From: a virus
Reading direction: 5' to 3' (one strand)
DNA: 64,000 nucleotides
Virus record (IMG/VR): IMGVR_UViG_3300009152_000003
Span: 1-64,000 of that record
Shown here: in pieces, positions 1 to 64,000 of the stretch
How positions within the stretch are numbered: position 1 is the first letter of the stretch
How the letters are laid out: each line of letters starts with the position of its first letter
The notes under the pieces: model-generated
Told to the model about the DNA's origin: nothing
The model's database searches: none
The model's input: the letters and a program-made list of their open reading frames with translations, nothing else
Position numbers and translations under genes: made by a program

Positions 1-1
1 A

Positions 2-298
2 TCACGCGAACACCCGCACCGGATTCAGCGGGGTCAACACATACGGCTCCCACGCCTCCGGGAGATCTCCGATGAAATTCACATGCCAGCCCTGCAGGAG
101 CACAGGGGCTTCCAACTGCCCGCCGGTTTCGGGATCCCAGGAGCCGCCACGCCAGATGGGGCCGATTACATCCAAGGCGTGGAAGCTGCCGGAGCACTGG
201 ATCTGCTCAGACCCATCTTCGGAGAGGTAGGTAAAACCTGCCTGCCTGATGGCCGCCACGCCCTCAACTTCGTTCGGCCAGCGCAGGCAGTGGGTCAT
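2..298 (-). CDS. Small tail-fibre-associated protein
   Basis: 98 aa, overlaps the stop of the tail fibre gene; C-terminal GWHVN..LPEAW motif typical of small proteins following phage fibres. Confidence 0.55.
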   Translation of the reverse strand: MTHCLRWPNEVEGVAAIRQAGFTYLSEDGSEQIQCSGSFHALDVIGPIWRGGSWDPETGGQLEAPVLLQGWHVNFIGDLPEAWEPYVLTPLNPVRVFA

Positions 299-2739
299 TG
301 AGTGATCCTCTGCAGCGTGGTGTTGGGGAGGCGCGTGGGCCAGAAGGTTAAACGCTCAATGGTGCCGTTTAATTGCGCCACACTTACAAAATTGCAGCCA
401 ATCATAAGACGATCTGGTGATGGCAATGAACCGGATGTGTCTGGCGTACCTAATGCGCCATTGCGCGCAGCGGCAAAATCGTTGATCTTGTACCCATAAA
501 CGGCGCTTTGCTTTTGCCCAACCGCGATCGAGCCAATGGCAACACTAGATTGCTGCGTGCTTCCGACAAATGTTTCGCCCCCAAGGGCTCCGCTGATCGT
601 ATATAGAAGATGACTATTGCTATAAGAGCTGCCAGAAGACAGGCCCATCAAATAGTTCTGGGAGGCAATGCCATTATTTACAACCTTTACAAACACCGTC
701 CCCTCATCCTGCCGATACCACGGACTAAACGCCGCCCCCGTAATGGTCGCCACATCGGCGGCCCTGGTGGCGGCTGCGGTGGTGGTGGGGATGACCGAAG
801 TGACAGAGGCGCCTTGTTCTAGCTGCGGTAGGCCGATGCGGAGGGTGATGTCAATAACTGCTCCGTTATTGAATGCAAGGTTAAGACCAGAAGTGGCACA
901 GTTAGTATTTGCATTGGAAAAACTACCTGACCTTAAATAGCGAGTTAAAGTTGTTGTTGGGGTAAAACTTGTGCTTCCAGACGCCGACTCTATAAAAGTA
1001 GTTCCAAGCTGACCAAAAATTAAATTGTTAAATACTGTAATGTTTGCGGCGGAACCAGCAACAATTTTTGAATAAAAAGAAGCAGTCCATGTTTGGCCGC
1101 TAGCCGCAGGTCCAACCCCAGATCCTCCTACATCAAATTGAATTTGAACTACGCCGCCTGCATTAGCTGTTCCATTGATACGAATGTCCGCATACGTTAT
1201 TCCGTTTTCCGTACCTATTTCAACAATTGAACGTGTTAACCCACCTTGCACTGCTGCGCCCCAATTCGTCGGCAACGTCCCCGGCGTACCAGTCACCGCA
1301 CCCACCATCGTGTTGTTGCGAATGCTGTTCGTCCTCTGCTCCTCCACCATCAGCCCCAGGCTCTCCGTATTGTTAATGGTTGCGGCTGCTGTTGTCGTGG
1401 GGACATACGGACCAACCGTGGCAGCTTGCTCAAGCTGGGCGCCCGCCACATACACCCCATTTATTCCATCAGCAACGTTGGTTTTAATTGCCCAGTAATC
1501 GCCACGATTTCCAGGCGCAGAGGTTGTCGTGGTAAAGGTCCAGGAAATGCGATACCAGCCGTTTGGAAAAGGAACAATGGAAGCACCTTGCAGCTCACTC
1601 GAAAGACTTGGTGCCGTACCATCGCCAGTTAATGTAAAATCAAAAACACCGCCACTGACGTTGCTGCGCAGTCTCAATACAGCGCTGCCGGCAGGTTTTA
1701 CAAATAAAGATTCAGTATATTGCGTTGAGTTAGTAAGCGTTAAGCCGCTTCCGTAGTTTAATCCATCTGAGGTGTTTCCAGTGTTTGTGCCAATGTTTAA
1801 TGTTAATAAAGAAGCAGTGGCAGATCCAGTAGGCGTAGCAGTGCTAACGGCCACAAGCGATCCACCTCCGGTCACGCTGTAGCCATTTGCAGCGAGGATT
1901 GCATCGCTGAATGTTCTAATGTTTGTCGTAGAAGACGTAATGCTGTGGTCGAAGCGGGGGGCAGAGTTGACTACTGAAGTGGTCGGGACGTATTCGCCAG
2001 CGGTAGAGGCTTGTTCTAGTTGGGCGCCCCAGATGTAGAGGCCGGAAGTGCCATCTCCGGTGTAGTTTTGAATAGTAGTACCGGAAATCAATAAAACCCT
2101 GATTACAATAGATGTTGCGGTCGCTGTAGTAAGCGACATTCGCAATCTGTACCAGCCATTCTCTATGGCTTGGGCGGAAAACGAGCGGTTTGTGAATCCG
2201 GTATCTTGAGCTGCTACCGAACCATTTTGAGCAAGAACAACACCTGCGTAATTAGTTGAGTCATTCACCTGCAAAAATGCGCTACGCCCAGCACCGTCAA
2301 ACTTAATATAAACTGATGCAGTAATTGCAGTGTTTGAGGGTATGGATGTAGAATTTGAATTTACAAAATGCTGAGCGGTTGTAGTATCTTCCGTGATCCG
2401 GTCTGCGGTTAAAGTCCCAGCCGGAGACGCTGTGGCGTTCTGTATTGAACCACTGCCGAATGGTAAAATCGCCGCTCGGTTCCAGCCTGCGCTATCAAAC
2501 TCTTCACTTCTCAGCAGCAAATTTGTCACCGCCATCCGCAGAGTCCCCGTGGAGTCCGTGTATGGACCCGCACCAGCACGGGAAAACGTAACCAGGCTTT
2601 GCCCGCTGACCGAATCCACCAGGGATTTGTTATCGGCAAACCTGAGATCCAGTGATGGCGCCGCCTGAGCTTTGCGCCATAGAGCGTCTTGATATTTGGC
2701 CCATGGTGGCGCCGAGAGGCGCCTTGCCGTCAGGCTCAC
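295..2739 (-). CDS. Tail/spike fibre protein with repeated beta-sandwich modules
   Basis: 814 aa, Thr/Ser/Gly-rich; recurring NGWYR and (GA/LP)QLEQ motifs; LamG-like C-terminus; lower GC than the rest of the window. Confidence 0.8.
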   Translation of the reverse strand: MSLTARRLSAPPWAKYQDALWRKAQAAPSLDLRFADNKSLVDSVSGQSLVTFSRAGAGPYTDSTGTLRMAVTNLLLRSEEFDSAGWNRAAILPFGSGSIQNATASPAGTLTADRITEDTTTAQHFVNSNSTSIPSNTAITASVYIKFDGAGRSAFLQVNDSTNYAGVVLAQNGSVAAQDTGFTNRSFSAQAIENGWYRLRMSLTTATATSIVIRVLLISGTTIQNYTGDGTSGLYIWGAQLEQASTAGEYVPTTSVVNSAPRFDHSITSSTTNIRTFSDAILAANGYSVTGGGSLVAVSTATPTGSATASLLTLNIGTNTGNTSDGLNYGSGLTLTNSTQYTESLFVKPAGSAVLRLRSNVSGGVFDFTLTGDGTAPSLSSELQGASIVPFPNGWYRISWTFTTTTSAPGNRGDYWAIKTNVADGINGVYVAGAQLEQAATVGPYVPTTTAAATINNTESLGLMVEEQRTNSIRNNTMVGAVTGTPGTLPTNWGAAVQGGLTRSIVEIGTENGITYADIRINGTANAGGVVQIQFDVGGSGVGPAASGQTWTASFYSKIVAGSAANITVFNNLIFGQLGTTFIESASGSTSFTPTTTLTRYLRSGSFSNANTNCATSGLNLAFNNGAVIDITLRIGLPQLEQGASVTSVIPTTTAAATRAADVATITGAAFSPWYRQDEGTVFVKVVNNGIASQNYLMGLSSGSSYSNSHLLYTISGALGGETFVGSTQQSSVAIGSIAVGQKQSAVYGYKINDFAAARNGALGTPDTSGSLPSPDRLMIGCNFVSVAQLNGTIERLTFWPTRLPNTTLQRITQ

Positions 2740-3527
2740 AGCCCAGCCTCCAGTACCTTGACCCGCAGCGAATACACCTCGCTGTTGGCCGCAGGGGTGT
2801 AGCCGCCGATCGTCTGCAATTCGCAGAACAGAGAGGTGCTAGCGCTGGCAAGCTTGAATAATTTGCCTGGGTAGTCAACTTGCGAGAAGCACGTAGAACC
2901 CAGGTCGACAGGGGTCGGGAGATCGATGTACCCGGTGTAGGCGCCGCGGTCCGTCGACGTCACATCAAAAGCGCTGGCGTTTGCCGCAGCCGTTGCAGGT
3001 TTACTCGTGTAAAAGTGCAACCGGAAACTACTCATGCCGCTTGGCAATGCACTGATGCCCAGCACGAGCTCGATGCTTTGCACGAGGACGAAGCCTCCGC
3101 TGGGGCCGGCGCTGGCCAGGGTCAAAATCGCGTCATCGCCGCTGCCCGTGCCAATGACCGCGCCTGCGGCATAGGCCGTAGTATTCGCCGGGCGGGTGAC
3201 GTCAAGCTGTACCCGGTAAGCCTTGCCGTCGACGGTGAGGGAACCTGCATTGTCGCCAACTGGAACCGCGCCGCCCTGCAAGGCAGCCAGCTTGCCGTCG
3301 ATGCTGCTCAGCGATGTATTGCCCGCGCCCTGCAGCGCGGATGTGCTGGCTCCGCTCGGCAGCGGCAGGGAGGCAACAGAGGCGGGTATCGGATTGCCGG
3401 CGTCGTTAGCTATTTCAACGGTTGTGCCAATCGTGACCGAACCGAGGCCGATGTCCACCGGGATCGGCACCGCAGCGACAATGGCAATCTCGTCGTAGGT
3501 CTGTCCGTTCAGGAACCTGGTTGCCAT
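2736..3527 (-). CDS. Putative virion structural/fibre-associated protein
   Basis: 263 aa, coupled to the fibre gene; TRPANTTAYAAGAVIG segment seen in phage structural proteins. Confidence 0.55.
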   Translation of the reverse strand: MATRFLNGQTYDEIAIVAAVPIPVDIGLGSVTIGTTVEIANDAGNPIPASVASLPLPSGASTSALQGAGNTSLSSIDGKLAALQGGAVPVGDNAGSLTVDGKAYRVQLDVTRPANTTAYAAGAVIGTGSGDDAILTLASAGPSGGFVLVQSIELVLGISALPSGMSSFRLHFYTSKPATAAANASAFDVTSTDRGAYTGYIDLPTPVDLGSTCFSQVDYPGKLFKLASASTSLFCELQTIGGYTPAANSEVYSLRVKVLEAGL

Positions 3528-3556
3528 CCCTGCTGCGCGTTATGTCTCGCGTCATG

Positions 3557-4741
3557 CTAGCCAGGACAGTCGAGGTACAACCCAATCGGGTCCTCGCCGC
3601 CAAGCCAACCCCGGTACGCCTTTTGATGAGCCGCGACCGTGTGCCCCATGAACAACGAAGCATGGGCATCGGTCACCCGGTAGCGCGGCGAATGGAGCCG
3701 GCGGGCGTAAGCATGCCGAAACCCGTAGGACGTTGCGCCGCCGGTCGCCACCAAGCCGCAACGGCGCAGCTGCTGGTTGACCCGGGCGCCGGCGCAGGAA
3801 AGGTCTCCAAGCCCCGGCAGTGATTCCCGCCAGAGCTCTTCCATTCCAAAACGCCTGAGCCATTCAGGGTGAAACGGCGGCGCCTGCCGCGGCCTTGTCG
3901 TGCCGTGGCGGTTGGTTTTCCCCATGCCGATCCAGGCACACCCCTCTCGCTTGATGCAGGGCTCAGCCACCCAGGCTTCCCAGGGCCGCAATCCGTAGAT
4001 CGCCAGCGCCGCTACGACGCGCCGCCAGGATGGACTCAACTTGGACCCCGGCGCCAGAATCGCCTCGATCTCCTGGTCCGAAAAAAATGATTGCGGCCTG
4101 TGCTGCACCGAGCGCCCGACATTTTGCAGGGGGTCCAGCAGCGCAGCATTCCAGTCCGCTCCGCACAGAGCGCAGAGTCGCCTCAAGAAGGCCACGACCC
4201 GCCGCCGCGTCGGAGAGCGGGGGTCGGTCTGCTCGATCGCCTTCAGGAGGGAGTCTTCGCTCAAGGGTCGCTTGGGGTCGAGCCGCCGCAGATGGACCAG
4301 GTAGTGCCGCTCGAAAGTCCCCTCGCCGACTCCCTCGGCCGTCTTGAGACGGTGCCACTTTGCCGCCACCTCATCGAGTCCCAGCCTGGTTTCTTTCGGC
4401 TTACCCTTTTTTACCCTTGAGTCCGTGCAGGCCTCCTTCCAGGGCCCTGTCTCGAAGGCCCCGTCCCGCTCCTGCAGGAAGGCCCGGAGCTCCAGGCCGC
4501 GGTTCACCACGTCCATCGGCGCGCTGTCGAAGTTCAGGTACAGCGGCACTTTCAGGCCACTGAGTTGGACGTAGAGACGCTGGCCGATCGCCTTGAGCCG
4601 GAACCCCTTTCCGAAGATCTCGCCGCTCTTGGCTGCCAGCAGTTGGACGCTCAGATCGACCACCTCTGACCCGCCCTGGGCAGGGTAAGAAGAGGCCGGT
4701 CTTACCCTTTTTTGACCCCTAATGGCCGCAGTTGGCTCCAC
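3557..4741 (-). CDS. int: Tyrosine recombinase (phage integrase)
   Basis: YGLRPWE (R), FRHAYARR (HxxR), MGHT..H...Y catalytic motifs; adjacent to a tRNA 3' fragment; true start may be the GTG near 4663. Confidence 0.92.
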   Translation of the reverse strand: MEPTAAIRGQKRVRPASSYPAQGGSEVVDLSVQLLAAKSGEIFGKGFRLKAIGQRLYVQLSGLKVPLYLNFDSAPMDVVNRGLELRAFLQERDGAFETGPWKEACTDSRVKKGKPKETRLGLDEVAAKWHRLKTAEGVGEGTFERHYLVHLRRLDPKRPLSEDSLLKAIEQTDPRSPTRRRVVAFLRRLCALCGADWNAALLDPLQNVGRSVQHRPQSFFSDQEIEAILAPGSKLSPSWRRVVAALAIYGLRPWEAWVAEPCIKREGCAWIGMGKTNRHGTTRPRQAPPFHPEWLRRFGMEELWRESLPGLGDLSCAGARVNQQLRRCGLVATGGATSYGFRHAYARRLHSPRYRVTDAHASLFMGHTVAAHQKAYRGWLGGEDPIGLYLDCPG

Positions 4742-4915
4742 TTGGCCCGACTCGTTGGAGCCGGAACCTTAGGTGAGGACAGGGTTTTCCAGGAAGCCCT
4801 TGACGAGACTTGAACTCGTGACCTCTCCCTTACCAAGGAAACTTTCAATCGCTGGAATCGTCTGGTATCAGAGGGTTTTCATTTTCAAAAACCGACTTAC
4901 CCTCAGTCTTACCCT
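4682..4915. repeat. Candidate integrase arm-type sites (CTTACCCT)
   Basis: CTTACCCT at 4701, 4896, 4908 and inverted at 4682-4689, on both sides of the att core; two more copies at 4400 and 4410 (one mismatch) inside int. Confidence 0.6.
4794..4838 (-). mobile_element. attP: attP core: 3' half of tRNA-Thr(GGT)
   Basis: Minus strand reads CC-TTGGTAA-GGGAG-AGGTC-ACGAG-TTCAAGT-CTCGT-CAAGGGC-TT (anticodon loop, variable loop, T arm, acceptor 3' strand); no D arm or 5' acceptor strand upstream; phage genes on both sides. Confidence 0.88.
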
Positions 4916-5120
4916 TTCGCTGCAGATGCGCGGCACCCTCAAGGACGGGGCGTAATCGCTCCGCTCTGGGAAACCAACGCAGCAGAGCGCGGGCCTCGGC
5001 CCGTACTTCGCGGGGAATCCGCGGCGTCAAGTGATGGTCACTGAGGCGTAGCAGCAGCGTCCGGGCCTGCAGAACTGCGGCAACCTCCTGGATGCTGGTT
5101 TCGTAGGCAGTCGGTTCCAT
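4845..5120 (-). CDS. BPSL0761-like small protein
   Basis: ARTLLLRLSD..TPRIPREVRAEARALLRWFP pattern; start taken at MEPTAY. Confidence 0.6.
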   Translation of the reverse strand: MEPTAYETSIQEVAAVLQARTLLLRLSDHHLTPRIPREVRAEARALLRWFPRAERLRPVLEGAAHLQRKGKTEGKSVFENENPLIPDDSSD

Positions 5121-5243
5121 GGGCCTGGTAGATGACGTTGATCCAGAGGGCGTCGACGTAGTCCTTTTGCTCCGCAGCGCTGGCCTCAAGGAGAACGTCC
5201 TCCAGGCGCCGCCCGCCAAGCAGTCGGTCGATGTCGCCGGCCC

Positions 5244-5738
5244 TCATGCGCGCACCGCCAGCGTCCCCAGCTCCTCAAAGGGGCTCGCCTCGGGGCCGTC
5301 GTGTAGGGCTGCTAAACCACGGAAGTATTCAGTCCTCAACCCATCAGCCGCCCGCCGCAGGCGAATCGATTCAGCAGCGGCGGCATGGGCCCCCTCGCGG
5401 ATGGCACGAGCCTCTTCGAGGGATAACTTGCCGGACTGGGAGTCCACTTGTACAAGTGGCTGCGCCGGGCGAACGCTCACCTGGAGCTGCTCAGGGTGCT
5501 GCAGGGCGTGATTCATCAACGCCCGCCCCGCCGTCAAGCAGGTGTCCTCCCAGAGGCCCGTGAGGGTGCCGTGCTTTGGATGTGCTGGATCGCTGCGGCC
5601 ACTGGACTGATACAAGAGTTCCATCACCATGGCTCGAGCTCTGTCCAGAGCCAGCCCCTGGTTAACGCAGGTCAAAGCGGCCGGAGCGAAAGGCTCTAGG
5701 CCTGGGATGACGGGCTGCTCGTAGGAGGCGGTAGGCAT
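5244..5738 (-). CDS. Hypothetical phage protein
   Basis: Start taken at MPTASYEQ; LYQSSGR..HPKHGTLTGLW motif resembling small cyanophage proteins. Confidence 0.55.
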   Translation of the reverse strand: MPTASYEQPVIPGLEPFAPAALTCVNQGLALDRARAMVMELLYQSSGRSDPAHPKHGTLTGLWEDTCLTAGRALMNHALQHPEQLQVSVRPAQPLVQVDSQSGKLSLEEARAIREGAHAAAAESIRLRRAADGLRTEYFRGLAALHDGPEASPFEELGTLAVRA

Positions 5739-5821
5739 CGATGTCGCTGTCGGTGCAGGCAGGCTACCGCCACCTCTGGCGTTCTGCCAGCCTGGGCATA
5801 CACCAAGCCTTGTTCCGGCCG

Positions 5822-6037
5822 ATGCGCTGCCCAAGCTGCGACTCCACTGATCACACCTGCGTCTTAAACACAGTCCACCGAGAGGACGGAGTTGTGCGAC
5901 GCAGGCGCGGCTGCAGGCTTTGCCAGATCCGCTGGACCACAAGGGAGCGGTTGGAGGCTGGCAGCCTCCTTAAGGCTTTTGTGCCCCGCCCAGTGGTCGG
6001 AAACGAAGAGCAGGCGGTAAGGAAGATCGCTACTTAA
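5822..6037 (+). CDS. NrdR-like N-terminal zinc-ribbon protein
   Basis: MRCPSC...RRRRGCRLCQIRWTTRE; no ATP cone. Confidence 0.75.
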   Translation: MRCPSCDSTDHTCVLNTVHREDGVVRRRRGCRLCQIRWTTRERLEAGSLLKAFVPRPVVGNEEQAVRKIAT

Positions 6038-6038
6038 A

Positions 6039-7391
6039 TCAGATCTCCGCAACGTTGTAAAATTGGTATCCCGCCGCTGCAACATCTCCCGCTGCGGTTG
6101 CATTTGTATAGGCTAAATAGCCTTTCTTTGTCTGCCAAAGGATGCTAGGAACGGCGCTAGCGTTGCTGAGGACACTGGTCCCATAGTCTGGATCGTTGAT
6201 AATAGAACCATTCCCGCCCACCTTGTACTTTAGTGCAGAATACCTGTAGTGAGTACCTACCCCCCCGCCGGCTACCGATTGGCTGCCAAAAACGCTGGCA
6301 GGGCACAATTCCAGGTATCGCTGGCAAAGGAACAGCTCATGGCCGTATGACCTCTGATCAAATGATGTCATCACCGCACCCGGCTCAAACTGTACCTCCG
6401 AGAAATAGGTGCTAACGGCACCAGCCCCTAGGCTGAGATGCACCTCGAGGCCTCTTGCTCCTGCCGCGGGAACGTTTACTTGTGCGCTATAGCGGGTGCC
6501 GGTTGCGTTGATTGTCCACGTTCCGCTTGCAATGAGCGTCTTGGTGGGACTAGCAGCGGTACCAAAAGTGTTTTCAGCTGTTGTCGGGTAATAGACCGAC
6601 CAGGTTACGCTCGTGTTGGTTGCCGATGAGATTGTTGCTGATAGCGTACAAGTATTCCCGAATAGGGACAGTGTATTGATTGCTTCAATTCGCTGAGCCA
6701 ACCCTGCAGCCGTGTTTGAGGCGGGAGCAGTTAACAGGACGCGGTAACTGCCATTGGCCGCTTTTGACCTGACAAGAGAGCCGTTAGCCGAGGCGTTGAC
6801 ATAGGCAAACCACCTGTCAACAATAAGGTATTGATAAAATCCAGAGGATTGCAAGCTGGTGACAGCCGACGCTGTCCCCTCCAGCTGGGCGACCAGAAAC
6901 CCGCCATTGATAAGCTTGTTTCGCCCAGTGCTGTTGCTGATTGCTCGATCAGCAATTGTTGCAAACTCAGTAGTCGCTAGCTGCGTGGTACTCGTCCCGG
7001 CCGTCGCCGTCGGAGCCGTTGGGGCGCCCGTGAAAGCTGGTGACGCCAAGTAACGCGCGTCAGGCGTCCTTGCTTCGTAGCTGATCCATTGCCAAGCAGA
7101 AAGCGACGCAGAGTATTGCAACCTGACTTGCAGGTCGCTGATGTCGCCAGTGCTTGGGAAGCTGGCCGGGATGCCTTGGACGTTTGAGAGCCCCCTGATC
7201 CCCGTGCTGTCACTGATCTCGATCCGATCACCACTTGCGGGTGAGGCCGGAATACCAGTAACGTTGGCAATCGGCGTGTAGACCCTCCCAAGCAGCGTCG
7301 CGGTATCGCTGGCTAGGCCGGTGAAATTGTTATCGACTTCGTCAAAAGTCAGCGCTGCGCCTTTGATGCGTCGAGTCGTGATGTTGGCCAT
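6039..7391 (-). CDS. Tail fibre protein
   Basis: N-terminal KGAALTFDEVDNNF; SPAFTGAPTAPTA fibre repeat; RNKLINGGF..DRW..VQFEPG..ELFLCQRY module. Confidence 0.85.
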   Translation of the reverse strand: MANITTRRIKGAALTFDEVDNNFTGLASDTATLLGRVYTPIANVTGIPASPASGDRIEISDSTGIRGLSNVQGIPASFPSTGDISDLQVRLQYSASLSAWQWISYEARTPDARYLASPAFTGAPTAPTATAGTSTTQLATTEFATIADRAISNSTGRNKLINGGFLVAQLEGTASAVTSLQSSGFYQYLIVDRWFAYVNASANGSLVRSKAANGSYRVLLTAPASNTAAGLAQRIEAINTLSLFGNTCTLSATISSATNTSVTWSVYYPTTAENTFGTAASPTKTLIASGTWTINATGTRYSAQVNVPAAGARGLEVHLSLGAGAVSTYFSEVQFEPGAVMTSFDQRSYGHELFLCQRYLELCPASVFGSQSVAGGGVGTHYRYSALKYKVGGNGSIINDPDYGTSVLSNASAVPSILWQTKKGYLAYTNATAAGDVAAAGYQFYNVAEI

Positions 7392-7474
7392 GGCTTAACC
7401 CTGAGTGAAGCGGCTTGCATGGTGTGGCTCCATGGAGATCCTAGCGACGACCATCAGGGGACCAAGAAAACGGC

Positions 7475-7768
7475 TCAACTAAAGCCCACCGGCCATATCT
7501 GCCCTGTGGAGCGCAGTATTACCTGCAACGCAGCTACAACCACTGGGTCAAACCCTGCCGTGACCAGGAAAGTGGCGTTTGTATTTTGGGGGTTTTGAAA
7601 AACAGGATAGAGGCCATCAATTATGGTCGTAGCCCCAAAATAAGCCACCTTCTGAGCGGGGCCAGGCTGCCTGAAGAAGGCAAGCGTTCCGGCGTAAGCG
7701 CCAAGATCCCACAGCCCAGTGCCAACGCTTTGAGAGGAGCTAAATCCTGGACTTAAAATGGTATCCAT
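7475..7768 (-). CDS. Hypothetical protein (tail accessory module)
   Basis: 97 aa, coupled to the upstream low-GC gene. Confidence 0.5.
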   Translation of the reverse strand: MDTILSPGFSSSQSVGTGLWDLGAYAGTLAFFRQPGPAQKVAYFGATTIIDGLYPVFQNPQNTNATFLVTAGFDPVVVAALQVILRSTGQIWPVGFS

Positions 7769-8751
7769 TAAACTGTCCTGGCAAGGAGGACTGCGTTCGA
7801 GGTAACACTTCCATAAAATCCACTATTGACAAAATTAAGAATTTCATACTCTTCAACGTTAGCCGTAACAGTAGCGTTATCTTGGATGAAAACATTATCA
7901 CTGGTTTTTATAGTAGAAATTCCAAAATCAGCGGGGAGATCAGACGCATGGATGCTTGTCAATCTAAGGCCAGTAAAAATTGGGTTAAAATTGGAACCAA
8001 CGGCTGGGTTTGCGTCTGTTGTCCAACCGGGCAAAAGAAAACCTTCTGCAGGGAATATAGGGCCACCATAAGAGCCATGATTGCGTGGCAAACTATAAAT
8101 CATTGTAGTTGCACTTGCATTTTGATTGTAAGTAGCCGTATTCAAAGATGAGCCAACAAGTAAATCACGTCGCGTTCTGTAAGCTTGTTGTATTCTTATT
8201 CTCCCGGTGTCAGTGTAGGGAATGTAATACCCAGAATGGTATCCTAAATTAAGATTATAGAACGACTTAAACGTTGTACCTGCTGGATCAATTGTGAATA
8301 CGTGGTAAGTAGAGCCAGTCCTCATTGTAAAGAAATTTCGCGACCCAGTCGAGGTGTAACGAGTTATTGAGAAGCTAACCGTTGCATTAAGCGGCATTGG
8401 AGTAGAAGCATAGCTCAGATCACTAAGATCAGTCTTGTAAAAGTCTATGGCCTGTGTCCCGGCCGTGCCACCGGCTCCGCACGGAATATGTGAGGTAGCG
8501 TTCCAGCCAGTGCTTGTCCTCATGTAAATTTGCGCACCGTTAAGCTGAAAATGATAATAAGTCTTTCCGTAAGTTTTCGTGCTGTCATATACAACTTCTA
8601 GCACACGGTGCTCATATCCAACGGCAGTGAAAGAGTCATACCAAGCGGTCATCAAGCCACCGCCAATGAAAGCGTCGCGCAGGTTATTGCAAACCGACGC
8701 AACAGTCCAGTTGGACGCGTCAGTCACGTAAGCTTGCTTGGTAACAGCCAT
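7768..8751 (-). CDS. Putative tail/receptor-binding accessory protein
   Basis: 327 aa, Thr/Tyr/Gly-rich, low GC, in the tail cluster. Confidence 0.55.
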   Translation of the reverse strand: MAVTKQAYVTDASNWTVASVCNNLRDAFIGGGLMTAWYDSFTAVGYEHRVLEVVYDSTKTYGKTYYHFQLNGAQIYMRTSTGWNATSHIPCGAGGTAGTQAIDFYKTDLSDLSYASTPMPLNATVSFSITRYTSTGSRNFFTMRTGSTYHVFTIDPAGTTFKSFYNLNLGYHSGYYIPYTDTGRIRIQQAYRTRRDLLVGSSLNTATYNQNASATTMIYSLPRNHGSYGGPIFPAEGFLLPGWTTDANPAVGSNFNPIFTGLRLTSIHASDLPADFGISTIKTSDNVFIQDNATVTANVEEYEILNFVNSGFYGSVTSNAVLLARTV

Positions 8752-8753
8752 GG

Positions 8754-10235
8754 TCAGGCCTCTTGTGGGTGGGTGGTTGTGGTCAGGGTCACGGCACTCG
8801 TGCCTACACTCTGCTTAACAAGTCTCACGTAGACGAGGCCAGCAGCATCCCCCTGCAGGAGCGGGGTTGGGTTCTGGATAATCGTCTGCGACGCGGATAC
8901 TGTTACGTTTTCGGAATAGGGTTTATTGTCCCCAAGGTTGATCATTGCTTGTAAGCTGCCGCCTGGGCTGAACCTCGTGTCAGCTGATCTTTGCGCGCTT
9001 GAACGGTAAATCCTGACCCAAGATGGTTCGGAAACCTGAATGGCCACCAGCTCCGAGAGTCTTCCTAGACTCATCGTGAAGTCTGCTGTTTCGTTTTGGT
9101 TTAGGGGTCCGGTGGTGTAACTGGTCTCCCCCCGTGCGTACGGTACGCAGGGAGAAATGCAGAGATCGACTGCCATGTACCCTTTCGCGACAGCGTTTGA
9201 GCCTGTTGGTGCGCAGCCTGAGCTGCTTGCCAAGTCTATCAGCAAGCCATAGGGTACGCTTGCCGAGCTTGCGGCCTCGCCAATCTCCGTACAGGGAGCG
9301 GAAATGATCTGGCTAGCGGAGAGCGAGTAAGGGACACCTCCCGAGGCCATCCCCCAAGTTGCAGCAACAACGTACTTGTGATTGCTTTCAAAGACGATTC
9401 CGCCTGTAACGTTAAACCAAAGATATGACCCAATCTGAGTGCCAACATCAGAAGCTAAAATTCGCTTTTGCCACAAGAGATTCCCTAGCACCTGGTTAGT
9501 GCTTGTCCAGTTATTGGCATCCCAGACGCCTACCGTGTGATCAGTAAGCCCAACGCCAGATGGCACGTAAATACCCACCTTTTCAATCAGTCCTTTCCTC
9601 TGCAATGAGAAGTGGTAGCCAAGGACGTAATTGCCGGCGGTAGCAAAAAGATTTGCTGTTGCCGGGGGATCCGGATTAAGTTCAAACAAATGATAAGAAT
9701 CGCAGGGGCAAAGGTCTGCAAACGGATTTGGCGGCGGATCAACAGGTGGATCAACAGGTGGATCAACGGGTGGGACAACGGGTGGGACAACAGGCAGTAG
9801 CGGCGAAGAGGACTGAAGCTGCACCCTTATGGCAAGACTGCCAACCGGAAAGTTAACAACTTCACCAGCAACAATTGTGAATGGGCCTGGGATGATCCCG
9901 TAGCCCAGAAGGCTCCCGCCCCTTGCCGAATCCCAGTAGGCAAAATAGGAGACCGTCGCCGTTCCCGCGGCAGCAGGGGAGAGCAAGATTGCTGCAGTGT
10001 TAGCAATTATGTAATGATAAATTTCTCCCTGTTGCACCAGGAACGGTTCGCTCCAGTTGGCGGCGGCCAACGCCCCCCTGGCCCCAACCGTTCCGGCGGT
10101 GACATCGTTCTCCTGGCCGCTTGGCCCTGGATGGCCGGCATGCAGGCTGATGTAAGCCATCGCCGGTGCCGCCGGCATGCTTGCACCACGGTGCCAATTC
10201 AGCAGGCTCGAGGCCAGGTACTGAGAGAAGGGCAC
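8754..10235 (-). CDS. Modular fibre/decoration protein (paralog domain + Pro linker + DUF4082-like domain)
   Basis: First ~138 aa clearly homologous to 18943..19362; PPVV/PPVD repeat linker; LGYHF..GLIEKVG..HTVGVWD..YVVAA beta domain. Confidence 0.65.
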   Translation of the reverse strand: MPFSQYLASSLLNWHRGASMPAAPAMAYISLHAGHPGPSGQENDVTAGTVGARGALAAANWSEPFLVQQGEIYHYIIANTAAILLSPAAAGTATVSYFAYWDSARGGSLLGYGIIPGPFTIVAGEVVNFPVGSLAIRVQLQSSSPLLPVVPPVVPPVDPPVDPPVDPPPNPFADLCPCDSYHLFELNPDPPATANLFATAGNYVLGYHFSLQRKGLIEKVGIYVPSGVGLTDHTVGVWDANNWTSTNQVLGNLLWQKRILASDVGTQIGSYLWFNVTGGIVFESNHKYVVAATWGMASGGVPYSLSASQIISAPCTEIGEAASSASVPYGLLIDLASSSGCAPTGSNAVAKGYMAVDLCISPCVPYARGETSYTTGPLNQNETADFTMSLGRLSELVAIQVSEPSWVRIYRSSAQRSADTRFSPGGSLQAMINLGDNKPYSENVTVSASQTIIQNPTPLLQGDAAGLVYVRLVKQSVGTSAVTLTTTTHPQEA

Positions 10236-10270
10236 GCCAGGGTATTCAGTCTGTCCATTCTGGCAGGCGC

Positions 10271-11692
10271 TTACGCCCCCGCTGTAACCAGATCCGTCCC
10301 TTCGACCAACTGCACTACGGGAGTGCCCTCGCCGTCGACGGCAATCTTTTCGACAAACCTCTGCGCCTCAGGATTGAAGATCCGCAGCGTTGACGTCCCG
10401 ATCTGCAGCCACCAGTCGTCTACCACGGCCCTGGTCGCCGCCGGCTCGCGTTCCGTTGTCCAAAGCACAGGTTTCCTCCCCGGCTGAGCAGGCGCATTCT
10501 CGTCAGGAGACACCGTCTCCCCGGCGTCCAGTGAGATCCCAACAGCATCGGCAAGCGCTGGGGCCAGACGATCCAGCGTCAGTCCTCGCTGCTGGTGGTA
10601 GCGCACGGTCTCTGCTGAGGCAATCGATCCAATGGCGCCGCCAGAAAAGCGAGGCTCGCTGTTGCCGATCTCGTAGTCACTGGGCTCGTAGAACGGGTAG
10701 CCAACCGACCAGCGCGTTGCGTGAATGTGCTTGCACTCGCGGCGCTGATCAACCCGGAAGGACAGGTCACGCCACCGGCGCAGGTAGCCAACGTTGCCGC
10801 GCTCCCAGTTACTCTCCACGCTCCTGCCCGCGGAAGGGCGCGGAAAAAGGGCCTGGCTGCCGCTCTGGTTTCCCTGGAGGCTTGCCGTGCCATAGCCGCT
10901 GAAATCTGGGCAACTGCAGTAGAACCGGTGACTGCTGCACAAATAGCGACTGCCGTTGTTCCGCCAGGACATTGGATACTCCCTGTTGTACCGGATGCGG
11001 CTCCAGTAGGCCCGAGGAACTTCACCGTTCGGTCGACTCCTCATGAACGGCCGGGACAAGTCAAACAGCAGCTTGCCGCCGGCCTTGTCGACCTCCGCCA
11101 AGGTGTAAGCGATCGTGTCGATTGGCTCTTCTATCAGTCCGGACGGGAAGCCCGTTCCAGTTGCTGAGTCTTCAAACTGATCACCGATCAGCAGGCTCCA
11201 GTTGTCCAGCTGCTGGCTGCTCAGTGTCTGGCTGACATCAAGGATGAGCCGGTGCCGCTCAGGGTTCGGGTGACTGTTGTCGAGCGCGATGTCCGCCTGG
11301 CGCAACAGCTGCGGCAGGATGACAGCCCCCCGGCGGCGGCAAGTGACAACCCAGGAGGCGTCTGGAGAGCTGCTGCTGACAAAATACGCCGCACTCACCA
11401 GTCGCGGCCCTGGGTCGGCTCCAAAGTCCCTGAATGAGCGCACCAGGTAAAACTGCTCGATGTCGCTCCAGCCTCTGCCACTCCCTTGCCAGTAGTCCGC
11501 GCCGGCTCGCCAGCGCTTGTAATCGCTGTCGCGGTTGTAGGCCTCAATCACGGTCGGATAGACCGTTCCACCCGTCCCCCGTGGCGCCCGGTCTGCGGTC
11601 CGGCTCGAACCAGGCGAGCTGGGTTTCATGGGCCGATCGACGCGCCCCATCGAGCCCCCGGCATCAACCTTGCGGCCGTAACCGCCAGGCAT
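10271..11692 (-). CDS. SWIM zinc-finger protein
   Basis: FYCSCPDF...RRECKHIHA (CxC...CxH with a long insert). Confidence 0.6.
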   Translation of the reverse strand: MPGGYGRKVDAGGSMGRVDRPMKPSSPGSSRTADRAPRGTGGTVYPTVIEAYNRDSDYKRWRAGADYWQGSGRGWSDIEQFYLVRSFRDFGADPGPRLVSAAYFVSSSSPDASWVVTCRRRGAVILPQLLRQADIALDNSHPNPERHRLILDVSQTLSSQQLDNWSLLIGDQFEDSATGTGFPSGLIEEPIDTIAYTLAEVDKAGGKLLFDLSRPFMRSRPNGEVPRAYWSRIRYNREYPMSWRNNGSRYLCSSHRFYCSCPDFSGYGTASLQGNQSGSQALFPRPSAGRSVESNWERGNVGYLRRWRDLSFRVDQRRECKHIHATRWSVGYPFYEPSDYEIGNSEPRFSGGAIGSIASAETVRYHQQRGLTLDRLAPALADAVGISLDAGETVSPDENAPAQPGRKPVLWTTEREPAATRAVVDDWWLQIGTSTLRIFNPEAQRFVEKIAVDGEGTPVVQLVEGTDLVTAGA

Positions 11693-12213
11693 CAGAAGCT
11701 GCCGCCCTGCGCAAAGACGGCGATCTTCGTGGCCGGCGTAGGGGCCAGGATCGCTGTGTTGAGCCCCACGTACAGGACCTGGCCCTTCTCGACGTAAATA
11801 CCAGTGTTCTTCTTGGAGGTTTCCGTCAATGACGCCTGAGCCCCCAGGTCCGGCACGGGGATTGTCAGTGGCGGTAGGGAGATATTCGTGCGCACGCCGG
11901 CCGTTAAGGACTCCACAGTCGCCGAAGCCACCAACGCCGTATTGGCATCCGTGATCCCGAAGGTTGTCGAAGAGGTGCTCAGGAAAACAAGAACAGTCAC
12001 CGCGGACGTTGCGGCCTGCATTGCCACAATCGAGAGGCTGTCAATGACCGCCCCATCGGTGTCAATGCAGTTCACGAGCTCAGCGCAGCCGCCGCCCACG
12101 ATGGTCGAAAAGTTCGTGCTGCTTGCCAGCGCGGGAGTCGGACCAAGCGTCGCCCACTTGTGCAAGGGGCGATCCACCAGCAGTGGCTGCTTATTCGTGC
12201 TCGAGCTGCTCAC
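11692..12213 (-). CDS. Putative virion structural protein
   Basis: 173 aa beta-rich, ends VFAQGGSF, in the structural cluster. Confidence 0.55.
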   Translation of the reverse strand: MSSSSTNKQPLLVDRPLHKWATLGPTPALASSTNFSTIVGGGCAELVNCIDTDGAVIDSLSIVAMQAATSAVTVLVFLSTSSTTFGITDANTALVASATVESLTAGVRTNISLPPLTIPVPDLGAQASLTETSKKNTGIYVEKGQVLYVGLNTAILAPTPATKIAVFAQGGSF

Positions 12214-12262
12214 AGGAAAAGACCGCTGACAGCTTCATCCTACCCAGAGCAAGCCCCATCAA

Positions 12263-12628
12263 TCAGCCGCGTCCTGATCGCTGGCGTGCCCCGGACAGCG
12301 ACGTGTCCATGCCTCCGGAGCGCAGCCGCGGCGGCACCCCTTGGCTGCTGCCCATCACGATCGTGCTGCCGCTGGCTGACCCGATCTGATCGAGTATTTC
12401 GCGGCTGGGGATCAAGTTGGGGTCGCCGGCGGCGTTGACATTGCCCTGCCGAGACGGAATCACCCGTTGTTGCGGGGCCGGAGTGACCTGCAGCCCGGTC
12501 GACGTGAACGGAGTTCTGCCATCGCCGTTTGGATTCGAGCGCTCACCGAATTGCGGCAGCATGTCCCGTGTGACATTGCCCGGATTATTCCGCGGCCCCA
12601 CAAGCTCGGTCGGGATGAAGGGGTTCAT
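12263..12628 (-). CDS. Hypothetical low-complexity protein
   Basis: 121 aa ORF coupled to the upstream gene. Confidence 0.5.
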   Translation of the reverse strand: MNPFIPTELVGPRNNPGNVTRDMLPQFGERSNPNGDGRTPFTSTGLQVTPAPQQRVIPSRQGNVNAAGDPNLIPSREILDQIGSASGSTIVMGSSQGVPPRLRSGGMDTSLSGARQRSGRG

Positions 12629-13881
12629 CAGAAGATGTTGGCGGCGTTGAACGACTGCGGATTCCAGGAGACGTTGCCGGCGGCGTTCATGTTGGCGGGA
12701 CGCATGCCGCGAATCTGTTTGAGGTAGCGCTCATTGAGATCCTGGGCCTCCGGGGAGGTTTGCTGGAACGCTTGGGAATACCCGGTCCGTGGTGCCGCGG
12801 CCTGGCCCTGCCCCGTCAGGTCAAGATTCGGATCAAAGGCTGTTTCGACTGGCACCTTCGCCGCCGAGTACCCACCCGAAGACCCCCGGCCCATCAGGTC
12901 GAGGTTTGGGTTGAACGCCGCTTGCACGGGGACGTTGGCCATGCCGTAGCTCGCTGGAGCCTCCCGCTGACGCAAGTCAACAGTCGGGTCGAATGCCGTG
13001 GCCGTTTGATCTTTGCCGTTCCAGGTCTCGGCGGGGATGTTCCAGCCGGGCACCACCTTGCCGATCGGTGTCGCCAGGGTGCCTTCCATGCCGTACACCT
13101 TGCTGGCGTCCTGGTCAAGGGCTCCACTGAAGGTGATGTTGGGGGGCGCCCAAGGAGCCTGCTGCCCTTTGGCAACCTCAGGCAAGCCGTTTTGCTGCCT
13201 CAGCCTGTTGGCGAGGGTCGGGTTTGCCTTTGCCCAGGCGGCAATGTCGGCGTCGTTGTAGTAGTTCTCGCTGGCGGGGGTCAGGTTGGCTGGGATCTCG
13301 CCGCCCGCGGCGCGAGCCTCCCCGATCATTTGGTTGCGTGCGGTCTGGGCCAACTGGATGTTGTCGCCAGCCGCGGAATAGCGCACACCAGCGCCGGCCT
13401 GCTGGGCGGCAATATTCAAGGCGGAGGCCCGCCCACGACTAGCAGGAACCTGCACCTGCGTCGTCCCGAAGCCCGGTGCCGAGTGCGGAATCGGGGTCGA
13501 GTGCTGCGAAGGCATGGGCCGCCGAGGGGCCGCAGCGCGAGGCCCCTGGCCGCCGGAGCCTGCGGGGGCGGGAGACCATTGCCTTGCCGTGCTTGCCCCT
13601 GCGTTGCCACCACCGACGCCGGTAGCGCTTGAGCCGATACCCCGGTACTGCTGGCGACCAGCGTTTGCGTACACGGGCCGCCCTGTGGCGGCGTTGTAAG
13701 CAATACCCCCAACACTGTAGGAAGGTTTGCCAGCAGTGCCTGGGTTTTGCCCCCAGCCGATACTCTGGCCTCCGTCTGTCCCTCCGGGCCTGACCCTGTG
13801 CTCCCAGGCGTCAGAAAGACGATCGCTGCCCGTTTTCTTCGGGAGCATGGACCCGATCATGTCGAAGAGGGGGACGCCCAT
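12628..13881 (-). CDS. Low-complexity protein with AFDP(T/N)xDL repeats, candidate internal virion protein
   Basis: 417 aa Ala/Gly/Gln-rich; three repeats TAFDPTVDL/AAFNPNLDL/TAFDPNLDL. Confidence 0.55.
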   Translation of the reverse strand: MGVPLFDMIGSMLPKKTGSDRLSDAWEHRVRPGGTDGGQSIGWGQNPGTAGKPSYSVGGIAYNAATGRPVYANAGRQQYRGIGSSATGVGGGNAGASTARQWSPAPAGSGGQGPRAAAPRRPMPSQHSTPIPHSAPGFGTTQVQVPASRGRASALNIAAQQAGAGVRYSAAGDNIQLAQTARNQMIGEARAAGGEIPANLTPASENYYNDADIAAWAKANPTLANRLRQQNGLPEVAKGQQAPWAPPNITFSGALDQDASKVYGMEGTLATPIGKVVPGWNIPAETWNGKDQTATAFDPTVDLRQREAPASYGMANVPVQAAFNPNLDLMGRGSSGGYSAAKVPVETAFDPNLDLTGQGQAAAPRTGYSQAFQQTSPEAQDLNERYLKQIRGMRPANMNAAGNVSWNPQSFNAANIF

Positions 13882-13884
13882 GGT

Positions 13885-14370
13885 CTATCTCCAGTTGATG
13901 GCACCGGTCAGAGTCATCACGCGCGTGCCCACTGAGGTATCAGCAGGGCCCGGGACCGCCATGATGAACTCGGCACCGCTTCGCGTAAAGGCGTAGCGGC
14001 GGACGTCCTCCCGCCGGTAGTTGGGGACGTACAAAGTCTCAGCCAGCCTATCGACTTCACGGAGGTAAATTTCCCGGTACACCCGATCCGATTTCTCGGG
14101 ATCGGACTGGTAGATCGCGCGGTCGGTATCGCCAACAATGCGCTCTACCCGACTGGGCATCGGCTGGGTGTCGTCCCGGAGAACTTCAGAGCTCTTCCAG
14201 GCCTGGTCGCACCGATTGAGGTGCTCGACGATCTTCCCGTAGAAATACCCGTCAGGGACCCGTGCCATGGCTTCTTCCAGCCGTGCCAGGTCACCCGCAG
14301 GGACCTGAGCGCCGCTGTTGAAGCCGAGGTGAAATCGGCAGCGGGACTTGTCGTAACTGTTGAGTTCCAC
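13885..14370 (-). CDS. Putative head completion/adaptor protein
   Basis: 161 aa, DKSRCRFHLG N-terminus, downstream of the capsid genes. Confidence 0.45.
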   Translation of the reverse strand: MELNSYDKSRCRFHLGFNSGAQVPAGDLARLEEAMARVPDGYFYGKIVEHLNRCDQAWKSSEVLRDDTQPMPSRVERIVGDTDRAIYQSDPEKSDRVYREIYLREVDRLAETLYVPNYRREDVRRYAFTRSGAEFIMAVPGPADTSVGTRVMTLTGAINWR

Positions 14371-14408
14371 GCTGCCAGGGCTTGGCCTTCGGAGATTCTA
14401 GGAACAGC

Positions 14409-14840
14409 TCAGGCGACGTAGATCACGTCTTCTGCCATGACCTCATCCCAATCGACTCGCTTCACCTGACGGACCTGGTCAAGCGTGACGAAACGCTCGC
14501 CAGGCAGGCCCAGCCGCAGCTCAACGATTCGCTTGGCTGTGGTGTAACCAATGCCCTTGATCCGATCGGCAATCGTCTCGGCCGATGCCAGGTTCAGGTT
14601 CAGCCGGGTATCGGGCGGGATCGACGAAGTTGGGGGGACTTCCGGATCCGGATCGTCGGCCTTGACGAGCGAGACCGGCTTCTCGGTCGTGCGCCCCTTG
14701 CCGGGCTCGTAGACCACCAGGTCATCGAGCGCGACATAGCCGACCACGCCGGCCTGGTTCTTGATCAGGGCGTAATCCTTGTCGTGGTAGCTGATCAGCT
14801 CCACGATCTGGCCGGTGCGTTGATTCTGAAAAAGGCTCAT
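14409..14840 (-). CDS. Helix-hairpin-helix (ComEA-like) DNA-binding protein
   Basis: RLNLNLASAETI..IKGIGYTTAKRIVELR..F..LDQVRQV. Confidence 0.8.
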   Translation of the reverse strand: MSLFQNQRTGQIVELISYHDKDYALIKNQAGVVGYVALDDLVVYEPGKGRTTEKPVSLVKADDPDPEVPPTSSIPPDTRLNLNLASAETIADRIKGIGYTTAKRIVELRLGLPGERFVTLDQVRQVKRVDWDEVMAEDVIYVA

Positions 14841-14894
14841 GCGTTCAGCTCAATCACGAGCGGCGAGTCCTGCAAGTCACGATCCTAGGAGAAC

Positions 14895-14923
14895 AAAAAC
14901 AGGCGGGCCCGAGGACCCGCCTG
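14895..14923 (-). terminator. Intrinsic terminator after the capsid operon
   Basis: CAGGCGGG/CCCGCCTG stem followed by T5 on the minus strand. Confidence 0.75.
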
Positions 14924-14946
14924 AACTTTTCTCACCCAGTAGTGGG

Positions 14947-15612
14947 TCAGGCGGTAGGGGTAGGCAGGCCACCGATGTAGGACTCATCGGCGACGCCGTC
15001 TTCAAGGTAGTAGCAGACGTCAGCAATCAGGTAGCTCCCGTTGGTCTCGGTAGAAGACAGGGTGCCAGCAGGGGCCGTCGCGGCGGTGCCAACGTCCAGA
15101 TACAGCTTGAGGGTCAAGCCGCCGGACTGGGTGACCTGCACCGGAGTGATCACGCTGAACACCGAGCCAGCTGCGCCAGAAGGGGCAACAGTGCCACCGG
15201 TGCCGACCAGCGGGGGGCTGGCGGCCGAGGTTGCGCTGATGGCGCCCGCAGTGGTGCCGGTGCCCAGCGAACTGGCGAGCTTAATCCGATCGGTCGCGGT
15301 GGAGAACACCAGCCCAGAGCGAGCTGTCCCCAGGCCGCGGTCTTTGCGCGCGTCAAGCACGCGCAGGCCGACGGAATAGAGGAAGGCGTTCTGGGGGATC
15401 ACCAGGCCCGTAATGTCCGCACGAGGCTTGTCGTCCGTGCGTTTATCGGGGCTGGGGATGATCACGTCCCACGATGTGGCCCCCGTGGTCACCTTGATGT
15501 AGCCCACCGACTGGTAGTACACCCGGCCAGGCAAGGCGATCACCGGCTGGCTCTGGTAGGAACTCAGCGGGCAAACCCAGTTGCCGGGGAAAATGGCTTC
15601 TGAAATGCTCAT
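14947..15612 (-). CDS. Putative capsid decoration/minor capsid protein
   Basis: 221 aa directly after the major capsid gene, GGAGG RBS, followed by a terminator. Confidence 0.6.
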   Translation of the reverse strand: MSISEAIFPGNWVCPLSSYQSQPVIALPGRVYYQSVGYIKVTTGATSWDVIIPSPDKRTDDKPRADITGLVIPQNAFLYSVGLRVLDARKDRGLGTARSGLVFSTATDRIKLASSLGTGTTAGAISATSAASPPLVGTGGTVAPSGAAGSVFSVITPVQVTQSGGLTLKLYLDVGTAATAPAGTLSSTETNGSYLIADVCYYLEDGVADESYIGGLPTPTA

Positions 15613-15627
15613 GGTCGTGTCCTCCGA

Positions 15628-16770
15628 TCAGTAGACGAACGAGTAGGCAACCGTCACGAAATCCTTGTTCAGGATCTCGAAACCAGCAAAGAGCGACCAG
15701 ATCATGATGATGAAACGACTGAAGTCGTCGTTGTTGTTCAGCAGGATCTGAGCGTTCTCACCGCCAATGCCAACCCCGACGGACTGCATCCCGAAGAACA
15801 GCAGGGGGGCTGCGTCGTAGGTGGCAGAGCTGGAGTTACCGGTAACCGGGATGGTCGCGGTGAACGACTTGGTGGGGAGGTTGGTCGACTCGAAGAACCG
15901 CACACCCTCAAACACAAAGCCCGTGGGCATGACAGGCTGACCAGCCACAAAGCCCGCCTGGCCGTAGGCGGGACTCATGCCACTGAAGAAGTTGGCATTG
16001 GGCATCATGGCCGCCTGGCTGGGGTCAATCAGACCGCTGCCGGGATAGCGAGCAATCTCGCGGAAGTCGCTGTCCTGCCGAAGGTGCTTCATCGCCGTGG
16101 GATCGAGGATGGCTCGATAGAACCCGTCAGCGAAGGTGGGCACGTTGCGCTTGCGCAACTTCTCGACCACTTCCAGCAAGTCGTCCTTGGTGCCGAACTT
16201 GGCCGACTGGCCAGAGGCGTAGGCGGAAACGGTGGTGCCGCTTTTGGTCTTGCCCTTGGGGAAGAAGTAACCGCCCTGGGTGGAATCGGCGGCGCCGTTG
16301 GCCTCTGCTTTGAACAGTTCGTCGGCAAACACCCGATCGCGCCAGCGGCGATAGTCGTCCAGCAGGGTCATCGAACCGATGCTCTGGTGGAAGACGGGGA
16401 GCGAACCTGTGTCGAGCAGGAGGCGCTGGGCGGTGACCAGAGTCTCCCGAGCCACCTTGAAGGTGCTGGCTTGACTGGGGTTCGTCGGATCAGCGGGGCC
16501 CGTGTACTCCTTGAGGGTTACGGGGACTTTTTCCTTGACGATGTTCCGGGAAGAGCTGGTACCGATCGTCTGATCAGCGGTCCGCTCGCGGGAATCCTTG
16601 GTTCCAGGATTTCCCCAGTAGCGATACCGGTCCAGCTGTACCGTCTGCCCAGGCTGCGAACCGAAGTCATGGACCACAACGGGGTCCACGGCCATTTCGA
16701 TCACGTAGGCGGGGTGGGGCCGATACAGCTCGGCACCAAGCACCTTCGGGAAATCATTATCGACCCACAT
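15628..16770 (-). CDS. Major capsid protein (N4-gp56-like HK97 family)
   Basis: DFGSQPGQTVQLDRY, VTLKEY, YRAILDP...LRQD, FEGVRFFESTN patterns; start taken at MWVDND; position relative to portal and scaffold. Confidence 0.85.
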   Translation of the reverse strand: MWVDNDFPKVLGAELYRPHPAYVIEMAVDPVVVHDFGSQPGQTVQLDRYRYWGNPGTKDSRERTADQTIGTSSSRNIVKEKVPVTLKEYTGPADPTNPSQASTFKVARETLVTAQRLLLDTGSLPVFHQSIGSMTLLDDYRRWRDRVFADELFKAEANGAADSTQGGYFFPKGKTKSGTTVSAYASGQSAKFGTKDDLLEVVEKLRKRNVPTFADGFYRAILDPTAMKHLRQDSDFREIARYPGSGLIDPSQAAMMPNANFFSGMSPAYGQAGFVAGQPVMPTGFVFEGVRFFESTNLPTKSFTATIPVTGNSSSATYDAAPLLFFGMQSVGVGIGGENAQILLNNNDDFSRFIIMIWSLFAGFEILNKDFVTVAYSFVY

Positions 16771-16846
16771 GGGTGCAATGCTCCGATCGATGAAGGGGGG
16801 ATTGGCACGCATGTTGCTTGCCAGGTCGTACGCTAGCGACAGCGAT

Positions 16847-17473
16847 ATGGCGAAAATGGACACACCCGGTGTGCGAGGCCTGCTTGGCGTCCTGCTGGCC
16901 GACGCCTGTCTCATGCGTCAGCGCGCCCCGAGCCAGGATCGGATCTTTGCGGCCATGCATGGCGGCAGTAAAGAGCGGGACTTCCTGGAGGAGAAGGCAG
17001 AGGAAGTCCGCCGTTTCGTGCCAACCAAGGCTCGCGTTATCCCGTACCGCACGCCAATGCGTGAGTCAGGCAACAGCACGACGGTGCTGCGCTTCCGATT
17101 CACCTCGAATGCACTGCTGCCGATCTACAACCTGCTCTACCCATGTCGAGAACGGGAGATCACCGCCCCGGTGCTTGAGCTGCTTGGCGGGCGTGCCGCG
17201 GCCTGGCTCTGGGCAGAAGGTGCCTGCTTGCTCGGTGCGGAAGGCGCCACGCTCCGCCGCGTTGGCCGCTGGGAGGGGGAGGCTCGGCTGGTCTGCGCCT
17301 GGCTGAAAATGCTCACGGGCGCTGAATCCGCCGTCGTCTACCCCCGTGCAGGAGCCAACAGGGGCAAGGGGCTACCGCGGCTCTGGTTCAAGCCGGAGCA
17401 GACCCACCGGCTCCAGGCCTCCCTGCTCTCCTACGCGCCGGCAAGTCGGCTTCACTTGTTTACGGAGGGCTAG
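16847..17473 (+). CDS. Degenerate LAGLIDADG-fold protein 1
   Basis: GLLGVLLADACL and AAAWLWAEGA align with the GxLLGDG and LAxWxMDDG helices of double-motif LAGLIDADG_2 proteins; LRFRFTS..L..IYNLLYP..REIT linker. Confidence 0.7.
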   Translation: MAKMDTPGVRGLLGVLLADACLMRQRAPSQDRIFAAMHGGSKERDFLEEKAEEVRRFVPTKARVIPYRTPMRESGNSTTVLRFRFTSNALLPIYNLLYPCREREITAPVLELLGGRAAAWLWAEGACLLGAEGATLRRVGRWEGEARLVCAWLKMLTGAESAVVYPRAGANRGKGLPRLWFKPEQTHRLQASLLSYAPASRLHLFTEG

Positions 17474-17475
17474 AC

Positions 17476-18057
17476 GTGTCGGCCCAATTCGTAAGCCTTG
17501 CCGTCGGATATTCCCTCGCCCTCGGCCAGTTGCGACGCAAGGGTGTTCGCAGACGCCCCTGGCTGGAATTGCGCCGACTCGAGACTGAGTCGACCTACCT
17601 CGACCACCAGGTTCGCGCCCTGCGTCGCGCCTCTCGGCAGCCCCTGCGTGTCGACGTTGATCTACTGCCTGGCAAGGGGTACTACGACATCAGCCGGGTC
17701 AGGATCCATAGCCCTTCGCTCGAGCGCGTCCTGGAGATCCTTGAGGACGGCATTACAGAAGATGCTCTTCTTGTCGCTGGAACCCGAGGCTTGGCCTGCC
17801 TTTGGCTCGATCACGGTTTCTGGCGCGGTCAGTGCGGAGAGCTGACCTTTGCCCAGGAACCGGAGGCAGAGGCCTTCCGCTCTGCTCTGCATCGCCTTGG
17901 GATCCAAGCCATGCCGCCACTCAAGCGCCCTCGCCTGGTCCGCCTTGCGCCGGATGCCATGCACGGGTTGGCAACCAACCTGCGCCCCCATGTGCATCGG
18001 TCAATGCGTCACGCTCTGCGTCCGGGTGGGCGGCACGGGATTCACTTGCTGCGTTGA
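17476..18057 (+). CDS. Degenerate LAGLIDADG-fold protein 2
   Basis: AVGYSLALGQL and GLACLWLDHG at the two motif positions; RVRIHSPSL and LRPHVHRSMRHAL match the family pattern; catalytic acidic residues replaced. Confidence 0.65.
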   Translation: MSAQFVSLAVGYSLALGQLRRKGVRRRPWLELRRLETESTYLDHQVRALRRASRQPLRVDVDLLPGKGYYDISRVRIHSPSLERVLEILEDGITEDALLVAGTRGLACLWLDHGFWRGQCGELTFAQEPEAEAFRSALHRLGIQAMPPLKRPRLVRLAPDAMHGLATNLRPHVHRSMRHALRPGGRHGIHLLR

Positions 18058-18115
18058 GTTGCCCTGTCGGGATCCATAGAATTGACCCGGCGCCACCCGG
18101 GAGCCAGGAGCAGCC

Positions 18116-18907
18116 GTGGATCAAAGTGCCGCCCAACTTGAGGTCATCAATGCGTACGGCTCCAGCGATGTTGCGAGCCCAAGCTTCAATCGCCCGCGTT
18201 ACGTCCGGTACACCTCGGTCCATGCGCCCAGGGACCTTGGCCCAGTTCGGAAAGCTGGTTTTGACTTCGAAGGAGTCGTTGGGGCGGAAAGCGGGTCTCA
18301 AACCCTCTTCTTTGTGTTTGAGGCACTACTGCCGTCAAGGATCGGCCTGCGTCGCATCCTGCTTAACCCTTACACCGATCAATACGTTTCTGTTTTTCTG
18401 ACAAACGAGGCCGGAACCGTTGCCCTCGCGACCGATGGCCTTGGCGACTCCCCGGCCCCTGCAGCTAGCGACCTTGCAGCGTCGGTAGTGCCGACGTTTG
18501 ATCTGGGCTACGTCCTTTGCGGCCACTGGGCCACGGGGTACTGCGAAAACGATTGCCGGCTCAGCTCTGACGTTGCAGCGGGTTCAGGGGTAGCTGTCAC
18601 TGGCGGCCCCGTGCTCGAGGAAATCCTGCCCGCGGGGACCTACAGCATTGTCATTTCCAATTCGGAATGGCCAGACCTGCCCTACCGGTTCCAGCTGTCC
18701 GTTAACCCACCAGGGGAGATCTCCGGTGCCTGCGACCTTCAGAACGAAACCTACGGGAGCCTGGCGCTTGCCAAGCTCGAAGGCAAGGCAGAGATGCGCG
18801 CGGCTCCCGCAGGCGCCCTTGTTCGGCAGGTTGCGTTGAGTGGTATCGCCGTGACGGAGGCCCGCCCAAGCGGCACGATCACCAGGACCTCTCCGTACGG
18901 GTCTTAG
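18116..18907 (+). CDS. Putative structural protein
   Basis: 263 aa; GYVLCGHWATGY motif; LPAGTYSIVIS beta domain; TAGAAT -10 upstream. Confidence 0.5.
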   Translation: MDQSAAQLEVINAYGSSDVASPSFNRPRYVRYTSVHAPRDLGPVRKAGFDFEGVVGAESGSQTLFFVFEALLPSRIGLRRILLNPYTDQYVSVFLTNEAGTVALATDGLGDSPAPAASDLAASVVPTFDLGYVLCGHWATGYCENDCRLSSDVAAGSGVAVTGGPVLEEILPAGTYSIVISNSEWPDLPYRFQLSVNPPGEISGACDLQNETYGSLALAKLEGKAEMRAAPAGALVRQVALSGIAVTEARPSGTITRTSPYGS

Positions 18908-18942
18908 ACGCCTGCCAGAATGGGCGGACTGACTGCCTTGGC

Positions 18943-19362
18943 ATGCCCTTTTCCCAATACCAGGCCTACAACCTGCTGAATTGGCACCGCGGCACGGCCA
19001 TGCCTGCGCCTCCGGCAACGATCTATATCAGTTTGCACTCAACCCTGCCGGGGGCCAATGGCACGCAAGGCGACGTCACTGCCGCTGTTGCTGGGGCCAG
19101 GGGCTCAATCGCAGCCGCCAACTGGAGCGCTCCCACCTCGGTGCAGGCGGGAGACATCCTTTCCTTTGAGAGCAGCAACACCGCTGTTGTGACGCTATCC
19201 GCCTCGGCCGTAGGCGCAGCAACCGTCTCGTACTTTGGCTGCTGGGATGCCGCCACCGGTGGCAACTTTCTCGAGTACGGCGTACTGACCAACCCGTTGG
19301 CGATCGCCATTGGCGATGTTGTCCGTTTTGCCGTCGGCGGATTGATCCTTAAGGAGATCTGA
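18943..19362 (+). CDS. Small fibre/decoration protein, paralog of the N-terminus of 8754..10235
   Basis: MPFSQY..LLNWHRG..YISLH..SYFGCWDAATGGNFL. Confidence 0.7.
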   Translation: MPFSQYQAYNLLNWHRGTAMPAPPATIYISLHSTLPGANGTQGDVTAAVAGARGSIAAANWSAPTSVQAGDILSFESSNTAVVTLSASAVGAATVSYFGCWDAATGGNFLEYGVLTNPLAIAIGDVVRFAVGGLILKEI

Positions 19363-19370
19363 GCCGACGG

Positions 19371-20099
19371 CTAGCGGTCCTGAAAAACCCCGACGTAGAC
19401 CGTGCCTTTCTTGCACAAGGGCAACACCTTGTCACGCAGGTCAGCGTTGTGGGCCCGCAGGCAGCCAAGAGTAGGGAGCAATGCCTGGGTCGGGGCCCAG
19501 GCGCCAGGCCAACCATTCCCTGACCCGCCGCCGTGCAACATGATCCCAGCGCGGCCATTGACAGCTTCCTGCCCTTCCAGCTCTTCGAGGTCGAACGAAT
19601 ACCAGCCATAGGCCTCCGCGTTGTCGGATTGGCGTGGCCATGGATTGTCGTCGTAGTCCCTGTAGATCTGTCCGATCCTGTACAGACCGGGCGGAGTGTC
19701 GCTGTTGCGCCTGCGCCAGTTGGAGCCGCCCACGCCGCGAGCGAGGCAAGGGACCTTCCACAAGGGTTTGCCCGTGTGGTCGTAGGCCTCCATGTCTCCA
19801 TCGCGGTCGTTGACCAGCAAATAGGAATCGCCGGGCTTGACGGGGGCCTTGATCCTGGGGCCGGTCAAGCCCTCCTCTTCCTTGCCGCGAGGGTCAAGCC
19901 CTGCAGTGGCAACGGTTGCACCCGGGGTCGGTGACGGAGCCTTGGTCTCGACCGCGGCTTTCCACAGCTCCCGCAGTTCTCCGTCCTCGTCCAGGGCCTT
20001 GGGGTCAAGTTCGATCAACCGGTCAAGCACCGCCTGTAGCCAAGCACGGTGATGTGCCTTGGCTGGATTGAAGAACGTCACATAGTTCGATTGGCTCAT
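19371..20099 (-). CDS. L,D-transpeptidase (YkuD-family) protein, candidate lysin
   Basis: DTPPGLYRIG, GIMLHGGG and PTLGCLRAHNADL catalytic His/Cys motif. Confidence 0.8.
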   Translation of the reverse strand: MSQSNYVTFFNPAKAHHRAWLQAVLDRLIELDPKALDEDGELRELWKAAVETKAPSPTPGATVATAGLDPRGKEEEGLTGPRIKAPVKPGDSYLLVNDRDGDMEAYDHTGKPLWKVPCLARGVGGSNWRRRNSDTPPGLYRIGQIYRDYDDNPWPRQSDNAEAYGWYSFDLEELEGQEAVNGRAGIMLHGGGSGNGWPGAWAPTQALLPTLGCLRAHNADLRDKVLPLCKKGTVYVGVFQDR

Positions 20100-20350
20100 G
20101 ACGCACCTCCCTCGCTGCCCTGCTCAAGCGCTTCAACCGCCAAGTGTTGCGCAGCCTCATCGCTGTAGCCCTGCTCCAGCAGGGACCTGTACAGCTCATT
20201 AAAGCGTTCGACGCTCGTATCCATGCCTTCGCCGTGGGTTATTACCTCAGCCGCCATGTGCTGAGCCGCCGGGGGAGGCATGTCATCGCTGACGAAATGC
20301 TTCGCCAGCGCTTGGAACATCTCAGGGCTGCCAGCTAGCCGCATGACCAC
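20096..20350 (-). CDS. Hypothetical protein with internal AAQH(M/L)A repeat
   Basis: 84 aa, coupled to the lysin gene. Confidence 0.55.
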   Translation of the reverse strand: MVMRLAGSPEMFQALAKHFVSDDMPPPAAQHMAAEVITHGEGMDTSVERFNELYRSLLEQGYSDEAAQHLAVEALEQGSEGGAS

Positions 20351-20382
20351 TCACGGGTGTCACACCATGCTAGACGGGTCGT

Positions 20383-20661
20383 TCAGAGCATCTGCCAGGG
20401 GGCGTCCACCGAAGCCTTTTTCACGAAGCCAGGCAAATCCTCCATGCCGCGCGGATTCGTCAAAAGCCTCAATCGCAGCTTCTCCCTCATGACCGGATCA
20501 TTGGCGTTCGGGACTCCTTCGAAGTCCCTGCCCGGCACCTTGGGATAGCTCAGGTCAAAGCTGGGGTTTCCCGCCAAAGCATCGCCGCCTTCCCCTTGCC
20601 GCTCAGCCCAATCCATGTAGCGCCGGGCCCTGGCTGCTGCTTCAACTCGGTCTGCCATCAC
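20383..20661 (-). CDS. Hypothetical protein
   Basis: 92 aa ORF in operon spacing. Confidence 0.5.
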   Translation of the reverse strand: MMADRVEAAARARRYMDWAERQGEGGDALAGNPSFDLSYPKVPGRDFEGVPNANDPVMREKLRLRLLTNPRGMEDLPGFVKKASVDAPWQML

Positions 20662-20673
20662 TCAGCGACTCTC

Positions 20674-21018
20674 TTAGTACCCGCCGAGCGCCATCTGCCC
20701 AAACTCCGCCAACTTGCCGCAGGACAGCCCGCACTTATGGATAACGTCCTCCTTCGCCCTGGCGACCAACGCCTGGGCCATCTCAGCCTGCGCATTCTGC
20801 TCGACTGTCCGGACCTGGTGCGTGGCCGTGTTCCCCGCGACGACAGCGTTGCGGGCCTCGCCAAGCATCCCTGCCGCCTGCTGCGTCCTGCTCTGGAGCT
20901 CCATGGCGCCGGCCGCAGTACCGATCCTCGAGGGCAGTACGAGGTTCTGCTGGTAAGCCGACATCCCGGCTCCCTCCGTGTGGAGCAGAGGGTTCTGCAC
21001 TCCTGGTGGCATCTTCAT
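20674..21018 (-). CDS. Hypothetical protein
   Basis: 114 aa ORF in operon spacing. Confidence 0.55.
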   Translation of the reverse strand: MKMPPGVQNPLLHTEGAGMSAYQQNLVLPSRIGTAAGAMELQSRTQQAAGMLGEARNAVVAGNTATHQVRTVEQNAQAEMAQALVARAKEDVIHKCGLSCGKLAEFGQMALGGY

Positions 21019-21032
21019 GGCGGTTCTCGCGA

Positions 21033-22001
21033 TCAGGTGTCAGAGATCAACAGCTTGCCCCGCAGAGCATCGGCAGGGGCTTGGGACAGTACGCGCCAGA
21101 GCTGGTCGGGCTGACGCTCGGCCACTTGCGCAAAGTTCGACCAGAAGTCGCTGGGAGGAGCCTGGTAACCCGGGGCGGGCATCTGCATCTGAGGACGCTG
21201 GTAGCCGTAACCGCCGGCGTTGACTTCGGCCTGCAGGCGGTCCTGGGATGTCTCAACCGGTGCCGGACCGCTGGGCCCGAAGAACTCGTTGACGTAATCC
21301 GCCAGCAGGTCAGGATCGGTGGTCAGCAGGTTGTACGCCTGGTTGTCCTCGAGAGTCGCACCCAGCGCAACCTCCATCTGACGGAGATTGCTATGCAGCT
21401 GTTGCAACTGCTCGATCGCCTGGGAGCTCTGCTGTGCCTGGGCCAGTAAAGCGTCCTCGACGGTGCAGGCGTACCGGTTCAGCAGCGCGGGAGCTTCAGC
21501 GCCGAAGTGCTGCAAGACCTCCAGCGACTCATTGCTTACCTCGCTTAGGTACCCGTCGACCTGCTCGACGGCTGGGGCGCTCGGTGCGCTCGGGGCGCCT
21601 TGCCACGCGCTCGGATAGCTCGGCGAATACACCGGCGTTGCTTGGGGCAGCAATGTCGGCATCGCCGTACCGTATGCCTGCTGCTGGTAGCTGGGCGCCA
21701 CCGAAGGGAAGGGCGCCTGGTAAGCGGGTCCCGACGGGGTCCCGGGCCAGGAGGGTTCCTGGGCCTGGTATTGGGGCGTCGCGCTCAAACGGGCGGACAG
21801 GTTGGCGTACGCCGCCTGCCACGGATCCGCCGCTGGGGACGGAGCTGCCTGCTGCTGGTAGCTGGGCTGCGTCGGGTACGAAGTCGGGGCCATCGGTGCC
21901 TGAGGCATCGATGGGGAGGCCGGCATCGACACGGGCGCGCTGGAGGGGATTGAGCTCTGCGGGCTCACCTGAACCTGCGGCATCGCCGAACTGTCCTGCA
22001 T
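21033..22001 (-). CDS. Putative capsid scaffolding protein
   Basis: Pro/Gln/Ala-rich disordered N-half, coiled-coil C-half, between portal and capsid; GGGAG upstream of the ATG. Confidence 0.65.
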   Translation of the reverse strand: MQDSSAMPQVQVSPQSSIPSSAPVSMPASPSMPQAPMAPTSYPTQPSYQQQAAPSPAADPWQAAYANLSARLSATPQYQAQEPSWPGTPSGPAYQAPFPSVAPSYQQQAYGTAMPTLLPQATPVYSPSYPSAWQGAPSAPSAPAVEQVDGYLSEVSNESLEVLQHFGAEAPALLNRYACTVEDALLAQAQQSSQAIEQLQQLHSNLRQMEVALGATLEDNQAYNLLTTDPDLLADYVNEFFGPSGPAPVETSQDRLQAEVNAGGYGYQRPQMQMPAPGYQAPPSDFWSNFAQVAERQPDQLWRVLSQAPADALRGKLLISDT

Positions 22002-23742
22002 AAGTCAGCTCCCGTTTGAGGAAATCGAAAGTCCGGTAGAGGAATGGCGTCAGGTCGAGGCGTGCATCTGCCAGGAGTGGAAGATTCGGCGCCTGTGGAT
22101 GCGGGGTTTCCCGCATCGCTCTGATCAGGTTCAGGAATGTCGCAATGCTGGACTGCGTCGCCTGAGCCAACCTGAATGGGTACCCATTGAGCATAGCGCT
22201 CCTTTCCTCATCGGTTTTTGACGGGAACAGGTAGCGCAGCGCCTCGATCGAGTTGACTCCCAGCTCTTGGAGGTTCCGCACGACAATCGAGTTGTTCAGG
22301 ATGTCGTCGGTCGACTCCTCGAACACCGGGCCTCGCCAGCGCCACTCAATACGACGATCACCATCAGGGATCAGCCCTGCCACCCCGGGCGGGAACTTCT
22401 GCTCCTCGATGGCCTTGTCGATCGCCGCCTGCACCTTCTGCCGGTAAGCTCCATAGTCGGCCTGGTGCTTCTCAACGGCAGCTTGGTATGCCTCCTCGTC
22501 GCCAATGTCTTCTTTGATGGGCGCCACCGGTGCCTTGATCTTCACGGAAGCGGCGAAGCTCTCGCGGAAGACGTTCTCCTCGTTGTAGATCATCAGGGCC
22601 AGCAGCTTGCAGAGCCCATAGGTCAGCAGCCCACGGCACTTGCGGAATGCCGTTGTCGCCGCCCGGCCAAACAGGCTCTTGACCTCGTAGGCCGTTGCTC
22701 CCGAGCTGATGCCGATCTCGTCGACGCCCCCTAGGGCTGTGCGGATTTCCTCGCGGTACTGGCGGGCGTAGAGGTTCTGGTCACCGCTGACCGCATTGGG
22801 CGTGATGTACTGAACCCGGTCGGTCGCCTCCAGGTTGGCGATCAACCGGGGCACCCGTACCCCGCCGTCAAAACTGGGCGCCCCGGTCAGCGAGAAGCGG
22901 GTGCTGGGCCGGTCGGCCGATGAGAATCCAGCTCGGCTGCTGATCGTCGGACGCTGCATGCCGCCCCCGTCGCCAGACTCCACCAGGTCGTGCTTGGGAC
23001 GGCTTGAAACCAGAGTCGGGTTGCCGTAGAAGCGGATGTTCTCGCGGATATTCCGCACCAGCGAGTCGTGGTACAGAATGTGCCCCTCCGAGCCGGCAAA
23101 GTCGCCAGTGGCGTCCATTCCGGTCGGGCGCATCCAGTTGAAAGACTCGACTGCTGGGATGAAGCCCAGGGAGTTGCGCGTCGTGCGCCTGTCCCTGTTC
23201 ATCGACATCGCATCGGCTGGCAGGGGCGTGTCGAACTGGGGCTTCTCGGGGGTGATTGTCTCGATGATTTCGTTGCGCTTGACCCGCAGGCGCACGTACT
23301 TCTGGGTTGCGCCGCCAACCCCCGGCAGCGCGATCGCGCCTAGCTCGGAGCGGGCCCGAAAGGAGTAGATCAGGTCGAGTTCTTCGAGCTGCTCGTCGGC
23401 GTCGTAGTAGGCGCGGTAGTTCTCCTTGGAGAACCACATGATCCGGTAGTTCTCGCCTACCGGCCGGAAAAACCAAAGGCCGACGCCCTGGGTGATGAAG
23501 TCATCGACAATGCCCTCAAGGCGCTGGTCGATCTCGTTCTCCTCGATGATCTTCTCGACGAACGTGCGCCGGAATCCGTAGGTGTCGGTGCGGGGATAGA
23601 ACTCGATCCCCTGCCGCAACATAAACAGCCGCATCTGGGACAGGTGTCCCGATACGATCGTGGTATCGGCCGTGCCGTCGCCGCGTCGCTCACGAGCGGC
23701 ATCGACGATCTGACTGAACCGGTTCGGGTCAAGTTGAGGCAT
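21529..23742 (-). CDS. Portal protein
   Basis: 737 aa directly downstream of terminase; GFIPAVE, ISSGATAYEVK, IEWRW, NSIEALRYLFP portal-like patterns. Confidence 0.75.
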   Translation of the reverse strand: MPQLDPNRFSQIVDAARERRGDGTADTTIVSGHLSQMRLFMLRQGIEFYPRTDTYGFRRTFVEKIIEENEIDQRLEGIVDDFITQGVGLWFFRPVGENYRIMWFSKENYRAYYDADEQLEELDLIYSFRARSELGAIALPGVGGATQKYVRLRVKRNEIIETITPEKPQFDTPLPADAMSMNRDRRTTRNSLGFIPAVESFNWMRPTGMDATGDFAGSEGHILYHDSLVRNIRENIRFYGNPTLVSSRPKHDLVESGDGGGMQRPTISSRAGFSSADRPSTRFSLTGAPSFDGGVRVPRLIANLEATDRVQYITPNAVSGDQNLYARQYREEIRTALGGVDEIGISSGATAYEVKSLFGRAATTAFRKCRGLLTYGLCKLLALMIYNEENVFRESFAASVKIKAPVAPIKEDIGDEEAYQAAVEKHQADYGAYRQKVQAAIDKAIEEQKFPPGVAGLIPDGDRRIEWRWRGPVFEESTDDILNNSIVVRNLQELGVNSIEALRYLFPSKTDEERSAMLNGYPFRLAQATQSSIATFLNLIRAMRETPHPQAPNLPLLADARLDLTPFLYRTFDFLKRELTYAGQFGDAAGSGEPAELNPLQRARVDAGLPIDASGTDGPDFVPDAAQLPAAGSSVPSGGSVAGGVRQPVRPFERDAPIPGPGTLLARDPVGTRLPGALPFGGAQLPAAGIRYGDADIAAPSNAGVFAELSERVARRPERTERPSRRAGRRVPKRGKQ

Positions 23743-23778
23743 GAGTGCATCCTAGGGATGGCGCCCCTGCAAGCCAAG

Positions 23779-25323
23779 TCACTCGATGTGGATCCTGCCT
23801 CTGCGGCAGCCCTGATCGAGCAGGATCTGCAGGGCGTCGGCGCAGTCGTCGTGAGGGGAGTTGCCGAGGTTCACGACCTCGTCAAACACGACCCGGAAAT
23901 CCCGGTACTTGTTGAAGACGACCTTACCCGTCTCGAACAATCCCATGACGCCGCGAAACCGTGCGAGCTTGTCGCCGCGGACCCCCGTCACCGGTGAGAC
24001 GCGCAGGTTGACCAGGGGCTGAGCAACCAGGCTCGACTCGCGGTGCGCGATCCGCTTGAAGTCGCCCTCGAACGACTGCTGGTACGCGACTGCTTCCGGC
24101 CAGACCGTCACGTCCGAAGCTGTTGGCAGGTAACGCCCATCGGAGTCCTGGTCCAGCAGGTTCCACTCGTGCAGCAACTCGCAGAGGGCCTCGACCTTCT
24201 CGATGTTGCCCATGCTGCGGACCCGCCGCTTGTCGATCACGTAGAACTTGTCGCCATCCAGGCCGCCCAGCATGAAGACCGTGTAGTCGTTGCGCTCCTT
24301 CAGGCCCGAGGAGAGGTCCATGCTCACCCCGATCAGATCGAAGTGCTCTGGGATCGTGCCACGAATGAAGAGCTCCGGCTTGATGCCCAACTCGGTCGAG
24401 CGGACCGCTCGGTTCATGTACTGGTACGCAAACGAGACCCGGTCCGTCTCTTGTACGCCGAGCAGGTATTCGAGCGACCACCATTCCGGCCAGTAGGAGC
24501 GCGGCACCCCCTCGTCGTCGTACAGCAGTGCGCCCTGGACCATGACCTTCCAGCCGTTGCGCTCGATGAAGGTCGTCGCAAAGACGTCATCGAAGTGGAA
24601 ACGGGTGCCCAGAGCGATCGCCCGGGCACCCTGGAACATGGTCGGAACGATCACGCTGTTCCAGTTGGCCTCCATCTCCCGGCGAATCTCGGGGTTGTCG
24701 ATCGACTTCTTGGACTTGATCAAGTCGTCTAGCACAACCAAGTTCGATCGCTTGGAGGTAATTGCGCCGGCCAGGCCTGCGCAGGCCAGGGTGAACGCGT
24801 CCTCACCGCGAACGTCGATGCCGGCGTATTCGAAGTCGATCGACCAGAGCTCATCGCTGGTCTTGGTCTTGGAGAGCCGCACGCAAGGGAAGATCTCCTG
24901 GTAGGTATCCGAGAGGATCGTGTTCTTGATGGCGCCGCTCTTGCCCCGAGCAACATCAACGATGAACGAGACGTAGAGGATCCGCAGCAGCTTCTTAGCC
25001 AGGGTGTGCCGGCCGATGCACCAGGCCAGAAGCAGACCAACCACCGTCGACTTCGCGGATCCCCGCGGGCTGAGCAGGCAAGAGTTGGGCCCAGCGATGT
25101 CGAGCAGGTGCTCATTGCTTTCGCCGGTCACCAGCTCCCGGTGCCACTCGAGCATGTGCGCGGCCGGCGGTTTGCCCATCGCCGCGCAGAAGGCGCCAAA
25201 GTCCTCCCGAGCCTGCTTGACACGCTCGCTGACAGCCTCGACCTCACCCTTGGTCTGCGGGACGCGCCGCGCCGTTAGCCGCCCGGTGCGCTTGTGTGCC
25301 CTGACGAGCGCAAGGTCTGCCAT
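23779..25323 (-). CDS. terL: Terminase large subunit
   Basis: SPRGSAKST Walker A, LVVLDDL Walker B, GTRFHFDD, MDLS..DYT and HDDCADAL nuclease motifs. Confidence 0.93.
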   Translation of the reverse strand: MADLALVRAHKRTGRLTARRVPQTKGEVEAVSERVKQAREDFGAFCAAMGKPPAAHMLEWHRELVTGESNEHLLDIAGPNSCLLSPRGSAKSTVVGLLLAWCIGRHTLAKKLLRILYVSFIVDVARGKSGAIKNTILSDTYQEIFPCVRLSKTKTSDELWSIDFEYAGIDVRGEDAFTLACAGLAGAITSKRSNLVVLDDLIKSKKSIDNPEIRREMEANWNSVIVPTMFQGARAIALGTRFHFDDVFATTFIERNGWKVMVQGALLYDDEGVPRSYWPEWWSLEYLLGVQETDRVSFAYQYMNRAVRSTELGIKPELFIRGTIPEHFDLIGVSMDLSSGLKERNDYTVFMLGGLDGDKFYVIDKRRVRSMGNIEKVEALCELLHEWNLLDQDSDGRYLPTASDVTVWPEAVAYQQSFEGDFKRIAHRESSLVAQPLVNLRVSPVTGVRGDKLARFRGVMGLFETGKVVFNKYRDFRVVFDEVVNLGNSPHDDCADALQILLDQGCRRGRIHIE

Positions 25324-25344
25324 AGCAGTCAGCGTAGCCGCGCG

Positions 25345-25875
25345 CTAACGCTCGTCGTTCATCTGGCTCCAGAACGCCTCAAATCCCTGCTCCAGGGCTG
25401 CCTTCATTTCGTCGTTGTCAGCGAACATGTCCTGCTGGATCCGGAGCAGTCGATCGGCCCCGGTCAGCAGCAACCCGCGCCGGTCGACGGTTCGGGTCAT
25501 GCGTTCAACTTCGACCAGGTGCCCGCGCATCTCTTTCGAGAGGGACGCAATGTTGCGGGCCGAATCAGTCGGCCTGGCTGGCCTGGCACTTTCCTGATCG
25601 TGATCGACGATGACATCGGTGTCCCGCAGGGAGGCAATGTCGCTCTCAAGCTTGATGGCCTCAGCCAGCAACATCTTGCGCCGGTCGAGCCGGGGGTAGC
25701 GCTTTTGCAGCCAAGCTTCTAGCTGCAGGAAGTCTCCCTCGTACCCCATCGCCGAGGCGTACATCCAAGTCTGAATCGCCGAATCGCGGCACTCACAGGC
25801 GCCCAGGAACCGCTCCCGTTGGCCGTTACCCAGGGACGAGAGGAACCCGGCGACCTCGGGGTGCTGCTCAGCCAT
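25345..25875 (-). CDS. Hypothetical protein, possible terminase small subunit
   Basis: Helical ~176 aa immediately upstream of terL; function inferred from position only. Confidence 0.45.
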   Translation of the reverse strand: MAEQHPEVAGFLSSLGNGQRERFLGACECRDSAIQTWMYASAMGYEGDFLQLEAWLQKRYPRLDRRKMLLAEAIKLESDIASLRDTDVIVDHDQESARPARPTDSARNIASLSKEMRGHLVEVERMTRTVDRRGLLLTGADRLLRIQQDMFADNDEMKAALEQGFEAFWSQMNDER

Positions 25876-26563
25876 AGAACCGCCGGCCGCCTGATGCAAT
25901 CGCGCCACGGGCGTCACGACGTAGGGCCAGGGTCTCTTCTGTTCCCTGCCGCAGTGTCTCGCGCTGCTCCCGTCCGGTCAGGCCGATCTGCCGTTCTTGA
26001 CTGTCGTAGCCGTATTTCTGGGCGTCGGCCGAGTATTTGACGCCTTCCACCTGCCTGTCGGCCGAATACTTAGTGCCCTCCACCTCTTTGTCGTAGCCAT
26101 AACGCGTGACGTCACCCCTCTGCTTATCGAGCTTGATGTCGGCATCGCTTTGCGACTTAATGCGCCGGTCCTCTGCCTCAGAAGCAATGCCTTGTGTGCT
26201 GCGCTGGTAGTCAATTGCCAAGGGGGTCATCGCCTTGGCGTAGCTGACATCAGATTCGCGTTGTGCGGTCGACTTCAAGACGTTATACGCCAGGTCTGCT
26301 CCAGCCGCGCCAACCGTTGGGTTGTCCTTGTTGCTGTCCAACCAACCTTTTGCAGAAGCATTGAAGCTATCGCTCATCCCGTAGAAAGAGCTTGGCGTGT
26401 TGAACGTTTGTCGAGCTTTTTGCTCTTGCTCCACCTTCTGGCGATCTTCTTCGGTGCGCCTGTTGTCGGCGTCCGCGGCCTCCCGCTTTTGCCTTTCAGC
26501 TACGGCTGCCCATTCGGCGGCCTGAGCTCTCGCCGCTTCCCTGCGCTTAGATGCTGCTGACAT
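25868..26563 (-). CDS. Coiled-coil protein with KYSAD/YGYD repeats, candidate DNA pilot/ejection protein
   Basis: RYGYDKEVEGTKYSADRQVEGVKYSADAQKYGYD 11-residue periodicity. Confidence 0.55.
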   Translation of the reverse strand: MSAASKRREAARAQAAEWAAVAERQKREAADADNRRTEEDRQKVEQEQKARQTFNTPSSFYGMSDSFNASAKGWLDSNKDNPTVGAAGADLAYNVLKSTAQRESDVSYAKAMTPLAIDYQRSTQGIASEAEDRRIKSQSDADIKLDKQRGDVTRYGYDKEVEGTKYSADRQVEGVKYSADAQKYGYDSQERQIGLTGREQRETLRQGTEETLALRRDARGAIASGGRRFYG

Positions 26564-26565
26564 GG

Positions 26566-27324
26566 CTAAATGCGGCTCGCGAGGTAGGCCAGACCAAGAC
26601 CCTTGACGAGGTCAAAGCCTTGCCGGATGGGACTGGGCTTGCTGGACTGCATGATCCGTTCAGCTGCCGCAAGATAGTCCTGCCTCCCGGTTCTTTCGCT
26701 GCTGAGAATTTGATTCAGGGCCGAGTTGTTGGGGTCCGAGCCAACAAGCATCCCAAGCTGCGCAGTCTCGCCGCCCAACAACCCCTGCTGCAGTCTGAAC
26801 GTATTGTCGAACAGTTGCCCCCGGGCGCGGCCCTGGATCTCCGCCAACGCTTCGGCTTCGGTGATTCGGTGCTGGCTCGTCCTGTCCAGCTTTCGAATGT
26901 CGTCGCTGGTCGTCGAGGTGTAGAGCTGGCCAGCAAATCCGGCCTGGGCGCCGATCTTTCTGATGTCGTTGCCGGTCGTCGTGGTATCAAGCTGGCCAGC
27001 AAGGTTCGTTTTGTGGGTCTCGCCGGTCATGGTCCTGCGATTCTCAGCGTCCAGCCCGGGCTGCGTGGCTGCGCTGACGGCTGCTGCCTGTCCAGGCAGT
27101 CGCTCCAGTGACCGGTCCAGGCGATCGTATCGCTCGTTTTCGCTCTGCTGACTCCGCTGCTCCTGCCGCTCTTGCTCCTTAGCGACCCTGCGTTCCCGCT
27201 GGGTCTCGCGTTCCCGCCCTGCCTGCCCAAAGGCGTCGCTGATCCTGCTCACCCTGCCAGCGGCGCGTTCGGCAGTGTTGGCTAGTCCCCTTCCCAGGTC
27301 AACTATCGGTAGCTGGAAAGGCAT
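26566..27324 (-). CDS. Candidate internal virion protein
   Basis: 252 aa; internal AGQL.T.TT..DIRK duplication. Confidence 0.5.
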   Translation of the reverse strand: MPFQLPIVDLGRGLANTAERAAGRVSRISDAFGQAGRERETQRERRVAKEQERQEQRSQQSENERYDRLDRSLERLPGQAAAVSAATQPGLDAENRRTMTGETHKTNLAGQLDTTTTGNDIRKIGAQAGFAGQLYTSTTSDDIRKLDRTSQHRITEAEALAEIQGRARGQLFDNTFRLQQGLLGGETAQLGMLVGSDPNNSALNQILSSERTGRQDYLAAAERIMQSSKPSPIRQGFDLVKGLGLAYLASRI

Positions 27325-27383
27325 GACATCGACATCCTGTGGGCCGATTCTAGGCGACGTCCGTAAGCCGTATCAGGCGTGGG

Positions 27384-27887
27384 CTATTGGCCCAGGAGGG
27401 TGATGCCCATCTCCGTGGCGCCCCTGGCTCTCGCTGACCAGGGGTCAAGGAGTGTGCGCGTCTGATTCAGCCCGGCCACAGTGCCATTGACCCCCTGAAG
27501 GATCTCCTGCGATGTCCTTGGTGCGGCGGCGCCCATGAGCTTGGACACGAAGTCCGCGGAGCCAGCAAAGCGATCGCCCGAGCCTCCCGCAATCCCCTGG
27601 GCCGCAATATCAAACAGGCCTGTTCGTAAGGCATTTTTTGTCTCCAGCCTGGTCTTAAGGGTGAGATAGTCTCGCTCGCCTTGCCTGGCTGCTTCTTCGC
27701 GGGCGAGCATGCTGCTGCCCTGGAGCCGAGTCGTATCGAGGAGGTTCTTGGCGTTGATTTCAGCCAGGCGACGTGCACTCTCGCGTTCAGCGTCACTGTT
27801 TGAGCGTTGCTGAAACGTGGTGTCCCCAAACGGCCTTGGCGCGTTGGCAAGCAGGTCGCCAAATGACGAGGGGCTGAGGACAACCAT
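27384..27887 (-). CDS. Candidate internal virion protein
   Basis: 167 aa helical, coupled to its neighbour. Confidence 0.5.
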   Translation of the reverse strand: MVVLSPSSFGDLLANAPRPFGDTTFQQRSNSDAERESARRLAEINAKNLLDTTRLQGSSMLAREEAARQGERDYLTLKTRLETKNALRTGLFDIAAQGIAGGSGDRFAGSADFVSKLMGAAAPRTSQEILQGVNGTVAGLNQTRTLLDPWSARARGATEMGITLLGQ

Positions 27888-28636
27888 CAGCCCAGACCTC
27901 GTCCAGCGATCGCCCCCAGCATGCTGGTGAAATTGGGATCCCGATAGGCGCCCGGTACGCCCTGAGCGCCCTGGAAGAGCGCTTGGGCGTACAGCTGCCT
28001 GGCCTGCAGGTCAGCGGCAAGTTGAGCCTCCCGTTGATTGTTTTCCGACTGGGCACGCATGGCTGCTTGCTGCAGCGGCAGGGCCTTCCAGCCAGCCTGA
28101 GTCTGTGCGTCCGCCATCGACTCGTAGCGCCGCCGGTTGGCGTCGATCTCCTTGGTCACGGGGTCGTTGAATATGCCCGAGACAGCGTCGAAGGCGTTCC
28201 GGCCGGCGCTGCCACCGAGGCCAGTACCCAGGGCACCACCGATGCCAGCGCCGATCGCTCCGCCAAGGCCGGGGATCGGGATCAGTGCTTGTCCGATGGC
28301 GCCACCGGCCATCATGCCCAGTGCGCCACCACCCGCCGCTCCGAGCCCGCCGCTCAGGTTGCCGCCGGGATTCGTGGGGTCGGCGCCCAGCTGTTCCATG
28401 GCGCCGATGGCAACGGGAACCCCAGCCAAGAGAGCGCCACCAAGTCTGCCGCGAGGGCTCTTCAGGAAGCTGAGAATATCGCCAGCAAAGCGCATCTTGT
28501 CACCGTTGCTGTTCGGGGGATTGTTCGGTCCGGAGCTCGCAGAGCCGGGAGCCGACGGAATGTCGTACGACTGGTCAGCCCTTGACAAGCCGTAATGCAG
28601 GTACGGGTCGGGGCCTCCCGGGTAGTAATTCGCCAC
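27887..28636 (-). CDS. Glycine-zipper protein, candidate ejection protein
   Basis: GGAIGQALIPIPGLGGAIGAGIGGALG hydrophobic GxxxG hairpin. Confidence 0.6.
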   Translation of the reverse strand: MANYYPGGPDPYLHYGLSRADQSYDIPSAPGSASSGPNNPPNSNGDKMRFAGDILSFLKSPRGRLGGALLAGVPVAIGAMEQLGADPTNPGGNLSGGLGAAGGGALGMMAGGAIGQALIPIPGLGGAIGAGIGGALGTGLGGSAGRNAFDAVSGIFNDPVTKEIDANRRRYESMADAQTQAGWKALPLQQAAMRAQSENNQREAQLAADLQARQLYAQALFQGAQGVPGAYRDPNFTSMLGAIAGRGLG

Positions 28637-28666
28637 GTTCGCTCCAGGAGACCCTTTTGCTCGATT

Positions 28667-29536
28667 CTAAGCAGTCAATCCGACAGCCTCGTCAAGCATG
28701 TACCTCGGTCGAGTCGGCTCCGTCCAGGGCAGGACCTCGCTGCAATTCACGACCTGGGCATCGAGCTTGGGGCAGTAGACAAACCGCGAAGCGCCCGGCC
28801 GGGGGTCGATACACGCCGTGCAGGTGAGGACGTAGTCAGAGTTGTGCTGCCGGTCCGGCCACTCGACAGGATGCCCGTGTTGCGGGTCGATGGCGCCGTA
28901 CCTCTCCCGGTCGTACGGCACGTCAAACTCCTCGATGTAGCGCCAGATGTCCGCGTGGCTCCAGTGCCGCAAGGGGAACAGCGCCAGGGCCCCATCGACC
29001 CGCATGGCCGCGTCGGCACCAGTGCCAGCCGCACCGCCCAGGACGATGTCACTGTCGCAGCCCTTGTGCCCGACCCAGAAGGCCTGAAACGGCGTGTGCA
29101 TTTCCAGCCGCTCCTGTTTCGGGCGGCGAGCCATGTCAACTGCACAGGCCCAGGGTTCTTCGGGGCCGCTGGAGGGGCCTTCGCCGCGGTGCGTGATCCC
29201 TGTGGGGCACGAGAAGTTGCCAGCGTCGAGCGTGTAGACGTTCTGCAGCTCGAACTCATTGCCGGTCACCTGAAAAGCCACCATGGCTGGGTGCCACGAG
29301 ATCACCTGCAGCCCCCAATCTCGGATCAGCTGGTCGTGAAACGAGTACCGCCGTGGCTGCCAGGGCTCACGAAAGAGAATCAGCGGCAGCTGCAAGCCGG
29401 CTTCGCGCAGCAGATGCAGCAGCACCATCGAGTCCTTGCCGCCGGACCAGAGGATTGCGCTCAGCGGAGCCTGACGGGCCCAGCGCTCAATCGACTTCCT
29501 GGTATCCGCCAGGAGGGGCCAAGACTCTTCCCTCAT
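28667..29536 (-). CDS. PAPS reductase family (PP-loop) protein
   Basis: WSGGKDSMVLLHL PP-loop; PLRHWSHADIWRYI; C-terminal CTAC..YCP; start taken at MREESW. Confidence 0.85.
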   Translation of the reverse strand: MREESWPLLADTRKSIERWARQAPLSAILWSGGKDSMVLLHLLREAGLQLPLILFREPWQPRRYSFHDQLIRDWGLQVISWHPAMVAFQVTGNEFELQNVYTLDAGNFSCPTGITHRGEGPSSGPEEPWACAVDMARRPKQERLEMHTPFQAFWVGHKGCDSDIVLGGAAGTGADAAMRVDGALALFPLRHWSHADIWRYIEEFDVPYDRERYGAIDPQHGHPVEWPDRQHNSDYVLTCTACIDPRPGASRFVYCPKLDAQVVNCSEVLPWTEPTRPRYMLDEAVGLTA

Positions 29537-29537
29537 T

Positions 29538-29849
29538 TCAGATGAGGGCAATGCCTGCTGTGACGGCCGCTCCAACGCCCGTCGAGACGGCAGCCCCGGC
29601 GGCGGTCTTGACCAGGTCCATACCCAGGTTGGACTGCTTCGGAGCCTGCTGCTGATAAGACTGTTGCCCCTGCTGCTGCGCCTGCAGCTTCCGCTTCCCC
29701 GCTATTTCGTAGGCCTTGACGCGGCCATCGTTCTTGATCTTTTCAATTTGGTAAGCGTTGTCGAGGTCGTCCTGATCTTGCTGGGCGTCGCTGAACCTCG
29801 TGTCTCCAAAGACCTTGGAGGCTCCGCTCGGTGCAAATGGATCAAACAT
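29538..29849 (-). CDS. Hypothetical protein with C-terminal hydrophobic segment
   Basis: 103 aa; TAAGAAVSTGVGAAVTAGIALI. Confidence 0.55.
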   Translation of the reverse strand: MFDPFAPSGASKVFGDTRFSDAQQDQDDLDNAYQIEKIKNDGRVKAYEIAGKRKLQAQQQGQQSYQQQAPKQSNLGMDLVKTAAGAAVSTGVGAAVTAGIALI

Positions 29850-29852
29850 GAC

Positions 29853-30209
29853 TCAACCGAGGAGGGAACCTTTCATTGAGAACCCCGTCTTCCACGCGGT
29901 CTCCATTGGGTTGGACGCGGTCTTCGGCTGAAACAGTGACCCAATACCTCGGCCAAGGGCACCACCCACTGCATCGCCAATGACGCCACCGGTCTGTTGA
30001 GCCAGTGACGACCAGGGCCCCTGGCTGCTGCCCTTGCCCGGGCTGGGAGCCGTATTGGCATTCCCTTGGCCAATTGCGCTGTACATCGCGGCAGCTTTGT
30101 CGACCCGCTGACCGTCCTCTGCGACGCGGCGCTGGGTCTGCGCCCGCTGCAGCGCCTGCAGGCGGTTGCCGAATGGACTCTCGCTGTAGATGGAGGAGCT
30201 ACTGGCCAA
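29853..30209 (-). CDS. Glycine-zipper hypothetical protein
   Basis: GGVIGDAVGGALGRGIG. Confidence 0.5.
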   Translation of the reverse strand: MASSSSIYSESPFGNRLQALQRAQTQRRVAEDGQRVDKAAAMYSAIGQGNANTAPSPGKGSSQGPWSSLAQQTGGVIGDAVGGALGRGIGSLFQPKTASNPMETAWKTGFSMKGSLLG

Positions 30210-30238
30210 CTGGCTTGCACCATGCCTGCCCAGGCAGT

Positions 30239-31723
30239 CTAGGGGAGATCAGGTCGCTGGCCCGTGGCTGGAGCGATCAGTGCCGCTGCCCGGCGCGCTT
30301 CCTCTTCTTCCTGGCGATTTTGCTCCAGGTTGTTGGCCCGGCGGATCTGCTCCAGCAGCATGGCGCCCGCGCCGGTAATGCCCAATCCTGCCGAAGCACC
30401 CAGAACCGCCCCCTTGAGCAAGGGGAGCTCTACCTTGTCGAGCTGGGCCGCGTGTGCCCGGGCTGCCTCGTTGTGGATCTGCGTGGCTTCTTCGATCGTG
30501 AACTTGCCATTCAGTGGCCCGAAGACCCCGACCTCCTGTCCGTCCCTCTTCCCGCCGCTGACTCGGGCTCGATCGGTCCCCGTGCCATGGCGCTTGGCGT
30601 CCGCAAGGAGGCTGCGTGCTTGCTTGAGTCGCTCCTTGGTGCCAAGGATTTCGTCTTTCTCAAAAGGATCGAGTGCGCCTCTGGCATTCAGCCGACTGAA
30701 CTCTCCCTTTGCGGCAACCCCGCGGCCTGCCATCCGGATCCCCTCTCGCATGCCGGCAATCCCGCCAATAACCGGCAACAGGCCGGTCAGAAGTGGGATT
30801 GACTTGCCGACGAAGTTGACTTCCGGGCCATTGACTCCCTCCGGAGTGAACTTGATCATCGACTTGTCCCCGTGCAGGAACGCTTTGTACGACTCGTATT
30901 CACCCCTGGAGATGTCCGGTCGCTCTTGGACGAACTCGTCGTACGGCAGCAGGGAGCCGGTACGGCCGACTGCGCGCATGGCAGCCTCCGCCAGGGGGTC
31001 GGAGCTCTGCCGCTTGTCCTCTTCGCTTGGCAGCACGGCCGAATAGCCGGGTTGGCGGAACAGGGTCCCGGTCGCGGCAGAGGCACCCAGGATGATCGGA
31101 AACGCCGCCGCAAAGCGCAGGTGATTCCGTGACATTGGGGCGCCTGGAGGCGCGTCAAACCTGTTTTCCCTGAGCGGCTCCCTGATGTCCTCGATGGACC
31201 CGTGGATCGCCATCCGGCCGCCGAGGTTGGATGCAGCCTCGTAGGCGTTGAGGAACCACCAGATGTTCTGGAGCCCCTGGGTCGTCACATCCTTGGCGGC
31301 CAGACCAGCAATCTGGGCAGCTTGGCGGCCGATGGTGCCGGCCCTCCCGGGCGTGCGGGGCATGCCGCTCAGCTCGGGGTACTGCCCGATCCGCGTCGTG
31401 CGCTCCCTGACTTCGGGCTCCCGAACTCGCAGCTCGTCGAACTCGTTGTTGATCTCGTCCCCGTAGCCGCCGACCGCGATCTTCTTGCCGCGGACGTCAA
31501 ACTCAAAGCGTGGGGCCACCTGCCGCGCGGCATCGATCAGGCTCGACTGGCTCAGCAACCACGCCAGGGGGTTGGCATCGGAGCGATGTTGCGTGGGGTG
31601 CTGGTTGCCGGAGCGGAAGTCCGGGACGCTGGAATAGGCCCGCCCAAACACCTGGGCAGCTTCATCGAGTCGGGGGCGCAGGTTCTCCCAGCTCCAGCGA
31701 TTACCTGGCATGCCGCCAGCCAT
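30239..31723 (-). CDS. Candidate internal virion/ejection protein
   Basis: 494 aa with three hydrophobic Gly-rich segments. Confidence 0.55.
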   Translation of the reverse strand: MAGGMPGNRWSWENLRPRLDEAAQVFGRAYSSVPDFRSGNQHPTQHRSDANPLAWLLSQSSLIDAARQVAPRFEFDVRGKKIAVGGYGDEINNEFDELRVREPEVRERTTRIGQYPELSGMPRTPGRAGTIGRQAAQIAGLAAKDVTTQGLQNIWWFLNAYEAASNLGGRMAIHGSIEDIREPLRENRFDAPPGAPMSRNHLRFAAAFPIILGASAATGTLFRQPGYSAVLPSEEDKRQSSDPLAEAAMRAVGRTGSLLPYDEFVQERPDISRGEYESYKAFLHGDKSMIKFTPEGVNGPEVNFVGKSIPLLTGLLPVIGGIAGMREGIRMAGRGVAAKGEFSRLNARGALDPFEKDEILGTKERLKQARSLLADAKRHGTGTDRARVSGGKRDGQEVGVFGPLNGKFTIEEATQIHNEAARAHAAQLDKVELPLLKGAVLGASAGLGITGAGAMLLEQIRRANNLEQNRQEEEEARRAAALIAPATGQRPDLP

Positions 31724-32271
31724 CAGACCATGCCTCCTTCCATGCCACCGCCAAGGAATGGCAGTTGCATCCCGGGCGGGAACATGTAGCCGCGGATCCC
31801 GGCAGCGACCAGGGCCTCCCGGCGGATCTCTTCGTCACGAGCGGCCAACTCGTCACGCTGCTCATCGCTCATGCGCTTTTCGAAGTCCTCGTAGGCGCTG
31901 GTCGCAAACGGCCTGGGCACAAAGCCATATCCAAGCAGTTCGGTACCCATTTCTGAGGCACCCTTGATCCCTGCGGCCATCTCATGGCCAAGGGGAGCCC
32001 CCATGCGGCGAGCGCCGCCAACAACGCCATGGCCAAATCCACGGCCCAGGGTCTGCAGCATCAGGCCGCCGGCCAAGTCTTCTGCGCCGGCTCCGAAGCG
32101 AGTCAGGTTGTCAGTCCCCTCCGGTTGGTTCATGGCCGTCATGCCAGCAAAGGCCACGTTGGGCACGACGCTCATCATCCACTCCGCCCCGGACTGGGGG
32201 AGGACCGCCCTACCGACGCGGCTCCCGGCCAATCCCCTAAGACCTTGCAGTGCTTGAGCGGCGAATCTCAT
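31723..32271 (-). CDS. Gly-rich hypothetical protein
   Basis: 182 aa, coupled to the downstream gene. Confidence 0.5.
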   Translation of the reverse strand: MRFAAQALQGLRGLAGSRVGRAVLPQSGAEWMMSVVPNVAFAGMTAMNQPEGTDNLTRFGAGAEDLAGGLMLQTLGRGFGHGVVGGARRMGAPLGHEMAAGIKGASEMGTELLGYGFVPRPFATSAYEDFEKRMSDEQRDELAARDEEIRREALVAAGIRGYMFPPGMQLPFLGGGMEGGMV

Positions 32272-32276
32272 GGGGA

Positions 32277-32555
32277 TTAGGCGAGGGAGCTTGCAGGGTG
32301 AGCCAGCCCGGCGTTGACGTCGAACGCCTGCAGGCGTGCCGTGTAGTCGTCAAAGTGGTTGCGGTACCGGTTGGACGCGTCCGCAAATTCCCCTTGCTGG
32401 CCAACCTTCCCAAAGTTGCTGGAAGCCGACTTGACGGGGGTGCCTTCAACAGAGGTCATCGCAACGTCACCCTTGCGCTCCTCTTCGAGGCTGGCGGCGT
32501 TGAGGGCCGCCACGAGTTGATCGCCTGCAAAGCGATTGCGGGTAGAGCTCCTCAC
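32277..32555 (-). CDS. Hypothetical protein
   Basis: 92 aa, GAGGAGG RBS and CTAGCAT -10 upstream. Confidence 0.55.
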   Translation of the reverse strand: MRSSTRNRFAGDQLVAALNAASLEEERKGDVAMTSVEGTPVKSASSNFGKVGQQGEFADASNRYRNHFDDYTARLQAFDVNAGLAHPASSLA

Positions 32556-32609
32556 GGCTGGTCCTCCTCTGGGGTCATGCTAGGCGGGGCGAGACTGAGT
32601 CCCGGCCGA

Positions 32610-35600
32610 TCACGAATAGGCGGTGCCAGGCCTGGATCGTTGGGGGCCGTAGACCGCCCAGCTACCGGAGGGGCTGAGCAGGTCCTGCAGGTAGGCAGCG
32701 CGTTCATTTTCGGCGTCCGCCTGTGTCAAGGCGCGGAAATCTCGGCGTGCTTGCAGCTCTCCTTGAGGGGAGATCGACGCAAGCTTTGCCTTCCGCGGCG
32801 AGTAGTTTGGCTGTCTTGGCGCGTTGTACCGGTCGCCTCGCTGCCCCCTCCATTGACCCTCTTCGGGGGCCAGCCATGGAGCGGGGCTGTTCCCCAGTCC
32901 TTGCACTTGTTCGCGCCCGGTGACAAGACCAGGCCTGACGATCTGGGCGACCCTGCGAGCGATCGCCATGTCGTCGATGGGCGCGCCAGTCGCCTGAGCA
33001 AAGGCGCTCTCGGCGACCTGGGCCGCGTGTCCAGGCGATAAGTTTCCAAGGCGCTGGGCCAGCCGTATGAACGGCTCCAGCGCAGCCTGACGCCCAGTGA
33101 TCGGACCATCGGCATCGCCGGCGCGCTCTAGCACCCTGTACCCCAGATTGCTCGAGCCTTCGTTGCTGCCAATCTCGACAAGATCGCTCCACCCGGGCTG
33201 GCGCTGCGTCACTCCAAGCTCTTCGAGTAGCGCGTCTTCGTCGAAGTCCTCAGGCCCGGGCGGGTAGAGCTCAGGCCCGAGCGGGTAGAGCCCCTGATTC
33301 CGCTCGGGCAACAGTTTGGCCAGGCTTGGGCTGGCCGCCAGGGCTTTGTCGCCACCACTGGCCGCGAGGATGTCGAGTAGGGGGGTCCCCGACAGTTCCG
33401 ACTGAGGGACTGCAGCTGCTTCGGCGAGAACCGCGGCGCGCTGCTGGTCCATCCGGCTGCGGATGTCGCGGGTCCTTGCGGAGCCCGAGAGACGAGGCTC
33501 CGCCTGCCGTGAAGTCCTTGACCAGAGCTCCCTGAGCGTCCGCGGCCCCGTCTGCTCCGGCTTCCTGGGGGCAAGTCGCTCGAACCCTGACTGAGGGTCG
33601 ATCCCTCTCAAGACACCCGGTATCGGCTCCTGGACAAAGTGAGCGTTGTTGGCCAGCGTTTGAGTCGCTTGCCGGAGCTGCTCCAGCTGCGTTTCGCTCT
33701 GTCTGCCGGCCGCGCCGCGCGGCACGGCCTGGCCTAGCGCGATCGAGAACGCCCCGGGGTTGACAGGGTCCATGAATCTCTCGATCCCTGCACCTTGCCC
33801 CGCAAACCCTGGCTCGGCACCGGTGTACCTTGCGATTTCATCCAGAAGGCTGATCGTTGTCCAGCCCTCTGGGTTGAGATCTTGCCGCTCTGCTATGGCT
33901 TTTCTGACTGCTGGCTGATTGGACAGCAGGTCGATGCCTGTGTGGGCCTTGGAGAAGCGACCGCTGTTCCATTCGTCGCTCCCGACACGGATCATGCGCG
34001 AGCTGGGCTCAGGGGTTCCGGTGTTGACGCCACCGGCGGCAACGATGGTTGGCCTCACCAGGTAGCCGGAGTCTCCCCAGCCCCCCAGGGTGCCGCCTGG
34101 GCCGGCTTCGTACTTGGAGAGGAACGGATTATCGGTAGGGGTGATCGAATATCCCCCTTGTCTGGCAGCCTCGAGGACCTGAGCAGAGACGTAGCGTCCC
34201 ATCTTTGAGTTGTCACCAGCGACTTGGGCTTGGCTGACTGGATCGACATCGACGTCCCTGGCAAATCCAGTGGCCTGGTTGAACTCTTTGAGCAGGGCGT
34301 CGTAGTTTCTGTTCATGGGATGCCCAATTCTGTAAAGGGGCTCGCCCGATTCGCCCCTTGCCTGGTACAACGGCACCGCTGTTGTTACCAGAGGCTTGCG
34401 CTGGCTGATCGCTTCAGCAACCTCGGGAAGATTGAGCCCAAGGAACATTGGATGATCCGGCCTTTCGGTTACAACAACACGGCCAATCCGGGTGCCGCCC
34501 TCTGACGCCTTTTGCGGGTCCTCGGGGATGAAGCGCTCAGACGTCAGAACCTCCTCGGGGCGGCTCAAGAGCGGAGTCTTGTGCCTGTCCAGCAAGAACT
34601 GAGTGAACTCGGGCAGCCTGACTTCCTTTTGCCTGTCCCAGGCAGCCGTGCTATCGGGGTCCATGTCCCGAGTCAAGACGACCATTGAGGGATCGACCCA
34701 TGCCCCACCGGGCTGCCACTCGCCCTGCGGCAGCCGGGACGCGCGAGTGGGGTTTTGATTTAGCTCTCGGGACGCAAGGTTCAGTGCACCGCCGTACTCT
34801 CTGTAAAGTCGGCCCCCTTTGGCGTCTTTCCGGCCTACTTGGCCTGCGCCAAGCTCTCCATCTAGGTAGCCATCAGATCGGGGTCCACGAGGCTCCGGAG
34901 GGTTGACTCTCCGCGAGTCGCGCCCTTGACGCTTCCTGTCGATAGCGCGCATGGCACGCCATTGCCTGGACTCTCCGCGATCGTATCCACGCAAATCCTC
35001 AGGCGTTGCAATATCTTCACCGCCAAAAGAGACAGCCGGATCGCGCATTGGAGCGTACCGGCGCTGCTCCCTTGGCAATCTGTCAGTAAGGTCGGCTTCC
35101 CTTTGACTGTTGTATTTCAGGAGATCAGCATTGGTAACAGCAAGGAAATCGGAACCGTCTGGATTCAACTGAACTAGGACCCCTTGCTCGCCTAGTGCGC
35201 CCGGTTCTCCCCTCTGGTTTGCGTATTCCCAGACGTCAGACCTGTAACCGGGTTGCGTGAACACCCCAGACCCTTCCCCTATCTCGGTGGAGACGGCCGC
35301 AGCGGAGGGGTACGCCTTGACTTCGTAGTCGGATCCAGCGGCTGCATCGATGTCAGCACGCGTAACACGCTTCCCTAGCGGCGTCAGCACTTGCCTGCCC
35401 AGGGGGTCCCGCCCGCGGAGGGCAAGAGTTCCGTCCAGAGCGCCCTTGCGGATTGCTTCTGTGATTGATTGGGACTGCGCTCCGCTTTCCCGACTGAACG
35501 CGGCAAATTTGGGCAGTCGAACCACGCGATCTTCGTCGGGCATCGCGGTGTAAACGCTTCCCTGAGGAGCTCCCTCCGTTGCCGCCTGGATAGCGCGCGC

Positions 35601-35957
35601 CGTGTCATCTACTGCCTGGTTTGCGTACGTTGCAGGGTCAAACAACAACCCTTGGCTGGAGTAGCCAGACCGCCGATCGGCGCGTTCGCTCCGTCCAGGG
35701 CCGGGGCTTTTGCTCCAGGTCGCCCACGGGGTTGGTTTTGGTGGTTTGCTTGAGTCGAACTTTGACGGTTGGGGGTCGTAATACGCGGGAGCGTGCCTGA
35801 TCGGTTCAAACAGCGCGCGAGCCGCGTTTTCCTCCCCGAAACCGGGCATCCCGGGCGAGGCGGGGCCCTTGGGCACCGAGCCAAATGCTTTGCGGGGCTC
35901 TCCGATGTCGCGAATCCCACCAATTCGCCGGCCGATGCCCCCATCGCGACCCGCCAT
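32610..35957 (-). CDS. Large hypothetical protein, candidate internal virion protein
   Basis: 1115 aa open frame, first gene of the late block; no catalytic motif recognised. Confidence 0.6.
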   Translation of the reverse strand: MAGRDGGIGRRIGGIRDIGEPRKAFGSVPKGPASPGMPGFGEENAARALFEPIRHAPAYYDPQPSKFDSSKPPKPTPWATWSKSPGPGRSERADRRSGYSSQGLLFDPATYANQAVDDTARAIQAATEGAPQGSVYTAMPDEDRVVRLPKFAAFSRESGAQSQSITEAIRKGALDGTLALRGRDPLGRQVLTPLGKRVTRADIDAAAGSDYEVKAYPSAAAVSTEIGEGSGVFTQPGYRSDVWEYANQRGEPGALGEQGVLVQLNPDGSDFLAVTNADLLKYNSQREADLTDRLPREQRRYAPMRDPAVSFGGEDIATPEDLRGYDRGESRQWRAMRAIDRKRQGRDSRRVNPPEPRGPRSDGYLDGELGAGQVGRKDAKGGRLYREYGGALNLASRELNQNPTRASRLPQGEWQPGGAWVDPSMVVLTRDMDPDSTAAWDRQKEVRLPEFTQFLLDRHKTPLLSRPEEVLTSERFIPEDPQKASEGGTRIGRVVVTERPDHPMFLGLNLPEVAEAISQRKPLVTTAVPLYQARGESGEPLYRIGHPMNRNYDALLKEFNQATGFARDVDVDPVSQAQVAGDNSKMGRYVSAQVLEAARQGGYSITPTDNPFLSKYEAGPGGTLGGWGDSGYLVRPTIVAAGGVNTGTPEPSSRMIRVGSDEWNSGRFSKAHTGIDLLSNQPAVRKAIAERQDLNPEGWTTISLLDEIARYTGAEPGFAGQGAGIERFMDPVNPGAFSIALGQAVPRGAAGRQSETQLEQLRQATQTLANNAHFVQEPIPGVLRGIDPQSGFERLAPRKPEQTGPRTLRELWSRTSRQAEPRLSGSARTRDIRSRMDQQRAAVLAEAAAVPQSELSGTPLLDILAASGGDKALAASPSLAKLLPERNQGLYPLGPELYPPGPEDFDEDALLEELGVTQRQPGWSDLVEIGSNEGSSNLGYRVLERAGDADGPITGRQAALEPFIRLAQRLGNLSPGHAAQVAESAFAQATGAPIDDMAIARRVAQIVRPGLVTGREQVQGLGNSPAPWLAPEEGQWRGQRGDRYNAPRQPNYSPRKAKLASISPQGELQARRDFRALTQADAENERAAYLQDLLSPSGSWAVYGPQRSRPGTAYS

Positions 35958-36059
35958 TGCTTGCTTGCCCCACGAATTGCCGTCAGATCAGTCTATCGGT
36001 GTTGTTTGCTAGGGCTTGCGGAGCGCTTGAGCGCGTCATTATGCGTTTTCGCACTACGA

Positions 36060-36650
36060 TTCAAGGACCTGAAGCAAAAAAGGGCTCCTATAGGACCTTC
36101 AATTTTTTGTTGCGGCGCGCGACAGACATCAAAACCCACCCCAAGCGAGCAAGATTGCGGGAGGAAAAAAAAAGAGTGCAGTTGCGGCCAAGATGCTGGG
36201 CACGCATGCGTCCATTGCCTATTAATAGCAGGCACCAGCAGCAAGAGCAGGCGCCGTAGCAGCGCGCATGGCGCCTCAGCAGCAGCACACGCCATCCCCA
36301 CGCAGCTCGTGCTATCCACACGCCTCGTAGGCGCATGCACGCGCTACTCACGCGCTCGCTTACGCACACCGCAGCGCTGCAATCGCAGCCTGCGATCTCT
36401 CCTGCAGCTGCAACACACGCGTCTGCAACACACGCAGCGCCTGCAGCGCACACGCACACACACTCGCTACACATCACTTCCTATTCCTTCTACCCTCTTA
36501 CTCATTCTCTACCTATCTCAACGCCTCAAACCCCCTCCAACGCAGTCACTCTCCACTGCTTCCTTAATAGCTCACCTGCACACTCGCTACGCGGGAGCAC
36601 GCTCGCCACACACACTCCACGCACGCTGCGTAGGGGGCAGTAGTGGCATT
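36060..36650. other. Non-coding divergence region with A/T tracts and CA/CG-alternating low-complexity repeats
   Basis: A6, T6 and A9 tracts; tandem CTGCAACACACGC; CACACTCGCTAC twice; pyrimidine-rich stretch; lies between the divergent gene blocks. Confidence 0.6.
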
Positions 36651-36658
36651 GGTGTGCT

Positions 36659-36673
36659 CACTCAGCAGTGCAC
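36659..36673 (+). promoter_or_regulatory. CACTCAGCAGTGCAC element, copy 1
   Basis: Exact 15-mer; outer stem GTGTGCT/AGCATAC. Confidence 0.8.
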
Positions 36674-36750
36674 GTGCCTGCTGTGCAGCATACACGCTCC
36701 AGCAACCACTTGGTTTCGCTTATGCGCAATCAAGGGGGTTCAAATGAGCT

Positions 36751-36765
36751 CACTCAGCAGTGCAC
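36751..36765 (+). promoter_or_regulatory. CACTCAGCAGTGCAC element, copy 2
   Basis: Exact 15-mer; outer stem ATGAGCT/AGCTCAT; next ATG at 36821. Confidence 0.8.
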
Positions 36766-36820
36766 ATGTTTGTTGAGCAGCTCATGTCCTCTCTTGGCCC
36801 AGCGCAAGCCGGCTTCGCTC

Positions 36821-36967
36821 ATGCTCCGCATCATTTCCTTCGCTCAAGACAACCCCAAGACTTACTTGGCCGGATGTCTTGCATTCGGGACCCTCCTCCG
36901 CCTGGCCATGTGCCACGGCAACTTGGATCTCTTCATGGATCCCCTCTATCCGCTCATCCACCGCTAG
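36821..36967 (+). CDS. Small hydrophobic early protein (48 aa)
   Basis: MLRIISFAQDNPK...; lies between element copy 2 and a terminator. Confidence 0.6.
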   Translation: MLRIISFAQDNPKTYLAGCLAFGTLLRLAMCHGNLDLFMDPLYPLIHR

Positions 36968-36987
36968 TGCCACATCTGGCACCCCCG
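36965..36987. repeat. 23-bp exact repeat TAGTGCCACATCTGGCACCCCCG, copy 1
   Basis: Identical to 38144-38166; contains dyad GTGCCA-CATC-TGGCAC. Confidence 0.75.
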
Positions 36988-36991
36988 TCTC

Positions 36992-37027
36992 GCCCCTGGT
37001 CCCGCACACGCGGATCAGGGGCTTTTT
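36992..37027 (+). terminator. Intrinsic terminator
   Basis: GCCCCTGGTCC/GGATCAGGGGC stem + T5. Confidence 0.7.
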
Positions 37028-37036
37028 CAGTGAGCT

Positions 37037-37051
37037 CACTCAGCAGTGCAC
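37037..37051 (+). promoter_or_regulatory. CACTCAGCAGTGCAC element, copy 3
   Basis: Exact 15-mer 10 nt after a terminator; next ATG at 37107. Confidence 0.8.
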
Positions 37052-37106
37052 ATGCCTGTTGAGCGGCTCAGGGACCTCTCGCCCCGGTGAAAGCCGGGTT
37101 CCCTCA

Positions 37107-37676
37107 ATGGCTACCACTCAGACCAAGGCCGCTCTCGCCGAAGCCCTCGAGGCTGCCACCAGCCGCATCAGCGAACTGGAAGCCCTCATCGCTGCCGCCC
37201 AGAGCGAGCAGCAACAGCCAACCGCTGCCGCCCATCTGGATCAGGTCCTCTGGATCCAGCGCAAGCCGCTCGCGGAGCGCACACCTGACGGCAAAGGCAA
37301 CATTGGCTACACCCGCAGCGGAATGCTCACTGTGCGCTTCGCCGCGCAATACGCCTCCCTCGACAAACGGACAGGCACCCGCACCTTCGGCGTCTGGAAG
37401 TTCTTCACTTCCTACGGCGAAGTCGCCCAGCAGGTCATCGACCTGATGCGCACTGAAGACCGCCTCGTCCGAGTCCAGGCCTACGAAGAGCCCTGGTCCA
37501 GCGCTCAAGACCCCAACGCTCGCAACAGCGACTGGGTCGTACGAGGCTTCAACCCTATCGGCCGCGGCGCCGGCACTCCCCCGGAGCTGCCGCCCGTGCC
37601 CGCCAAAGCCGCCCCTGCTGCAGCACCCGCTGCCGCAGCGCCTGCCCAGCCCCAGCTGGCACCAGTCGCCTTCTGA
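37107..37676 (+). CDS. Divergent SSB-like OB-fold protein
   Basis: TVRFAAQ..WKFFTSYGEVAQQV..LVRVQAY..W..WVV resembles the SSB pattern; N-terminal coiled coil; Pro/Ala tail. Confidence 0.55.
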   Translation: MATTQTKAALAEALEAATSRISELEALIAAAQSEQQQPTAAAHLDQVLWIQRKPLAERTPDGKGNIGYTRSGMLTVRFAAQYASLDKRTGTRTFGVWKFFTSYGEVAQQVIDLMRTEDRLVRVQAYEEPWSSAQDPNARNSDWVVRGFNPIGRGAGTPPELPPVPAKAAPAAAPAAAAPAQPQLAPVAF

Positions 37677-37683
37677 GGCACAC

Positions 37684-37724
37684 GCCCCCGGCTCCGCCAT
37701 CTGGCGGGGTTCGGGGGCTTTTTT
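37684..37724 (+). terminator. Intrinsic terminator
   Basis: GCCCCCGGCTCCGCC/GGCGGGGTTCGGGGGC stem + T6. Confidence 0.75.
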
Positions 37725-37732
37725 ATTGGCCC

Positions 37733-37747
37733 CACTCAGCAGTGCAC
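37733..37747 (+). promoter_or_regulatory. CACTCAGCAGTGCAC element, copy 4
   Basis: Exact 15-mer 9 nt after a terminator; next ATG at 37807. Confidence 0.8.
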
Positions 37748-37806
37748 ATGCCTGTTGAGCGGGCGCCTGTCCTCTCTCATCCCGGCGAAAGCCGGGGCGT
37801 TTTGTC

Positions 37807-38127
37807 ATGACCGAATCCCGGCTCTATGACCTCTCCCAGCAACTCCGCCTGCTGGCACGCCGTGACTGCCATCTCTCAGCCCATGGCAGCCTTCTCAACG
37901 GCTCCGTCGACCGCAAGGTCGAGGACGCCCGCGAGGAACTCCTCGTTGCCCTGGAACTCATCCAGGACCGCCAAGCTCTAGACGTCCAGCACCTGGACGC
38001 CATCGACTACTGCCAGGCCCTTGCCTGGCGCAACCGCCATCAGATCCAGGCACTCCGCCGCCAGTCGGAGTTCGAGCAACGCCTGGAAGCGCAAGCTCCA
38101 CGGCCACTCCGCCTCGAGGCCGCCTGA
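37807..38127 (+). CDS. Hypothetical early protein
   Basis: 106 aa, C-ending codon bias. Confidence 0.65.
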   Translation: MTESRLYDLSQQLRLLARRDCHLSAHGSLLNGSVDRKVEDAREELLVALELIQDRQALDVQHLDAIDYCQALAWRNRHQIQALRRQSEFEQRLEAQAPRPLRLEAA

Positions 38128-38143
38128 CCCCCTCATACCGGGG

Positions 38144-38166
38144 TAGTGCCACATCTGGCACCCCCG
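38144..38166. repeat. 23-bp exact repeat, copy 2
   Basis: Identical to 36965-36987. Confidence 0.75.
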
Positions 38167-38247
38167 GTGTGCTTCATTACCGACCGCTCTAGCTGACAGT
38201 CCCTGCTACCCTCCCGCAATTCGCCCGGGCACTGCCCGGCTTACAAC

Positions 38248-38589
38248 ATGACACCCGCTTCCGCGGGGCGCCTCGCCGGCATTGCCTGGCGACACAGCGC
38301 CCCTGTCTTCTTCCTTGCCTGGGCTCTCGCCCGGGCACTCTTCGCCCTCTTCCTCCTGACCGGCGACGCCATTTGGCAGCGCCGTCAGAGCATCTTCCAG
38401 GGCATCCTGCACGCCCTGGTACACGCCTACGTGGCCGCTGAGGCCACCTACCACGCAGGCCGCCGCGTCAGGGCCCGCCTAGGCGCTCATGGCGCCCTCA
38501 GCGGTACCTCCGCTGCCCAGGCTCCCCAAGTCCTGCGCCTGGCGCTCCTGCGCTTCCTGGCGCGCCGCTACGGCTGGAGGCTGGCGTGA
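38248..38589 (+). CDS. Hypothetical membrane protein
   Basis: 113 aa; VFFLAWALARALFALFLL. Confidence 0.55.
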   Translation: MTPASAGRLAGIAWRHSAPVFFLAWALARALFALFLLTGDAIWQRRQSIFQGILHALVHAYVAAEATYHAGRRVRARLGAHGALSGTSAAQAPQVLRLALLRFLARRYGWRLA

Positions 38590-38780
38590 TCACCATCACC
38601 GCCCCCAACGGCCAACTGCTCGCCGACCAGCGCGGGCAGTTCTTTTACTCCCACAAGGGCCAGCTCGTCTCGGTTCCGCCGACCTCCTGTCGCTGGGACC
38701 TGGCCGACATGGCCCGCCTCTGGGGCGACATGTGCGCCGTCACTGGCAACCCATACGTCCTCTCCATCAGCCCTGGCTGA
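38586..38780 (+). CDS. Hypothetical protein
   Basis: 64 aa, GTGA overlap with the upstream stop. Confidence 0.55.
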   Translation: MITITAPNGQLLADQRGQFFYSHKGQLVSVPPTSCRWDLADMARLWGDMCAVTGNPYVLSISPG

Positions 38781-39282
38781 CACCTTCCCGTTGCCCCGTC
38801 TGACGCCTCCTACCCTTGGTGGCGTCATGAGACGGGGACTCGCTCTTGCTTGGCCTGCCCAGGCGAGAGCTTTCATCCTCCCCACCCCCATGGTCAAAAC
38901 CTTCTCCATCTTCATTTCCGGCGTCGTTGGCGTCGGCATGATTGCCGGCGCAATCGCCGACTACCGGGCCCTCCGTCTGGAGGCCCAGGCCGGGATCCCC
39001 GTCCCGGAATGCGCCAACATCAGCCTCCTTAGGCCCCCCTGCCGCTGACCTCTCGACCATCCATTGCAGCCGATCGCGGTCAATCAGCAGGTCGCCCCTG
39101 ACCCAGCTGATCACGCAGTTCGGTAACACCTGCTCCTCTGGCACCGGCGGCTGCCAGCTGTACCAGCTGTGCTTGCACCGGCGACACCTTCGCCAGCGAA
39201 TCCGACCGCCTTCTAGGTCGACCGCTGGACGACTGGTGACGCAACCAGCCAAGCCGTTGCACCGGGAGCACCTCACTGTCAC
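38767..39282 (-). CDS. NrdR-like zinc-ribbon protein (N-terminal ~75 aa credible)
   Basis: CSRC..RIRWRRCRRCKHSWYS; the C-terminal half looks like antisense shadow. Confidence 0.5.
   Translation of the reverse strand: MTVRCSRCNGLAGCVTSRPAVDLEGGRIRWRRCRRCKHSWYSWQPPVPEEQVLPNCVISWVRGDLLIDRDRLQWMVERSAAGGPKEADVGAFRDGDPGLGLQTEGPVVGDCAGNHADANDAGNEDGEGFDHGGGEDESSRLGRPSKSESPSHDATKGRRRQTGQREGVSQG
38890..39048 (+). CDS. Small membrane protein
   Basis: MVKTFSIFISGVVGVGMIAGAIA. Confidence 0.5.
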   Translation: MVKTFSIFISGVVGVGMIAGAIADYRALRLEAQAGIPVPECANISLLRPPCR

Positions 39283-39330
39283 GCTGCCTGACTGCCATAG
39301 CGGTCAGACAGTTTACCCCCCTCTCGCCTC

Positions 39331-39549
39331 ATGATTCTCGAAATCTTTTGCGGCCACGAGGCCTATGGCCCCGCCATGGGCAGCGCCAGATACCTCAGGC
39401 GCCTTGCCAGGGCCTTCCAGCGCGTTCACCCGCACGCTCGCGTTGTCCTCTCCCCAGAGGACGGCTACAGGCCCGCCCAGCTGGCCCTCTTGGCCGCCAT
39501 CGCCGATCAAGGCGAGCGCGACATGCGCGAGCTCATGGAGGCCCCATGA
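39331..39549 (+). CDS. Hypothetical protein
   Basis: 72 aa, pyrimidine-rich leader. Confidence 0.55.
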   Translation: MILEIFCGHEAYGPAMGSARYLRRLARAFQRVHPHARVVLSPEDGYRPAQLALLAAIADQGERDMRELMEAP

Positions 39550-39878
39550 CCACACAATCACTCTCCCTCCGCCTGGCGGACGACCTCGCCGCCAATCCCC
39601 TGACCTGGCCGGGGCTCTACCCCCGCTACGGCGTCACCAACGACGGTCAAGCGCTCTGCCCCGACTGCTGCCGGACGGAGCGCAAGTGGATCGCCACCAC
39701 CACCGGCTCTGACGGCTGGTGCCTCATCGACGTCTCCGTCGACTGGGGCGATAGCGACATCAGCTGCAGCCATTGCAGCAAGCCAATCCTCGAGGCCTGC
39801 CTTGAGGAACCCCAGGTCGGCACCGACGCGCCCACCGTTGAAGAACGCAACTCCCTCACCCTCGCCTACGCCCAATGA
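39546..39878 (+). CDS. Cys-rich hypothetical protein
   Basis: WPGLYP..DGQALCPDC..CSHC; ATGA coupling. Confidence 0.65.
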   Translation: MTTQSLSLRLADDLAANPLTWPGLYPRYGVTNDGQALCPDCCRTERKWIATTTGSDGWCLIDVSVDWGDSDISCSHCSKPILEACLEEPQVGTDAPTVEERNSLTLAYAQ

Positions 39879-40288
39879 ACCCTGCCATCAAGACCCAATG
39901 GGTCGCCGCCCTTCGCTCCGGTGAATACCAGCAAGGCAGAAACTTCCTTCGCACCGACGAGGGCTTCTGCTGCCTAGGGGTCCTCTGTGACCTGGCCGCC
40001 AAGGCCGGCATCGGTGTGTACTGGAGCAAGCCCGCCGCAGCACCCACTCTCGACGGCCGCGTCTACGACGACGTTCAAGCCTGCTGCGACTCAACTGGAA
40101 TCCTGCCTGCGGCCGTCATGTGCTGGGCTGATCTCGACACGGACTCTCCCGAGGTAACCGCTGTCAATGGCCTAAACATTGACGTGACCACCGACGGCGA
40201 TTCCAACGTAATCCCGCTGGCACGCCTCAACGACACGCATCTGTTTGATTTTTCCATCATCGCTGACCTCATTGAGGCTCAATTGTGA
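39875..40288 (+). CDS. Conserved phage hypothetical protein
   Basis: WVAALRSGEYQQG..FCCLGVLCDL..LARLND..FSIIADLIE, a widespread phage family pattern. Confidence 0.75.
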   Translation: MNPAIKTQWVAALRSGEYQQGRNFLRTDEGFCCLGVLCDLAAKAGIGVYWSKPAAAPTLDGRVYDDVQACCDSTGILPAAVMCWADLDTDSPEVTAVNGLNIDVTTDGDSNVIPLARLNDTHLFDFSIIADLIEAQL

Positions 40289-40560
40289 AGCAGATCTCCT
40301 ACACCGAACTTGCGTCTCACTTCCACCCCGAAGTGCACGACAGCCTCAAGCGCGTCGCCTGCCACCCAGGCGCTACGCACCTGGTCTTGTTCCAGAACCA
40401 GGCTCTTGATTCATCTGCCCACGGCCTCTGCTCTGCGTTGGCTGTGGGCCCCGGCTGCACCCGCGCCTCCCTCGAGGAGGCGTATGCCGGCCACCTGAAT
40501 GACCTGCCGTCCCAGCGGCAATATCCCATCGCCCATTGCGAGCTGCCCCATGCCGCATGA
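40285..40560 (+). CDS. Hypothetical protein
   Basis: 91 aa, GTGA coupling. Confidence 0.55.
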   Translation: MKQISYTELASHFHPEVHDSLKRVACHPGATHLVLFQNQALDSSAHGLCSALAVGPGCTRASLEEAYAGHLNDLPSQRQYPIAHCELPHAA

Positions 40561-40855
40561 CCCCCTCTGGTCCGGCTGGTTCGATGGCCGCACGGCCATT
40601 CGTGACCTGCTGGCTGACTGTATCAAAGACTGCTCGGCTCGCGAAAGCGACGTCAGCGAAGCTGTTGACCACTGGGTCAAGAAGCTCCAGCTCGAGGCCC
40701 CACCCTGGCTGCTGCGCGAGCACCTCCGCGGCACCGGGGGCTACGAGCCCTGGCAGCTCTGCGATCACCAGGCGAACCTGCGTCGCCTGCTCTTTTCCTG
40801 GGCCTGCGACTGCCGCGAGAGCGGTCTCAACCTTCCCATCTATCTCGCTCGATGA
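40550..40855 (+). CDS. Hypothetical protein
   Basis: Start MPHDPL; DHQANLRRLLFSWACD. Confidence 0.6.
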   Translation: MPHDPLWSGWFDGRTAIRDLLADCIKDCSARESDVSEAVDHWVKKLQLEAPPWLLREHLRGTGGYEPWQLCDHQANLRRLLFSWACDCRESGLNLPIYLAR

Positions 40856-41454
40856 CGGCCCGCTCTGCGCCTTTCCTCTGCACCAGCATCTTCACCTGCG
40901 GTGTCTGCCTGGCGGATCTCGTCGACCGCAACACCGCGGACCACTCCTTCTACCCCCAGGCCTGGATCCCTGGGCCCCACCCATCCCCTGCGGCGGTTGA
41001 GCTCCACGAGCTCCGCCGCTGGCAGACGCTTGCTAGCACACCATGAACTCCCCACTGCCGCGAGAGCGGCCTCAGCCTCTCACTCTCAAGGTAGAAGCCA
41101 CCGGCGCCACCGACGACGACTTGCTCATCGCTCTCGACGAAGTCAAGCGCCTCATCTCTGAAGGCTTCAGCTCAGGCTTCGGCTCCAACGAGAGCGGCTC
41201 TTTCAGCTTCGAATACAGCGACACCGCCTGGAGACAAACCAATGAATCTTGACTTCGACGCCGACCTCGGCGCCCCCGGGGCTCCGGCGTCCCGGCGCTT
41301 CGTGTTCATCACTCGAACAATCGGCCCCTCTGGCGGCCACGCCCTTGACGCTATTGCCGACGACGGCACTGCCTGGTACGCCGTGCTGCAGCGTGGCGCC
41401 GGCCTCAGCGTCTCGTCCTGGCAGCCGCACCCGCCTCTGCCGCCGATCAACTGA
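40852..41454 (+). CDS. Three coupled small hypothetical genes (40852-41046, 41043-41252, 41242-41454)
   Basis: Overlapping start/stop codons and consistent codon bias. Confidence 0.55.
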
Positions 41455-41668
41455 ACACCGGCTCGGCCACGCCTAATGACCGGGGGACAGCTTCCTCTTG
41501 GATGTCCGCCACCCGGCCAGCGCGGGCGCGCATCAGTTCTCTAACGCGCTCGCCCTCGGCGTTCCAGCCCATCGCAGGCAGCGCAAGGCCTCTCACTAGG
41601 GCCTCTTGCCATAGAGCTGCCTCGATCAACCCAGCCAGATCAATCTGGTCCCCCGCAAACCTCTCCAC
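41447..41668 (-). CDS. Hypothetical protein
   Basis: 73 aa, follows 41670..42161. Confidence 0.45.
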   Translation of the reverse strand: MERFAGDQIDLAGLIEAALWQEALVRGLALPAMGWNAEGERVRELMRARAGRVADIQEEAVPRSLGVAEPVFS

Positions 41669-41669
41669 A

Positions 41670-42161
41670 TCAGGCGAGCGGGCTGTTCTCTGTCCTCTCG
41701 CCTGTCGTCGAGCCCTCCTGCAAGAACCCCATCAACTGCAACAACTGCTGGGCGGGCGCTGTCAACAGCGCACCGCCACCCACGATCGCCGTCGGCAACA
41801 CGCCGCGACGGACGTAATCGTTCGTTGCGATCCCTTCGTTGATCATCTCCATCGTGCCGCGACCTGTCCAACCACCCTGCCCGCGACGCATGTCGGGGGC
41901 GTACTGGCTGGCAATCCTGGCGCGGCCCTTTTGATTGCCCAGGGCGCTCTCGATCCCCGCAACGGCATCAGCCGCCGGAGGAGCGAAGCCCCTGGTAATC
42001 CGCTCCATGATCTGCGAGCGGTACTTCCCTTCGGTATCGCCCTGGATCATCGCGGTGTTCCGCGCAATCCCAGCAGCCCTGTCCCCTGCTTGGCGCTTGG
42101 CTGCCTCCTCGGCAATCCAGGCGTCAAGCCCAGCAAGCTTGCCCTGAATCTGACCCCACAT
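41670..42161 (-). CDS. Late-type hypothetical protein inside the early block
   Basis: Start MWGQIQ with GAGGTG RBS and CTAGAAT -10 at 42184-42190; hydrophobic GVLPTAIVGGGALL. Confidence 0.6.
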   Translation of the reverse strand: MWGQIQGKLAGLDAWIAEEAAKRQAGDRAAGIARNTAMIQGDTEGKYRSQIMERITRGFAPPAADAVAGIESALGNQKGRARIASQYAPDMRRGQGGWTGRGTMEMINEGIATNDYVRRGVLPTAIVGGGALLTAPAQQLLQLMGFLQEGSTTGERTENSPLA

Positions 42162-42207
42162 GGATAGCACCTCGGATCGTTCGATTCTAGGTGGATCTTT
42201 GTGGGTC

Positions 42208-42222
42208 CACTCAGCAGTGCAC
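42208..42222 (+). promoter_or_regulatory. CACTCAGCAGTGCAC element, copy 5
   Basis: Exact 15-mer where + strand genes resume after an antisense island; next ATG at 42265. Confidence 0.8.
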
Positions 42223-42264
42223 ATGCCTGTTGAGCCCCTTTATCTCTCTGTTTGGAACAAGACC

Positions 42265-42666
42265 ATGCCCATCATCGCTTTTGGCCCCTTCGAAATCCGC
42301 CTCAACTCCGGCACCACCGGCGTCAACTGGACCGACACGGAGCTTGCCTTCGTGACCGGTCGTAACGGCGCCGGCTTCGCGACACGAGAAACCGCACTTC
42401 GCGCCGGCTTCAAGTCCGAGCACCTGCTCGAGCTCGCCGGTGAGGACGACACCAACGACACCAAGGTCGTCAACGGTGCCACCTACCACGGCAAGCGCAG
42501 CACTGGCTTCGACGGCAAGGACTACGTCCTCTCTGCTGAGCAAATCGCCGCACGCGCCGAGTACCGCAAAGCCATGCGCGAAAGCCAAAACCAGGCCAAA
42601 CGCGCCGCCGAGTTCGCCGCAGGCAGCGACCCCTCGATCACCGTCGAGGCCGCACCTGCGGGCTGA
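42265..42666 (+). CDS. Hypothetical early protein
   Basis: 133 aa, strong codon bias, followed by a terminator. Confidence 0.7.
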   Translation: MPIIAFGPFEIRLNSGTTGVNWTDTELAFVTGRNGAGFATRETALRAGFKSEHLLELAGEDDTNDTKVVNGATYHGKRSTGFDGKDYVLSAEQIAARAEYRKAMRESQNQAKRAAEFAAGSDPSITVEAAPAG

Positions 42667-42690
42667 TCCCTCAGGCCCTGCCACAATCAC

Positions 42691-42726
42691 AGCCTCGGCG
42701 TGCGTCCTGCATGCCGAGGCTTCTTT
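42691..42726 (+). terminator. Intrinsic terminator
   Basis: AGCCTCGGCGTGC/GCATGCCGAGGCT + TCTTT. Confidence 0.7.
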
Positions 42727-42744
42727 GTGACAACAGTGACCGCC

Positions 42745-42942
42745 ATGGCAAGCTATCGCACCAATGCCGTGCTACACGTCCATCGCCTGCGTGACTGGTC
42801 TGCCATCTTGCTTCGTCAAGCAAGGGCCAGTTTCGACGCCGGCGATGGCAGTCAGACGGCCGAGTCCGTCGCTGCCATCCGCGACCTCCACCGCTCGTTC
42901 CAGCAACGAGCCCAGCAAATCGACCAAACCCTTTCCCTATGA
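42745..42942 (+). CDS. Hypothetical protein
   Basis: 65 aa, ATGA coupling to the next gene. Confidence 0.5.
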   Translation: MASYRTNAVLHVHRLRDWSAILLRQARASFDAGDGSQTAESVAAIRDLHRSFQQRAQQIDQTLSL

Positions 42943-43634
42943 CCATCGCCCCCTCTAAACCCAAAACCCCTTCCCTCTTCCAGATCACCCTGGAAAGCCA
43001 GGAGATCGACGGCGAGCTTTCGATCGCCCTAGCCAAGGCCAGCTCCGAGGACCCCGAGGAGCAAGCCGAAGCCGAGGCTCTGATCACCAGCCTGCTCGAG
43101 CGGGCCAATGACAGCCAGCGCATGCTGCTTCGCAAGGCCAACGGCATCTGCCAGATCCGCGAGATGCTGCTCGGTAAGGCCGAGTTCCTCCGCAAGGGCG
43201 CAGCCGAGCGCATCGCCAAAGCCGAGGCCGAGGAACGCGCCGCCCAGCGCCTGGAGGACTACCTCCTGCGCTGCCTGCAAGCCCTCCACCCCGGACAAAC
43301 GAAGTTCGAACTGCCCGAGTTCACCATTGTTTCGCGTCCAAGCGAAGCCGTCGAAGTCGACACCAGCCTCGACGCTCCAGACATGCCCGAAGAGTTCACC
43401 CGAGTTGAACTCAAGCTCAAGCTTTCAGGCCACGGCAGCACCAGGGCCTGCGACATCGAGCGCCTACTGCGTGGACACCTTGAAGACATGCTCGATGGCT
43501 GCCCTCCCGGCACCTACGAGCTGGCCGAGCCCAAGGCTGCGCCCGACAAGACGGCCATCAAGGCCGCCATCAAGGAGGGCGCCACCGTCCCCGGCGCACA
43601 ACTGGTCAAGCGCCGCTCCTGGTCCATCAAGTGA
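42939..43634 (+). CDS. Siphovirus Gp157-family protein
   Basis: KANGI..LEDYL..PDKTAIKAAIKEGATVPGAQLV..WSIK. Confidence 0.85.
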   Translation: MTIAPSKPKTPSLFQITLESQEIDGELSIALAKASSEDPEEQAEAEALITSLLERANDSQRMLLRKANGICQIREMLLGKAEFLRKGAAERIAKAEAEERAAQRLEDYLLRCLQALHPGQTKFELPEFTIVSRPSEAVEVDTSLDAPDMPEEFTRVELKLKLSGHGSTRACDIERLLRGHLEDMLDGCPPGTYELAEPKAAPDKTAIKAAIKEGATVPGAQLVKRRSWSIK

Positions 43635-43738
43635 CCGTCAAGTTCCCAATCAAGTTCCCATCAGGCGTCTGCCAAGCATCACCAGGCGCCCAGCAAGTAC
43701 CCATCAAGTACTTGCTTTCTCGATACCTGCCAAGTATT
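43625..43738 (+). repeat. Degenerate ~11-bp periodic array (CAAGT core)
   Basis: catCAAGTgac, cgtCAAGTtcc, aatCAAGTtcc, catCAGGCgtc, tgcCAAGCatc, acCAGGCgcc, cagCAAGTacc, catCAAGTact, then tgcCAAGTatt. Confidence 0.6.
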
Positions 43739-43956
43739 CGTTTTCCGGGTACTCGCTTCCCCCGGCCCGACTTCCTGCGCGTGACCACGCCGTCGGGCCG
43801 GTTCCTGGTCACACCCAACAGCGGCAGAGCACGGCTGGCCCTCAACCAGCTGTGCGATCCCTCCCTGCCGCGTCTCGGTGACGCTCTGCTGCTCTCCCCT
43901 GAGCAGGCAGCTGGCGTCACCGCCTACCTCCAGTCCCTCTCCTTCTCTGTAAAGCC

Positions 43957-44586
43957 ATGGCAGTCCATACCATCACCTCGGCCCCCAGGCCCAGCTTCAG
44001 GCACAACGGTTACCACTTTGCCTACTACGACCGCGTTGCCCCCACCGGCAAGCAATGCGTGGTTGCCTTCCCAACCAGTCTCGCTGACACCATCAAGCCT
44101 GGCTTTCAGTTCGACGAAGCCACCAGTGTCCACTGGGACGACGCTCTCAAGGCGTCTGTCCTCCACTTGGACTTCGATGAGCGCGAAAGCCTGGCTGAGC
44201 CTTCGCTCCCTCCTGACCCTGAGTCCGGGTGGGGCGACATTGACTATCCCGCTCCCTCCCCTGCCGAAGTCGAGCTGACTTCCGGCAACAACCACGCAAC
44301 ACCTGCCGCCAATAGCCAGCCAGCCATGCGCGGCCCGGCTCACCGCAAATCGGAAGCTCAGAAGGCTATCGAGCAGGGGGCTCAGCTGCCCGCGGCCTAC
44401 CTCAAGATCAACTTGGAGGTCAGTCGCTCCTTCCTGCTCCAGCTGCGCCTGATTGGCAACGCCGTTGGCGAACACAATCGCGCAATGATTGCTCAGAAGC
44501 TCTGCGCTATTTCGTCCATTCCCTACTACAAACAAATCGGCGTCAACCTCACAGAAGAAGACGTCAACAGCATGACTGCCCTCTGA
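43957..44586 (+). CDS. Hypothetical protein
   Basis: 209 aa, codon bias. Confidence 0.6.
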   Translation: MAVHTITSAPRPSFRHNGYHFAYYDRVAPTGKQCVVAFPTSLADTIKPGFQFDEATSVHWDDALKASVLHLDFDERESLAEPSLPPDPESGWGDIDYPAPSPAEVELTSGNNHATPAANSQPAMRGPAHRKSEAQKAIEQGAQLPAAYLKINLEVSRSFLLQLRLIGNAVGEHNRAMIAQKLCAISSIPYYKQIGVNLTEEDVNSMTAL

Positions 44587-44616
44587 TACCGGCGAATGAG
44601 TGCGTTCTTGTGGGTG

Positions 44617-44631
44617 CACTCAGCAGTGCAC
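44617..44631 (+). promoter_or_regulatory. CACTCAGCAGTGCAC element, copy 6
   Basis: Exact 15-mer; here a perfect dyad GTGCACT-CAGC-AGTGCAC; next ATG at 44655. Confidence 0.8.
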
Positions 44632-44654
44632 ATTCCTTGTTCCTTGTTTTCGCT

Positions 44655-45251
44655 ATGGAAGCTCTCCTTGCTCCGCAAGACACCGCTCTTGCTCCTCTCC
44701 CCTCGTGGGCTGTTCCGGCCACGCCCGAGCGCAACTACACCACCGTCGGCATCTCTGCTGACGGCCTCCTCTACATCTACGGCGACAGCGCCTCATCGCC
44801 AGGTCCCATCCTGCCCAGCGTGCTTGGCGTCGTCGTCGACATCCAAATCAGCCAACACGGCGGTGCCAGCCGCTACGGAGTCCGAGACTACCTGGACCTC
44901 CACCTGGGCACCGCCATCCCTGGTGAGTTCGTCGTGCTGCGCTTGCCCTGTCAGGCAAAGCCGCACCTCGATACCAGCGAGCTACAGACCCCGTGGTCCG
45001 TACGCTCCCTCGTTGGCGCTCTCCTCCTGCTTGACTTGCAGGAGACAGCGATCAAACTGCAAACCAAGCGCGGGAACACCACCACGTTCTTCCGCGTCTT
45101 CCCCCACTCCGCCGAGGGGATCGAGCAACCCGAAGTCCGGGCCGAATCCATCGGACCGGCACAGGGCGACCTCGAGATCGCTGTTAACCGACTGCGCAGC
45201 CAGCTCGGTCTCCCTCCTCAATTCACCGAGCCCTTCGTTGATGTCACCTGA
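44655..45251 (+). CDS. Hypothetical protein
   Basis: 198 aa, start MEALLAP. Confidence 0.6.
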   Translation: MEALLAPQDTALAPLPSWAVPATPERNYTTVGISADGLLYIYGDSASSPGPILPSVLGVVVDIQISQHGGASRYGVRDYLDLHLGTAIPGEFVVLRLPCQAKPHLDTSELQTPWSVRSLVGALLLLDLQETAIKLQTKRGNTTTFFRVFPHSAEGIEQPEVRAESIGPAQGDLEIAVNRLRSQLGLPPQFTEPFVDVT

Positions 45252-45765
45252 CCCATCTGTACCGGACCAGATCTCCCAGGAATCCCTGCAACAGTTCCTG
45301 CTCAACGCCTCATCAGCAGGTGCCAGGGATCTGCCAATCGGAACCAAAGTTCCTCGGCTGCCGCTTAGCGACCCTGACTTTGGGGCCGCCGACTTGGTCG
45401 TCGCCTTGGAACAGCTCCTGGCAGCGGCGGGTGGAGCCAACTCGCTTCACCTCATGCACGCCAGCAGCTTCCTGCTGAGCGTTGTCGTCGCCGCTATGGA
45501 GCGACGCCTCGAAGATCCGGAGATTGCCGAAATCGGCGGGCTGGCCGGACTCGTCTTTCTGGCCACAACTCGAACGCTGATCAGGGGCATCGTCACCTGC
45601 ATCGGTCAGATCGATGACTTCATCGGTCCCCTCACCGTTGTCCACGCCGAGAGCATCGGCGGCGGCCCTGGCAGCCGCAAGGGGCTCGTCAGTGACGGCA
45701 CCCTTTCCGCCCTGGGTCTCGACATCGAGGACTACGACCGCGAGTTCAAGCGGCGCGTCCCCTGA
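45241..45765 (+). CDS. Hypothetical protein
   Basis: 174 aa, start MSPDPS. Confidence 0.55.
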   Translation: MSPDPSVPDQISQESLQQFLLNASSAGARDLPIGTKVPRLPLSDPDFGAADLVVALEQLLAAAGGANSLHLMHASSFLLSVVVAAMERRLEDPEIAEIGGLAGLVFLATTRTLIRGIVTCIGQIDDFIGPLTVVHAESIGGGPGSRKGLVSDGTLSALGLDIEDYDREFKRRVP

Positions 45766-45807
45766 CCTTCCCCACTCGCACCTCTCTCTTCATCCCCTTC
45801 TCACCCC

Positions 45808-46890
45808 ATGTCAAGCGAGTTCACTTCAGGCGTCTTTGCTTTCGGCACCAAAGCCTGGCACAACGAAGGCGATGTCATCGAAGGCACCCTGCCGGCTGAC
45901 GAGATGTTCCGCCGCGCCCAGGCCCTCTTCCCCGTCGAGACGCTCCAGCTCCACGCCGGCGACATTGACAGCCCTGCCCTGCACGACGCCATCGCCCGCG
46001 CTGCCGATCAGTCCTTCAGCTCACCAGAAGAGCGCGGCATCGCCATCCACCAGGCACTTCAGCAGCACCTGGTCTCGCTCAGGGAAAACCGTGTCGGCAT
46101 CTGGCGCCCCGACGAACGCAAGATTCTCGGCACCGCCAGCCCTGGCTACCGCGTCATCCCCAACGTCCGACTCCTCGACTTCGCCCAGGCCATCCGCGAA
46201 GAAACCGACATGGACGCCTGCGTCGTCCTGCGCAACGGCGCCAAGGTCGCCTTCACGGCCAAGATTCGGGGCACCGACCAGCAGGTCGTGCCCGGCGACA
46301 AGGTGTACCGCAACATCGTGGGCTACCTCGGTCATGACGGCTCGACCGCGTTTGGCGGCATGTTCTCAGACATCCGCGTTGTCTGCCGCAACACCCTTGG
46401 CTTTGCGATGAGCGATGCCAACCGCCACGGGCGGCAGTTCACTATCCGCCACACCGACAACGACGTCGCCCAGATCGACAACGTGCTTCAGAACATCGAC
46501 ATCGCCCGCCAGACCTTCGCTGCCGTCCTTGACGACTACCGCAGCATGCAGGCCACGCCGATGGGCCTCGACCTCTACCGCCACTGGCTGGAGCAGGTCT
46601 ACCAAGTCCCCGACGTCAAGCTCGTCGGCGGCGACACTCGCCCGGGCCGCATCGACGACATGCCCCGCAAGTGGGCGCAGCTTGAGCGTGCCTGGAACTA
46701 CGGCCTCGGCCGTGACATCCCCGGTGTTTCCGGCACCGTCTACGCCGGCCTCAACGCCGTCACCGAAGTCGAGACTTCGATGCTGACTGCCGGTGCCGGC
46801 AAGCGCCGCCTGCACTCGACCCTGTTCGGCACCGGTGCTGGCGTCATCCGCCGCGCCAACGAACTGGCGCGTGATCTGGTGACTGCCTGA
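45808..46890 (+). CDS. DUF932-family phage/plasmid protein
   Basis: KAWHNEG, GHDGS, IRVVCRNTL, IRHT, GTVYAGLNAVTE. Confidence 0.88.
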   Translation: MSSEFTSGVFAFGTKAWHNEGDVIEGTLPADEMFRRAQALFPVETLQLHAGDIDSPALHDAIARAADQSFSSPEERGIAIHQALQQHLVSLRENRVGIWRPDERKILGTASPGYRVIPNVRLLDFAQAIREETDMDACVVLRNGAKVAFTAKIRGTDQQVVPGDKVYRNIVGYLGHDGSTAFGGMFSDIRVVCRNTLGFAMSDANRHGRQFTIRHTDNDVAQIDNVLQNIDIARQTFAAVLDDYRSMQATPMGLDLYRHWLEQVYQVPDVKLVGGDTRPGRIDDMPRKWAQLERAWNYGLGRDIPGVSGTVYAGLNAVTEVETSMLTAGAGKRRLHSTLFGTGAGVIRRANELARDLVTA

Positions 46891-46949
46891 TCGATCTTCC
46901 TGCCCCTGCTGTTTGCGGGGGCTTCCTCTCTTTCCTCTCACCTCACTCC

Positions 46950-48296
46950 ATGGCCAAATTCCAACTGACCATCAGCTCCGACTACGTCAGCGACTGGAGC
47001 GCCTACGAAGGCGTCCGTGAATCCATCCAGAACGCCCTGGATGGCAAGGATGCCGGCCATCCCATGCACATCCGTCATAACGGTGACACCCTCAACATCG
47101 CCAACTTCGGCGTGCGCCTCGACCGCTCGGTCTGGCTGATGGGCAGCACATCCAAAGCTGAGACCGACGCCCGCGGCCACTTCGGCGAAGGGCTCAAACT
47201 CGGCGCCCTGGCTCTGGTCCGTGCCGGCCGCAAGCTCCGCATCGTCAACGATGACGAGGACTGGCTCTGCACCCTTGAGGACTCCAAGGCCTTCCCGGGC
47301 CAGCAGGTCCTGACTGTCACCACCCGCAAGCGCCCCACCCCGCTGGGTGCCTTCTCGGTTCAGGTCCTCTGTTCCGAGGAGGAATGGAGCGAGTGGCAGG
47401 ACTCCTTCATTGACCTCAAGCCCAAGGCTCTGAAGTCGATCCCCGCCGGCGGCGTCCAGATCCTCACCGATCCCGTCGAGCGTGGCCGCTGCTATGTCAA
47501 AGGCATCTTTGTCGAATACAAGCCGGATCTTTACGCTGGCTACAACTTCAACCGCGACGTTCGCACCGACCGCGATCGCCGGGTGATGAACAGCTTCGAC
47601 TTCGACTACCACGCCGGCAACGCCTGGATCGGCGCCCTCACCGACGGAGAGATCACTCCCACCGACATGCTGGCCATGCTGCAATCAGCAGCGCCAGATG
47701 CTAAGGCAACCGGCAACCGCTATTGCCCCGCTTCTGGTATCGAAGCCGTCGGCACTGCCTGGACTTCCATCCATGGCGCCTCTGCTATGCCTGTTCTTGA
47801 TCAAGCCGGCGCCATCGAAGCTGGTCACTATGGCCGGATCGGCATCATCGCCAGCCCTGCGACCTGCACCTTCCTCGATGACCACCCGACATTGAGCCTC
47901 AAGTCCCTGCGGGTGGCGAAGCGCAACGACGTCACGGCCACCTACGGCCTGGGCGATCTCACCTATTCCGAGCGTTTCATCTACCAGTCCGCCATCGAAG
48001 CCATCACCCCGACGCTTAACTCCATGGGCATCACGCCCATCGCGCCTCGTCTCGGCCTCGTCGACTTTCAGTGTGACGACGTCCTTGGCCTGCACCGCTT
48101 CAACCGAGAAGAATCCGTGCACCAGATCCTGGTGGCACGGCGCACCCTCAAGTCCCTGCCCTCCTTCCTGCAGGTGCTCGTCCACGAGATTGCTCACGAC
48201 TTCGGCGGCGACGGCGAAGTCAGTCACGAGCGCGCCGAAGGCGAGATCTTCTCCAAGGTCATCAGCCGACTGCTCGATGCCGCCCTGGTCGCATGA
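46950..48296 (+). CDS. GHKL-type ATPase fused to a C-terminal HExxH domain
   Basis: GVRESIQNALD, GHFGEGLKLG; LVHEIAHD..H. Confidence 0.75.
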   Translation: MAKFQLTISSDYVSDWSAYEGVRESIQNALDGKDAGHPMHIRHNGDTLNIANFGVRLDRSVWLMGSTSKAETDARGHFGEGLKLGALALVRAGRKLRIVNDDEDWLCTLEDSKAFPGQQVLTVTTRKRPTPLGAFSVQVLCSEEEWSEWQDSFIDLKPKALKSIPAGGVQILTDPVERGRCYVKGIFVEYKPDLYAGYNFNRDVRTDRDRRVMNSFDFDYHAGNAWIGALTDGEITPTDMLAMLQSAAPDAKATGNRYCPASGIEAVGTAWTSIHGASAMPVLDQAGAIEAGHYGRIGIIASPATCTFLDDHPTLSLKSLRVAKRNDVTATYGLGDLTYSERFIYQSAIEAITPTLNSMGITPIAPRLGLVDFQCDDVLGLHRFNREESVHQILVARRTLKSLPSFLQVLVHEIAHDFGGDGEVSHERAEGEIFSKVISRLLDAALVA

Positions 48297-48592
48297 CCGA
48301 CGGCGCCATGCGACAAGTCGGGACGCCCTGTCCCGACTGCGGCTCGATCGAGCGCGGTGTCATCGAGTCGCGGCCCCGCAGTGGCGGCTCGATCTACCGC
48401 CGCTGCTTTTGCCGCCGGTGCGGTACTCGCTACACCACTCGGGAACAACTGGTCGGCGAGGCAGCCACCAAGACGCCCGACGACAGCCGCGCCGAACGGC
48501 TCAGACGCGCGGCAATGATCGATCAGATCGATCGCATCGAGCGCAGCCTTGCCGTCCTCAGGAAGAACGTGCCTCCTGTCAATTTGACCTGA
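48293..48592 (+). CDS. NrdR-like zinc-ribbon protein
   Basis: CPDCGS..VIESRP..YRRCFCRRCGTRYTTRE. Confidence 0.75.
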   Translation: MTDGAMRQVGTPCPDCGSIERGVIESRPRSGGSIYRRCFCRRCGTRYTTREQLVGEAATKTPDDSRAERLRRAAMIDQIDRIERSLAVLRKNVPPVNLT

Positions 48593-48604
48593 TCTTTGTA
48601 GCCC

Positions 48605-48619
48605 CACTCAGCAGTGCAC
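48605..48619 (+). promoter_or_regulatory. CACTCAGCAGTGCAC element, copy 7
   Basis: Exact 15-mer; outer stem GTAGCCCCA/TGGGGTTGC; extended apical stem GCACAG/CTGTGT. Confidence 0.8.
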
Positions 48620-48677
48620 AGATCTGTGTTGCTGGCTGGGGTTGCTTGTCCTCTTTGTTTCCTAGCTCCCTCCTTCC

Positions 48678-49229
48678 ACGACCGAAACCAACGCCATCCA
48701 GTATTTCGACATTGCCAAACAGATTCAGCAACGCTACGAAAACCTGAGTTCCGAAAAAGACCAATGTGTCTTGCAGTTGCGGGCAATCTTTGCTTTCCTA
48801 CGCACCAAGTACCCCGACCTGCGGCGCATCGAAATCGTCTACGACGGCTGCGGTGATAGCGGCCAGGTCGAATCGATTCACTTTAGCTCGGACTGCGATG
48901 TTTGGACGCACTCGACCAACTTAAAAATCGACGACTCGGAGGTTCTTCCCAACGAAATCGCCTGTGGCCACACAGCTCGCAAAGGGCACTGGTGCAACGA
49001 GCGCCGCGAGTGGGTTCAAGACGAAGAGCTTCGCAATGAAAACATTGCAGACGCTCTAGACCGCATTGGTTGGGACATCGCCTATGGCGAAAACCCTGGC
49101 TTTGAGGTCAACGAAGGCGGTTACGGCACCGTCTCTGTCTCCACTGACGGCGACTCCGATGAGATCCGGGTCAACCTTGAGCACAGCGAACGCTACGAGT
49201 CGACAACCGATACCTCTTACACCTATTGA
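48678..49229 (+). CDS. DUF6878-like protein (probable ACG start; first canonical start is TTG 48771)
   Basis: IEIVYDGCGDSGQVE..GFEVNEGGYG; the frame is open upstream to ACG 48678. Confidence 0.65.
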   Translation, partial: TTETNAIQYFDIAKQIQQRYENLSSEKDQCVLQLRAIFAFLRTKYPDLRRIEIVYDGCGDSGQVESIHFSSDCDVWTHSTNLKIDDSEVLPNEIACGHTARKGHWCNERREWVQDEELRNENIADALDRIGWDIAYGENPGFEVNEGGYGTVSVSTDGDSDEIRVNLEHSERYESTTDTSYTY

Positions 49230-49636
49230 TGTCTCACTACCACTACCACGCCGTCAGCAGTGCCAATGCGTTTGGCGGTGCGCCTGAAGACTATCACAAG
49301 TTCCATCAGTGGATGGACCGAGGTCGCGTCGGCACCGACCGGCTACTGCATCGGATGCTCGCTCATCACACCCAAGGTATCCAAGATGCCATCGCGCTGT
49401 TTGGCGACACCATCACCAACAGCAAAGGACGTCAAGTCCCGACATCTCTGCTGGCGCATCAGCACATCCTTGAGGACCTCGGCTTCGTGCCCACGCTTGA
49501 ACACTGCCTCGAACTGCTCCACTGTCCGCGCTGGGCCAGCAAGCCGGCGCGCCTGCTGCACAGCCGACTCAGCGAAGTCCTCCCCGTCGACCCTGAACCT
49601 GCTTCTTCCCCCGCAACCCCCATTCATGGAAACTAA
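49226..49636 (+). CDS. DUF6915-like protein
   Basis: HAVSSA..FGG.PEDY..H.WMD..HR.L.HH..G..HILEDLGFVPT. Confidence 0.7.
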   Translation: MMSHYHYHAVSSANAFGGAPEDYHKFHQWMDRGRVGTDRLLHRMLAHHTQGIQDAIALFGDTITNSKGRQVPTSLLAHQHILEDLGFVPTLEHCLELLHCPRWASKPARLLHSRLSEVLPVDPEPASSPATPIHGN

Positions 49637-49687
49637 ATCCATCGACCACTACCCCGAACCCTGAGTTCGCTGCAGTGAGATCATGCT
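49626..49687 (+). pseudogene. Truncated duplicate of the 5' end of gene 49999..50403
   Basis: 57/62 nt identical to 49999-50060; reads METKSIDHYPEP then stop. Confidence 0.75.
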
Positions 49688-49973
49688 TTCTGATCCCCAA
49701 TTTTCTCCTTCCATGCCTGACACATCTGAAGAGCTGATCACGATCAGCGAGAAAGATCTCGTCGAGTCTCTAGCCCTTGCAATGAGCGCCGAGGACATCG
49801 ACGAAGACATCTGCAACAGCGTGATCGCCACGTTGCTTGATGCCATCACCAACCACTGCGATTCGCTTCCTAGTGATCTTAAGGCGCAGCAGCGTTACGA
49901 CAGCAACGACGAAACAGCAATGGCTGCTTTCAACTTTCCCAGCGATTCTTTCGAAGTCCAGCGCTGGATCTGA
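49683..49973 (+). CDS. Acidic hypothetical protein flanked by 62-bp direct repeats
   Basis: 96 aa ORF. Confidence 0.55.
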   Translation: MLSDPQFSPSMPDTSEELITISEKDLVESLALAMSAEDIDEDICNSVIATLLDAITNHCDSLPSDLKAQQRYDSNDETAMAAFNFPSDSFEVQRWI

Positions 49974-49998
49974 CTCCAAATTCCCCACTCTTTCTGCA

Positions 49999-50403
49999 AT
50001 GGAAACCAAATCCATCGACCACTACCCTGAACCCGGGGTTCGCTGCAGTGAGATCACGCTCACTGTTCGCATAACCTACGAATCCTTTTTCACCGCTCCT
50101 GGTGAATGGGACCACGACCACATGTTACACGCACTTGTCGGTGACTCGCCTCTCGAGCGTTACGGAATCGAGGGCTACGACGTCAACTGCACCAGCCACG
50201 TCGAATGGGTTGAAATCAACCCCATCACCTACAGCCCTGGCTTCGACAAAAGCGTCGTCACCACCGCTCCGGTGGACGAGACCAACTACCGCGATCACTG
50301 TCGAGCGCTCAATCGCGTCCCCTCGCAAGCCGGCTTCTGGCGATACGTCCTCAAAAACCTCCACGGCATTCAAAAGCTCCCACCCTCCAATGCCCCTCAC
50401 TGA
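49999..50403 (+). CDS. Hypothetical protein
   Basis: Start METKSID. Confidence 0.6.
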   Translation: METKSIDHYPEPGVRCSEITLTVRITYESFFTAPGEWDHDHMLHALVGDSPLERYGIEGYDVNCTSHVEWVEINPITYSPGFDKSVVTTAPVDETNYRDHCRALNRVPSQAGFWRYVLKNLHGIQKLPPSNAPH

Positions 50404-50764
50404 TCCCAAGCTCCATCCCCTAGCCGTCCTCGGCAAAGCGCCTGAGCCCAGCGGCTGCCTCAAGGGTTACTGCAACACGACCTACGACAACCTCGTCGCC
50501 CTGCTGGGGCAGCCGCACACTCACCGCGGCGACAAGACCAACGTCGAGTGGGCTTTTCGCTGCAACGACGGGACCACCTTCCACGTCTACGACTGGAAGC
50601 TGCCTTCCACTCCCAAAGGCCCGTACGACTGGCACATCGGCGGCAGTAGCAGCTCTGCCCTTGTCGCCTTTCATCGCTTCACGGGACTGCCGGTGACGCC
50701 ACTCGACGTCGAGTCCTACCAAGTCGCCTACGTCTGGAAACCAAACTCAATCTTTCCCCTCTGA
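50390..50764 (+). CDS. Conserved phage hypothetical protein
   Basis: LKGY..TYDNLV..LG.P..GDKTNVEW..VYDWK..WHIGG. Confidence 0.7.
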   Translation: MPLTDPKLHPLAVLGKAPEPSGCLKGYCNTTYDNLVALLGQPHTHRGDKTNVEWAFRCNDGTTFHVYDWKLPSTPKGPYDWHIGGSSSSALVAFHRFTGLPVTPLDVESYQVAYVWKPNSIFPL

Positions 50765-51372
50765 TGCCCATCAACAAAGCAAAAGCACTCAAGCTCAAGA
50801 ACAGCTTGCTTGAGCATCACTCTCTCTCTGACTTTCACAGCCTACCCAGGGTTGACCTAGTGCAGAGAATCGTTCACGACGCCGGCCTGGCCACGGCGTT
50901 CATCCCCATGATGGAGCGCTATAAGAAGGACCACAGCACTGCCAAGTGGCGCATGCACCTGGCAGTTGTCGACCCCGGCAACAACGACGTTTGCTTCTGG
51001 TGGGATCGCTTAGAGGCCATCGACCCCGCTTACGCCCTCATCGAATTGAGGCCGATGACCGACTACGTCGGCACGCTCGATACGTGCAACCTTTCCAGCC
51101 TCTGGTGGTCCGCCATGGGAGCTGGCCACGAACTGGCCAGCCTGCTCGCTCCGGACTGGCGCAAAGTTCGCGACCAGATGCGGGACAAGGGGCCGGATGG
51201 GCGCGCTCACTGGGGCACCCAGTTCCGCGGGGCATTTGCTCAAGCCTTTGACGACCACTGGGCTGATGACAGTCTCGTGCTTCGGCCCACGGTCAAGGCC
51301 GACAAACGGCTGCTGCGCTACTGCACGGCACCGCGGATCAATCCACCAACCATTGCAGCTTCTGAACTATGA
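50764..51372 (+). CDS. Hypothetical protein
   Basis: 202 aa, TGATG coupling. Confidence 0.6.
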   Translation: MPINKAKALKLKNSLLEHHSLSDFHSLPRVDLVQRIVHDAGLATAFIPMMERYKKDHSTAKWRMHLAVVDPGNNDVCFWWDRLEAIDPAYALIELRPMTDYVGTLDTCNLSSLWWSAMGAGHELASLLAPDWRKVRDQMRDKGPDGRAHWGTQFRGAFAQAFDDHWADDSLVLRPTVKADKRLLRYCTAPRINPPTIAASEL

Positions 51373-51686
51373 GCATCCAGCACAACATCACTGAAGTCCA
51401 GGGAAAAATCAGCCTCGCTCTTGAAGCCCTCGATCTTGCCGCTCACTTTGGCGGCACCTGGGGTGAGCACCCCCAGCATGAAGTCGGCGCCTGGGCCGAA
51501 GAAGTCGCCAGCGAAGACACCCGCCTGGGTTACTGGGAGTGGGTCGCCAACCGCATCGACAGCGGTGACTTTGATCTCGATGACGACGAGAGCGACGACG
51601 ACACGGACGAAGGCGGCGGAACGGACGACCAGGCAAACAGCGTCGCAGCGATCCTGAAGGCTGGCTTCGATGAGATGTTCGAATGA
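51369..51686 (+). CDS. Acidic hypothetical protein
   Basis: WGEHP..W..EVA..DTRLGYWEWV; Asp-rich tail. Confidence 0.65.
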   Translation: MSIQHNITEVQGKISLALEALDLAAHFGGTWGEHPQHEVGAWAEEVASEDTRLGYWEWVANRIDSGDFDLDDDESDDDTDEGGGTDDQANSVAAILKAGFDEMFE

Positions 51687-52108
51687 TCGACTACGACCGC
51701 TACACCAAGTACATCAAGGCCGCCCAGGGCAAGTTTGCTGGCGACCATGACGTCCTCATTTGCAACGACGCTGACGTTGACACCGACGTCGAACCTCGCA
51801 ACCCCGGCGCCTGGGTTGACGCCCGAATCTTCGTGCATGACGACGAACTCGAACCCGTTCCCGGTCCGACTTACGACGTCTGGATTGGGGAGCAGGGGGG
51901 GCTTGGGCCAGCCCCGGGTGGCACCTTCCTTGGCGACAACTGGGTCTGGACCTTCGACCAGTCCTTCACCTGCGACGACGACCCCGACGGCAAGGGCGCA
52001 CGCCTCCACGCGCACGAGTACGCCCGCTACCTGCGCAACACCTATCCCTGCGCCTTCGCGGCTGTCAGGCCCAGCGGCAAGTGCCCACTGCCGATCAAGC
52101 ATTCCTGA
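51683..52108 (+). CDS. Hypothetical protein, paralog of 53193..53672
   Basis: Shared WV.A..FV..LEP.P.P.Y.VW and AR..AH..A.YLR motifs. Confidence 0.65.
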   Translation: MIDYDRYTKYIKAAQGKFAGDHDVLICNDADVDTDVEPRNPGAWVDARIFVHDDELEPVPGPTYDVWIGEQGGLGPAPGGTFLGDNWVWTFDQSFTCDDDPDGKGARLHAHEYARYLRNTYPCAFAAVRPSGKCPLPIKHS

Positions 52109-52121
52109 ACCCCTTCCTCTA

Positions 52122-52628
52122 ATGGACCTTTCTCGCTACGTCGTCCTGGACCGCACGTCCGGGACGTTCTTCAACGCAGCACACGCCGTGCTGATTGATG
52201 TCGACGCCCTCCCCGAAGGCCTCGAAGAGTCGATGCTCAACGAAGGCAGCGACACCGACCGCTGCGAGCTGGCCGACATCCACGGCATCGACCTTGAGGC
52301 TTGGTCGCCAGCCTCTCCTATCCCACCGCCGGAGGAGGTAAGGGAAGTGGCAGAGGCGCTGCGTGGACCGCTCATGGAACCATGGGCCGGACTTCACGGA
52401 GCCAACGTCCTTGCTCGCGCCGCCGAGCTGTTGACGCAGCTCTCTGTAGCCGCAACCCCACCGGACGACAAAAACGCCCAGGTCCTCGACGCCGTGGCCG
52501 AGCTGCTCAACAACGAGCAATGGAGCTCCGATCACCTGGAAGCAGTGGCTGACATGGTGCGCGCCACAAGCCGCGCCATCGGTGACAACTTCCATGCCGA
52601 CGCACCTTCTGAATCCTCTCCTCTCTGA
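52122..52628 (+). CDS. Hypothetical protein
   Basis: Start MDLSRY. Confidence 0.6.
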   Translation: MDLSRYVVLDRTSGTFFNAAHAVLIDVDALPEGLEESMLNEGSDTDRCELADIHGIDLEAWSPASPIPPPEEVREVAEALRGPLMEPWAGLHGANVLARAAELLTQLSVAATPPDDKNAQVLDAVAELLNNEQWSSDHLEAVADMVRATSRAIGDNFHADAPSESSPL

Positions 52629-52632
52629 ACCC

Positions 52633-53196
52633 ATGGGCTGGCTATTCGACACTCATCCGACCTCCAAGGCCAACTACGTCAAGGAACTCTTGGCGCGCAA
52701 CTTCACATCAAGCTCATCCTGCACTTTGCTGGATCATTCACTTCGGGGCAACTGCCTCTGGGTCCTGGCCCAGCCGGCGGGACAAGAGCCCTTCATCCTT
52801 CTCTTCCTGCTCGAGTGCCACGACGGCTGCTGGGGCTACAAGGATATGGACGAATCCTGCGGCCCCTACTACCACAATTGTCCGCTCAAGTTCCTTGAGC
52901 AGGCGCCGGAGCCCCAGGGCCACAACCGCAACCACGCCGGCAGTAGCAAGAGCTGGCGGGACTTCGTCCGCGAGCACCACGCTGCACTCAGGCAACAGCG
53001 CAAGTCACGGCCCGTCGTCGGCCAGAAGATCCGCCTCGATGGCGAACGCTTCCCCGGCTACGAAGCCACCTACACCGTCACCGCAGACCTGGGCCGCAAA
53101 GGGCTGCTGCTCAACAACTACCTCCGGCTCAACGCCCGCCAGATCAAGTGGGCTGAGCTGGTGGGATCTTCTGTTCCCTCAGCGCCTAGCTCATGA
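52633..53196 (+). CDS. DUF6927-like protein
   Basis: MGWLF..WGYKDMDESCGPYYHNCP..WR. Confidence 0.7.
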   Translation: MGWLFDTHPTSKANYVKELLARNFTSSSSCTLLDHSLRGNCLWVLAQPAGQEPFILLFLLECHDGCWGYKDMDESCGPYYHNCPLKFLEQAPEPQGHNRNHAGSSKSWRDFVREHHAALRQQRKSRPVVGQKIRLDGERFPGYEATYTVTADLGRKGLLLNNYLRLNARQIKWAELVGSSVPSAPSS

Positions 53197-53672
53197 CCAC
53201 TCTTAGCCAACGCATCCGCGAGTGCATCCAGCACGAATACAACAACGCGGAAGTTCGACTGCCTCCGCCTGACCCCCTCGACCCCGACGACATCAGCTAC
53301 ACGCTTGACGACCGCGACGGCGGCTACTGGGTCCAGGCCGAAGTCTTTGTTTCTGCTATGGACCTTGAACCTAATCCAAACCCTGTCTACACCGTCTGGG
53401 AGTGCGAGGACTTTTCCACTGAATGCGACTGGTCCGATGTCTCCGACTGGCGGCTAGACGAGGTCTATCAATGCGAAAGTGATGACGCATCTGGCACAGC
53501 TGCCCGTCGCAAGGCGCACGATCGCGCCAAGTATTTGCGACGCCATAACTCTTGTGGGTTTCTGTTTGCGGTAAGGCTTGGCAACCAGCCGCCAAGACTC
53601 CTCCCTGTCAACCCAACCGCCAGCGCGAATTTTGCCAACTACCTCAGCTCTCACGCCGCGACAACGTCATGA
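53193..53672 (+). CDS. Hypothetical protein, paralog of 51683..52108
   Basis: Shared motifs as for 51683..52108. Confidence 0.65.
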   Translation: MTTLSQRIRECIQHEYNNAEVRLPPPDPLDPDDISYTLDDRDGGYWVQAEVFVSAMDLEPNPNPVYTVWECEDFSTECDWSDVSDWRLDEVYQCESDDASGTAARRKAHDRAKYLRRHNSCGFLFAVRLGNQPPRLLPVNPTASANFANYLSSHAATTS

Positions 53673-54784
53673 GCAAACGCTACACGCACTACTTTGACGT
53701 ACGGCTGGCTAACTCGTTTCAGTCCGACACCGAAGACTTCGACGAGGCTTTTGACGTCTGGTGCAACTCCTTTCCCGACAGGCCTTCCCTGCGCAAGGAG
53801 CTGCTGGCTCCCGACGAAGACACCAAGTCAATCCTCGGGGGAGTCACTTACAGCGACACCTGCATCAATCAAGACACCCTCGCCCCGGCAGCAGCCGGTG
53901 AATCTAATGGCTGAAATCGATCGCGTCTTGCGCGTCTCCACCCGGCACATGCCGGACTGCACCCAAGACCTCTCGGTCTGGCACTGGGGCGAGACCGATG
54001 CCATGGGCTTGACCTGGATCTACGCCTACGAAGAAGACTGCTTCTCTCGTGAGCAAGCAATCCCCGACTGGCTCCTGCCCATCTGTATTGCCGCACGCCA
54101 GACCTATGACTGCAACTGGATTCTCCTGGATCCAGACGCTGACTCGCTTGATGATTTCCCCACCTACGACGACAGGGAGGACAACGACGATGCCTAGCTA
54201 CCCCGGTGAACTCGGCCGAAGAGGGAAGGGCTACATCCCTCTCATCTTTCCCAACCGCACGCAACACGACTTCTTCCGCCATCTCACGGGTGCCGGCCAT
54301 CACTGGTACCACGGCGGCCAGGGGGCCATTCTCGCCAACGGCAAGGTCTACTGCACCCTCCACGACAGTAACCACGAAGCACTCTATTACGCCATCTGCT
54401 GTGGCGCGCGCGTTCCGCCTGACGCCTGGCTTGCTCCACCCAATCCTGACTCTGAAGCCGATGCCTGACCCCGCTTTCGATCTGCTCCAGCTTGAGCGAC
54501 ATCCCAATTGGTACGACCTTCTCCCCCAGCTAGAGGCCGCCCAGGCTGAGTTCGACCGGATCTACCGAATCCGCTGCGCTGCCGGCTGGGAGATCACCGA
54601 GCTCGGTACTTGGCTCACTCACGACCACGATGCCTCTGGCGATCGCATCACCGCTGAAGCGTGGGAGCTCGATGGCTACCCCAAGCCCGAAGACCCCGAC
54701 TACGGCGAGTGGCACCGCGCCGCCTACACCTACGAAGCGCGGGACAACGACCAAGACGGACCTGAACCTTACCCGCTCGGATGA
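53669..54784 (+). CDS. Four coupled small hypothetical genes (53669-53914, 53907-54197, 54190-54468, 54461-54784)
   Basis: Overlapping starts/stops; the second has the VSTRH..IPD.L..AR..C.WILLD.DA pattern. Confidence 0.6.
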
Positions 54785-54872
54785 ACACTGCAATCGATCA
54801 GCCCATATCACCTCCGTCTTCAGCTCCTTGACACCCATCACCCTTCGCTGAACCCCTTGTCTCTCTCTGGTC

Positions 54873-55040
54873 ATGCCTCTCGACTGCTCCCGCAAGCCCG
54901 TTCGCGTCTCTATCACCGTGTCCTGGGCCCTCCATGAAGCCCTGATTTCCCGGGCCAGCTCCGAAGGTCGCTCGCTATCAAACCTGCTTGCCTTTCTGCT
55001 CGAACGTTCCCTTCGATTACCCAGCCATGCTGACTCCTGA
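54873..55040 (+). CDS. Ribbon-helix-helix (CopG/Arc-like) regulator, 55 aa, absent from the ORF track
   Basis: MPLDCSRKPVRVSITVSWALHEALISRASSEGRSLSNLLAFLLE. Confidence 0.8.
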   Translation: MPLDCSRKPVRVSITVSWALHEALISRASSEGRSLSNLLAFLLERSLRLPSHADS

Positions 55041-55461
55041 CCAGCCTCAATCCATCCGCCCCGATCTGAGCGGACCCTACGCCAAGCTCGCGCGCCACAT
55101 CACGGCGATGTACGAGATCGTCCGCCTGGCGCCAACCAACGATCCCTCCCAGCCCGGCAGTCCTTCTATCGGCCTGTCCCATCGTGACCGGGCGGGGGTC
55201 ACGGAGCATCTTCGCGAGTGTCTGGAGATGATCTGCACCCTGGAGAAATGGATGATGAATTCTGTCGCGGTCGCCAATCCCGACGCCCCTGGCAAATGGT
55301 TCCGGATGGCCGCTGGCGATTCCGTCGTGAAACGATCCGACTCCAAACCCGACCGGCCGGAGGATCACCTCGATCTCGGGTTTGTCGGCAGACAGCGGGA
55401 GATGCTCGACCGCCTGCACACCAACGATGACGCGGCTGAGTCCAGGGCGACCGACAGGTAG
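55027..55461 (+). CDS. Hypothetical protein
   Basis: Start MLTPDQ. Confidence 0.55.
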   Translation: MLTPDQPQSIRPDLSGPYAKLARHITAMYEIVRLAPTNDPSQPGSPSIGLSHRDRAGVTEHLRECLEMICTLEKWMMNSVAVANPDAPGKWFRMAAGDSVVKRSDSKPDRPEDHLDLGFVGRQREMLDRLHTNDDAAESRATDR

Positions 55462-55497
55462 CTGCCAGTCCCGCCCTCACCCTCAGCTTCAACAACC

Positions 55498-55543
55498 AGC
55501 CCGACTCGCCCAGGCAGCAGCCACGGCGAGTCGGGCTTTCTTG
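55498..55543 (+). terminator. Hairpin/terminator
   Basis: AGCCCGACTCGCC/GGCGAGTCGGGCT 13-bp stem + TTCTT. Confidence 0.65.
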
Positions 55544-55560
55544 TGTCCTCTCAATCTCTT

Positions 55561-56346
55561 ATGAATCTCTCACGCACCGCTTCTCACTTCCAGCGCGGCA
55601 TCCCTTTCTTCGGGCACGGCAATAGCAAGCTCCCCGACTCGACTCTCACTTTCGCACTGCCATCCGGTCACACCTGCCCGGGCGCCCTTCAGTGTCTGGC
55701 CTTGGCGGACCGTGAGACCGGCAAAATCACCGACGGCCCGCAGCAGACCTTCCGCTGCCACGAGGCCTCGATCGAAAACTTCCGCCCCAGCGTGCGCGCC
55801 AGGCGCTGGCAGAACTTTGAGATCATCCGCGGCCTCAACCCCAACGAAGTCACCGACCTCTTGCTCGCTGGCATCGGCCAGGCCCTCGATCACAAGAGCA
55901 CCCACTGTCGCTGGTTCGTCGGCGGCGATCTCTACTCGGTCGTCCTGCGGGACGCCATCTTCCAGGCCTGCCGCGAAACCAAGGACCTCACCCATTACTT
56001 CTACACCAAGAACCTGCCACTGCTTGCCCCCTCATACGAGCGGGTGATCGACCTACCCGACAACCTGCGGGTCGTGGCATCCTGGGGCGGCAAGTTCGAC
56101 TACCTCGCACCCCTCTTCCCCCGTACCGCCCGGGTGCTCCACACCCGCGCCGAAGCCGAACGCATGGGACTGCCGATCGACACCACCGACCGGCTGGCCT
56201 GGCAGGACGAACCTGTTCACTTCTGCCACCTCAGTCACGGCATGCAGCCCGCTGGCTCTCCGGTCCACGCGGCCATTGCCGCTCGGCGCAAAGAAGGCGA
56301 CTTCACGGGCTACGGATCCAAGCGCAAGAGACAGCTTGCTGCCTGA
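55561..56346 (+). CDS. GP88-family protein
   Basis: GNSKL..FALPSGHTCPGA..C..FRC..RWFVGGD..YFYTK..PDNL. Confidence 0.8.
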   Translation: MNLSRTASHFQRGIPFFGHGNSKLPDSTLTFALPSGHTCPGALQCLALADRETGKITDGPQQTFRCHEASIENFRPSVRARRWQNFEIIRGLNPNEVTDLLLAGIGQALDHKSTHCRWFVGGDLYSVVLRDAIFQACRETKDLTHYFYTKNLPLLAPSYERVIDLPDNLRVVASWGGKFDYLAPLFPRTARVLHTRAEAERMGLPIDTTDRLAWQDEPVHFCHLSHGMQPAGSPVHAAIAARRKEGDFTGYGSKRKRQLAA

Positions 56347-56553
56347 CTCCATCGAGATCACCAGCCACTGCCTGTTGCGCCTCACCACCGCTCTGGCCCT
56401 GGAAGCAGCGGGACTCCCCCACGGGTTCCCGCTCGCTGCCCTGGAGCTCAACCAGCAAAGCGGCCGCACCCTCTGCGCCCAGCAGTGGCTGCAGATCCTC
56501 GAGCCTGCCTACCTCCAACGCTTCTCACCTAACGACCCCAACTACCACCTCGT

Positions 56554-57005
56554 ATGACCAGCTCCACCAAGCCAAACAACGCCTATTCCGTTGTTTGGGA
56601 ACGCCCCTGCGGGCGCTTTGGCTTTGTCGGTATCGAAGAGTGCGCCTCCTGCGAAGAGGCCGCCACGCACTTCTACGATCACGTCCGCGGCAAGGGCCCT
56701 AAAGTCCCGGCCGATGCACAGATCTCAGTCGTTCGCCTGGTCGCTACCAACTGATCTCTATGGACACCGTCACCTACCGCGTCGAAGCCCACGATGGCAG
56801 CAGCTGGGGCTTTGGGATCCGCATGAACCCCAACAGCAGGTTGCCCGAGTTCTGCTCTCTGGGCGACGCCGATCGTTTCGGCAGCCGCGACGACGTCTTT
56901 GACCTGGCGGACGCCGCGGCTCGCCTCTGCGGTGGCACCCTCCGTGTCATCCAGCTTCGTGACCACGGAGGCCTGGTCGAGGTCCAGGCCGTGCCGATCG
57001 CATGA
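56554..57005 (+). CDS. Two small hypothetical genes (56554-56754, 56760-57005)
   Basis: ORF spacing and codon bias. Confidence 0.55.
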
Positions 57006-57011
57006 GCTAAC

Positions 57012-57191
57012 TCAGCGGTCGTGTTCCAGATCCCGCAGGCGGCCCTCGTGGTCAGTCAGCATTTTTTGGATGCCCTCCAGGATGGTCCCGGTCCTTGCTT
57101 CAAAGCGACCCAGGCCATTGGCGATTTTCCAAAGGGCCACGACGCCAGAGCAGCCAAGGGCTCCAAGCGCAATGATCGCTTCCGGGCCCAT
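57012..57191 (-). CDS. Small single-TM + coiled-coil protein (holin/XhlA-like)
   Basis: MGPEAIIALGALGCSGVVALWKIANGLG..DHEGRLRDLE; TAGGAT -10 upstream. Confidence 0.55.
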   Translation of the reverse strand: MGPEAIIALGALGCSGVVALWKIANGLGRFEARTGTILEGIQKMLTDHEGRLRDLEHDR

Positions 57192-57308
57192 CGTTCGCTG
57201 CGACAAATGCACTGGAGCCATCCTACGAAGACCAGGCTGGCGAAACCGTGCATCGTGCTAGCCCTGGCATGCGCGATGCACTACCTTCGTGGTCCCTGGG
57301 CGCCTCCT

Positions 57309-57950
57309 ATGCGGCTGACCTTCAACTCCGCTCTGCTCGCCTACGCCGCCAGCTTCACTGGCAAGTTTGGCTCTGATCAGGGGATTGAGGTCACGCCCCT
57401 GCGCGCCGGTGAGCCCGAATCCGGCGTCACTGTCGCGGCCTTCAATCGCGGCGCAATCGGCATGATCGGCTACGACCCAGACGGCAAGGCCGACAGCAGC
57501 GCCCTGGTTTTCCCCGACTCCGCTTTGGTCAAAGCGGCCAACGGCATCAAGACCGCCGGACGTGACGTCTGTATCGAAGGCGATGACCTGACGGCGCTAT
57601 CCGCCCGGGTCACCACCTACTACAAGGAGCACAACACCTTCAAGGACTTCACGGTTCGCGCTTCCCTCGAGCTCCCCTCCTACCGCCCTGCAATCGCAGC
57701 GGCCCTTAAGTGCTGGGGCAGCACCCCTGAAACTTCCACGACGGCCGGGCGCTACGACCTCAGCTTGCTACTGCCGGCCATCAAAGCCATGGTCGATGAC
57801 AGTGACTCCCTGGTCCTCTCCGGTTACCACGGCGGCCCCTTGCGGCTGCAGCGAGAGGACCTCCAGATGGTCGTTCTGTTGATGCCACAGACTGCCTTGC
57901 CGATTCCTGCCGCACCGGACTGGCTCGGTCAGTACGCACACGCTCGATAG
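57309..57950 (+). CDS. DNA sliding-clamp (beta subunit)-like protein
   Basis: GIEV..VAAFNR and YDLSLL..GPLRL..VVLLMP terminal pattern. Confidence 0.5.
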   Translation: MRLTFNSALLAYAASFTGKFGSDQGIEVTPLRAGEPESGVTVAAFNRGAIGMIGYDPDGKADSSALVFPDSALVKAANGIKTAGRDVCIEGDDLTALSARVTTYYKEHNTFKDFTVRASLELPSYRPAIAAALKCWGSTPETSTTAGRYDLSLLLPAIKAMVDDSDSLVLSGYHGGPLRLQREDLQMVVLLMPQTALPIPAAPDWLGQYAHAR

Positions 57951-58014
57951 ATCTTCCGCGGTGCTTGCCAAGGCGCACACGCCGCTTAAGCTGGCGTGCC
58001 CTTCGCACAGCACC

Positions 58015-58695
58015 ATGAGCTATGCCTCATCCATCGTTGCCCTGAGCGAGAAGCCCCAGGCCCACACCGTCGACGGCAAGGACTACCTGCAAGCCGCTGG
58101 GGCCATCTGCGGGCAGGACCAAGTCAGCGTGCTGCTACGCGCCTACGCCGACAGCGTGGCCGCCAAAGCCTTGGCTGAGAAAACTTCCGGCGATCGCTTG
58201 ATCGTTTCAGGAGAAACCTCCCTTCATCAGCCGGACAACGACCTGCCGATCATCATGGCTTCGGTCGTCTCCAATGCCAGCGATGACCAGTACCTCAACG
58301 AGGTCGTCATCGTCGGCCGGCTCGGCACTGAGGCCAAGGACGCCGAATCGGGCAAGAGCACCCGGCGATCCGTCGCTGTAAACCGTTTCTTCCGCAGTCC
58401 AGATCCCGCTGTTACCGAGCCGGTCGAGGTCACCGACTGGTTCTCGATTCGCGCCTACGGCTTCACAAAGGACCGGCTCGCTGGCGCTGATGTCGGCGCT
58501 CTGGTCGAGATCAATGGCTGCTTCACGCAGATGACCAACGCAACCGGCAAGCCCTACGTCGAGGTCAAAGCTCGCATGGTTCGCGTCCACCGCGGCTCCA
58601 AGGGCGGCAGCAACCCTGCTGCTGGCACCAGCGCCGTCGGCTACGACCACGAGTCGTTCCAAGGCCAACCTGACGAGTGCCCGGCTGCCTGGTAA
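58015..58695 (+). CDS. ssb: Single-stranded DNA-binding protein with tandem OB folds
   Basis: YLNEVVIVGRLG..VAVNR..TDWFSIRAYG..GALVEING, preceded by a second OB-like domain. Confidence 0.8.
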   Translation: MSYASSIVALSEKPQAHTVDGKDYLQAAGAICGQDQVSVLLRAYADSVAAKALAEKTSGDRLIVSGETSLHQPDNDLPIIMASVVSNASDDQYLNEVVIVGRLGTEAKDAESGKSTRRSVAVNRFFRSPDPAVTEPVEVTDWFSIRAYGFTKDRLAGADVGALVEINGCFTQMTNATGKPYVEVKARMVRVHRGSKGGSNPAAGTSAVGYDHESFQGQPDECPAAW

Positions 58696-58741
58696 TTCAG
58701 GTAAGCCTCGTCCCAGTTTTCAACAAACCCGCCCCCTACCC

Positions 58742-59443
58742 ATGTCGATCTTCCCCGCCAACTACGTCGCTACCAACCAAGAGGACCCCGCGGTTCCCGC
58801 CAAATACTTCGAGCTCAAGAAGCTCGCTGACGGCGAAACCACAACCATTCGCCTTTGCGGCACCGCCGACACCGGCCACTGCATTGCCGGGTACCAATAC
58901 TTCACGACGGAAGGTAAGCCGCGGCGCTTCCCCACCTTCCCCAAGAAATACATGGACGACATCGGCCTGACCTTTGAGGCCAAGAAGACCGGCGGCACCG
59001 AGAAAGCCTCCCCGACTTTCTTCCTGGCCTGGGCCTGCAAGCGCAAAGAAGCCGACGACTACCAGGTTTTTGACATCGGTCAGCTCAAGGTGAGGGAAGC
59101 CATCGAGGCCATTCTCAACATCGAAGACTACACCATTGAAGTTGGCGAGATGGCCAATTTTTATCTAACTATTACCCGCCGCGGCCAGAAGCTTGAGACG
59201 AAGTACGACGTCACCCCGGTGCTCAAGGCCCCCAGCGCGGCCGAGATGAAGCACTGGCGCAGTCGGGCTGATTCCATCTGGCTGCCAGCGCTCTTTGAAG
59301 GGGGCGATCCCTTCGAGGGCCGGCCAGCCGGGTCAAAAGCTCCATCCCACGAGCCCCTAACCCGCCGCGATGAGTTAGGCGCCGACGAAGACCTTCCTCA
59401 ACCTGTGAGCCAGGCCACAGTGCTTCCGGCCGCTGGGTGGTAA
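58742..59443 (+). CDS. gp32-like ssDNA-binding protein
   Basis: KLADGE..IRL..QVFDI.Q..LTITR.G..LETKYDV.P; acidic tail. Confidence 0.6.
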   Translation: MSIFPANYVATNQEDPAVPAKYFELKKLADGETTTIRLCGTADTGHCIAGYQYFTTEGKPRRFPTFPKKYMDDIGLTFEAKKTGGTEKASPTFFLAWACKRKEADDYQVFDIGQLKVREAIEAILNIEDYTIEVGEMANFYLTITRRGQKLETKYDVTPVLKAPSAAEMKHWRSRADSIWLPALFEGGDPFEGRPAGSKAPSHEPLTRRDELGADEDLPQPVSQATVLPAAGW

Positions 59444-59559
59444 CGACCTGATTACCTGTGCGCAGGGGGCAAGCCTTGCCGCAATGTCCACCCTGCGCAC
59501 ACCAAGTTCCCCGCTTCGTGTACACTCTTACCCCCCAGACTTTTTTTTTTATAGGCTAT

Positions 59560-59913
59560 ATGAGCGCAATCGTTGCCCATTCGTTTGATCGAGCCTGGCA
59601 AGACCTTGCTCCTATCCCTACTCATCGCGCCCTTCGCGATGTTCTTGCTCTTCAGTTGGGATCCCCTTCTTTCGCGGTCCCTGTGGCCCATCCGGACAAT
59701 GAAGGGGCCAAGGCCTACGCCCAGGTGCTTTTCCTGCCATCGACCGCTTCACCTGAGGCGACGGACGCAGCCTTCCGCCAGCTTCGGGACGCGGGCCGCC
59801 TGATTGCCGCAGCCGGGCGCATCGCCGTTTCCTGTCCCCACAACCTCACTGCGTACCTTGTCTTGCGACCCGACGATCCTGCTTGCTCTGCAGCGTGCCA
59901 CCAGGGGCTCTGA
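59560..59913 (+). CDS. Hypothetical protein
   Basis: Start MSAIVA, preceded by a T10 tract. Confidence 0.5.
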   Translation: MSAIVAHSFDRAWQDLAPIPTHRALRDVLALQLGSPSFAVPVAHPDNEGAKAYAQVLFLPSTASPEATDAAFRQLRDAGRLIAAAGRIAVSCPHNLTAYLVLRPDDPACSAACHQGL

Positions 59914-60017
59914 TGTCAGGGCCATCAAAGAGCGCCATGATCATGAGAGTGTCAACAGCGCTTGGCAGCAGCTGAGCCCTGCTGAGCGCGGCGCCTTGCT
60001 CCTCTGCCGGCAATTCG

Positions 60018-60473
60018 ATGGAACCGTCATCACCGACCCAGAAGGGCCTCTCCCCGAAGCCAGTCCCTACGGAGCTCAGCGAGCTGACCAGGATTCGTGA
60101 GCAGCTCACCGTCCTTGTCGACCAGGGGCAGCGGCAGGGTGAGCAACAACGGCAGATTGCCCAGAGCCTGACAGAAGTCGTACGCCTACTTGAGGGCTTT
60201 ACATCCGGCGGCTCCTCGTTTCAGGCCTACCAAGTCAGCCCCATGGTGCTGGTGTATTCCGCCATCCTGGGGCCGATCCTGGGCGATCGCATCGATGGCC
60301 TGCGCCCCAAGGAAGGCGACTACCTCGATGAGATGACCAAGGGCGCTGCTGTCATGGCTCGCCAACTCCTGCGCACCCTTGATGCTTATCAAGGCGAGCG
60401 AGGAACTCTTGACTACCTCGAAGCCAACTGCGGCGACATCAAGCCACCCGATCAGCCAGCGACCAACGGCTGA
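60018..60473 (+). CDS. Hypothetical coiled-coil protein
   Basis: 151 aa. Confidence 0.55.
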   Translation: MEPSSPTQKGLSPKPVPTELSELTRIREQLTVLVDQGQRQGEQQRQIAQSLTEVVRLLEGFTSGGSSFQAYQVSPMVLVYSAILGPILGDRIDGLRPKEGDYLDEMTKGAAVMARQLLRTLDAYQGERGTLDYLEANCGDIKPPDQPATNG

Positions 60474-60556
60474 TACGTTTCCTGACGGCAGCAAACACTG
60501 CCGTCTCAATTCTTGTCTCTCAGGTCTCGCTACATTCTCTGAAAGGAGAGGCGAGA

Positions 60557-61381
60557 TTGAAGCAGCTGACCCGGTTCGAAATTGACGGCGTCCGCCACTA
60601 CCGGACCGGCGACCGGCCTGACTGCGCCTACCCTTCTGTCACCGCCATCCTCGGCAAGACCGCCAGCGCTCGCTCTAAGCAGACGCTTGAGCAGTGGAAC
60701 ATCAAGAACCCAGGCGGCAAAGAGGCCGCCGCCCAGCGCGGTTCGATCATCCATAAGGCTTGCGAAGATCATCTCCGCGGCAAGGCCGTGGACGTCCCAA
60801 CCGATCTCACCCCTTACTGGGACGGCGTCGCTCCTCACCTCGACACCTACGACTACTTCACCTGGTCAGAGAAACCGCTCCGGCCGGACTGGTCGTTCTG
60901 CATCGGCGAAGACGGCATCTCCCGCATCTGGTCTCACGAGCACAAGTTCTGCGGCTGCCCTGACATCGTCGGCGTTCGCGGCGGCATCGTCACCCTCGCT
61001 GACGTTAAGTCCAGCAATGGCCCCTACTGCCGCTACTTCCCCAAGGGCGAAGAGAACGGCGTCCCCCGTGAGAACTACGGCGGCTGGATGAAATTCAACA
61101 AGTGTGCCCTCCAGCTGGGCGCCTATGCGATCGCCCTCGAGGAGACCCTGGGGATCTCGGTCGAGATGGCCCAGATCCTGGTCACCACACCCAAGACCAC
61201 CCAGAGCTTCCTGCTTCGCGGTCACGAGCTCCACTCCTGGCGCTACAAGTGGACCCAGCGGGTCGCCGACTACTACCAAATCATCGACCGTGAGAAGGAG
61301 CTTGCAGCCCTGGGGCTCGATCCATCAAGCACTCTGGAGCTTCCTTCTAGCATGAGCCAGAAGCTTCTGGTCACTGCATGA
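60557..61381 (+). CDS. PD-(D/E)XK exonuclease
   Basis: YPSVTAIL..RGSIIH..E..GCPD..ADVKS..LQLGAYA. Confidence 0.85.
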   Translation: MKQLTRFEIDGVRHYRTGDRPDCAYPSVTAILGKTASARSKQTLEQWNIKNPGGKEAAAQRGSIIHKACEDHLRGKAVDVPTDLTPYWDGVAPHLDTYDYFTWSEKPLRPDWSFCIGEDGISRIWSHEHKFCGCPDIVGVRGGIVTLADVKSSNGPYCRYFPKGEENGVPRENYGGWMKFNKCALQLGAYAIALEETLGISVEMAQILVTTPKTTQSFLLRGHELHSWRYKWTQRVADYYQIIDREKELAALGLDPSSTLELPSSMSQKLLVTA

Positions 61382-61596
61382 ACAGCCCGCAACAAGGCGC
61401 CGCCCCCAACGATCGCCAGGGTGTGCTCAACAAGCACAAGGACCGGGCCAAGAAGATGATGCGCCGCGGCAAGGACGGTCAGCCCGTCGGGCAGGAGCAA
61501 GGCGACCCCAACCTTCAGGCCGGCTATCGCCCCGGGCAGCGACCCAACCAGCGATCCATGCCGCAGGGGCAACAGCGGCCTGCTCGGGGGCGCTGA
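61378..61596 (+). CDS. Small basic Gln/Gly-rich protein
   Basis: 72 aa, ATGA coupling. Confidence 0.5.
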   Translation: MNSPQQGAAPNDRQGVLNKHKDRAKKMMRRGKDGQPVGQEQGDPNLQAGYRPGQRPNQRSMPQGQQRPARGR

Positions 61597-61641
61597 GTCA
61601 TAAACACGCGTTTCGCAGGCAGCGACCCAGACCTTCACGCA

Positions 61642-61974
61642 TTGACTGTCAACACTCTCGCTCAGCTGGGGCTGGGGGCTACCAACCTCTACGGCGCAGC
61701 CGACCTCTTCATGGGCGATACCGACGGGTCGAACTCTGGAGAGATTCCTCTCAACTTGTTCATCTCCCTACTGCCCTACGCAACCGCCACAGGAGGCGCT
61801 CTTGCCGGAGCTCACTCAGTCAGGCCCCGTTCTGTTGGCAGTCTCCTTGAAATCGAGCGCCTCGAACGTCAGAGCGCCCGTCGCGGTGCCTATGGCGCCC
61901 TGGCCGGTGCCATCGCAGGCGGGATCCCGGCCGTCATGATGATGCGAGATCAGGAGCAATCGCAACGTGTGTGA
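61642..61974 (+). CDS. Glycine-zipper hypothetical protein
   Basis: GAYGALAGAIAGGIPA. Confidence 0.5.
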   Translation: MTVNTLAQLGLGATNLYGAADLFMGDTDGSNSGEIPLNLFISLLPYATATGGALAGAHSVRPRSVGSLLEIERLERQSARRGAYGALAGAIAGGIPAVMMMRDQEQSQRV

Positions 61975-62054
61975 CCGCTTCGCTGGGGCTGCCTGACACG
62001 GCTTGCGATCCGCTTCCCTACCCTGTAGAACACCTCTGCGTCTCAAGCTGTTTC

Positions 62055-62288
62055 ATGGACGACCCCAAAAAGCCTTCCCGCTCTTTTGATCTCAACATCG
62101 AAGTCGCCACCAGCGGTTTGACAATTGTCTTGGTCTCGGCCATCGTTGCCGCCGGTAGCTACGGCTGGGGCTGCAACATCGGCAAGCTCATGAACAACAG
62201 CTGCGGTCAGGGCAACTACGGTTGCCTGATCGTCCGCGGCGCTGGCATCCCCATCGTGCCGGTTGGTGCCGTCGCTGGCTACTTCTGA
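62055..62288 (+). CDS. Small membrane protein
   Basis: Two hydrophobic segments; YGWGCNIGKL..RGAGIPIVPVGAVAGYF. Confidence 0.6.
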   Translation: MDDPKKPSRSFDLNIEVATSGLTIVLVSAIVAAGSYGWGCNIGKLMNNSCGQGNYGCLIVRGAGIPIVPVGAVAGYF

Positions 62289-62303
62289 TCGCCAGGCAGC
62301 TGC

Positions 62304-62630
62304 TCAACCCCCGTCCGCGGCGGCGGGGGATTCCAACCATTCCCTGATCACTCCCTCCCTGGTGACGCAGTGAAACGGCTGATCTGCGTACCACTGCCAG
62401 ACATCGCAGTGGTTCTTTGAGACGTTGCAAGGAGCGCAGGCTGGTACCAAGTTCCCCTTCTGCGTTGTCCCGGCCTTGGCCTTAGGCACGACATGATCGA
62501 GCGTGATCTTCTCGGGCCGGCAGCCGCAGTAGGCGCAGCACCCGTCCCAGGCGTTGATGATCTCTCGCCTGAAGCTGTTCTTGGTGACACGTTTTGAGAC
62601 CAGCTCCGACCCTTCGATTCTGTGAGACAC
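62304..62630 (-). CDS. HNH endonuclease
   Basis: CAYCG..TLDHVVPK..NLVPAC..CN..K. Confidence 0.9.
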   Translation of the reverse strand: MSHRIEGSELVSKRVTKNSFRREIINAWDGCCAYCGCRPEKITLDHVVPKAKAGTTQKGNLVPACAPCNVSKNHCDVWQWYADQPFHCVTREGVIREWLESPAAADGG

Positions 62631-62703
62631 AGGCTTCCGTCTCGCTGGTTGTCAGGCGCCAGCCCAGGCTAACGAGGGCGACCCATGCACTTCTCCATGG
62701 GTC

Positions 62704-62988
62704 TCACCAGCTCCAGTGACAACTCCAATACCCCGGCGTGGTCTTATCGTTCTTCTCGCTGCAATTGTGGCGTGACTTGAAATTCGCCCTGCGATCCTCA
62801 TCGCCATGGCCGCCCTTGCCGCCCGGGCCGTTGCGGTAGTTCTGCATCGACGGATCCCCGAAGCGCACAATCTTCTGATCACCGTCGTTGTCCTTGACCA
62901 GCACGGCGAACTTCTTGTTCTCGCCAGGCGTGCGCTTGGGCTGGTTGTAGCCCTGAAAGATCTCGCCGGCGTAGCGGATGCTGGCCAT
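62704..62988 (-). CDS. DUF6321-like small basic phage protein
   Basis: KKFAVLV..IVRFGD..RRANFKSRHNC..GYWSC; start MASIRY. Confidence 0.7.
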   Translation of the reverse strand: MASIRYAGEIFQGYNQPKRTPGENKKFAVLVKDNDGDQKIVRFGDPSMQNYRNGPGGKGGHGDEDRRANFKSRHNCSEKNDKTTPGYWSCHWSW

Positions 62989-63116
62989 CAGCCGCGCCCC
63001 TCCTTCACTGGCACACAGTTCGGCACCTGGCGGCCGTCTTTGATCTTCGTGCCGATCGCTTCGTAGCCCTTCCAGCAGGCGGCGGCGAGCTTGTCTCCGG
63101 CTTTTCGGATGGCCAT
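62988..63116 (-). CDS. 42-aa CWKGY..VPNCV peptide, absent from the ORF track
   Basis: MAIRKAGDKLAAACWKGYEAIGTKIKDGRQVPNCVPVKEGRG. Confidence 0.7.
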   Translation of the reverse strand: MAIRKAGDKLAAACWKGYEAIGTKIKDGRQVPNCVPVKEGRG

Positions 63117-63118
63117 GG

Positions 63119-63958
63119 TCAGCTTGCTCCCAGCTGGCGCAGCTGGCGCTCCAGCTCCTCGATGCGCCGGTCCTTCGGCGACTGCATGCCCAGGGCGCTG
63201 GCCAGGGCGCCGCCTGCGGCCATGCCGCCGATGATCCCGATCTCGTCACCAATGAAGCGACCGGCAAACCTGCCGACATGCTCACCGGTTACAGGCTCAG
63301 CTCGCTGTCTGAGGGAGGCCATGGCGTCAGCCACGTCGAAGCCAAGAAAGTCGCGAACCTTTTCGGCGCCGTCGGGATCCTCCTCCATCACGCTGCGCGC
63401 AGACTTTTCTGCCCTTTCGAGATATTCGTCAAGGTTGTCAGCGGCCATGTTGCCAGCAGCCTTTTCGGCCCGGGAGTAGTTGTCAAGGATCGTGTCAACG
63501 AACTGCTTACGCTGCTCCGGCTTCATCCTGCCCATGGCCTCGACGGCCTGCGTGCCAAGGCCGCCCATCTTCAGGGCAGGCTCGAGACGCATGAACTCAT
63601 CACTGCTCAGGCCGTACTTGCCGGCGAAGCTGACGGGGTCGGCCGCAGCGTGCCTCATCATCTCGGCTGAGCCCTGGCTTCTTAGGCCGTCTTCGATCGT
63701 GCTTCGGTACGAGCGGAGCTGATCGCCAAACCCTGCGGCTGTCGTTTCTGATCCCATCAACCGAGAGATGGTCGCCACTGGCCCAAGCTGATCCTTCAAC
63801 TCCTCTTTGTGAAACCTTTTGCCCAAGCGCGCGCCCAGCCGGCGACCGAGCGCGCCGACTCCGATACCGCCCGCGATGGCCGTTGCCGTCTGCAGAGCCG
63901 TCTGTCCAAGGGACTGGTCAGCAGCAAGGCCGGGTAGTCCTGCCATCAGGCCGCCCAT
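63119..63958 (-). CDS. Glycine-zipper protein, probably 5'-truncated by the window edge
   Basis: Two GxxxG hydrophobic segments; the frame appears open to the window end. Confidence 0.55.
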   Translation of the reverse strand: MGGLMAGLPGLAADQSLGQTALQTATAIAGGIGVGALGRRLGARLGKRFHKEELKDQLGPVATISRLMGSETTAAGFGDQLRSYRSTIEDGLRSQGSAEMMRHAAADPVSFAGKYGLSSDEFMRLEPALKMGGLGTQAVEAMGRMKPEQRKQFVDTILDNYSRAEKAAGNMAADNLDEYLERAEKSARSVMEEDPDGAEKVRDFLGFDVADAMASLRQRAEPVTGEHVGRFAGRFIGDEIGIIGGMAAGGALASALGMQSPKDRRIEELERQLRQLGAS

Positions 63959-64000
63959 CGTTCCTTCGAGGACCTCTTCTCCAAGGGGGTCAGTGAACAG

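Follow-up and report, generated by a model that had tools for sequence, protein, structure and literature searches.

Tandem genes for predicted I-SceI-type LAGLIDADG proteins are conserved beside the capsid gene in two clades of S-EIV1-related cyanophages

Invasion, fixation and finally decay make up the expected course of a homing endonuclease gene, and free-standing ones are normally patchy among close relatives. The LAGLIDADG fold is also found in WhiA, which acts as a transcription factor in Gram-positive bacteria and is nuclease-dead. Introns encode I-SceI and I-WcaI, which are mobile, monomeric double-motif enzymes of ~200 aa carrying LLxDG ... WxxEG, with one acidic residue ending each helix; in the maturases bI3 and I-AniI the scaffold has been re-used to bind nucleic acid without DNA cleavage. 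Among phages, F-CphI is a free-standing homing endonuclease adjoining psbA in cyanophage S-PM2 (PMC6083498), and ICP1 and other phages carry islands of homing endonuclease genes (PMC10448857). Capsid genes and the boundaries of exchange are known places for phage nuclease genes to cluster (PMC10448857).

Here, we describe a locus that resembles each of these systems in part. In a 64,000-nt window (positions 1 to 64,000 of IMG/VR virus record IMGVR_UViG_3300009152_000003), two adjacent genes, P1 and P2, lie divergent from the major capsid gene (Table 1). Their products share with I-SceI and I-WcaI the predicted fold, the size and the double-motif organization, and P1 also shares the LLxDG ... 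WxxEG pattern with an acidic residue ending each helix. P2 differs in missing the first carboxylate, identity to I-SceI/I-WcaI is only 10-14%, and, unlike these mobile intron-encoded enzymes, the pair is free-standing and tandem-duplicated, its genes are translationally coupled, and it has become fixed within a lineage of phages. With F-CphI and the ICP1 genes the likeness is one of setting; i.e., free-standing nuclease-type genes flank a conserved essential gene that is interrupted by group I introns in relatives, there is variable cargo alongside, and the slot is taken by another nuclease family in a sister clade. However, F-CphI has an Endo VII-type motif, and among the ICP1 genes T5orf172/GIY-YIG and HNH types predominate; these genes are patchy and often decayed, whereas the pair, which evolves under purifying selection, is intact and universal in two clades, and is paralogous with asymmetric active-site residues. 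As for WhiA, a LAGLIDADG scaffold appears to have been selected for a function of its bearer, with P2 and some P1 proteins lacking the full catalytic pair; unlike WhiA, the system is viral, comprises two proteins, has no C-terminal HTH and largely keeps its acidic residues.

Table 1. Features of the capsid/P1/P2 locus (positions of the 64,000-nt window)
Feature	Position	Strand	Description
Major capsid gene	15628..16770	-	phrog_1357; uninterrupted in this genome
Spacer between divergent capsid and P1 genes	16771..16846	.	76 nt
P1	16847..17473	+	208-aa double-motif LAGLIDADG protein, predicted I-SceI type, both acidic residues present
P1 LAGLIDADG helix 1, LLGVLLADA, aa 12-20	16880..16906	+	D19 codon at 16901
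P1 LAGLIDADG helix 2, AAAWLWAEG, aa 117-125	17195..17221	+	E124 codon at 17216
P1-P2 coupling junction	17464..17478	+	GGAGGG, P1 stop TAG, 2 nt, P2 GTG
P2	17476..18057	+	193-aa P1 paralog by profile alignment, GTG start, D112 invariant, motif 1 without acidic residue
P2 helix 1, LAVGYSLALG, aa 8-17	17497..17526	+	G/K/S/R/L/A at acidic position in the family
P2 helix 2, GLACLWLDHG, aa 105-114	17788..17817	+	LWLDxG; D112 codon at 17809

The pair occurs once in the genome. It lies in the head-morphogenesis block, with the terminase/portal/scaffold genes on one side and the capsid gene on the other; the terminase gene itself is not adjacent. Both ORFs are present as a first-pass annotation of this DNA had described them, free-standing and 2 nt apart. 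Its placement of both outside any intron or intein agrees with an Rfam scan of the whole 83,980-bp genome, which returned zero matches to any family, RF00028 (group I intron) included. Its distance of ~77 nt to the capsid gene was close: divergence from that gene was borne out, and, by homology, the capsid gene begins with the minus-strand ATG at 16770 (protein MWVDNDF), so that the spacer spans exactly 76 nt. The P1 ATG is likewise backed by homologues, with longer frames opening at 16811 and 16769. GGAGGG (17464-17469) precedes the P1 stop codon TAG (17471-17473), and the two reading frames differ. In relatives, start/stop coupling is kept either as a 4-nt ATGA/GTGA overlap or as an overlap of 92-161 nt; by this arrangement, P1 and P2 are translationally coupled. 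A single gene split by a frameshift was considered and rejected, since all loci keep two genes and each protein is by itself a complete double-domain fold.

Within the spacer, the capsid strand carries a -10-like TAGCGT (16835-16830; CTATAGTA in relatives), followed in order by a hairpin (16822-16804), GGAG and the capsid ATG; the -10-like elements of the capsid gene and P1 overlap. The spacer motif GTCNTACNCTAG occurs once in the whole window. RNAalifold recovered only a 4-bp consensus stem, with covariation that is suggestive in a poor alignment, and a sigma-70 consensus scan of the spacer gave nothing useful. An RNA contig from a lake metatranscriptome ends at 16813, and a putative start of the capsid transcript falls near 16813-16824; cover in the lake RNA was low for P1 and nil for P2, in a run that consists of contigs only, so that depths can neither rank genes nor show silence.

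AlphaFold2 models of both proteins (pLDDT 92.5 for P1, 95.1 for P2) display the element order alpha-beta-beta-alpha-beta-beta-alpha twice, and the double-motif LAGLIDADG assignment made earlier from sequence was thus upheld for each. The best PDB matches were I-WcaI and I-SceI (Foldseek E 2e-10 and 9e-7; TM 0.76 and 0.70), and P2 aligned to the I-SceI type with Z 16.3 and rmsd 3.0 over 175 residues (VIA-align); at the level of the predicted structures, an I-SceI-type homing endonuclease fold is confirmed for both. Further structure matches included bI3 and I-AniI. A LAGLIDADG maturase was nevertheless rejected because this genome has no group I intron; among relatives, the pair is present with or without capsid introns. 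In hhalign, P1 and P2 aligned to each other with a probability of 97.5% (E 7e-12), colinear over 189 columns, and by this profile comparison they are paralogs. Against PF03161 (LAGLIDADG_2; gathering cut-off 25 bits), P1 of this genome scored 20.3-20.8 bits, under the cut-off, while 34 of 36 P1 relatives matched at E<=0.01 (best 1.1e-10); this genome's P2 was unmatched, as were all but four of 40 P2 relatives, which matched weakly. Searching PDB sequences, whether by single protein or by profile, gave only chance matches, neither protein matched PHROGs, and Pfam detected no HTH domain in either, the proteins stopping at the LAGLIDADG core (208 and 193 aa). No fused or longer relatives of at least 434 aa were found, which is weak evidence.

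The acidic residues set the two proteins apart. The first-pass annotation had read the P1 motifs as eroded, with acidic residues remaining; instead, they lie near the family consensus LLADG / WLWAEG. Nor does a nuclease-dead state of the WhiA kind fit P1: among 180 sequences both carboxylates are kept at 94-98% (D19 in 166/176, 94%; E124 in 177/180, 98%). For P2, in which both acidic residues had been called replaced, this is correct for the first, the motif-1 position never being acidic across the family; the second is Asp112, which is present in 118/119 sequences (99%) and aligns with P1 Glu124 in hhalign. An acid thus ends each LAGLIDADG helix in P1, and only the second in P2. Thirteen P1 variants are missing one acidic residue (ten diverged sequences without D19, three with E124Q), all with intact ORFs, and the sub-lineages concerned have stayed intact and diversified; selection would therefore not be keeping full double-strand cleavage there. 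Such survival suits a binding role over obligate double-strand cutting, and at least some P1 lineages appear to dispense with canonical double-strand cleavage, favouring a pure binding role. Both proteins are predicted to be basic (pI 10.0 for P1, 11.0 for P2), with conserved strands in the N-terminal domain and variable ones in the C-terminal domain.

In a capsid-based sample, the pair was present, syntenic and intact in 47/47 loci with enough flank, from two clades, and complete P1 and P2 frames were intact in every case among 80 related loci. No sampled locus of the S-EIV1 clade has it (0/53), the same head genes occurring there with no gene at all in this slot, and it is likewise absent from a third capsid clade. 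No P1 or P2 match was returned by tblastn against 50,697 deposited phages, the sole isolate found being S-EIV1, in which the pair is absent; 185,579 representative prokaryote genomes held zero relatives of either protein, hence no prophage copy or host. A dN/dS analysis, suggested in the first-pass annotation, gave 0.22 for P1 and 0.30 for P2 (capsid, 0.07), indicating purifying selection. Distances for P1 and P2 track those for the capsid (Spearman 0.81 and 0.75), and zero comparisons combined a capsid distance >15% with a P1 or P2 distance <15%; on these distances, the pair is free of recent transfer between distant backgrounds. Divergence of P1/P2 is ~10x faster than that of the capsid, and some near-identical capsids accompany P1/P2 that are 30-40% different, a pattern that either a recombination boundary or an arms race would be expected to give. 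The marks of a mobile homing endonuclease gene, i.e., location in an intron or intein, or a patchy and decaying distribution, are absent from the pair. The suggestion of domestication has fared well, with synteny, intact frames and co-divergence with the capsid describing a selected, vertically inherited pair, quite contrary to a homing endonuclease gene that is dying out. Being intact at one spot across a large phage lineage, the pair therefore probably serves the phage.

The locus beside the capsid gene is a hot spot at which introns, fibre cassettes and an HNH gene turn over. Directly downstream of P2, relatives carry variable cargo of the fibre or carbohydrate-binding kind. In the third (sister) clade, the same slot holds a conserved NUMOD4+HNH_3 nuclease gene with a 204-aa partner gene, and a sigma-70-like gene lies in the same region. 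The capsid gene is split by ORF-less group I introns, at six or more different sites, in ~15/80 pair-bearing loci (eight confirmed of the ten interrupted loci scanned with Rfam), vs 0/80 and 0/14 in pair-lacking clades. When capsid 5' ends were compared between clades with and without the pair in search of a candidate homing site, no distinctive window emerged.

We tentatively favour, with a probability of roughly 0.4, an endonuclease-derived module kept where the capsid gene borders a variable head-fibre cassette, and one that would bias how the adjoining module is inherited. P1 and P2 would descend from an I-SceI-type (LAGLIDADG_2) homing endonuclease gene that was duplicated in tandem, and the pair would have been fixed beside the capsid gene in the ancestor of two large S-EIV1-related cyanophage clades, freshwater and marine. 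One weakly expressed bicistronic unit, the promoter region of which would overlap the capsid promoter, would make both proteins, each a basic monomer with a predicted DNA saddle. The object of selection would be sequence-specific DNA recognition, with P1 probably still cutting or nicking in most lineages and P2, with its single carboxylate, a candidate binding or nicking partner. The module would thus act on phage DNA, be it that of co-infecting relatives or its own, and bias recombination and inheritance next door. Several observations sit uneasily with such a module: P2 never has a complete active site, intact P1 variants lack D19 or E124, the homing-site scan of the capsid 5' end was without signal, and the pair is not patchy, unlike the usual free-standing homing endonuclease genes.

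A possible but more doubtful reading is that P1 and P2 are non-cutting, WhiA-like regulators that bind DNA (or RNA), either at the early motif CAnCAGTGCA or at the overlapping capsid and P1 promoters in the spacer. Conservation that outlasts the loss of D19 or E124, the incomplete active site of P2, the overlap of the -10-like elements, the sigma-70-like gene of the sister clade and the lack of any HTH_3 or S24 repressor found in this genome would all be consistent with regulation. The comparison with WhiA, drawn in the first-pass annotation, is nonetheless strained: the structural match is weaker (Z 10.0-10.6 vs 16.3 for I-SceI; VIA-align), there is no HTH, and acidic residues are kept at 94-99%. 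A role for the pair in place of CI in a temperate phage, also proposed there, is at odds with its universality in the clades, integrases being patchy among pair-bearing genomes and recognisable in only 1-2 of five complete relatives; the int-like ORF of the window was unmatched in a Pfam search. As for the motif, CAnCAGTGCA is the core of a 15-mer put forward earlier as a palindromic target. The core co-occurs with the pair, being multicopy in 8/8 pair-bearing and 0/10 pair-lacking complete genomes (3-12 copies, all on one strand, in seven of the eight; nine copies of CA[ATC]CAGTGCA in the eighth; at most one copy in each of the ten), and the conserved N-terminal strands would suit one invariant half-site of ~10 bp; the palindromic CACT/AGTG arms, however, are not conserved beyond close relatives. 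This co-occurrence is confounded by phylogeny, with ~22 other ORFs of this genome sharing the distribution of the pair and a capsid tree that does not resolve independent gain or loss events. Taken by itself, the co-occurrence fits regulators slightly better than an endonuclease-derived module. The motif also folds as a hairpin with a G-U wobble and therefore points to an RNA element, and it heads early units, with CAnCAGTGCA copies for example at 36640-36700, whereas the pair lies in the late block. It is improbable that the two proteins form a LAGLIDADG gene-control system in which the conserved N-terminal domains read CAnCAGTGCA, as DNA or as an RNA hairpin, at the heads of early units; if true, WhiA would have its first counterpart in a virus, and the absence of a classical repressor in these phages would be explained.

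Equally, the pair is unlikely to be a purely selfish, free-standing homing endonuclease island, fixed by chance, that cuts pair-less capsid regions, possibly together with the ORF-less capsid introns. Its position next to a highly conserved essential gene, the other nuclease family in the slot of the sister clade and the restriction of the capsid intron hot spot to pair-bearing clades would fit, and there are precedents in F-CphI of S-PM2 (PMC6083498) and in the collaborative homing discussed in PMC10448857. Against this stand the want of patchiness and pseudogenes, dN/dS well below 1, the persistence of P2 and some P1 without a complete active site, the single copy in the genome, and intron sites too numerous (at least six) for one enzyme pair. 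Less probable still is that the pair nicks or cuts at specific sites for the benefit of the phage's DNA metabolism (genome ends, packaging or replication start), in the manner of terminase-partner HNH proteins. The genes do lie within the head-morphogenesis block, one invariant carboxylate per protein would suit nicking, and in the sister clade the slot is occupied by an HNH gene; that gene, however, is of the NUMOD4/HNH_3 homing type, the S-EIV1 clade manages the same head genes with the slot empty, the terminase gene is not adjacent to the pair, and the 'direct terminal repeat' of the virus record is a sign of closed assembly only, not of genome ends.

Ultimately, our analysis reveals a duplicated free-standing LAGLIDADG gene with the full acidic set in one copy and half of it in the other, kept at a single locus while a common, largely uncultured cyanophage group split into freshwater and marine clades. 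An endonuclease-derived module of this kind would show endonuclease domestication as it happens in nature, and P1 and P2 may represent a natural nickase or two LAGLIDADG proteins in partnership. Given the small size of both proteins and their confident models, their targets should be findable by simple binding and cleavage assays.

The virus record is the complete, 83,980-bp genome of an uncultured virus, and the window covers its first 64 kb; its major capsid gene shares 68% DNA identity with the counterpart in Synechococcus phage S-EIV1. Oriented divergently from this gene are the genes for P1 and P2 (208 and 193 aa), lying 2 nt apart, in which all four LAGLIDADG motifs named in the first-pass annotation were found. 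From homology to >150 relatives, the ATG at 16770 is the capsid start, and the spacer is thus 76 nt long. Among the RNA contigs of a single lake metatranscriptome, that spanning 12311-16813 (depth 34) stops within the capsid-leader hairpin, ~9 nt beyond the start site that the −10-like element predicts for the transcript; this end point weakly hints at a separate start for the capsid operon inside the spacer. RNA cover of P1 in lake metatranscriptome contigs amounts to a single 296-nt contig (depth 5).

Coordinates of the pair and associated features
Feature	Position	Strand	Remark
P1	window 16847-17473	+	
P2	window 17476-18057	+	GTG start, GGAGGG just upstream
Capsid leader in spacer	window 16771-16846	capsid strand	conserved −10-like CTATAGTA (CTAGCGTA in window), then hairpin, GGAG, ATG
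Invariant core CAGCAGTGCA of early 15-mer	window 36663-48618; genomes G002, G004, G015, G016, G003, G001, G017		
Third-clade slot region	L190:2880-3895; L190:1228-2169; complete genomes G010-G013	−; +	
2539-aa ORF	L011:10785-18404	+	between P2 and 263-aa gene, some freshwater relatives
Interrupted capsid loci	L008, L016, L024, L027, L045, L052, L057, L072, L076, L078		

Against Pfam LAGLIDADG_2, the P1 of the window gave a weak match (20.3 bits; cut-off, 25), and 34 of 36 relatives also matched (best E, 1.1e-10). P2 matched nothing in Pfam, PHROG, or PDB sequences, with weak LAGLIDADG_2 matches in 4/40 of its relatives; the two families were nonetheless colinear across 189 columns in an hhalign profile-profile comparison (probability 97.5%, E 7e-12), making P2 a diverged paralog of P1. 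AlphaFold2 models built from the family alignments (pLDDT 92.5 for P1 and 95.1 for P2) both displayed a doubled alpha-beta-beta-alpha-beta-beta-alpha fold, with I-WcaI and I-SceI as the top PDB structure matches for each, thus bearing out the LAGLIDADG fold. In VIA-align, the P2 model matched I-SceI at Z 16.3 (175 residues) and WhiA at Z 10.0-10.6. Both proteins are strongly basic (pI 10.0 and 11.0, respectively).

Residue counts over 180 unique P1 and 119 unique P2 sequences revealed the motif-1 Asp (D19) of P1 in 166/176 and its motif-2 Glu (E124) in 177/180, whereas the motif-1 position of P2 was acidic in none of the 119. At motif 2 of P2, Asp112, which hhalign aligned onto P1 Glu124, was present in 118/119, and Gly114 was also nearly invariant. 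From these residues, P1 looks catalytically complete and P2 would retain half an active site; the earlier description of eroded active sites thus holds for motif 1 of P2, but not for its motif 2 or for P1. Nor do the P1 residues, or the structural ranking of I-SceI over WhiA, fit the proposed nuclease-dead WhiA-type factor. Position 19 was nevertheless Ser or Gly in ten P1 sequences, all full length and sharing just 56-87% identity among themselves, and one marine sub-lineage carries E124Q, indicating that P1 has been retained long after loss of the canonical carboxylate pair. Neither these sub-lineages nor P2 fit a reading of obligate double-strand cutting.

A profile search with P2 yielded 80 viral loci, all with the same order: capsid gene on the minus strand, short spacer, P1 and P2 on the plus strand, followed on that strand by genes for a 263-aa protein and a Gp80-type head fibre. 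As this sample was P2-selected, a second, capsid-based sampling was added. With the window capsid as query, the pair was present in 47/47 loci of two clades, one freshwater (that of the window) and one marine. The S-EIV1 capsid, used as query in turn, yielded the pair in 0/53 loci with sufficient flank, and portal, scaffold, and capsid genes were contiguous in those loci. The pair was also missing from a third, marine clade, in which two conserved genes fill the P1/P2 slot, one for a 127-aa NUMOD4+HNH_3 protein and the other for a 204-aa product, and a 313-aa sigma-70-like gene lies between scaffold and capsid; P1 relatives were absent throughout four nearly complete genomes from this third clade. 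The pair was not found in deposited phages or representative prokaryote genomes, nor described in the literature found, including a paper on marine phages related to S-EIV1.

Across the 80 loci, every complete ORF of P1 and of P2 was intact, and median NG86 dN/dS (398 pairs; dS near saturation) was 0.22 in P1, 0.30 in P2, and 0.07 in the capsid gene, consistent with purifying selection. P1 and P2 distances tracked those of the capsid (Spearman 0.81 and 0.75), with no case of near-identical P1/P2 accompanying distant capsids. The pair evolves at ~10x the capsid rate; in some genomes with capsids 97% identical, P1/P2 differ by 30-40%. The two proteins share a pattern of a conserved N-terminal domain, beta strands included, and highly variable strands in the C-terminal domain. 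In freshwater relatives the P1 stop and P2 start share a 4-nt overlap; among marine ones, a P1 tail extends 92-161 nt into P2, forming a dual-coding stretch. The tail, conserved and 25-50 aa long at the C-terminus (L018-L081), is encoded in another frame over P2 codons 1 to 30-53. With universal presence in its clades and intact ORFs, neither patchiness nor neutral decay was seen, and the pair is unlikely to be decaying or purely selfish.

The capsid gene is interrupted in roughly 15/80 pair-bearing relatives, at no fewer than six codon positions. An Rfam scan of ten interrupted loci detected group I introns (RF00028, 60-86 bits) in eight, some of them with two introns in a single capsid gene; the L072 insert, read by eye, holds an HNH-type reading frame. 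No interruption occurred among capsid matches of the S-EIV1 clade (80) or HNH clade (14), and no intron was found in the 83,980 bp of this genome. In relatives, P2 is followed by variable cargo of 0.1-8 kb, among it a glycine-rich carbohydrate-binding ORF of 2539 aa (Gly_rich_2, F5/8-C, and CBM_4_9 domains); this region is a variable fibre cassette. The 139-aa gene at 18943-19362 (+) encodes a Gp80-type podophage head-fibre protein (PF23140, E 7e-27), a domain shared with part of a 493-aa protein at 8754-10235 (−).

The early 15-mer had been put forward as a possible target of the pair. Its exact 12-mer is confined to closer relatives; the core 10-mer CAGCAGTGCA occurs in 3-12 copies on one strand in 7/8 complete pair-bearing genomes, the eighth having nine copies of CA[ATC]CAGTGCA, while each of ten complete genomes drawn from the two clades without the pair has ≤1 core copy. 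This co-occurrence is positive yet confounded, since ~22 other ORFs of this genome share the distribution (5/5 pair-bearing and 0/5 pair-lacking genomes tested) and the capsid tree is compatible with a single gain or loss. The core, of CAnCAGTGCA form in one marine genome, is kept across the freshwater-marine split, but the CACT/AGTG arms are not. The hairpin that contains the motif includes a G-U wobble, in keeping with an RNA element. Two minus-strand copies, one antisense within P1 (17110-17119) and one ending at 1256, are probably due to chance (expectation about 0.09 per strand), as they are not conserved in relatives.

A lysogeny-specific role is argued against by the universality of the pair alongside patchy integrases: the int-like ORF at 3557-4741 (−) hits no Pfam family at E≤0.01 and has a homologue in only 1/5 complete relatives, with PF00589 in 1-2 of the five. 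No HTH_3 or S24 repressor was found. A non-cutting regulator, to which the losses of carboxylates may be accommodated and the near-invariant P1 residues less so, is possible and the second most likely reading; a purely selfish element, with selection and universality against it, is improbable, and a role in packaging or replication more so. Ultimately, most evidence fits an endonuclease-derived, sequence-specific DNA-binding pair that is selected, co-made, and capable of at most partial catalysis, and which may (at a probability of roughly 40%) constitute a module that acts on phage DNA where the capsid and fibre regions meet.

Follow-up and report, generated by a model that had tools for sequence, protein, structure and literature searches.

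The IMG/VR record IMGVR_UViG_3300009152_000003 (83,980 bp) is the genome of an uncultured freshwater cyanophage of the S-EIVl-like lineage. The window analysed here is the stretch formed by its first 64,000 nucleotides. The structural genes occupy bases 1-35957 on the - strand, and an early block on the + strand begins at about 36.7 kb. The lineage appears to be abundant; among the pattern matches listed, 577 of 600 IMG/VR stretches encode its portal-like protein.

The early block contains seven exact copies of the 15-nucleotide motif CACTCAGCAGTGCAC (Table 1), all on the + strand and intergenic, as stated in a preliminary description of this region. A scan of the whole genome, exact and with one mismatch, returned the same seven copies, none on the - strand and no additional ones. 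All are confined to the first 12 kb of the early block, which extends to the complete 83,980-bp record the earlier observation that the late block has none. With up to three mismatches, nine matches were found in the window, compared to a mean of 2.9 in 100 dinucleotide-preserving shuffles, none of which reached nine. The CACTCAGCAGTGCAC stretch is the most repeated 10- to 14-mer of the genome, and ORFs supported by third-position GC contain none of the seven copies. Equal occurrence inside genes or on both strands, named beforehand as an observation that would count against a regulatory element, was thus not seen.

A purine follows the conserved core, TCAGCAGTGCAC. The core is preceded by a T-rich tract and a TG dinucleotide at positions 9 and 8 upstream of it; this context is retained even where there is no terminator. 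The motif always has the orientation of the downstream gene and is situated 19-60 nt ahead of the start codon. The distances to the next start reported for copies 2-6 (56, 56, 60, 43, and 24 nt) are correct, but the codon taken as the start 59 nt after copy 7, at 48678, is ACG; in the relatives it is ATG. Copies 3 and 4 are indeed preceded by strong terminators, whose U-tails finish 8-9 nt ahead of the 15-mer. Copy 5 lies beyond the antisense island, in a 103-bp gap between divergent genes. Copies 6 and 7 have no terminator upstream and therefore are probably read through from the preceding gene.

Table 1. Copies of the motif and neighbouring features of the early block.
Feature	Position	Strand	Description
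Copy 1	36659-36673	+	hairpin ~36652-36693; first of the tandem pair heading the early block; next base G, not A
Copy 2	36751-36765	+	hairpin ~36744-36785; next gene start 36821 (48 aa)
Terminator 5' of copy 3	36992-37027	+	intrinsic; -25.4 kcal/mol, z -5.0, U5 tail
Copy 3	37037-37051	+	hairpin ~37031-37070, -24.4 kcal/mol; followed by gene 37107-37676
Second leader hairpin after copy 3	37082-37098	+	similar to that after copy 4
Terminator 5' of copy 4	37684-37724	+	intrinsic; -32.3 kcal/mol, z -5.0, U6 tail
Copy 4	37733-37747	+	hairpin ~37728-37767; followed by gene 37807-38127
Second leader hairpin after copy 4	37780-37797	+	GAAA loop; just 5' of the start codon of gene 37807-38127
Antisense island	41447-41668 and 41670-42161	-	upstream of copy 5
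Gene, 163 aa	41670-42161	-	divergent from copy 5
Copy 5	42208-42222	+	hairpin ~42203-42238; divergent gap; gene start 42265, or in-frame ATG 42223 right after the motif
Copy 6	44617-44631	+	short-leader type; small hairpin 44614-44631 only; ATG 44655
Gene, 99 aa	48293-48592	+	NrdR-like zinc ribbon (PF22811, 32.3 bits, cutoff 27.2); directly 5' of copy 7
Copy 7	48605-48619	+	variant hairpin ~48598-48645; downstream ORF at 48678

The 15-mer is an arm of a hairpin in six of the seven copies (1-5 and 7), which fold as described previously. Copy 6 forms only GTGCACT-CAGC-AGTGCAC, and both this copy and its orthologues lack the large hairpin while retaining the core. The stems comprise either 13-18 bp interrupted by an internal loop or only 6-7 bp, with loops of 4-10 nt; the loop of the motif hairpin has 9-10 nt, and those of copy 6 and of the more distant relative G007 (see below) have 4-8 nt. 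The observation that the outer stems differ in sequence and still pair was borne out by a covariation score of 0.178, compared to 0.129 +/- 0.012 in shuffles (none of 500 reached the observed value) and 0.055-0.091 for slid controls. In addition, pairing is better between cognate than between non-cognate flanks (p = 1.7e-4). The 5' arm is invariant, and the 3' arm is variable. The inner stem has a conserved G.U pair in 14 of 20 copies, and the G007 core variant has an A-U pair.

The wobble pairs had been taken to assign the fold to the + strand, and this was not upheld as stated, as almost the same number of pairs is available to the other strand: 38 positions are G.T in the + strand fold, and 32 are A.C, that is, G.U in the fold of the - strand. 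With RNA parameters the strands differ in folding energy by 1.7 kcal/mol (p = 0.05), and with DNA parameters by a non-significant 0.4 kcal/mol. Thus the claim that the hairpin folds only on the + strand is weak. Copies 2-4 are each followed by a second hairpin with a GNRA loop. The motif hairpin does not belong to any Rfam RNA family: no match was obtained at gathering thresholds in the 64-kb window, and the sole match at E up to 5 in the region 36-49.5 kb was a chance microRNA on the - strand.

The 12-nt core is invariant in five related IMG/VR phages, each of which has two to eight copies on the same strand. Two of these, G001 and G003, are only 66-76% identical to the phage considered here in the alignable coding DNA. 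Throughout the G000 clade, every copy of the core is followed by a purine. G007, with a portal protein 60% identical, contains TCAACAGTGCAA in eight copies, as TCAACAGTGCA(A/G), all on the same strand. Four consecutive units of G007 each have a single usable start, an ATG that either includes the last base of the motif or directly follows it. The ORFs of these units encode 43-60 aa, have pooled GC content by codon position of 0.60/0.44/0.69, and leave 55-63 nt to the next core, a gap that a terminator fills in three of the four cases. With the ATGs at the end of the motif, the RNA start cannot be downstream of it, and the simplest reading of these gene starts is that the mRNAs of G007 may be leaderless.

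A sigma70 promoter has a TATAAT-like -10 box (TAnnnT) 6-8 nt before the start and usually a -35 hexamer resembling TTGACA. A consensus scan of the + strand from 35.5 to 50 kb found no such promoter. There is no TAnnnT near any of the seven copies, and it is absent from the interval between -27 and +83 around 30 of 32 copies. We therefore reject a promoter of the primary sigma type, and the host primary sigma factor is not likely to be the reader. Among 185,579 species genomes, the extended motif occurs only in one phage-like contig binned in a MAG, and therefore it is not a host promoter class. No match to the motif was found in the literature or in host genomes.

Two explanations had been proposed for the motif, a promoter or operator combined with a structured leader, and a signal for RNA processing or antitermination. 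The promoter part gained support from the invariance of the core in diverged relatives, the strong terminators, the lack of -10 boxes, and the gene starts of G007; the argument from wobble pairs about the strand was not established. We consider it somewhat probable that the motif forms the core of a promoter specific to this clade, which extends up to the transcription start and heads separate early units. The copies stand where initiation is needed, namely as a tandem pair at the head of the block, after terminators, and in a divergent gap. The recognised DNA would consist of the T-rich tract with the invariant TG about 20 nt before the start, then TCA(G/A)CAGTGCA at approximately -11 to -1, then a purine as the start itself. 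The location of the start at the motif end is suggested by the G007 gene starts only. The reader would be a component supplied by the phage, that is, a sigma-like factor, an adaptor of the host polymerase, or an unrecognised polymerase. The inverted repeat probably has its role in the DNA itself, where it would assist in opening or presenting the promoter, like the hairpin of N4 early promoters. If the start is at the motif end, the 5' arm is outside the RNA, and thus the term structured leader would misdescribe the motif hairpin.

Several observations do not favour a promoter. The position of the hairpin relative to the putative start varies: in most copies the start is in the loop, whereas in copy 6 and in G007 the hairpin is wholly upstream. 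The substitutions TCAACAG to TCAGCAG opposite CTGTTGA, and GTACT versus GCACT in G007, are compatible with G.U pairs on the sense strand and suit an RNA fold at least equally well. A contiguous invariant block of 12 nt is also unusual for sigma-dependent promoters.

Among known promoters, those of the N4 type are read by a giant, phage-encoded, T7-like RNA polymerase encapsidated in the virion. The N4 early promoters likewise are few, lie on the same strand, head the early region, and combine a conserved sequence with inverted repeats, their stems mixing conserved bases with variable ones that need only to pair (PMC4496689). The same mixture is seen here. The N4 hairpin is centred at -11, and in copy 6 and G007 the centre of the hairpin lies about 10 nt upstream of the putative start. 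However, in most copies it is centred on this start, and no homologue of the virion polymerase was found using Pfam and PHROGs. The N4 hairpin is a small template-strand structure with a stem of 5-7 bp and a loop of 3 nt; the stems described above are longer and their loops larger. Promoters of T7-like single-subunit polymerases are invariant over about 20 bp up to the start. They are similar to the motif in the long invariant sequence abutting the start (a putative one here) and in the many co-oriented copies, often after terminators, but the sequences are unrelated, no polymerase gene was found, and the motif has a covarying hairpin. T4 late promoters are formed by a -10 element alone, 8 nt long, which is read via the phage sigma factor gp55. 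If the motif is a promoter, it would share with them a short invariant element before the start, the absence of a -35 box, and the use of host polymerase with a phage factor; on the other hand, the genes here are early, the element has 11-12 nt, and no gp55-like protein was found. The PeSL cassettes (promoter-early plus stem-loop) of T4-type phages are also repeated among small early ORFs and join a stem-loop or terminator to a promoter, a putative one in our case, but their promoters are ordinary sigma70 ones (PMC2839356), whereas no -10 or -35 element is present here.

Another, rather unlikely, possibility is that the hairpin is transcribed and serves as an RNA 5' leader or intercistronic element, with a phage or host protein bound at the invariant 5' arm and the UGCACA loop, causing antitermination at the numerous terminators, processing that also stabilises the individual early mRNAs, or control of translation. 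The covarying pairing, the inner G.U pair replaced by A-U in G007, the slightly more stable + strand fold with RNA parameters, the probable read-through into copies 6 and 7, and the second hairpins after copies 2-4 are consistent with it. So are two hairpins in early leaders of phage S-EIVl, which lie downstream of -10-like boxes and have a TGCAAAC loop and stems that covary fully. However, such a leader still requires a promoter, and none is recognisable 5' of copy 1 or past the terminators of -25 to -32 kcal/mol that lie directly upstream. In G007 a 5' hairpin would run right up to the AUG, leaving no room for ribosome loading. The combination of an invariant 5' arm with a free 3' arm points to recognition of sequence rather than of structure alone, copy 6 and its orthologues keep the core without the large hairpin, and the element has no Rfam match. 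T7 RNase III sites, lambda nut, and HK022 put occur in read-through transcripts, upstream of the terminators that are overcome. They resemble the motif as internal-loop hairpins between or ahead of early genes, but the motif comes right after strong terminators and is present in seven or more copies. The boxB of lambda nut has a short stem and a GNRA-like pentaloop, and HK022 put is a double hairpin; an antitermination RNA of these types was rejected given the 9-10-nt loop, the location 8-9 nt past terminators, and the lack of a detectable upstream promoter.

It is improbable that a phage repressor or other regulator uses the motif as an asymmetric operator to silence or time the early units, with initiation at weak unrecognised promoters. 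The nearest analogues are the stoperators of cluster A mycobacteriophages (L5 gp71), asymmetric 13-15-bp sites which are distributed genome-wide in temperate phages and bound by the cognate immunity repressor. The long invariant asymmetric site, the many copies, which occupy short intergenic gaps and share one orientation with respect to transcription, and the gene for a small zinc-ribbon protein in the block agree with this. On the other hand, the copies are limited to a single block of 12 kb and contain a hairpin, neither a repressor nor an integrase family was detected (Pfam gave nothing for the ORF 3557-4741 at E up to 0.1), and there is no promoter to regulate. The core is also common to phages very different elsewhere, and immunity specificities are not usually shared by such phages. 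Stoperators of the mycobacteriophage type were rejected, as all copies are in the region 36.6-48.6 kb and the protein scans detected neither repressor nor integrase families. Least plausible, and in our opinion very improbable, are ends or scars of small mobile gene cassettes, or signals for single-strand initiation or recombination, with no direct role in transcription. Small ORFs with no assigned function do alternate with similar stretches of about 150 nt comprising terminator, motif, and leader, and the 3' arm GTTGAGC happens to match the integron R' pattern GTTRRRY. However, the distance to the start codon is tightly constrained, the T-rich tract and TG persist without a terminator, and no integrase or transposase was detected. 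An integron attC site was rejected, since its conserved R''/R' boxes form the base of the stem, whereas here GTTGAGC adjoins the loop as part of the inner stem and it is the outer stem that varies.

Returning to the clade-specific promoter, we infer that a phage factor reading the motif exists. Pfam or PHROGs scans of about 60 proteins revealed neither an RNA polymerase nor a sigma factor, and there is no PF00940-type or other recognisable polymerase gene. A T7-like polymerase gene would encode about 700 aa or more, and none of the four ORFs of at least 600 aa matches an RNA polymerase family. The 864-aa ORF encodes a VapE primase/helicase, and the 814-aa and 737-aa ORFs encode, according to PHROGs only, a tail protein and a virion structural protein. 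The remaining 1115-aa ORF, with no Pfam or PHROGs match, encodes the sole large unassigned virion-side protein; its low-confidence structural model (pLDDT 48) yielded nothing above Z 6 and no polymerase fold.

A broader and more tentative proposal, which we regard as possible but doubtful, is that the widespread S-EIVl-like freshwater cyanophages begin their early genes with an undescribed transcription machinery acting at a 12-nt word in an extrudable DNA hairpin. It would depend on a sigma-like factor that is delivered with the virion or made very early, or on a polymerase without detectable similarity to those known, and mRNAs would be leaderless in some members. To our knowledge, the takeover of transcription by cyanophages outside the T4-like and T7-like groups is largely undescribed. 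In this early region no host-type promoters were found, and one invariant word occurs where initiation must take place. The 12-mer, as double-stranded DNA, as either single strand, or as the hairpin, is a precise bait for the missing factor. A factor that proved to be a sigma-like protein or polymerase of a new kind would mean an additional transcription system and, for cyanobacteria, an orthogonal promoter. An element acting in RNA would instead represent a new family of phage leader RNAs. The zinc ribbon encoded directly upstream of copy 7, which is tied to the motif by proximity alone, is the sole domain of a nucleic-acid-binding type detected in the early block.

The 15-mer motif is best read as a candidate promoter of the early genes, judging from the arrangement and conservation of its copies. 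Seven copies were found between 36659 and 48605, all on the + strand, and scanning the whole genome at ≤1 mismatch yielded no further copy, which extends what had been seen by eye in the late block. The 15-mer is the most repeated word of the genome at 10-14 nt. All copies are intergenic, lying outside ORFs with third-position GC support, each upstream of a + strand gene. The placement given in the preliminary description was borne out: copies 3 and 4 are each preceded by an intrinsic terminator (-25.4 and -32.3 kcal/mol, respectively; z about -5) with a U-run that stops 8-9 nt before the 15-mer, and copy 5 occupies a 103-bp gap with a - strand gene on one side and a + strand gene on the other.

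Coordinates of the motif copies (window) and of conserved elements of the cultured Synechococcus phage S-EIVl (KJ410740)
Feature	Sequence	Position	Strand
Motif copy 1	15-mer	36659	+
Motif copy 2	15-mer	36751	+
Motif copy 3	15-mer	37037	+
Motif copy 4	15-mer	37733	+
Motif copy 5	15-mer	42208	+
Motif copy 6	15-mer	44617	+
Motif copy 7	15-mer	48605	+
S-EIVl early leader	CTGATCCGTCAAAGCGGGT	~43460	-
S-EIVl early leader	CTGATCCGTCAAAGCGGGT	~43754	-
S-EIVl gene	GTCCYAAGCATGACAYTAAACTGCT	end 42957	-
S-EIVl gene	GTCCYAAGCATGACAYTAAACTGCT	end 38756	-
S-EIVl gene	GTCCYAAGCATGACAYTAAACTGCT	end 33554	-
S-EIVl gene	GTCCYAAGCATGACAYTAAACTGCT	end 30466	-
S-EIVl gene	GTCCYAAGCATGACAYTAAACTGCT	end 29121	-

Related IMG/VR contigs contain multiple copies of the exact 15-mer, and within each contig the copies share a strand. 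Two relatives at a greater distance, G001 and G003 (66-76% identical to the window where coding DNA can be aligned, many genes not being alignable), retain only the last 12 nt, TCAGCAGTGCAC, as a fixed sequence, with variation at the first three bases. At ≤2 mismatches there are eight matches in G001 (88 kb), one of them doubtful, and seven in the 36-kb fragment G003. The consensus of 22-34 aligned copies consists of a T-rich tract, TG, seven variable bases, the core, a purine, 3-4 variable bases and CTG; the TG, 9 and 8 nt ahead of the core, is invariant. The phage G007 (78 kb; portal protein 60% identical) has eight same-strand copies of TCAACAGTGCA(A/G) inside 2.3 kb, and these share the upstream TG. 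Core variants are absent from the 40 kb examined of each of the related phages G006 and G008-G010. In IMG/VR scans for TG-N7-core and for the G007-type word, the matches listed are swamped by chance ones.

In most copies (C)TCAGCAG is paired with CTGYTGA(G) around a loop of TGCACA plus 3-4 nt, and an outer stem is built from the variable flanks. The covariation noted earlier is real: pairing was found in 80% of cells over 20 copies versus 33-45% with the partners slid, and the covariation score was 0.178 versus 0.129 +/- 0.012 for shuffles (0 of 500 reached 0.178) and 0.055-0.091 for slid controls. Flanks pair better with cognate than with non-cognate partners (p = 1.7e-4), and bases 1-3 of the 15-mer, which vary, form pairs wherever they can (CTC/GAG, CGC/GCG, CAC/GTG). 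The 15-mer serves as the 5' arm in most copies, as described, but not in copy 6 and its orthologues, which have short leaders and lack that hairpin. There AGTGCAC is paired with the upstream flank instead, with a compensatory change pair in the G001 orthologue (GTC...GAC for GTG...CAC). This kind of hairpin is found in all eight G007 copies.

Several observations favour initiation at the motif. A sigma70 scan of the + strand of the early block found no recognisable host promoter. No TAnnnT hexamer occurs near 30 of the 32 copies, and on the + strand at 36.66-49 kb it occurs 0.4 times per kb versus 3.1 in the late block, about eight times more rarely; its frequency is 1.2 per kb on the - strand of the motif-bearing early region and in the later + strand blocks. 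Initiation is required after the strong terminators and in the divergent gap, where the motif is the only conserved sequence. A second promoter-like motif was sought upstream of the later + strand genes and none was found. In G007, four consecutive units each have a single start codon that opens an ORF, an ATG overlapping or abutting the last base of the motif. These ORFs (43-60 aa) end 55-63 nt ahead of the next core, the gap being filled by a terminator in three of the four units, and their GC by codon position, when pooled, has the pattern of coding DNA. Because of this arrangement, the RNA cannot begin 3' of the motif. If it began on the 5' side, a hairpin would stand flush with the AUG at the 5' end; a start at the motif-terminal purine would produce a leaderless mRNA. 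On the latter reading the core would span about -11 to -1 relative to the start, with the TG near -20, giving leaders of 19-60 nt in the window's own clade.

The main alternative is that the hairpin acts at the level of RNA. Substitutions compatible with G.U pairs favour such a role, as do two leader hairpins of S-EIVl, whose loop is TGCAAAC, whose stems covary fully and which lie downstream of -10-like boxes. The assignment of the fold to the + strand, previously made from the wobbles, is not firm: a - strand fold gains 32 G.U positions versus 38 G.T in the + strand fold, and the latter is more stable by only 1.7 kcal/mol under RNA parameters (p = 0.05) and by only 0.4 kcal/mol, a non-significant difference, under DNA parameters. 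The position of the hairpin varies relative to the inferred transcription start. If the motif is a promoter, we infer that the hairpin may act in DNA, opening or presenting the promoter, as in phage N4 (PMC4496689). Contigs from metatranscriptome run X3, which cannot show starts, strand or even whether the sequenced material was RNA, cover early and late genes, one of them (41277-43002) extending across copy 5, and leave 36134-36700 uncovered.

The S-EIVl leader hairpins may be homologues of the motif hairpin; in both leaders CTGATCCGTCAAAGCGGGT precedes a 7-bp stem whose two arms covary fully. A different conserved motif, about 25 nt long (GTCCYAAGCATGACAYTAAACTGCT), occurs in S-EIVl 25-30 nt upstream of five genes, among them neighbours of the DNA polymerase and SSB genes. 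It seems to represent a distinct class of phage-specific promoter.

Scans of about 60 phage proteins with Pfam or PHROGs revealed no polymerase or sigma factor. A protein of 1115 aa adjoins the early block and belongs to a small family (1085-1236 aa); a locus search with this family returned only one locus, already known. Its regular-expression matches to DxDxD and Rx3Kx7YG involve residues that are not conserved in the family. Its structural model has a pLDDT of 48, with disorder over most of the chain; no polymerase fold matched it, and the best fold matches have Z below 6. Matches of residues 946-1014 to several ECF sigma region-2 helical bundles are within chance for such bundles, and the ESM Atlas contained no match. 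A protein of 448 aa resembles MPN635_N/GHKL-type ATP-binding proteins rather than a polymerase.

Rfam searches, both at the gathering threshold and relaxed, gave no match, in agreement with the earlier suggestion of an undescribed element. In the literature the core was found only as unrelated primer strings, and the motif is not described in papers citing S-EIVl (S-EIV1), which itself lacks it. Neither the early block nor the cassette had a DNA match in cultured phages. Among 185,579 species genomes, TG-N4-15-mer-A had six single matches, five of which look like chance. The sixth belongs to a Pirellulales MAG, in which the contig concerned is like phage G001; we take no host assignment from it. 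This 38-kb contig (JBIIIP010000176.1, from a lake) has a motif copy with flanks identical to G001 and is probably a phage contig misbinned in a planctomycete MAG. A sigma54 reading of GTGCAC-N5-TGTTG was rejected by eye, since it lacks the GG and GC dinucleotides and cyanobacteria are not known to have sigma54. Resemblances to the NrdR box and CIRCE were dismissed, since relatives do not conserve the palindromic part (CAC...). No Rfam family, paper, cultured phage or host genome among those searched carries the motif. A phage-specific promoter, possibly hairpin-assisted, is a known kind of element; the sequence of the motif, its architecture and the absence of a recognisable reader are new.

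The 83,980-bp IMG/VR record, whose first 64 kb make up the window, has a terminal repeat of 123 bp. Structural genes, including the large terminase, portal-like virion protein and tail proteins, occupy the - strand at 1-35957; the + strand genes from about 36.7 kb on include those for Gp157, DUF932, exonuclease, SSB-like proteins, VapE primase/helicase, ThyX and dNMP kinase. For the ORF at 3557-4741, Pfam gave no match up to E = 0.1, so this gene lends no support to a temperate lifestyle. S-EIVl is the closest cultured phage (amino-acid identity 51% for terminase, 43% for portal-like protein). The phage encodes NblA (PF04485, 30.6 bits) and is present in freshwater and lake samples, and thus its host is likely a phycobilisome-bearing cyanobacterium.

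The ATG immediately 3' of copy 5 (42223) shares its reading frame with the annotated start at 42265, and 42223-42264 is stop-free in this phage and two relatives, with a length difference of exactly one codon; the encoded protein may start at the motif end. After copy 7, three relatives have an ATG start codon where this phage has ACG (48678-48680), the next canonical in-frame start being TTG at 48771. The ACG could be a non-AUG start, a recent loss of the start codon or a sequencing error. The divergent gap between the - strand and + strand blocks contains a hairpin at 36060-36125 that is not significant (z -0.6). Within this non-coding gap, the segment 36170-36566 (about 400 nt) has few G residues, abounds in CAGCAG and CACGC, and is unalignable even to close relatives with 82-90% identity in the adjoining genes. 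The early block has a GC skew of about -0.19, and thus its coding strand is C-rich and G-poor.
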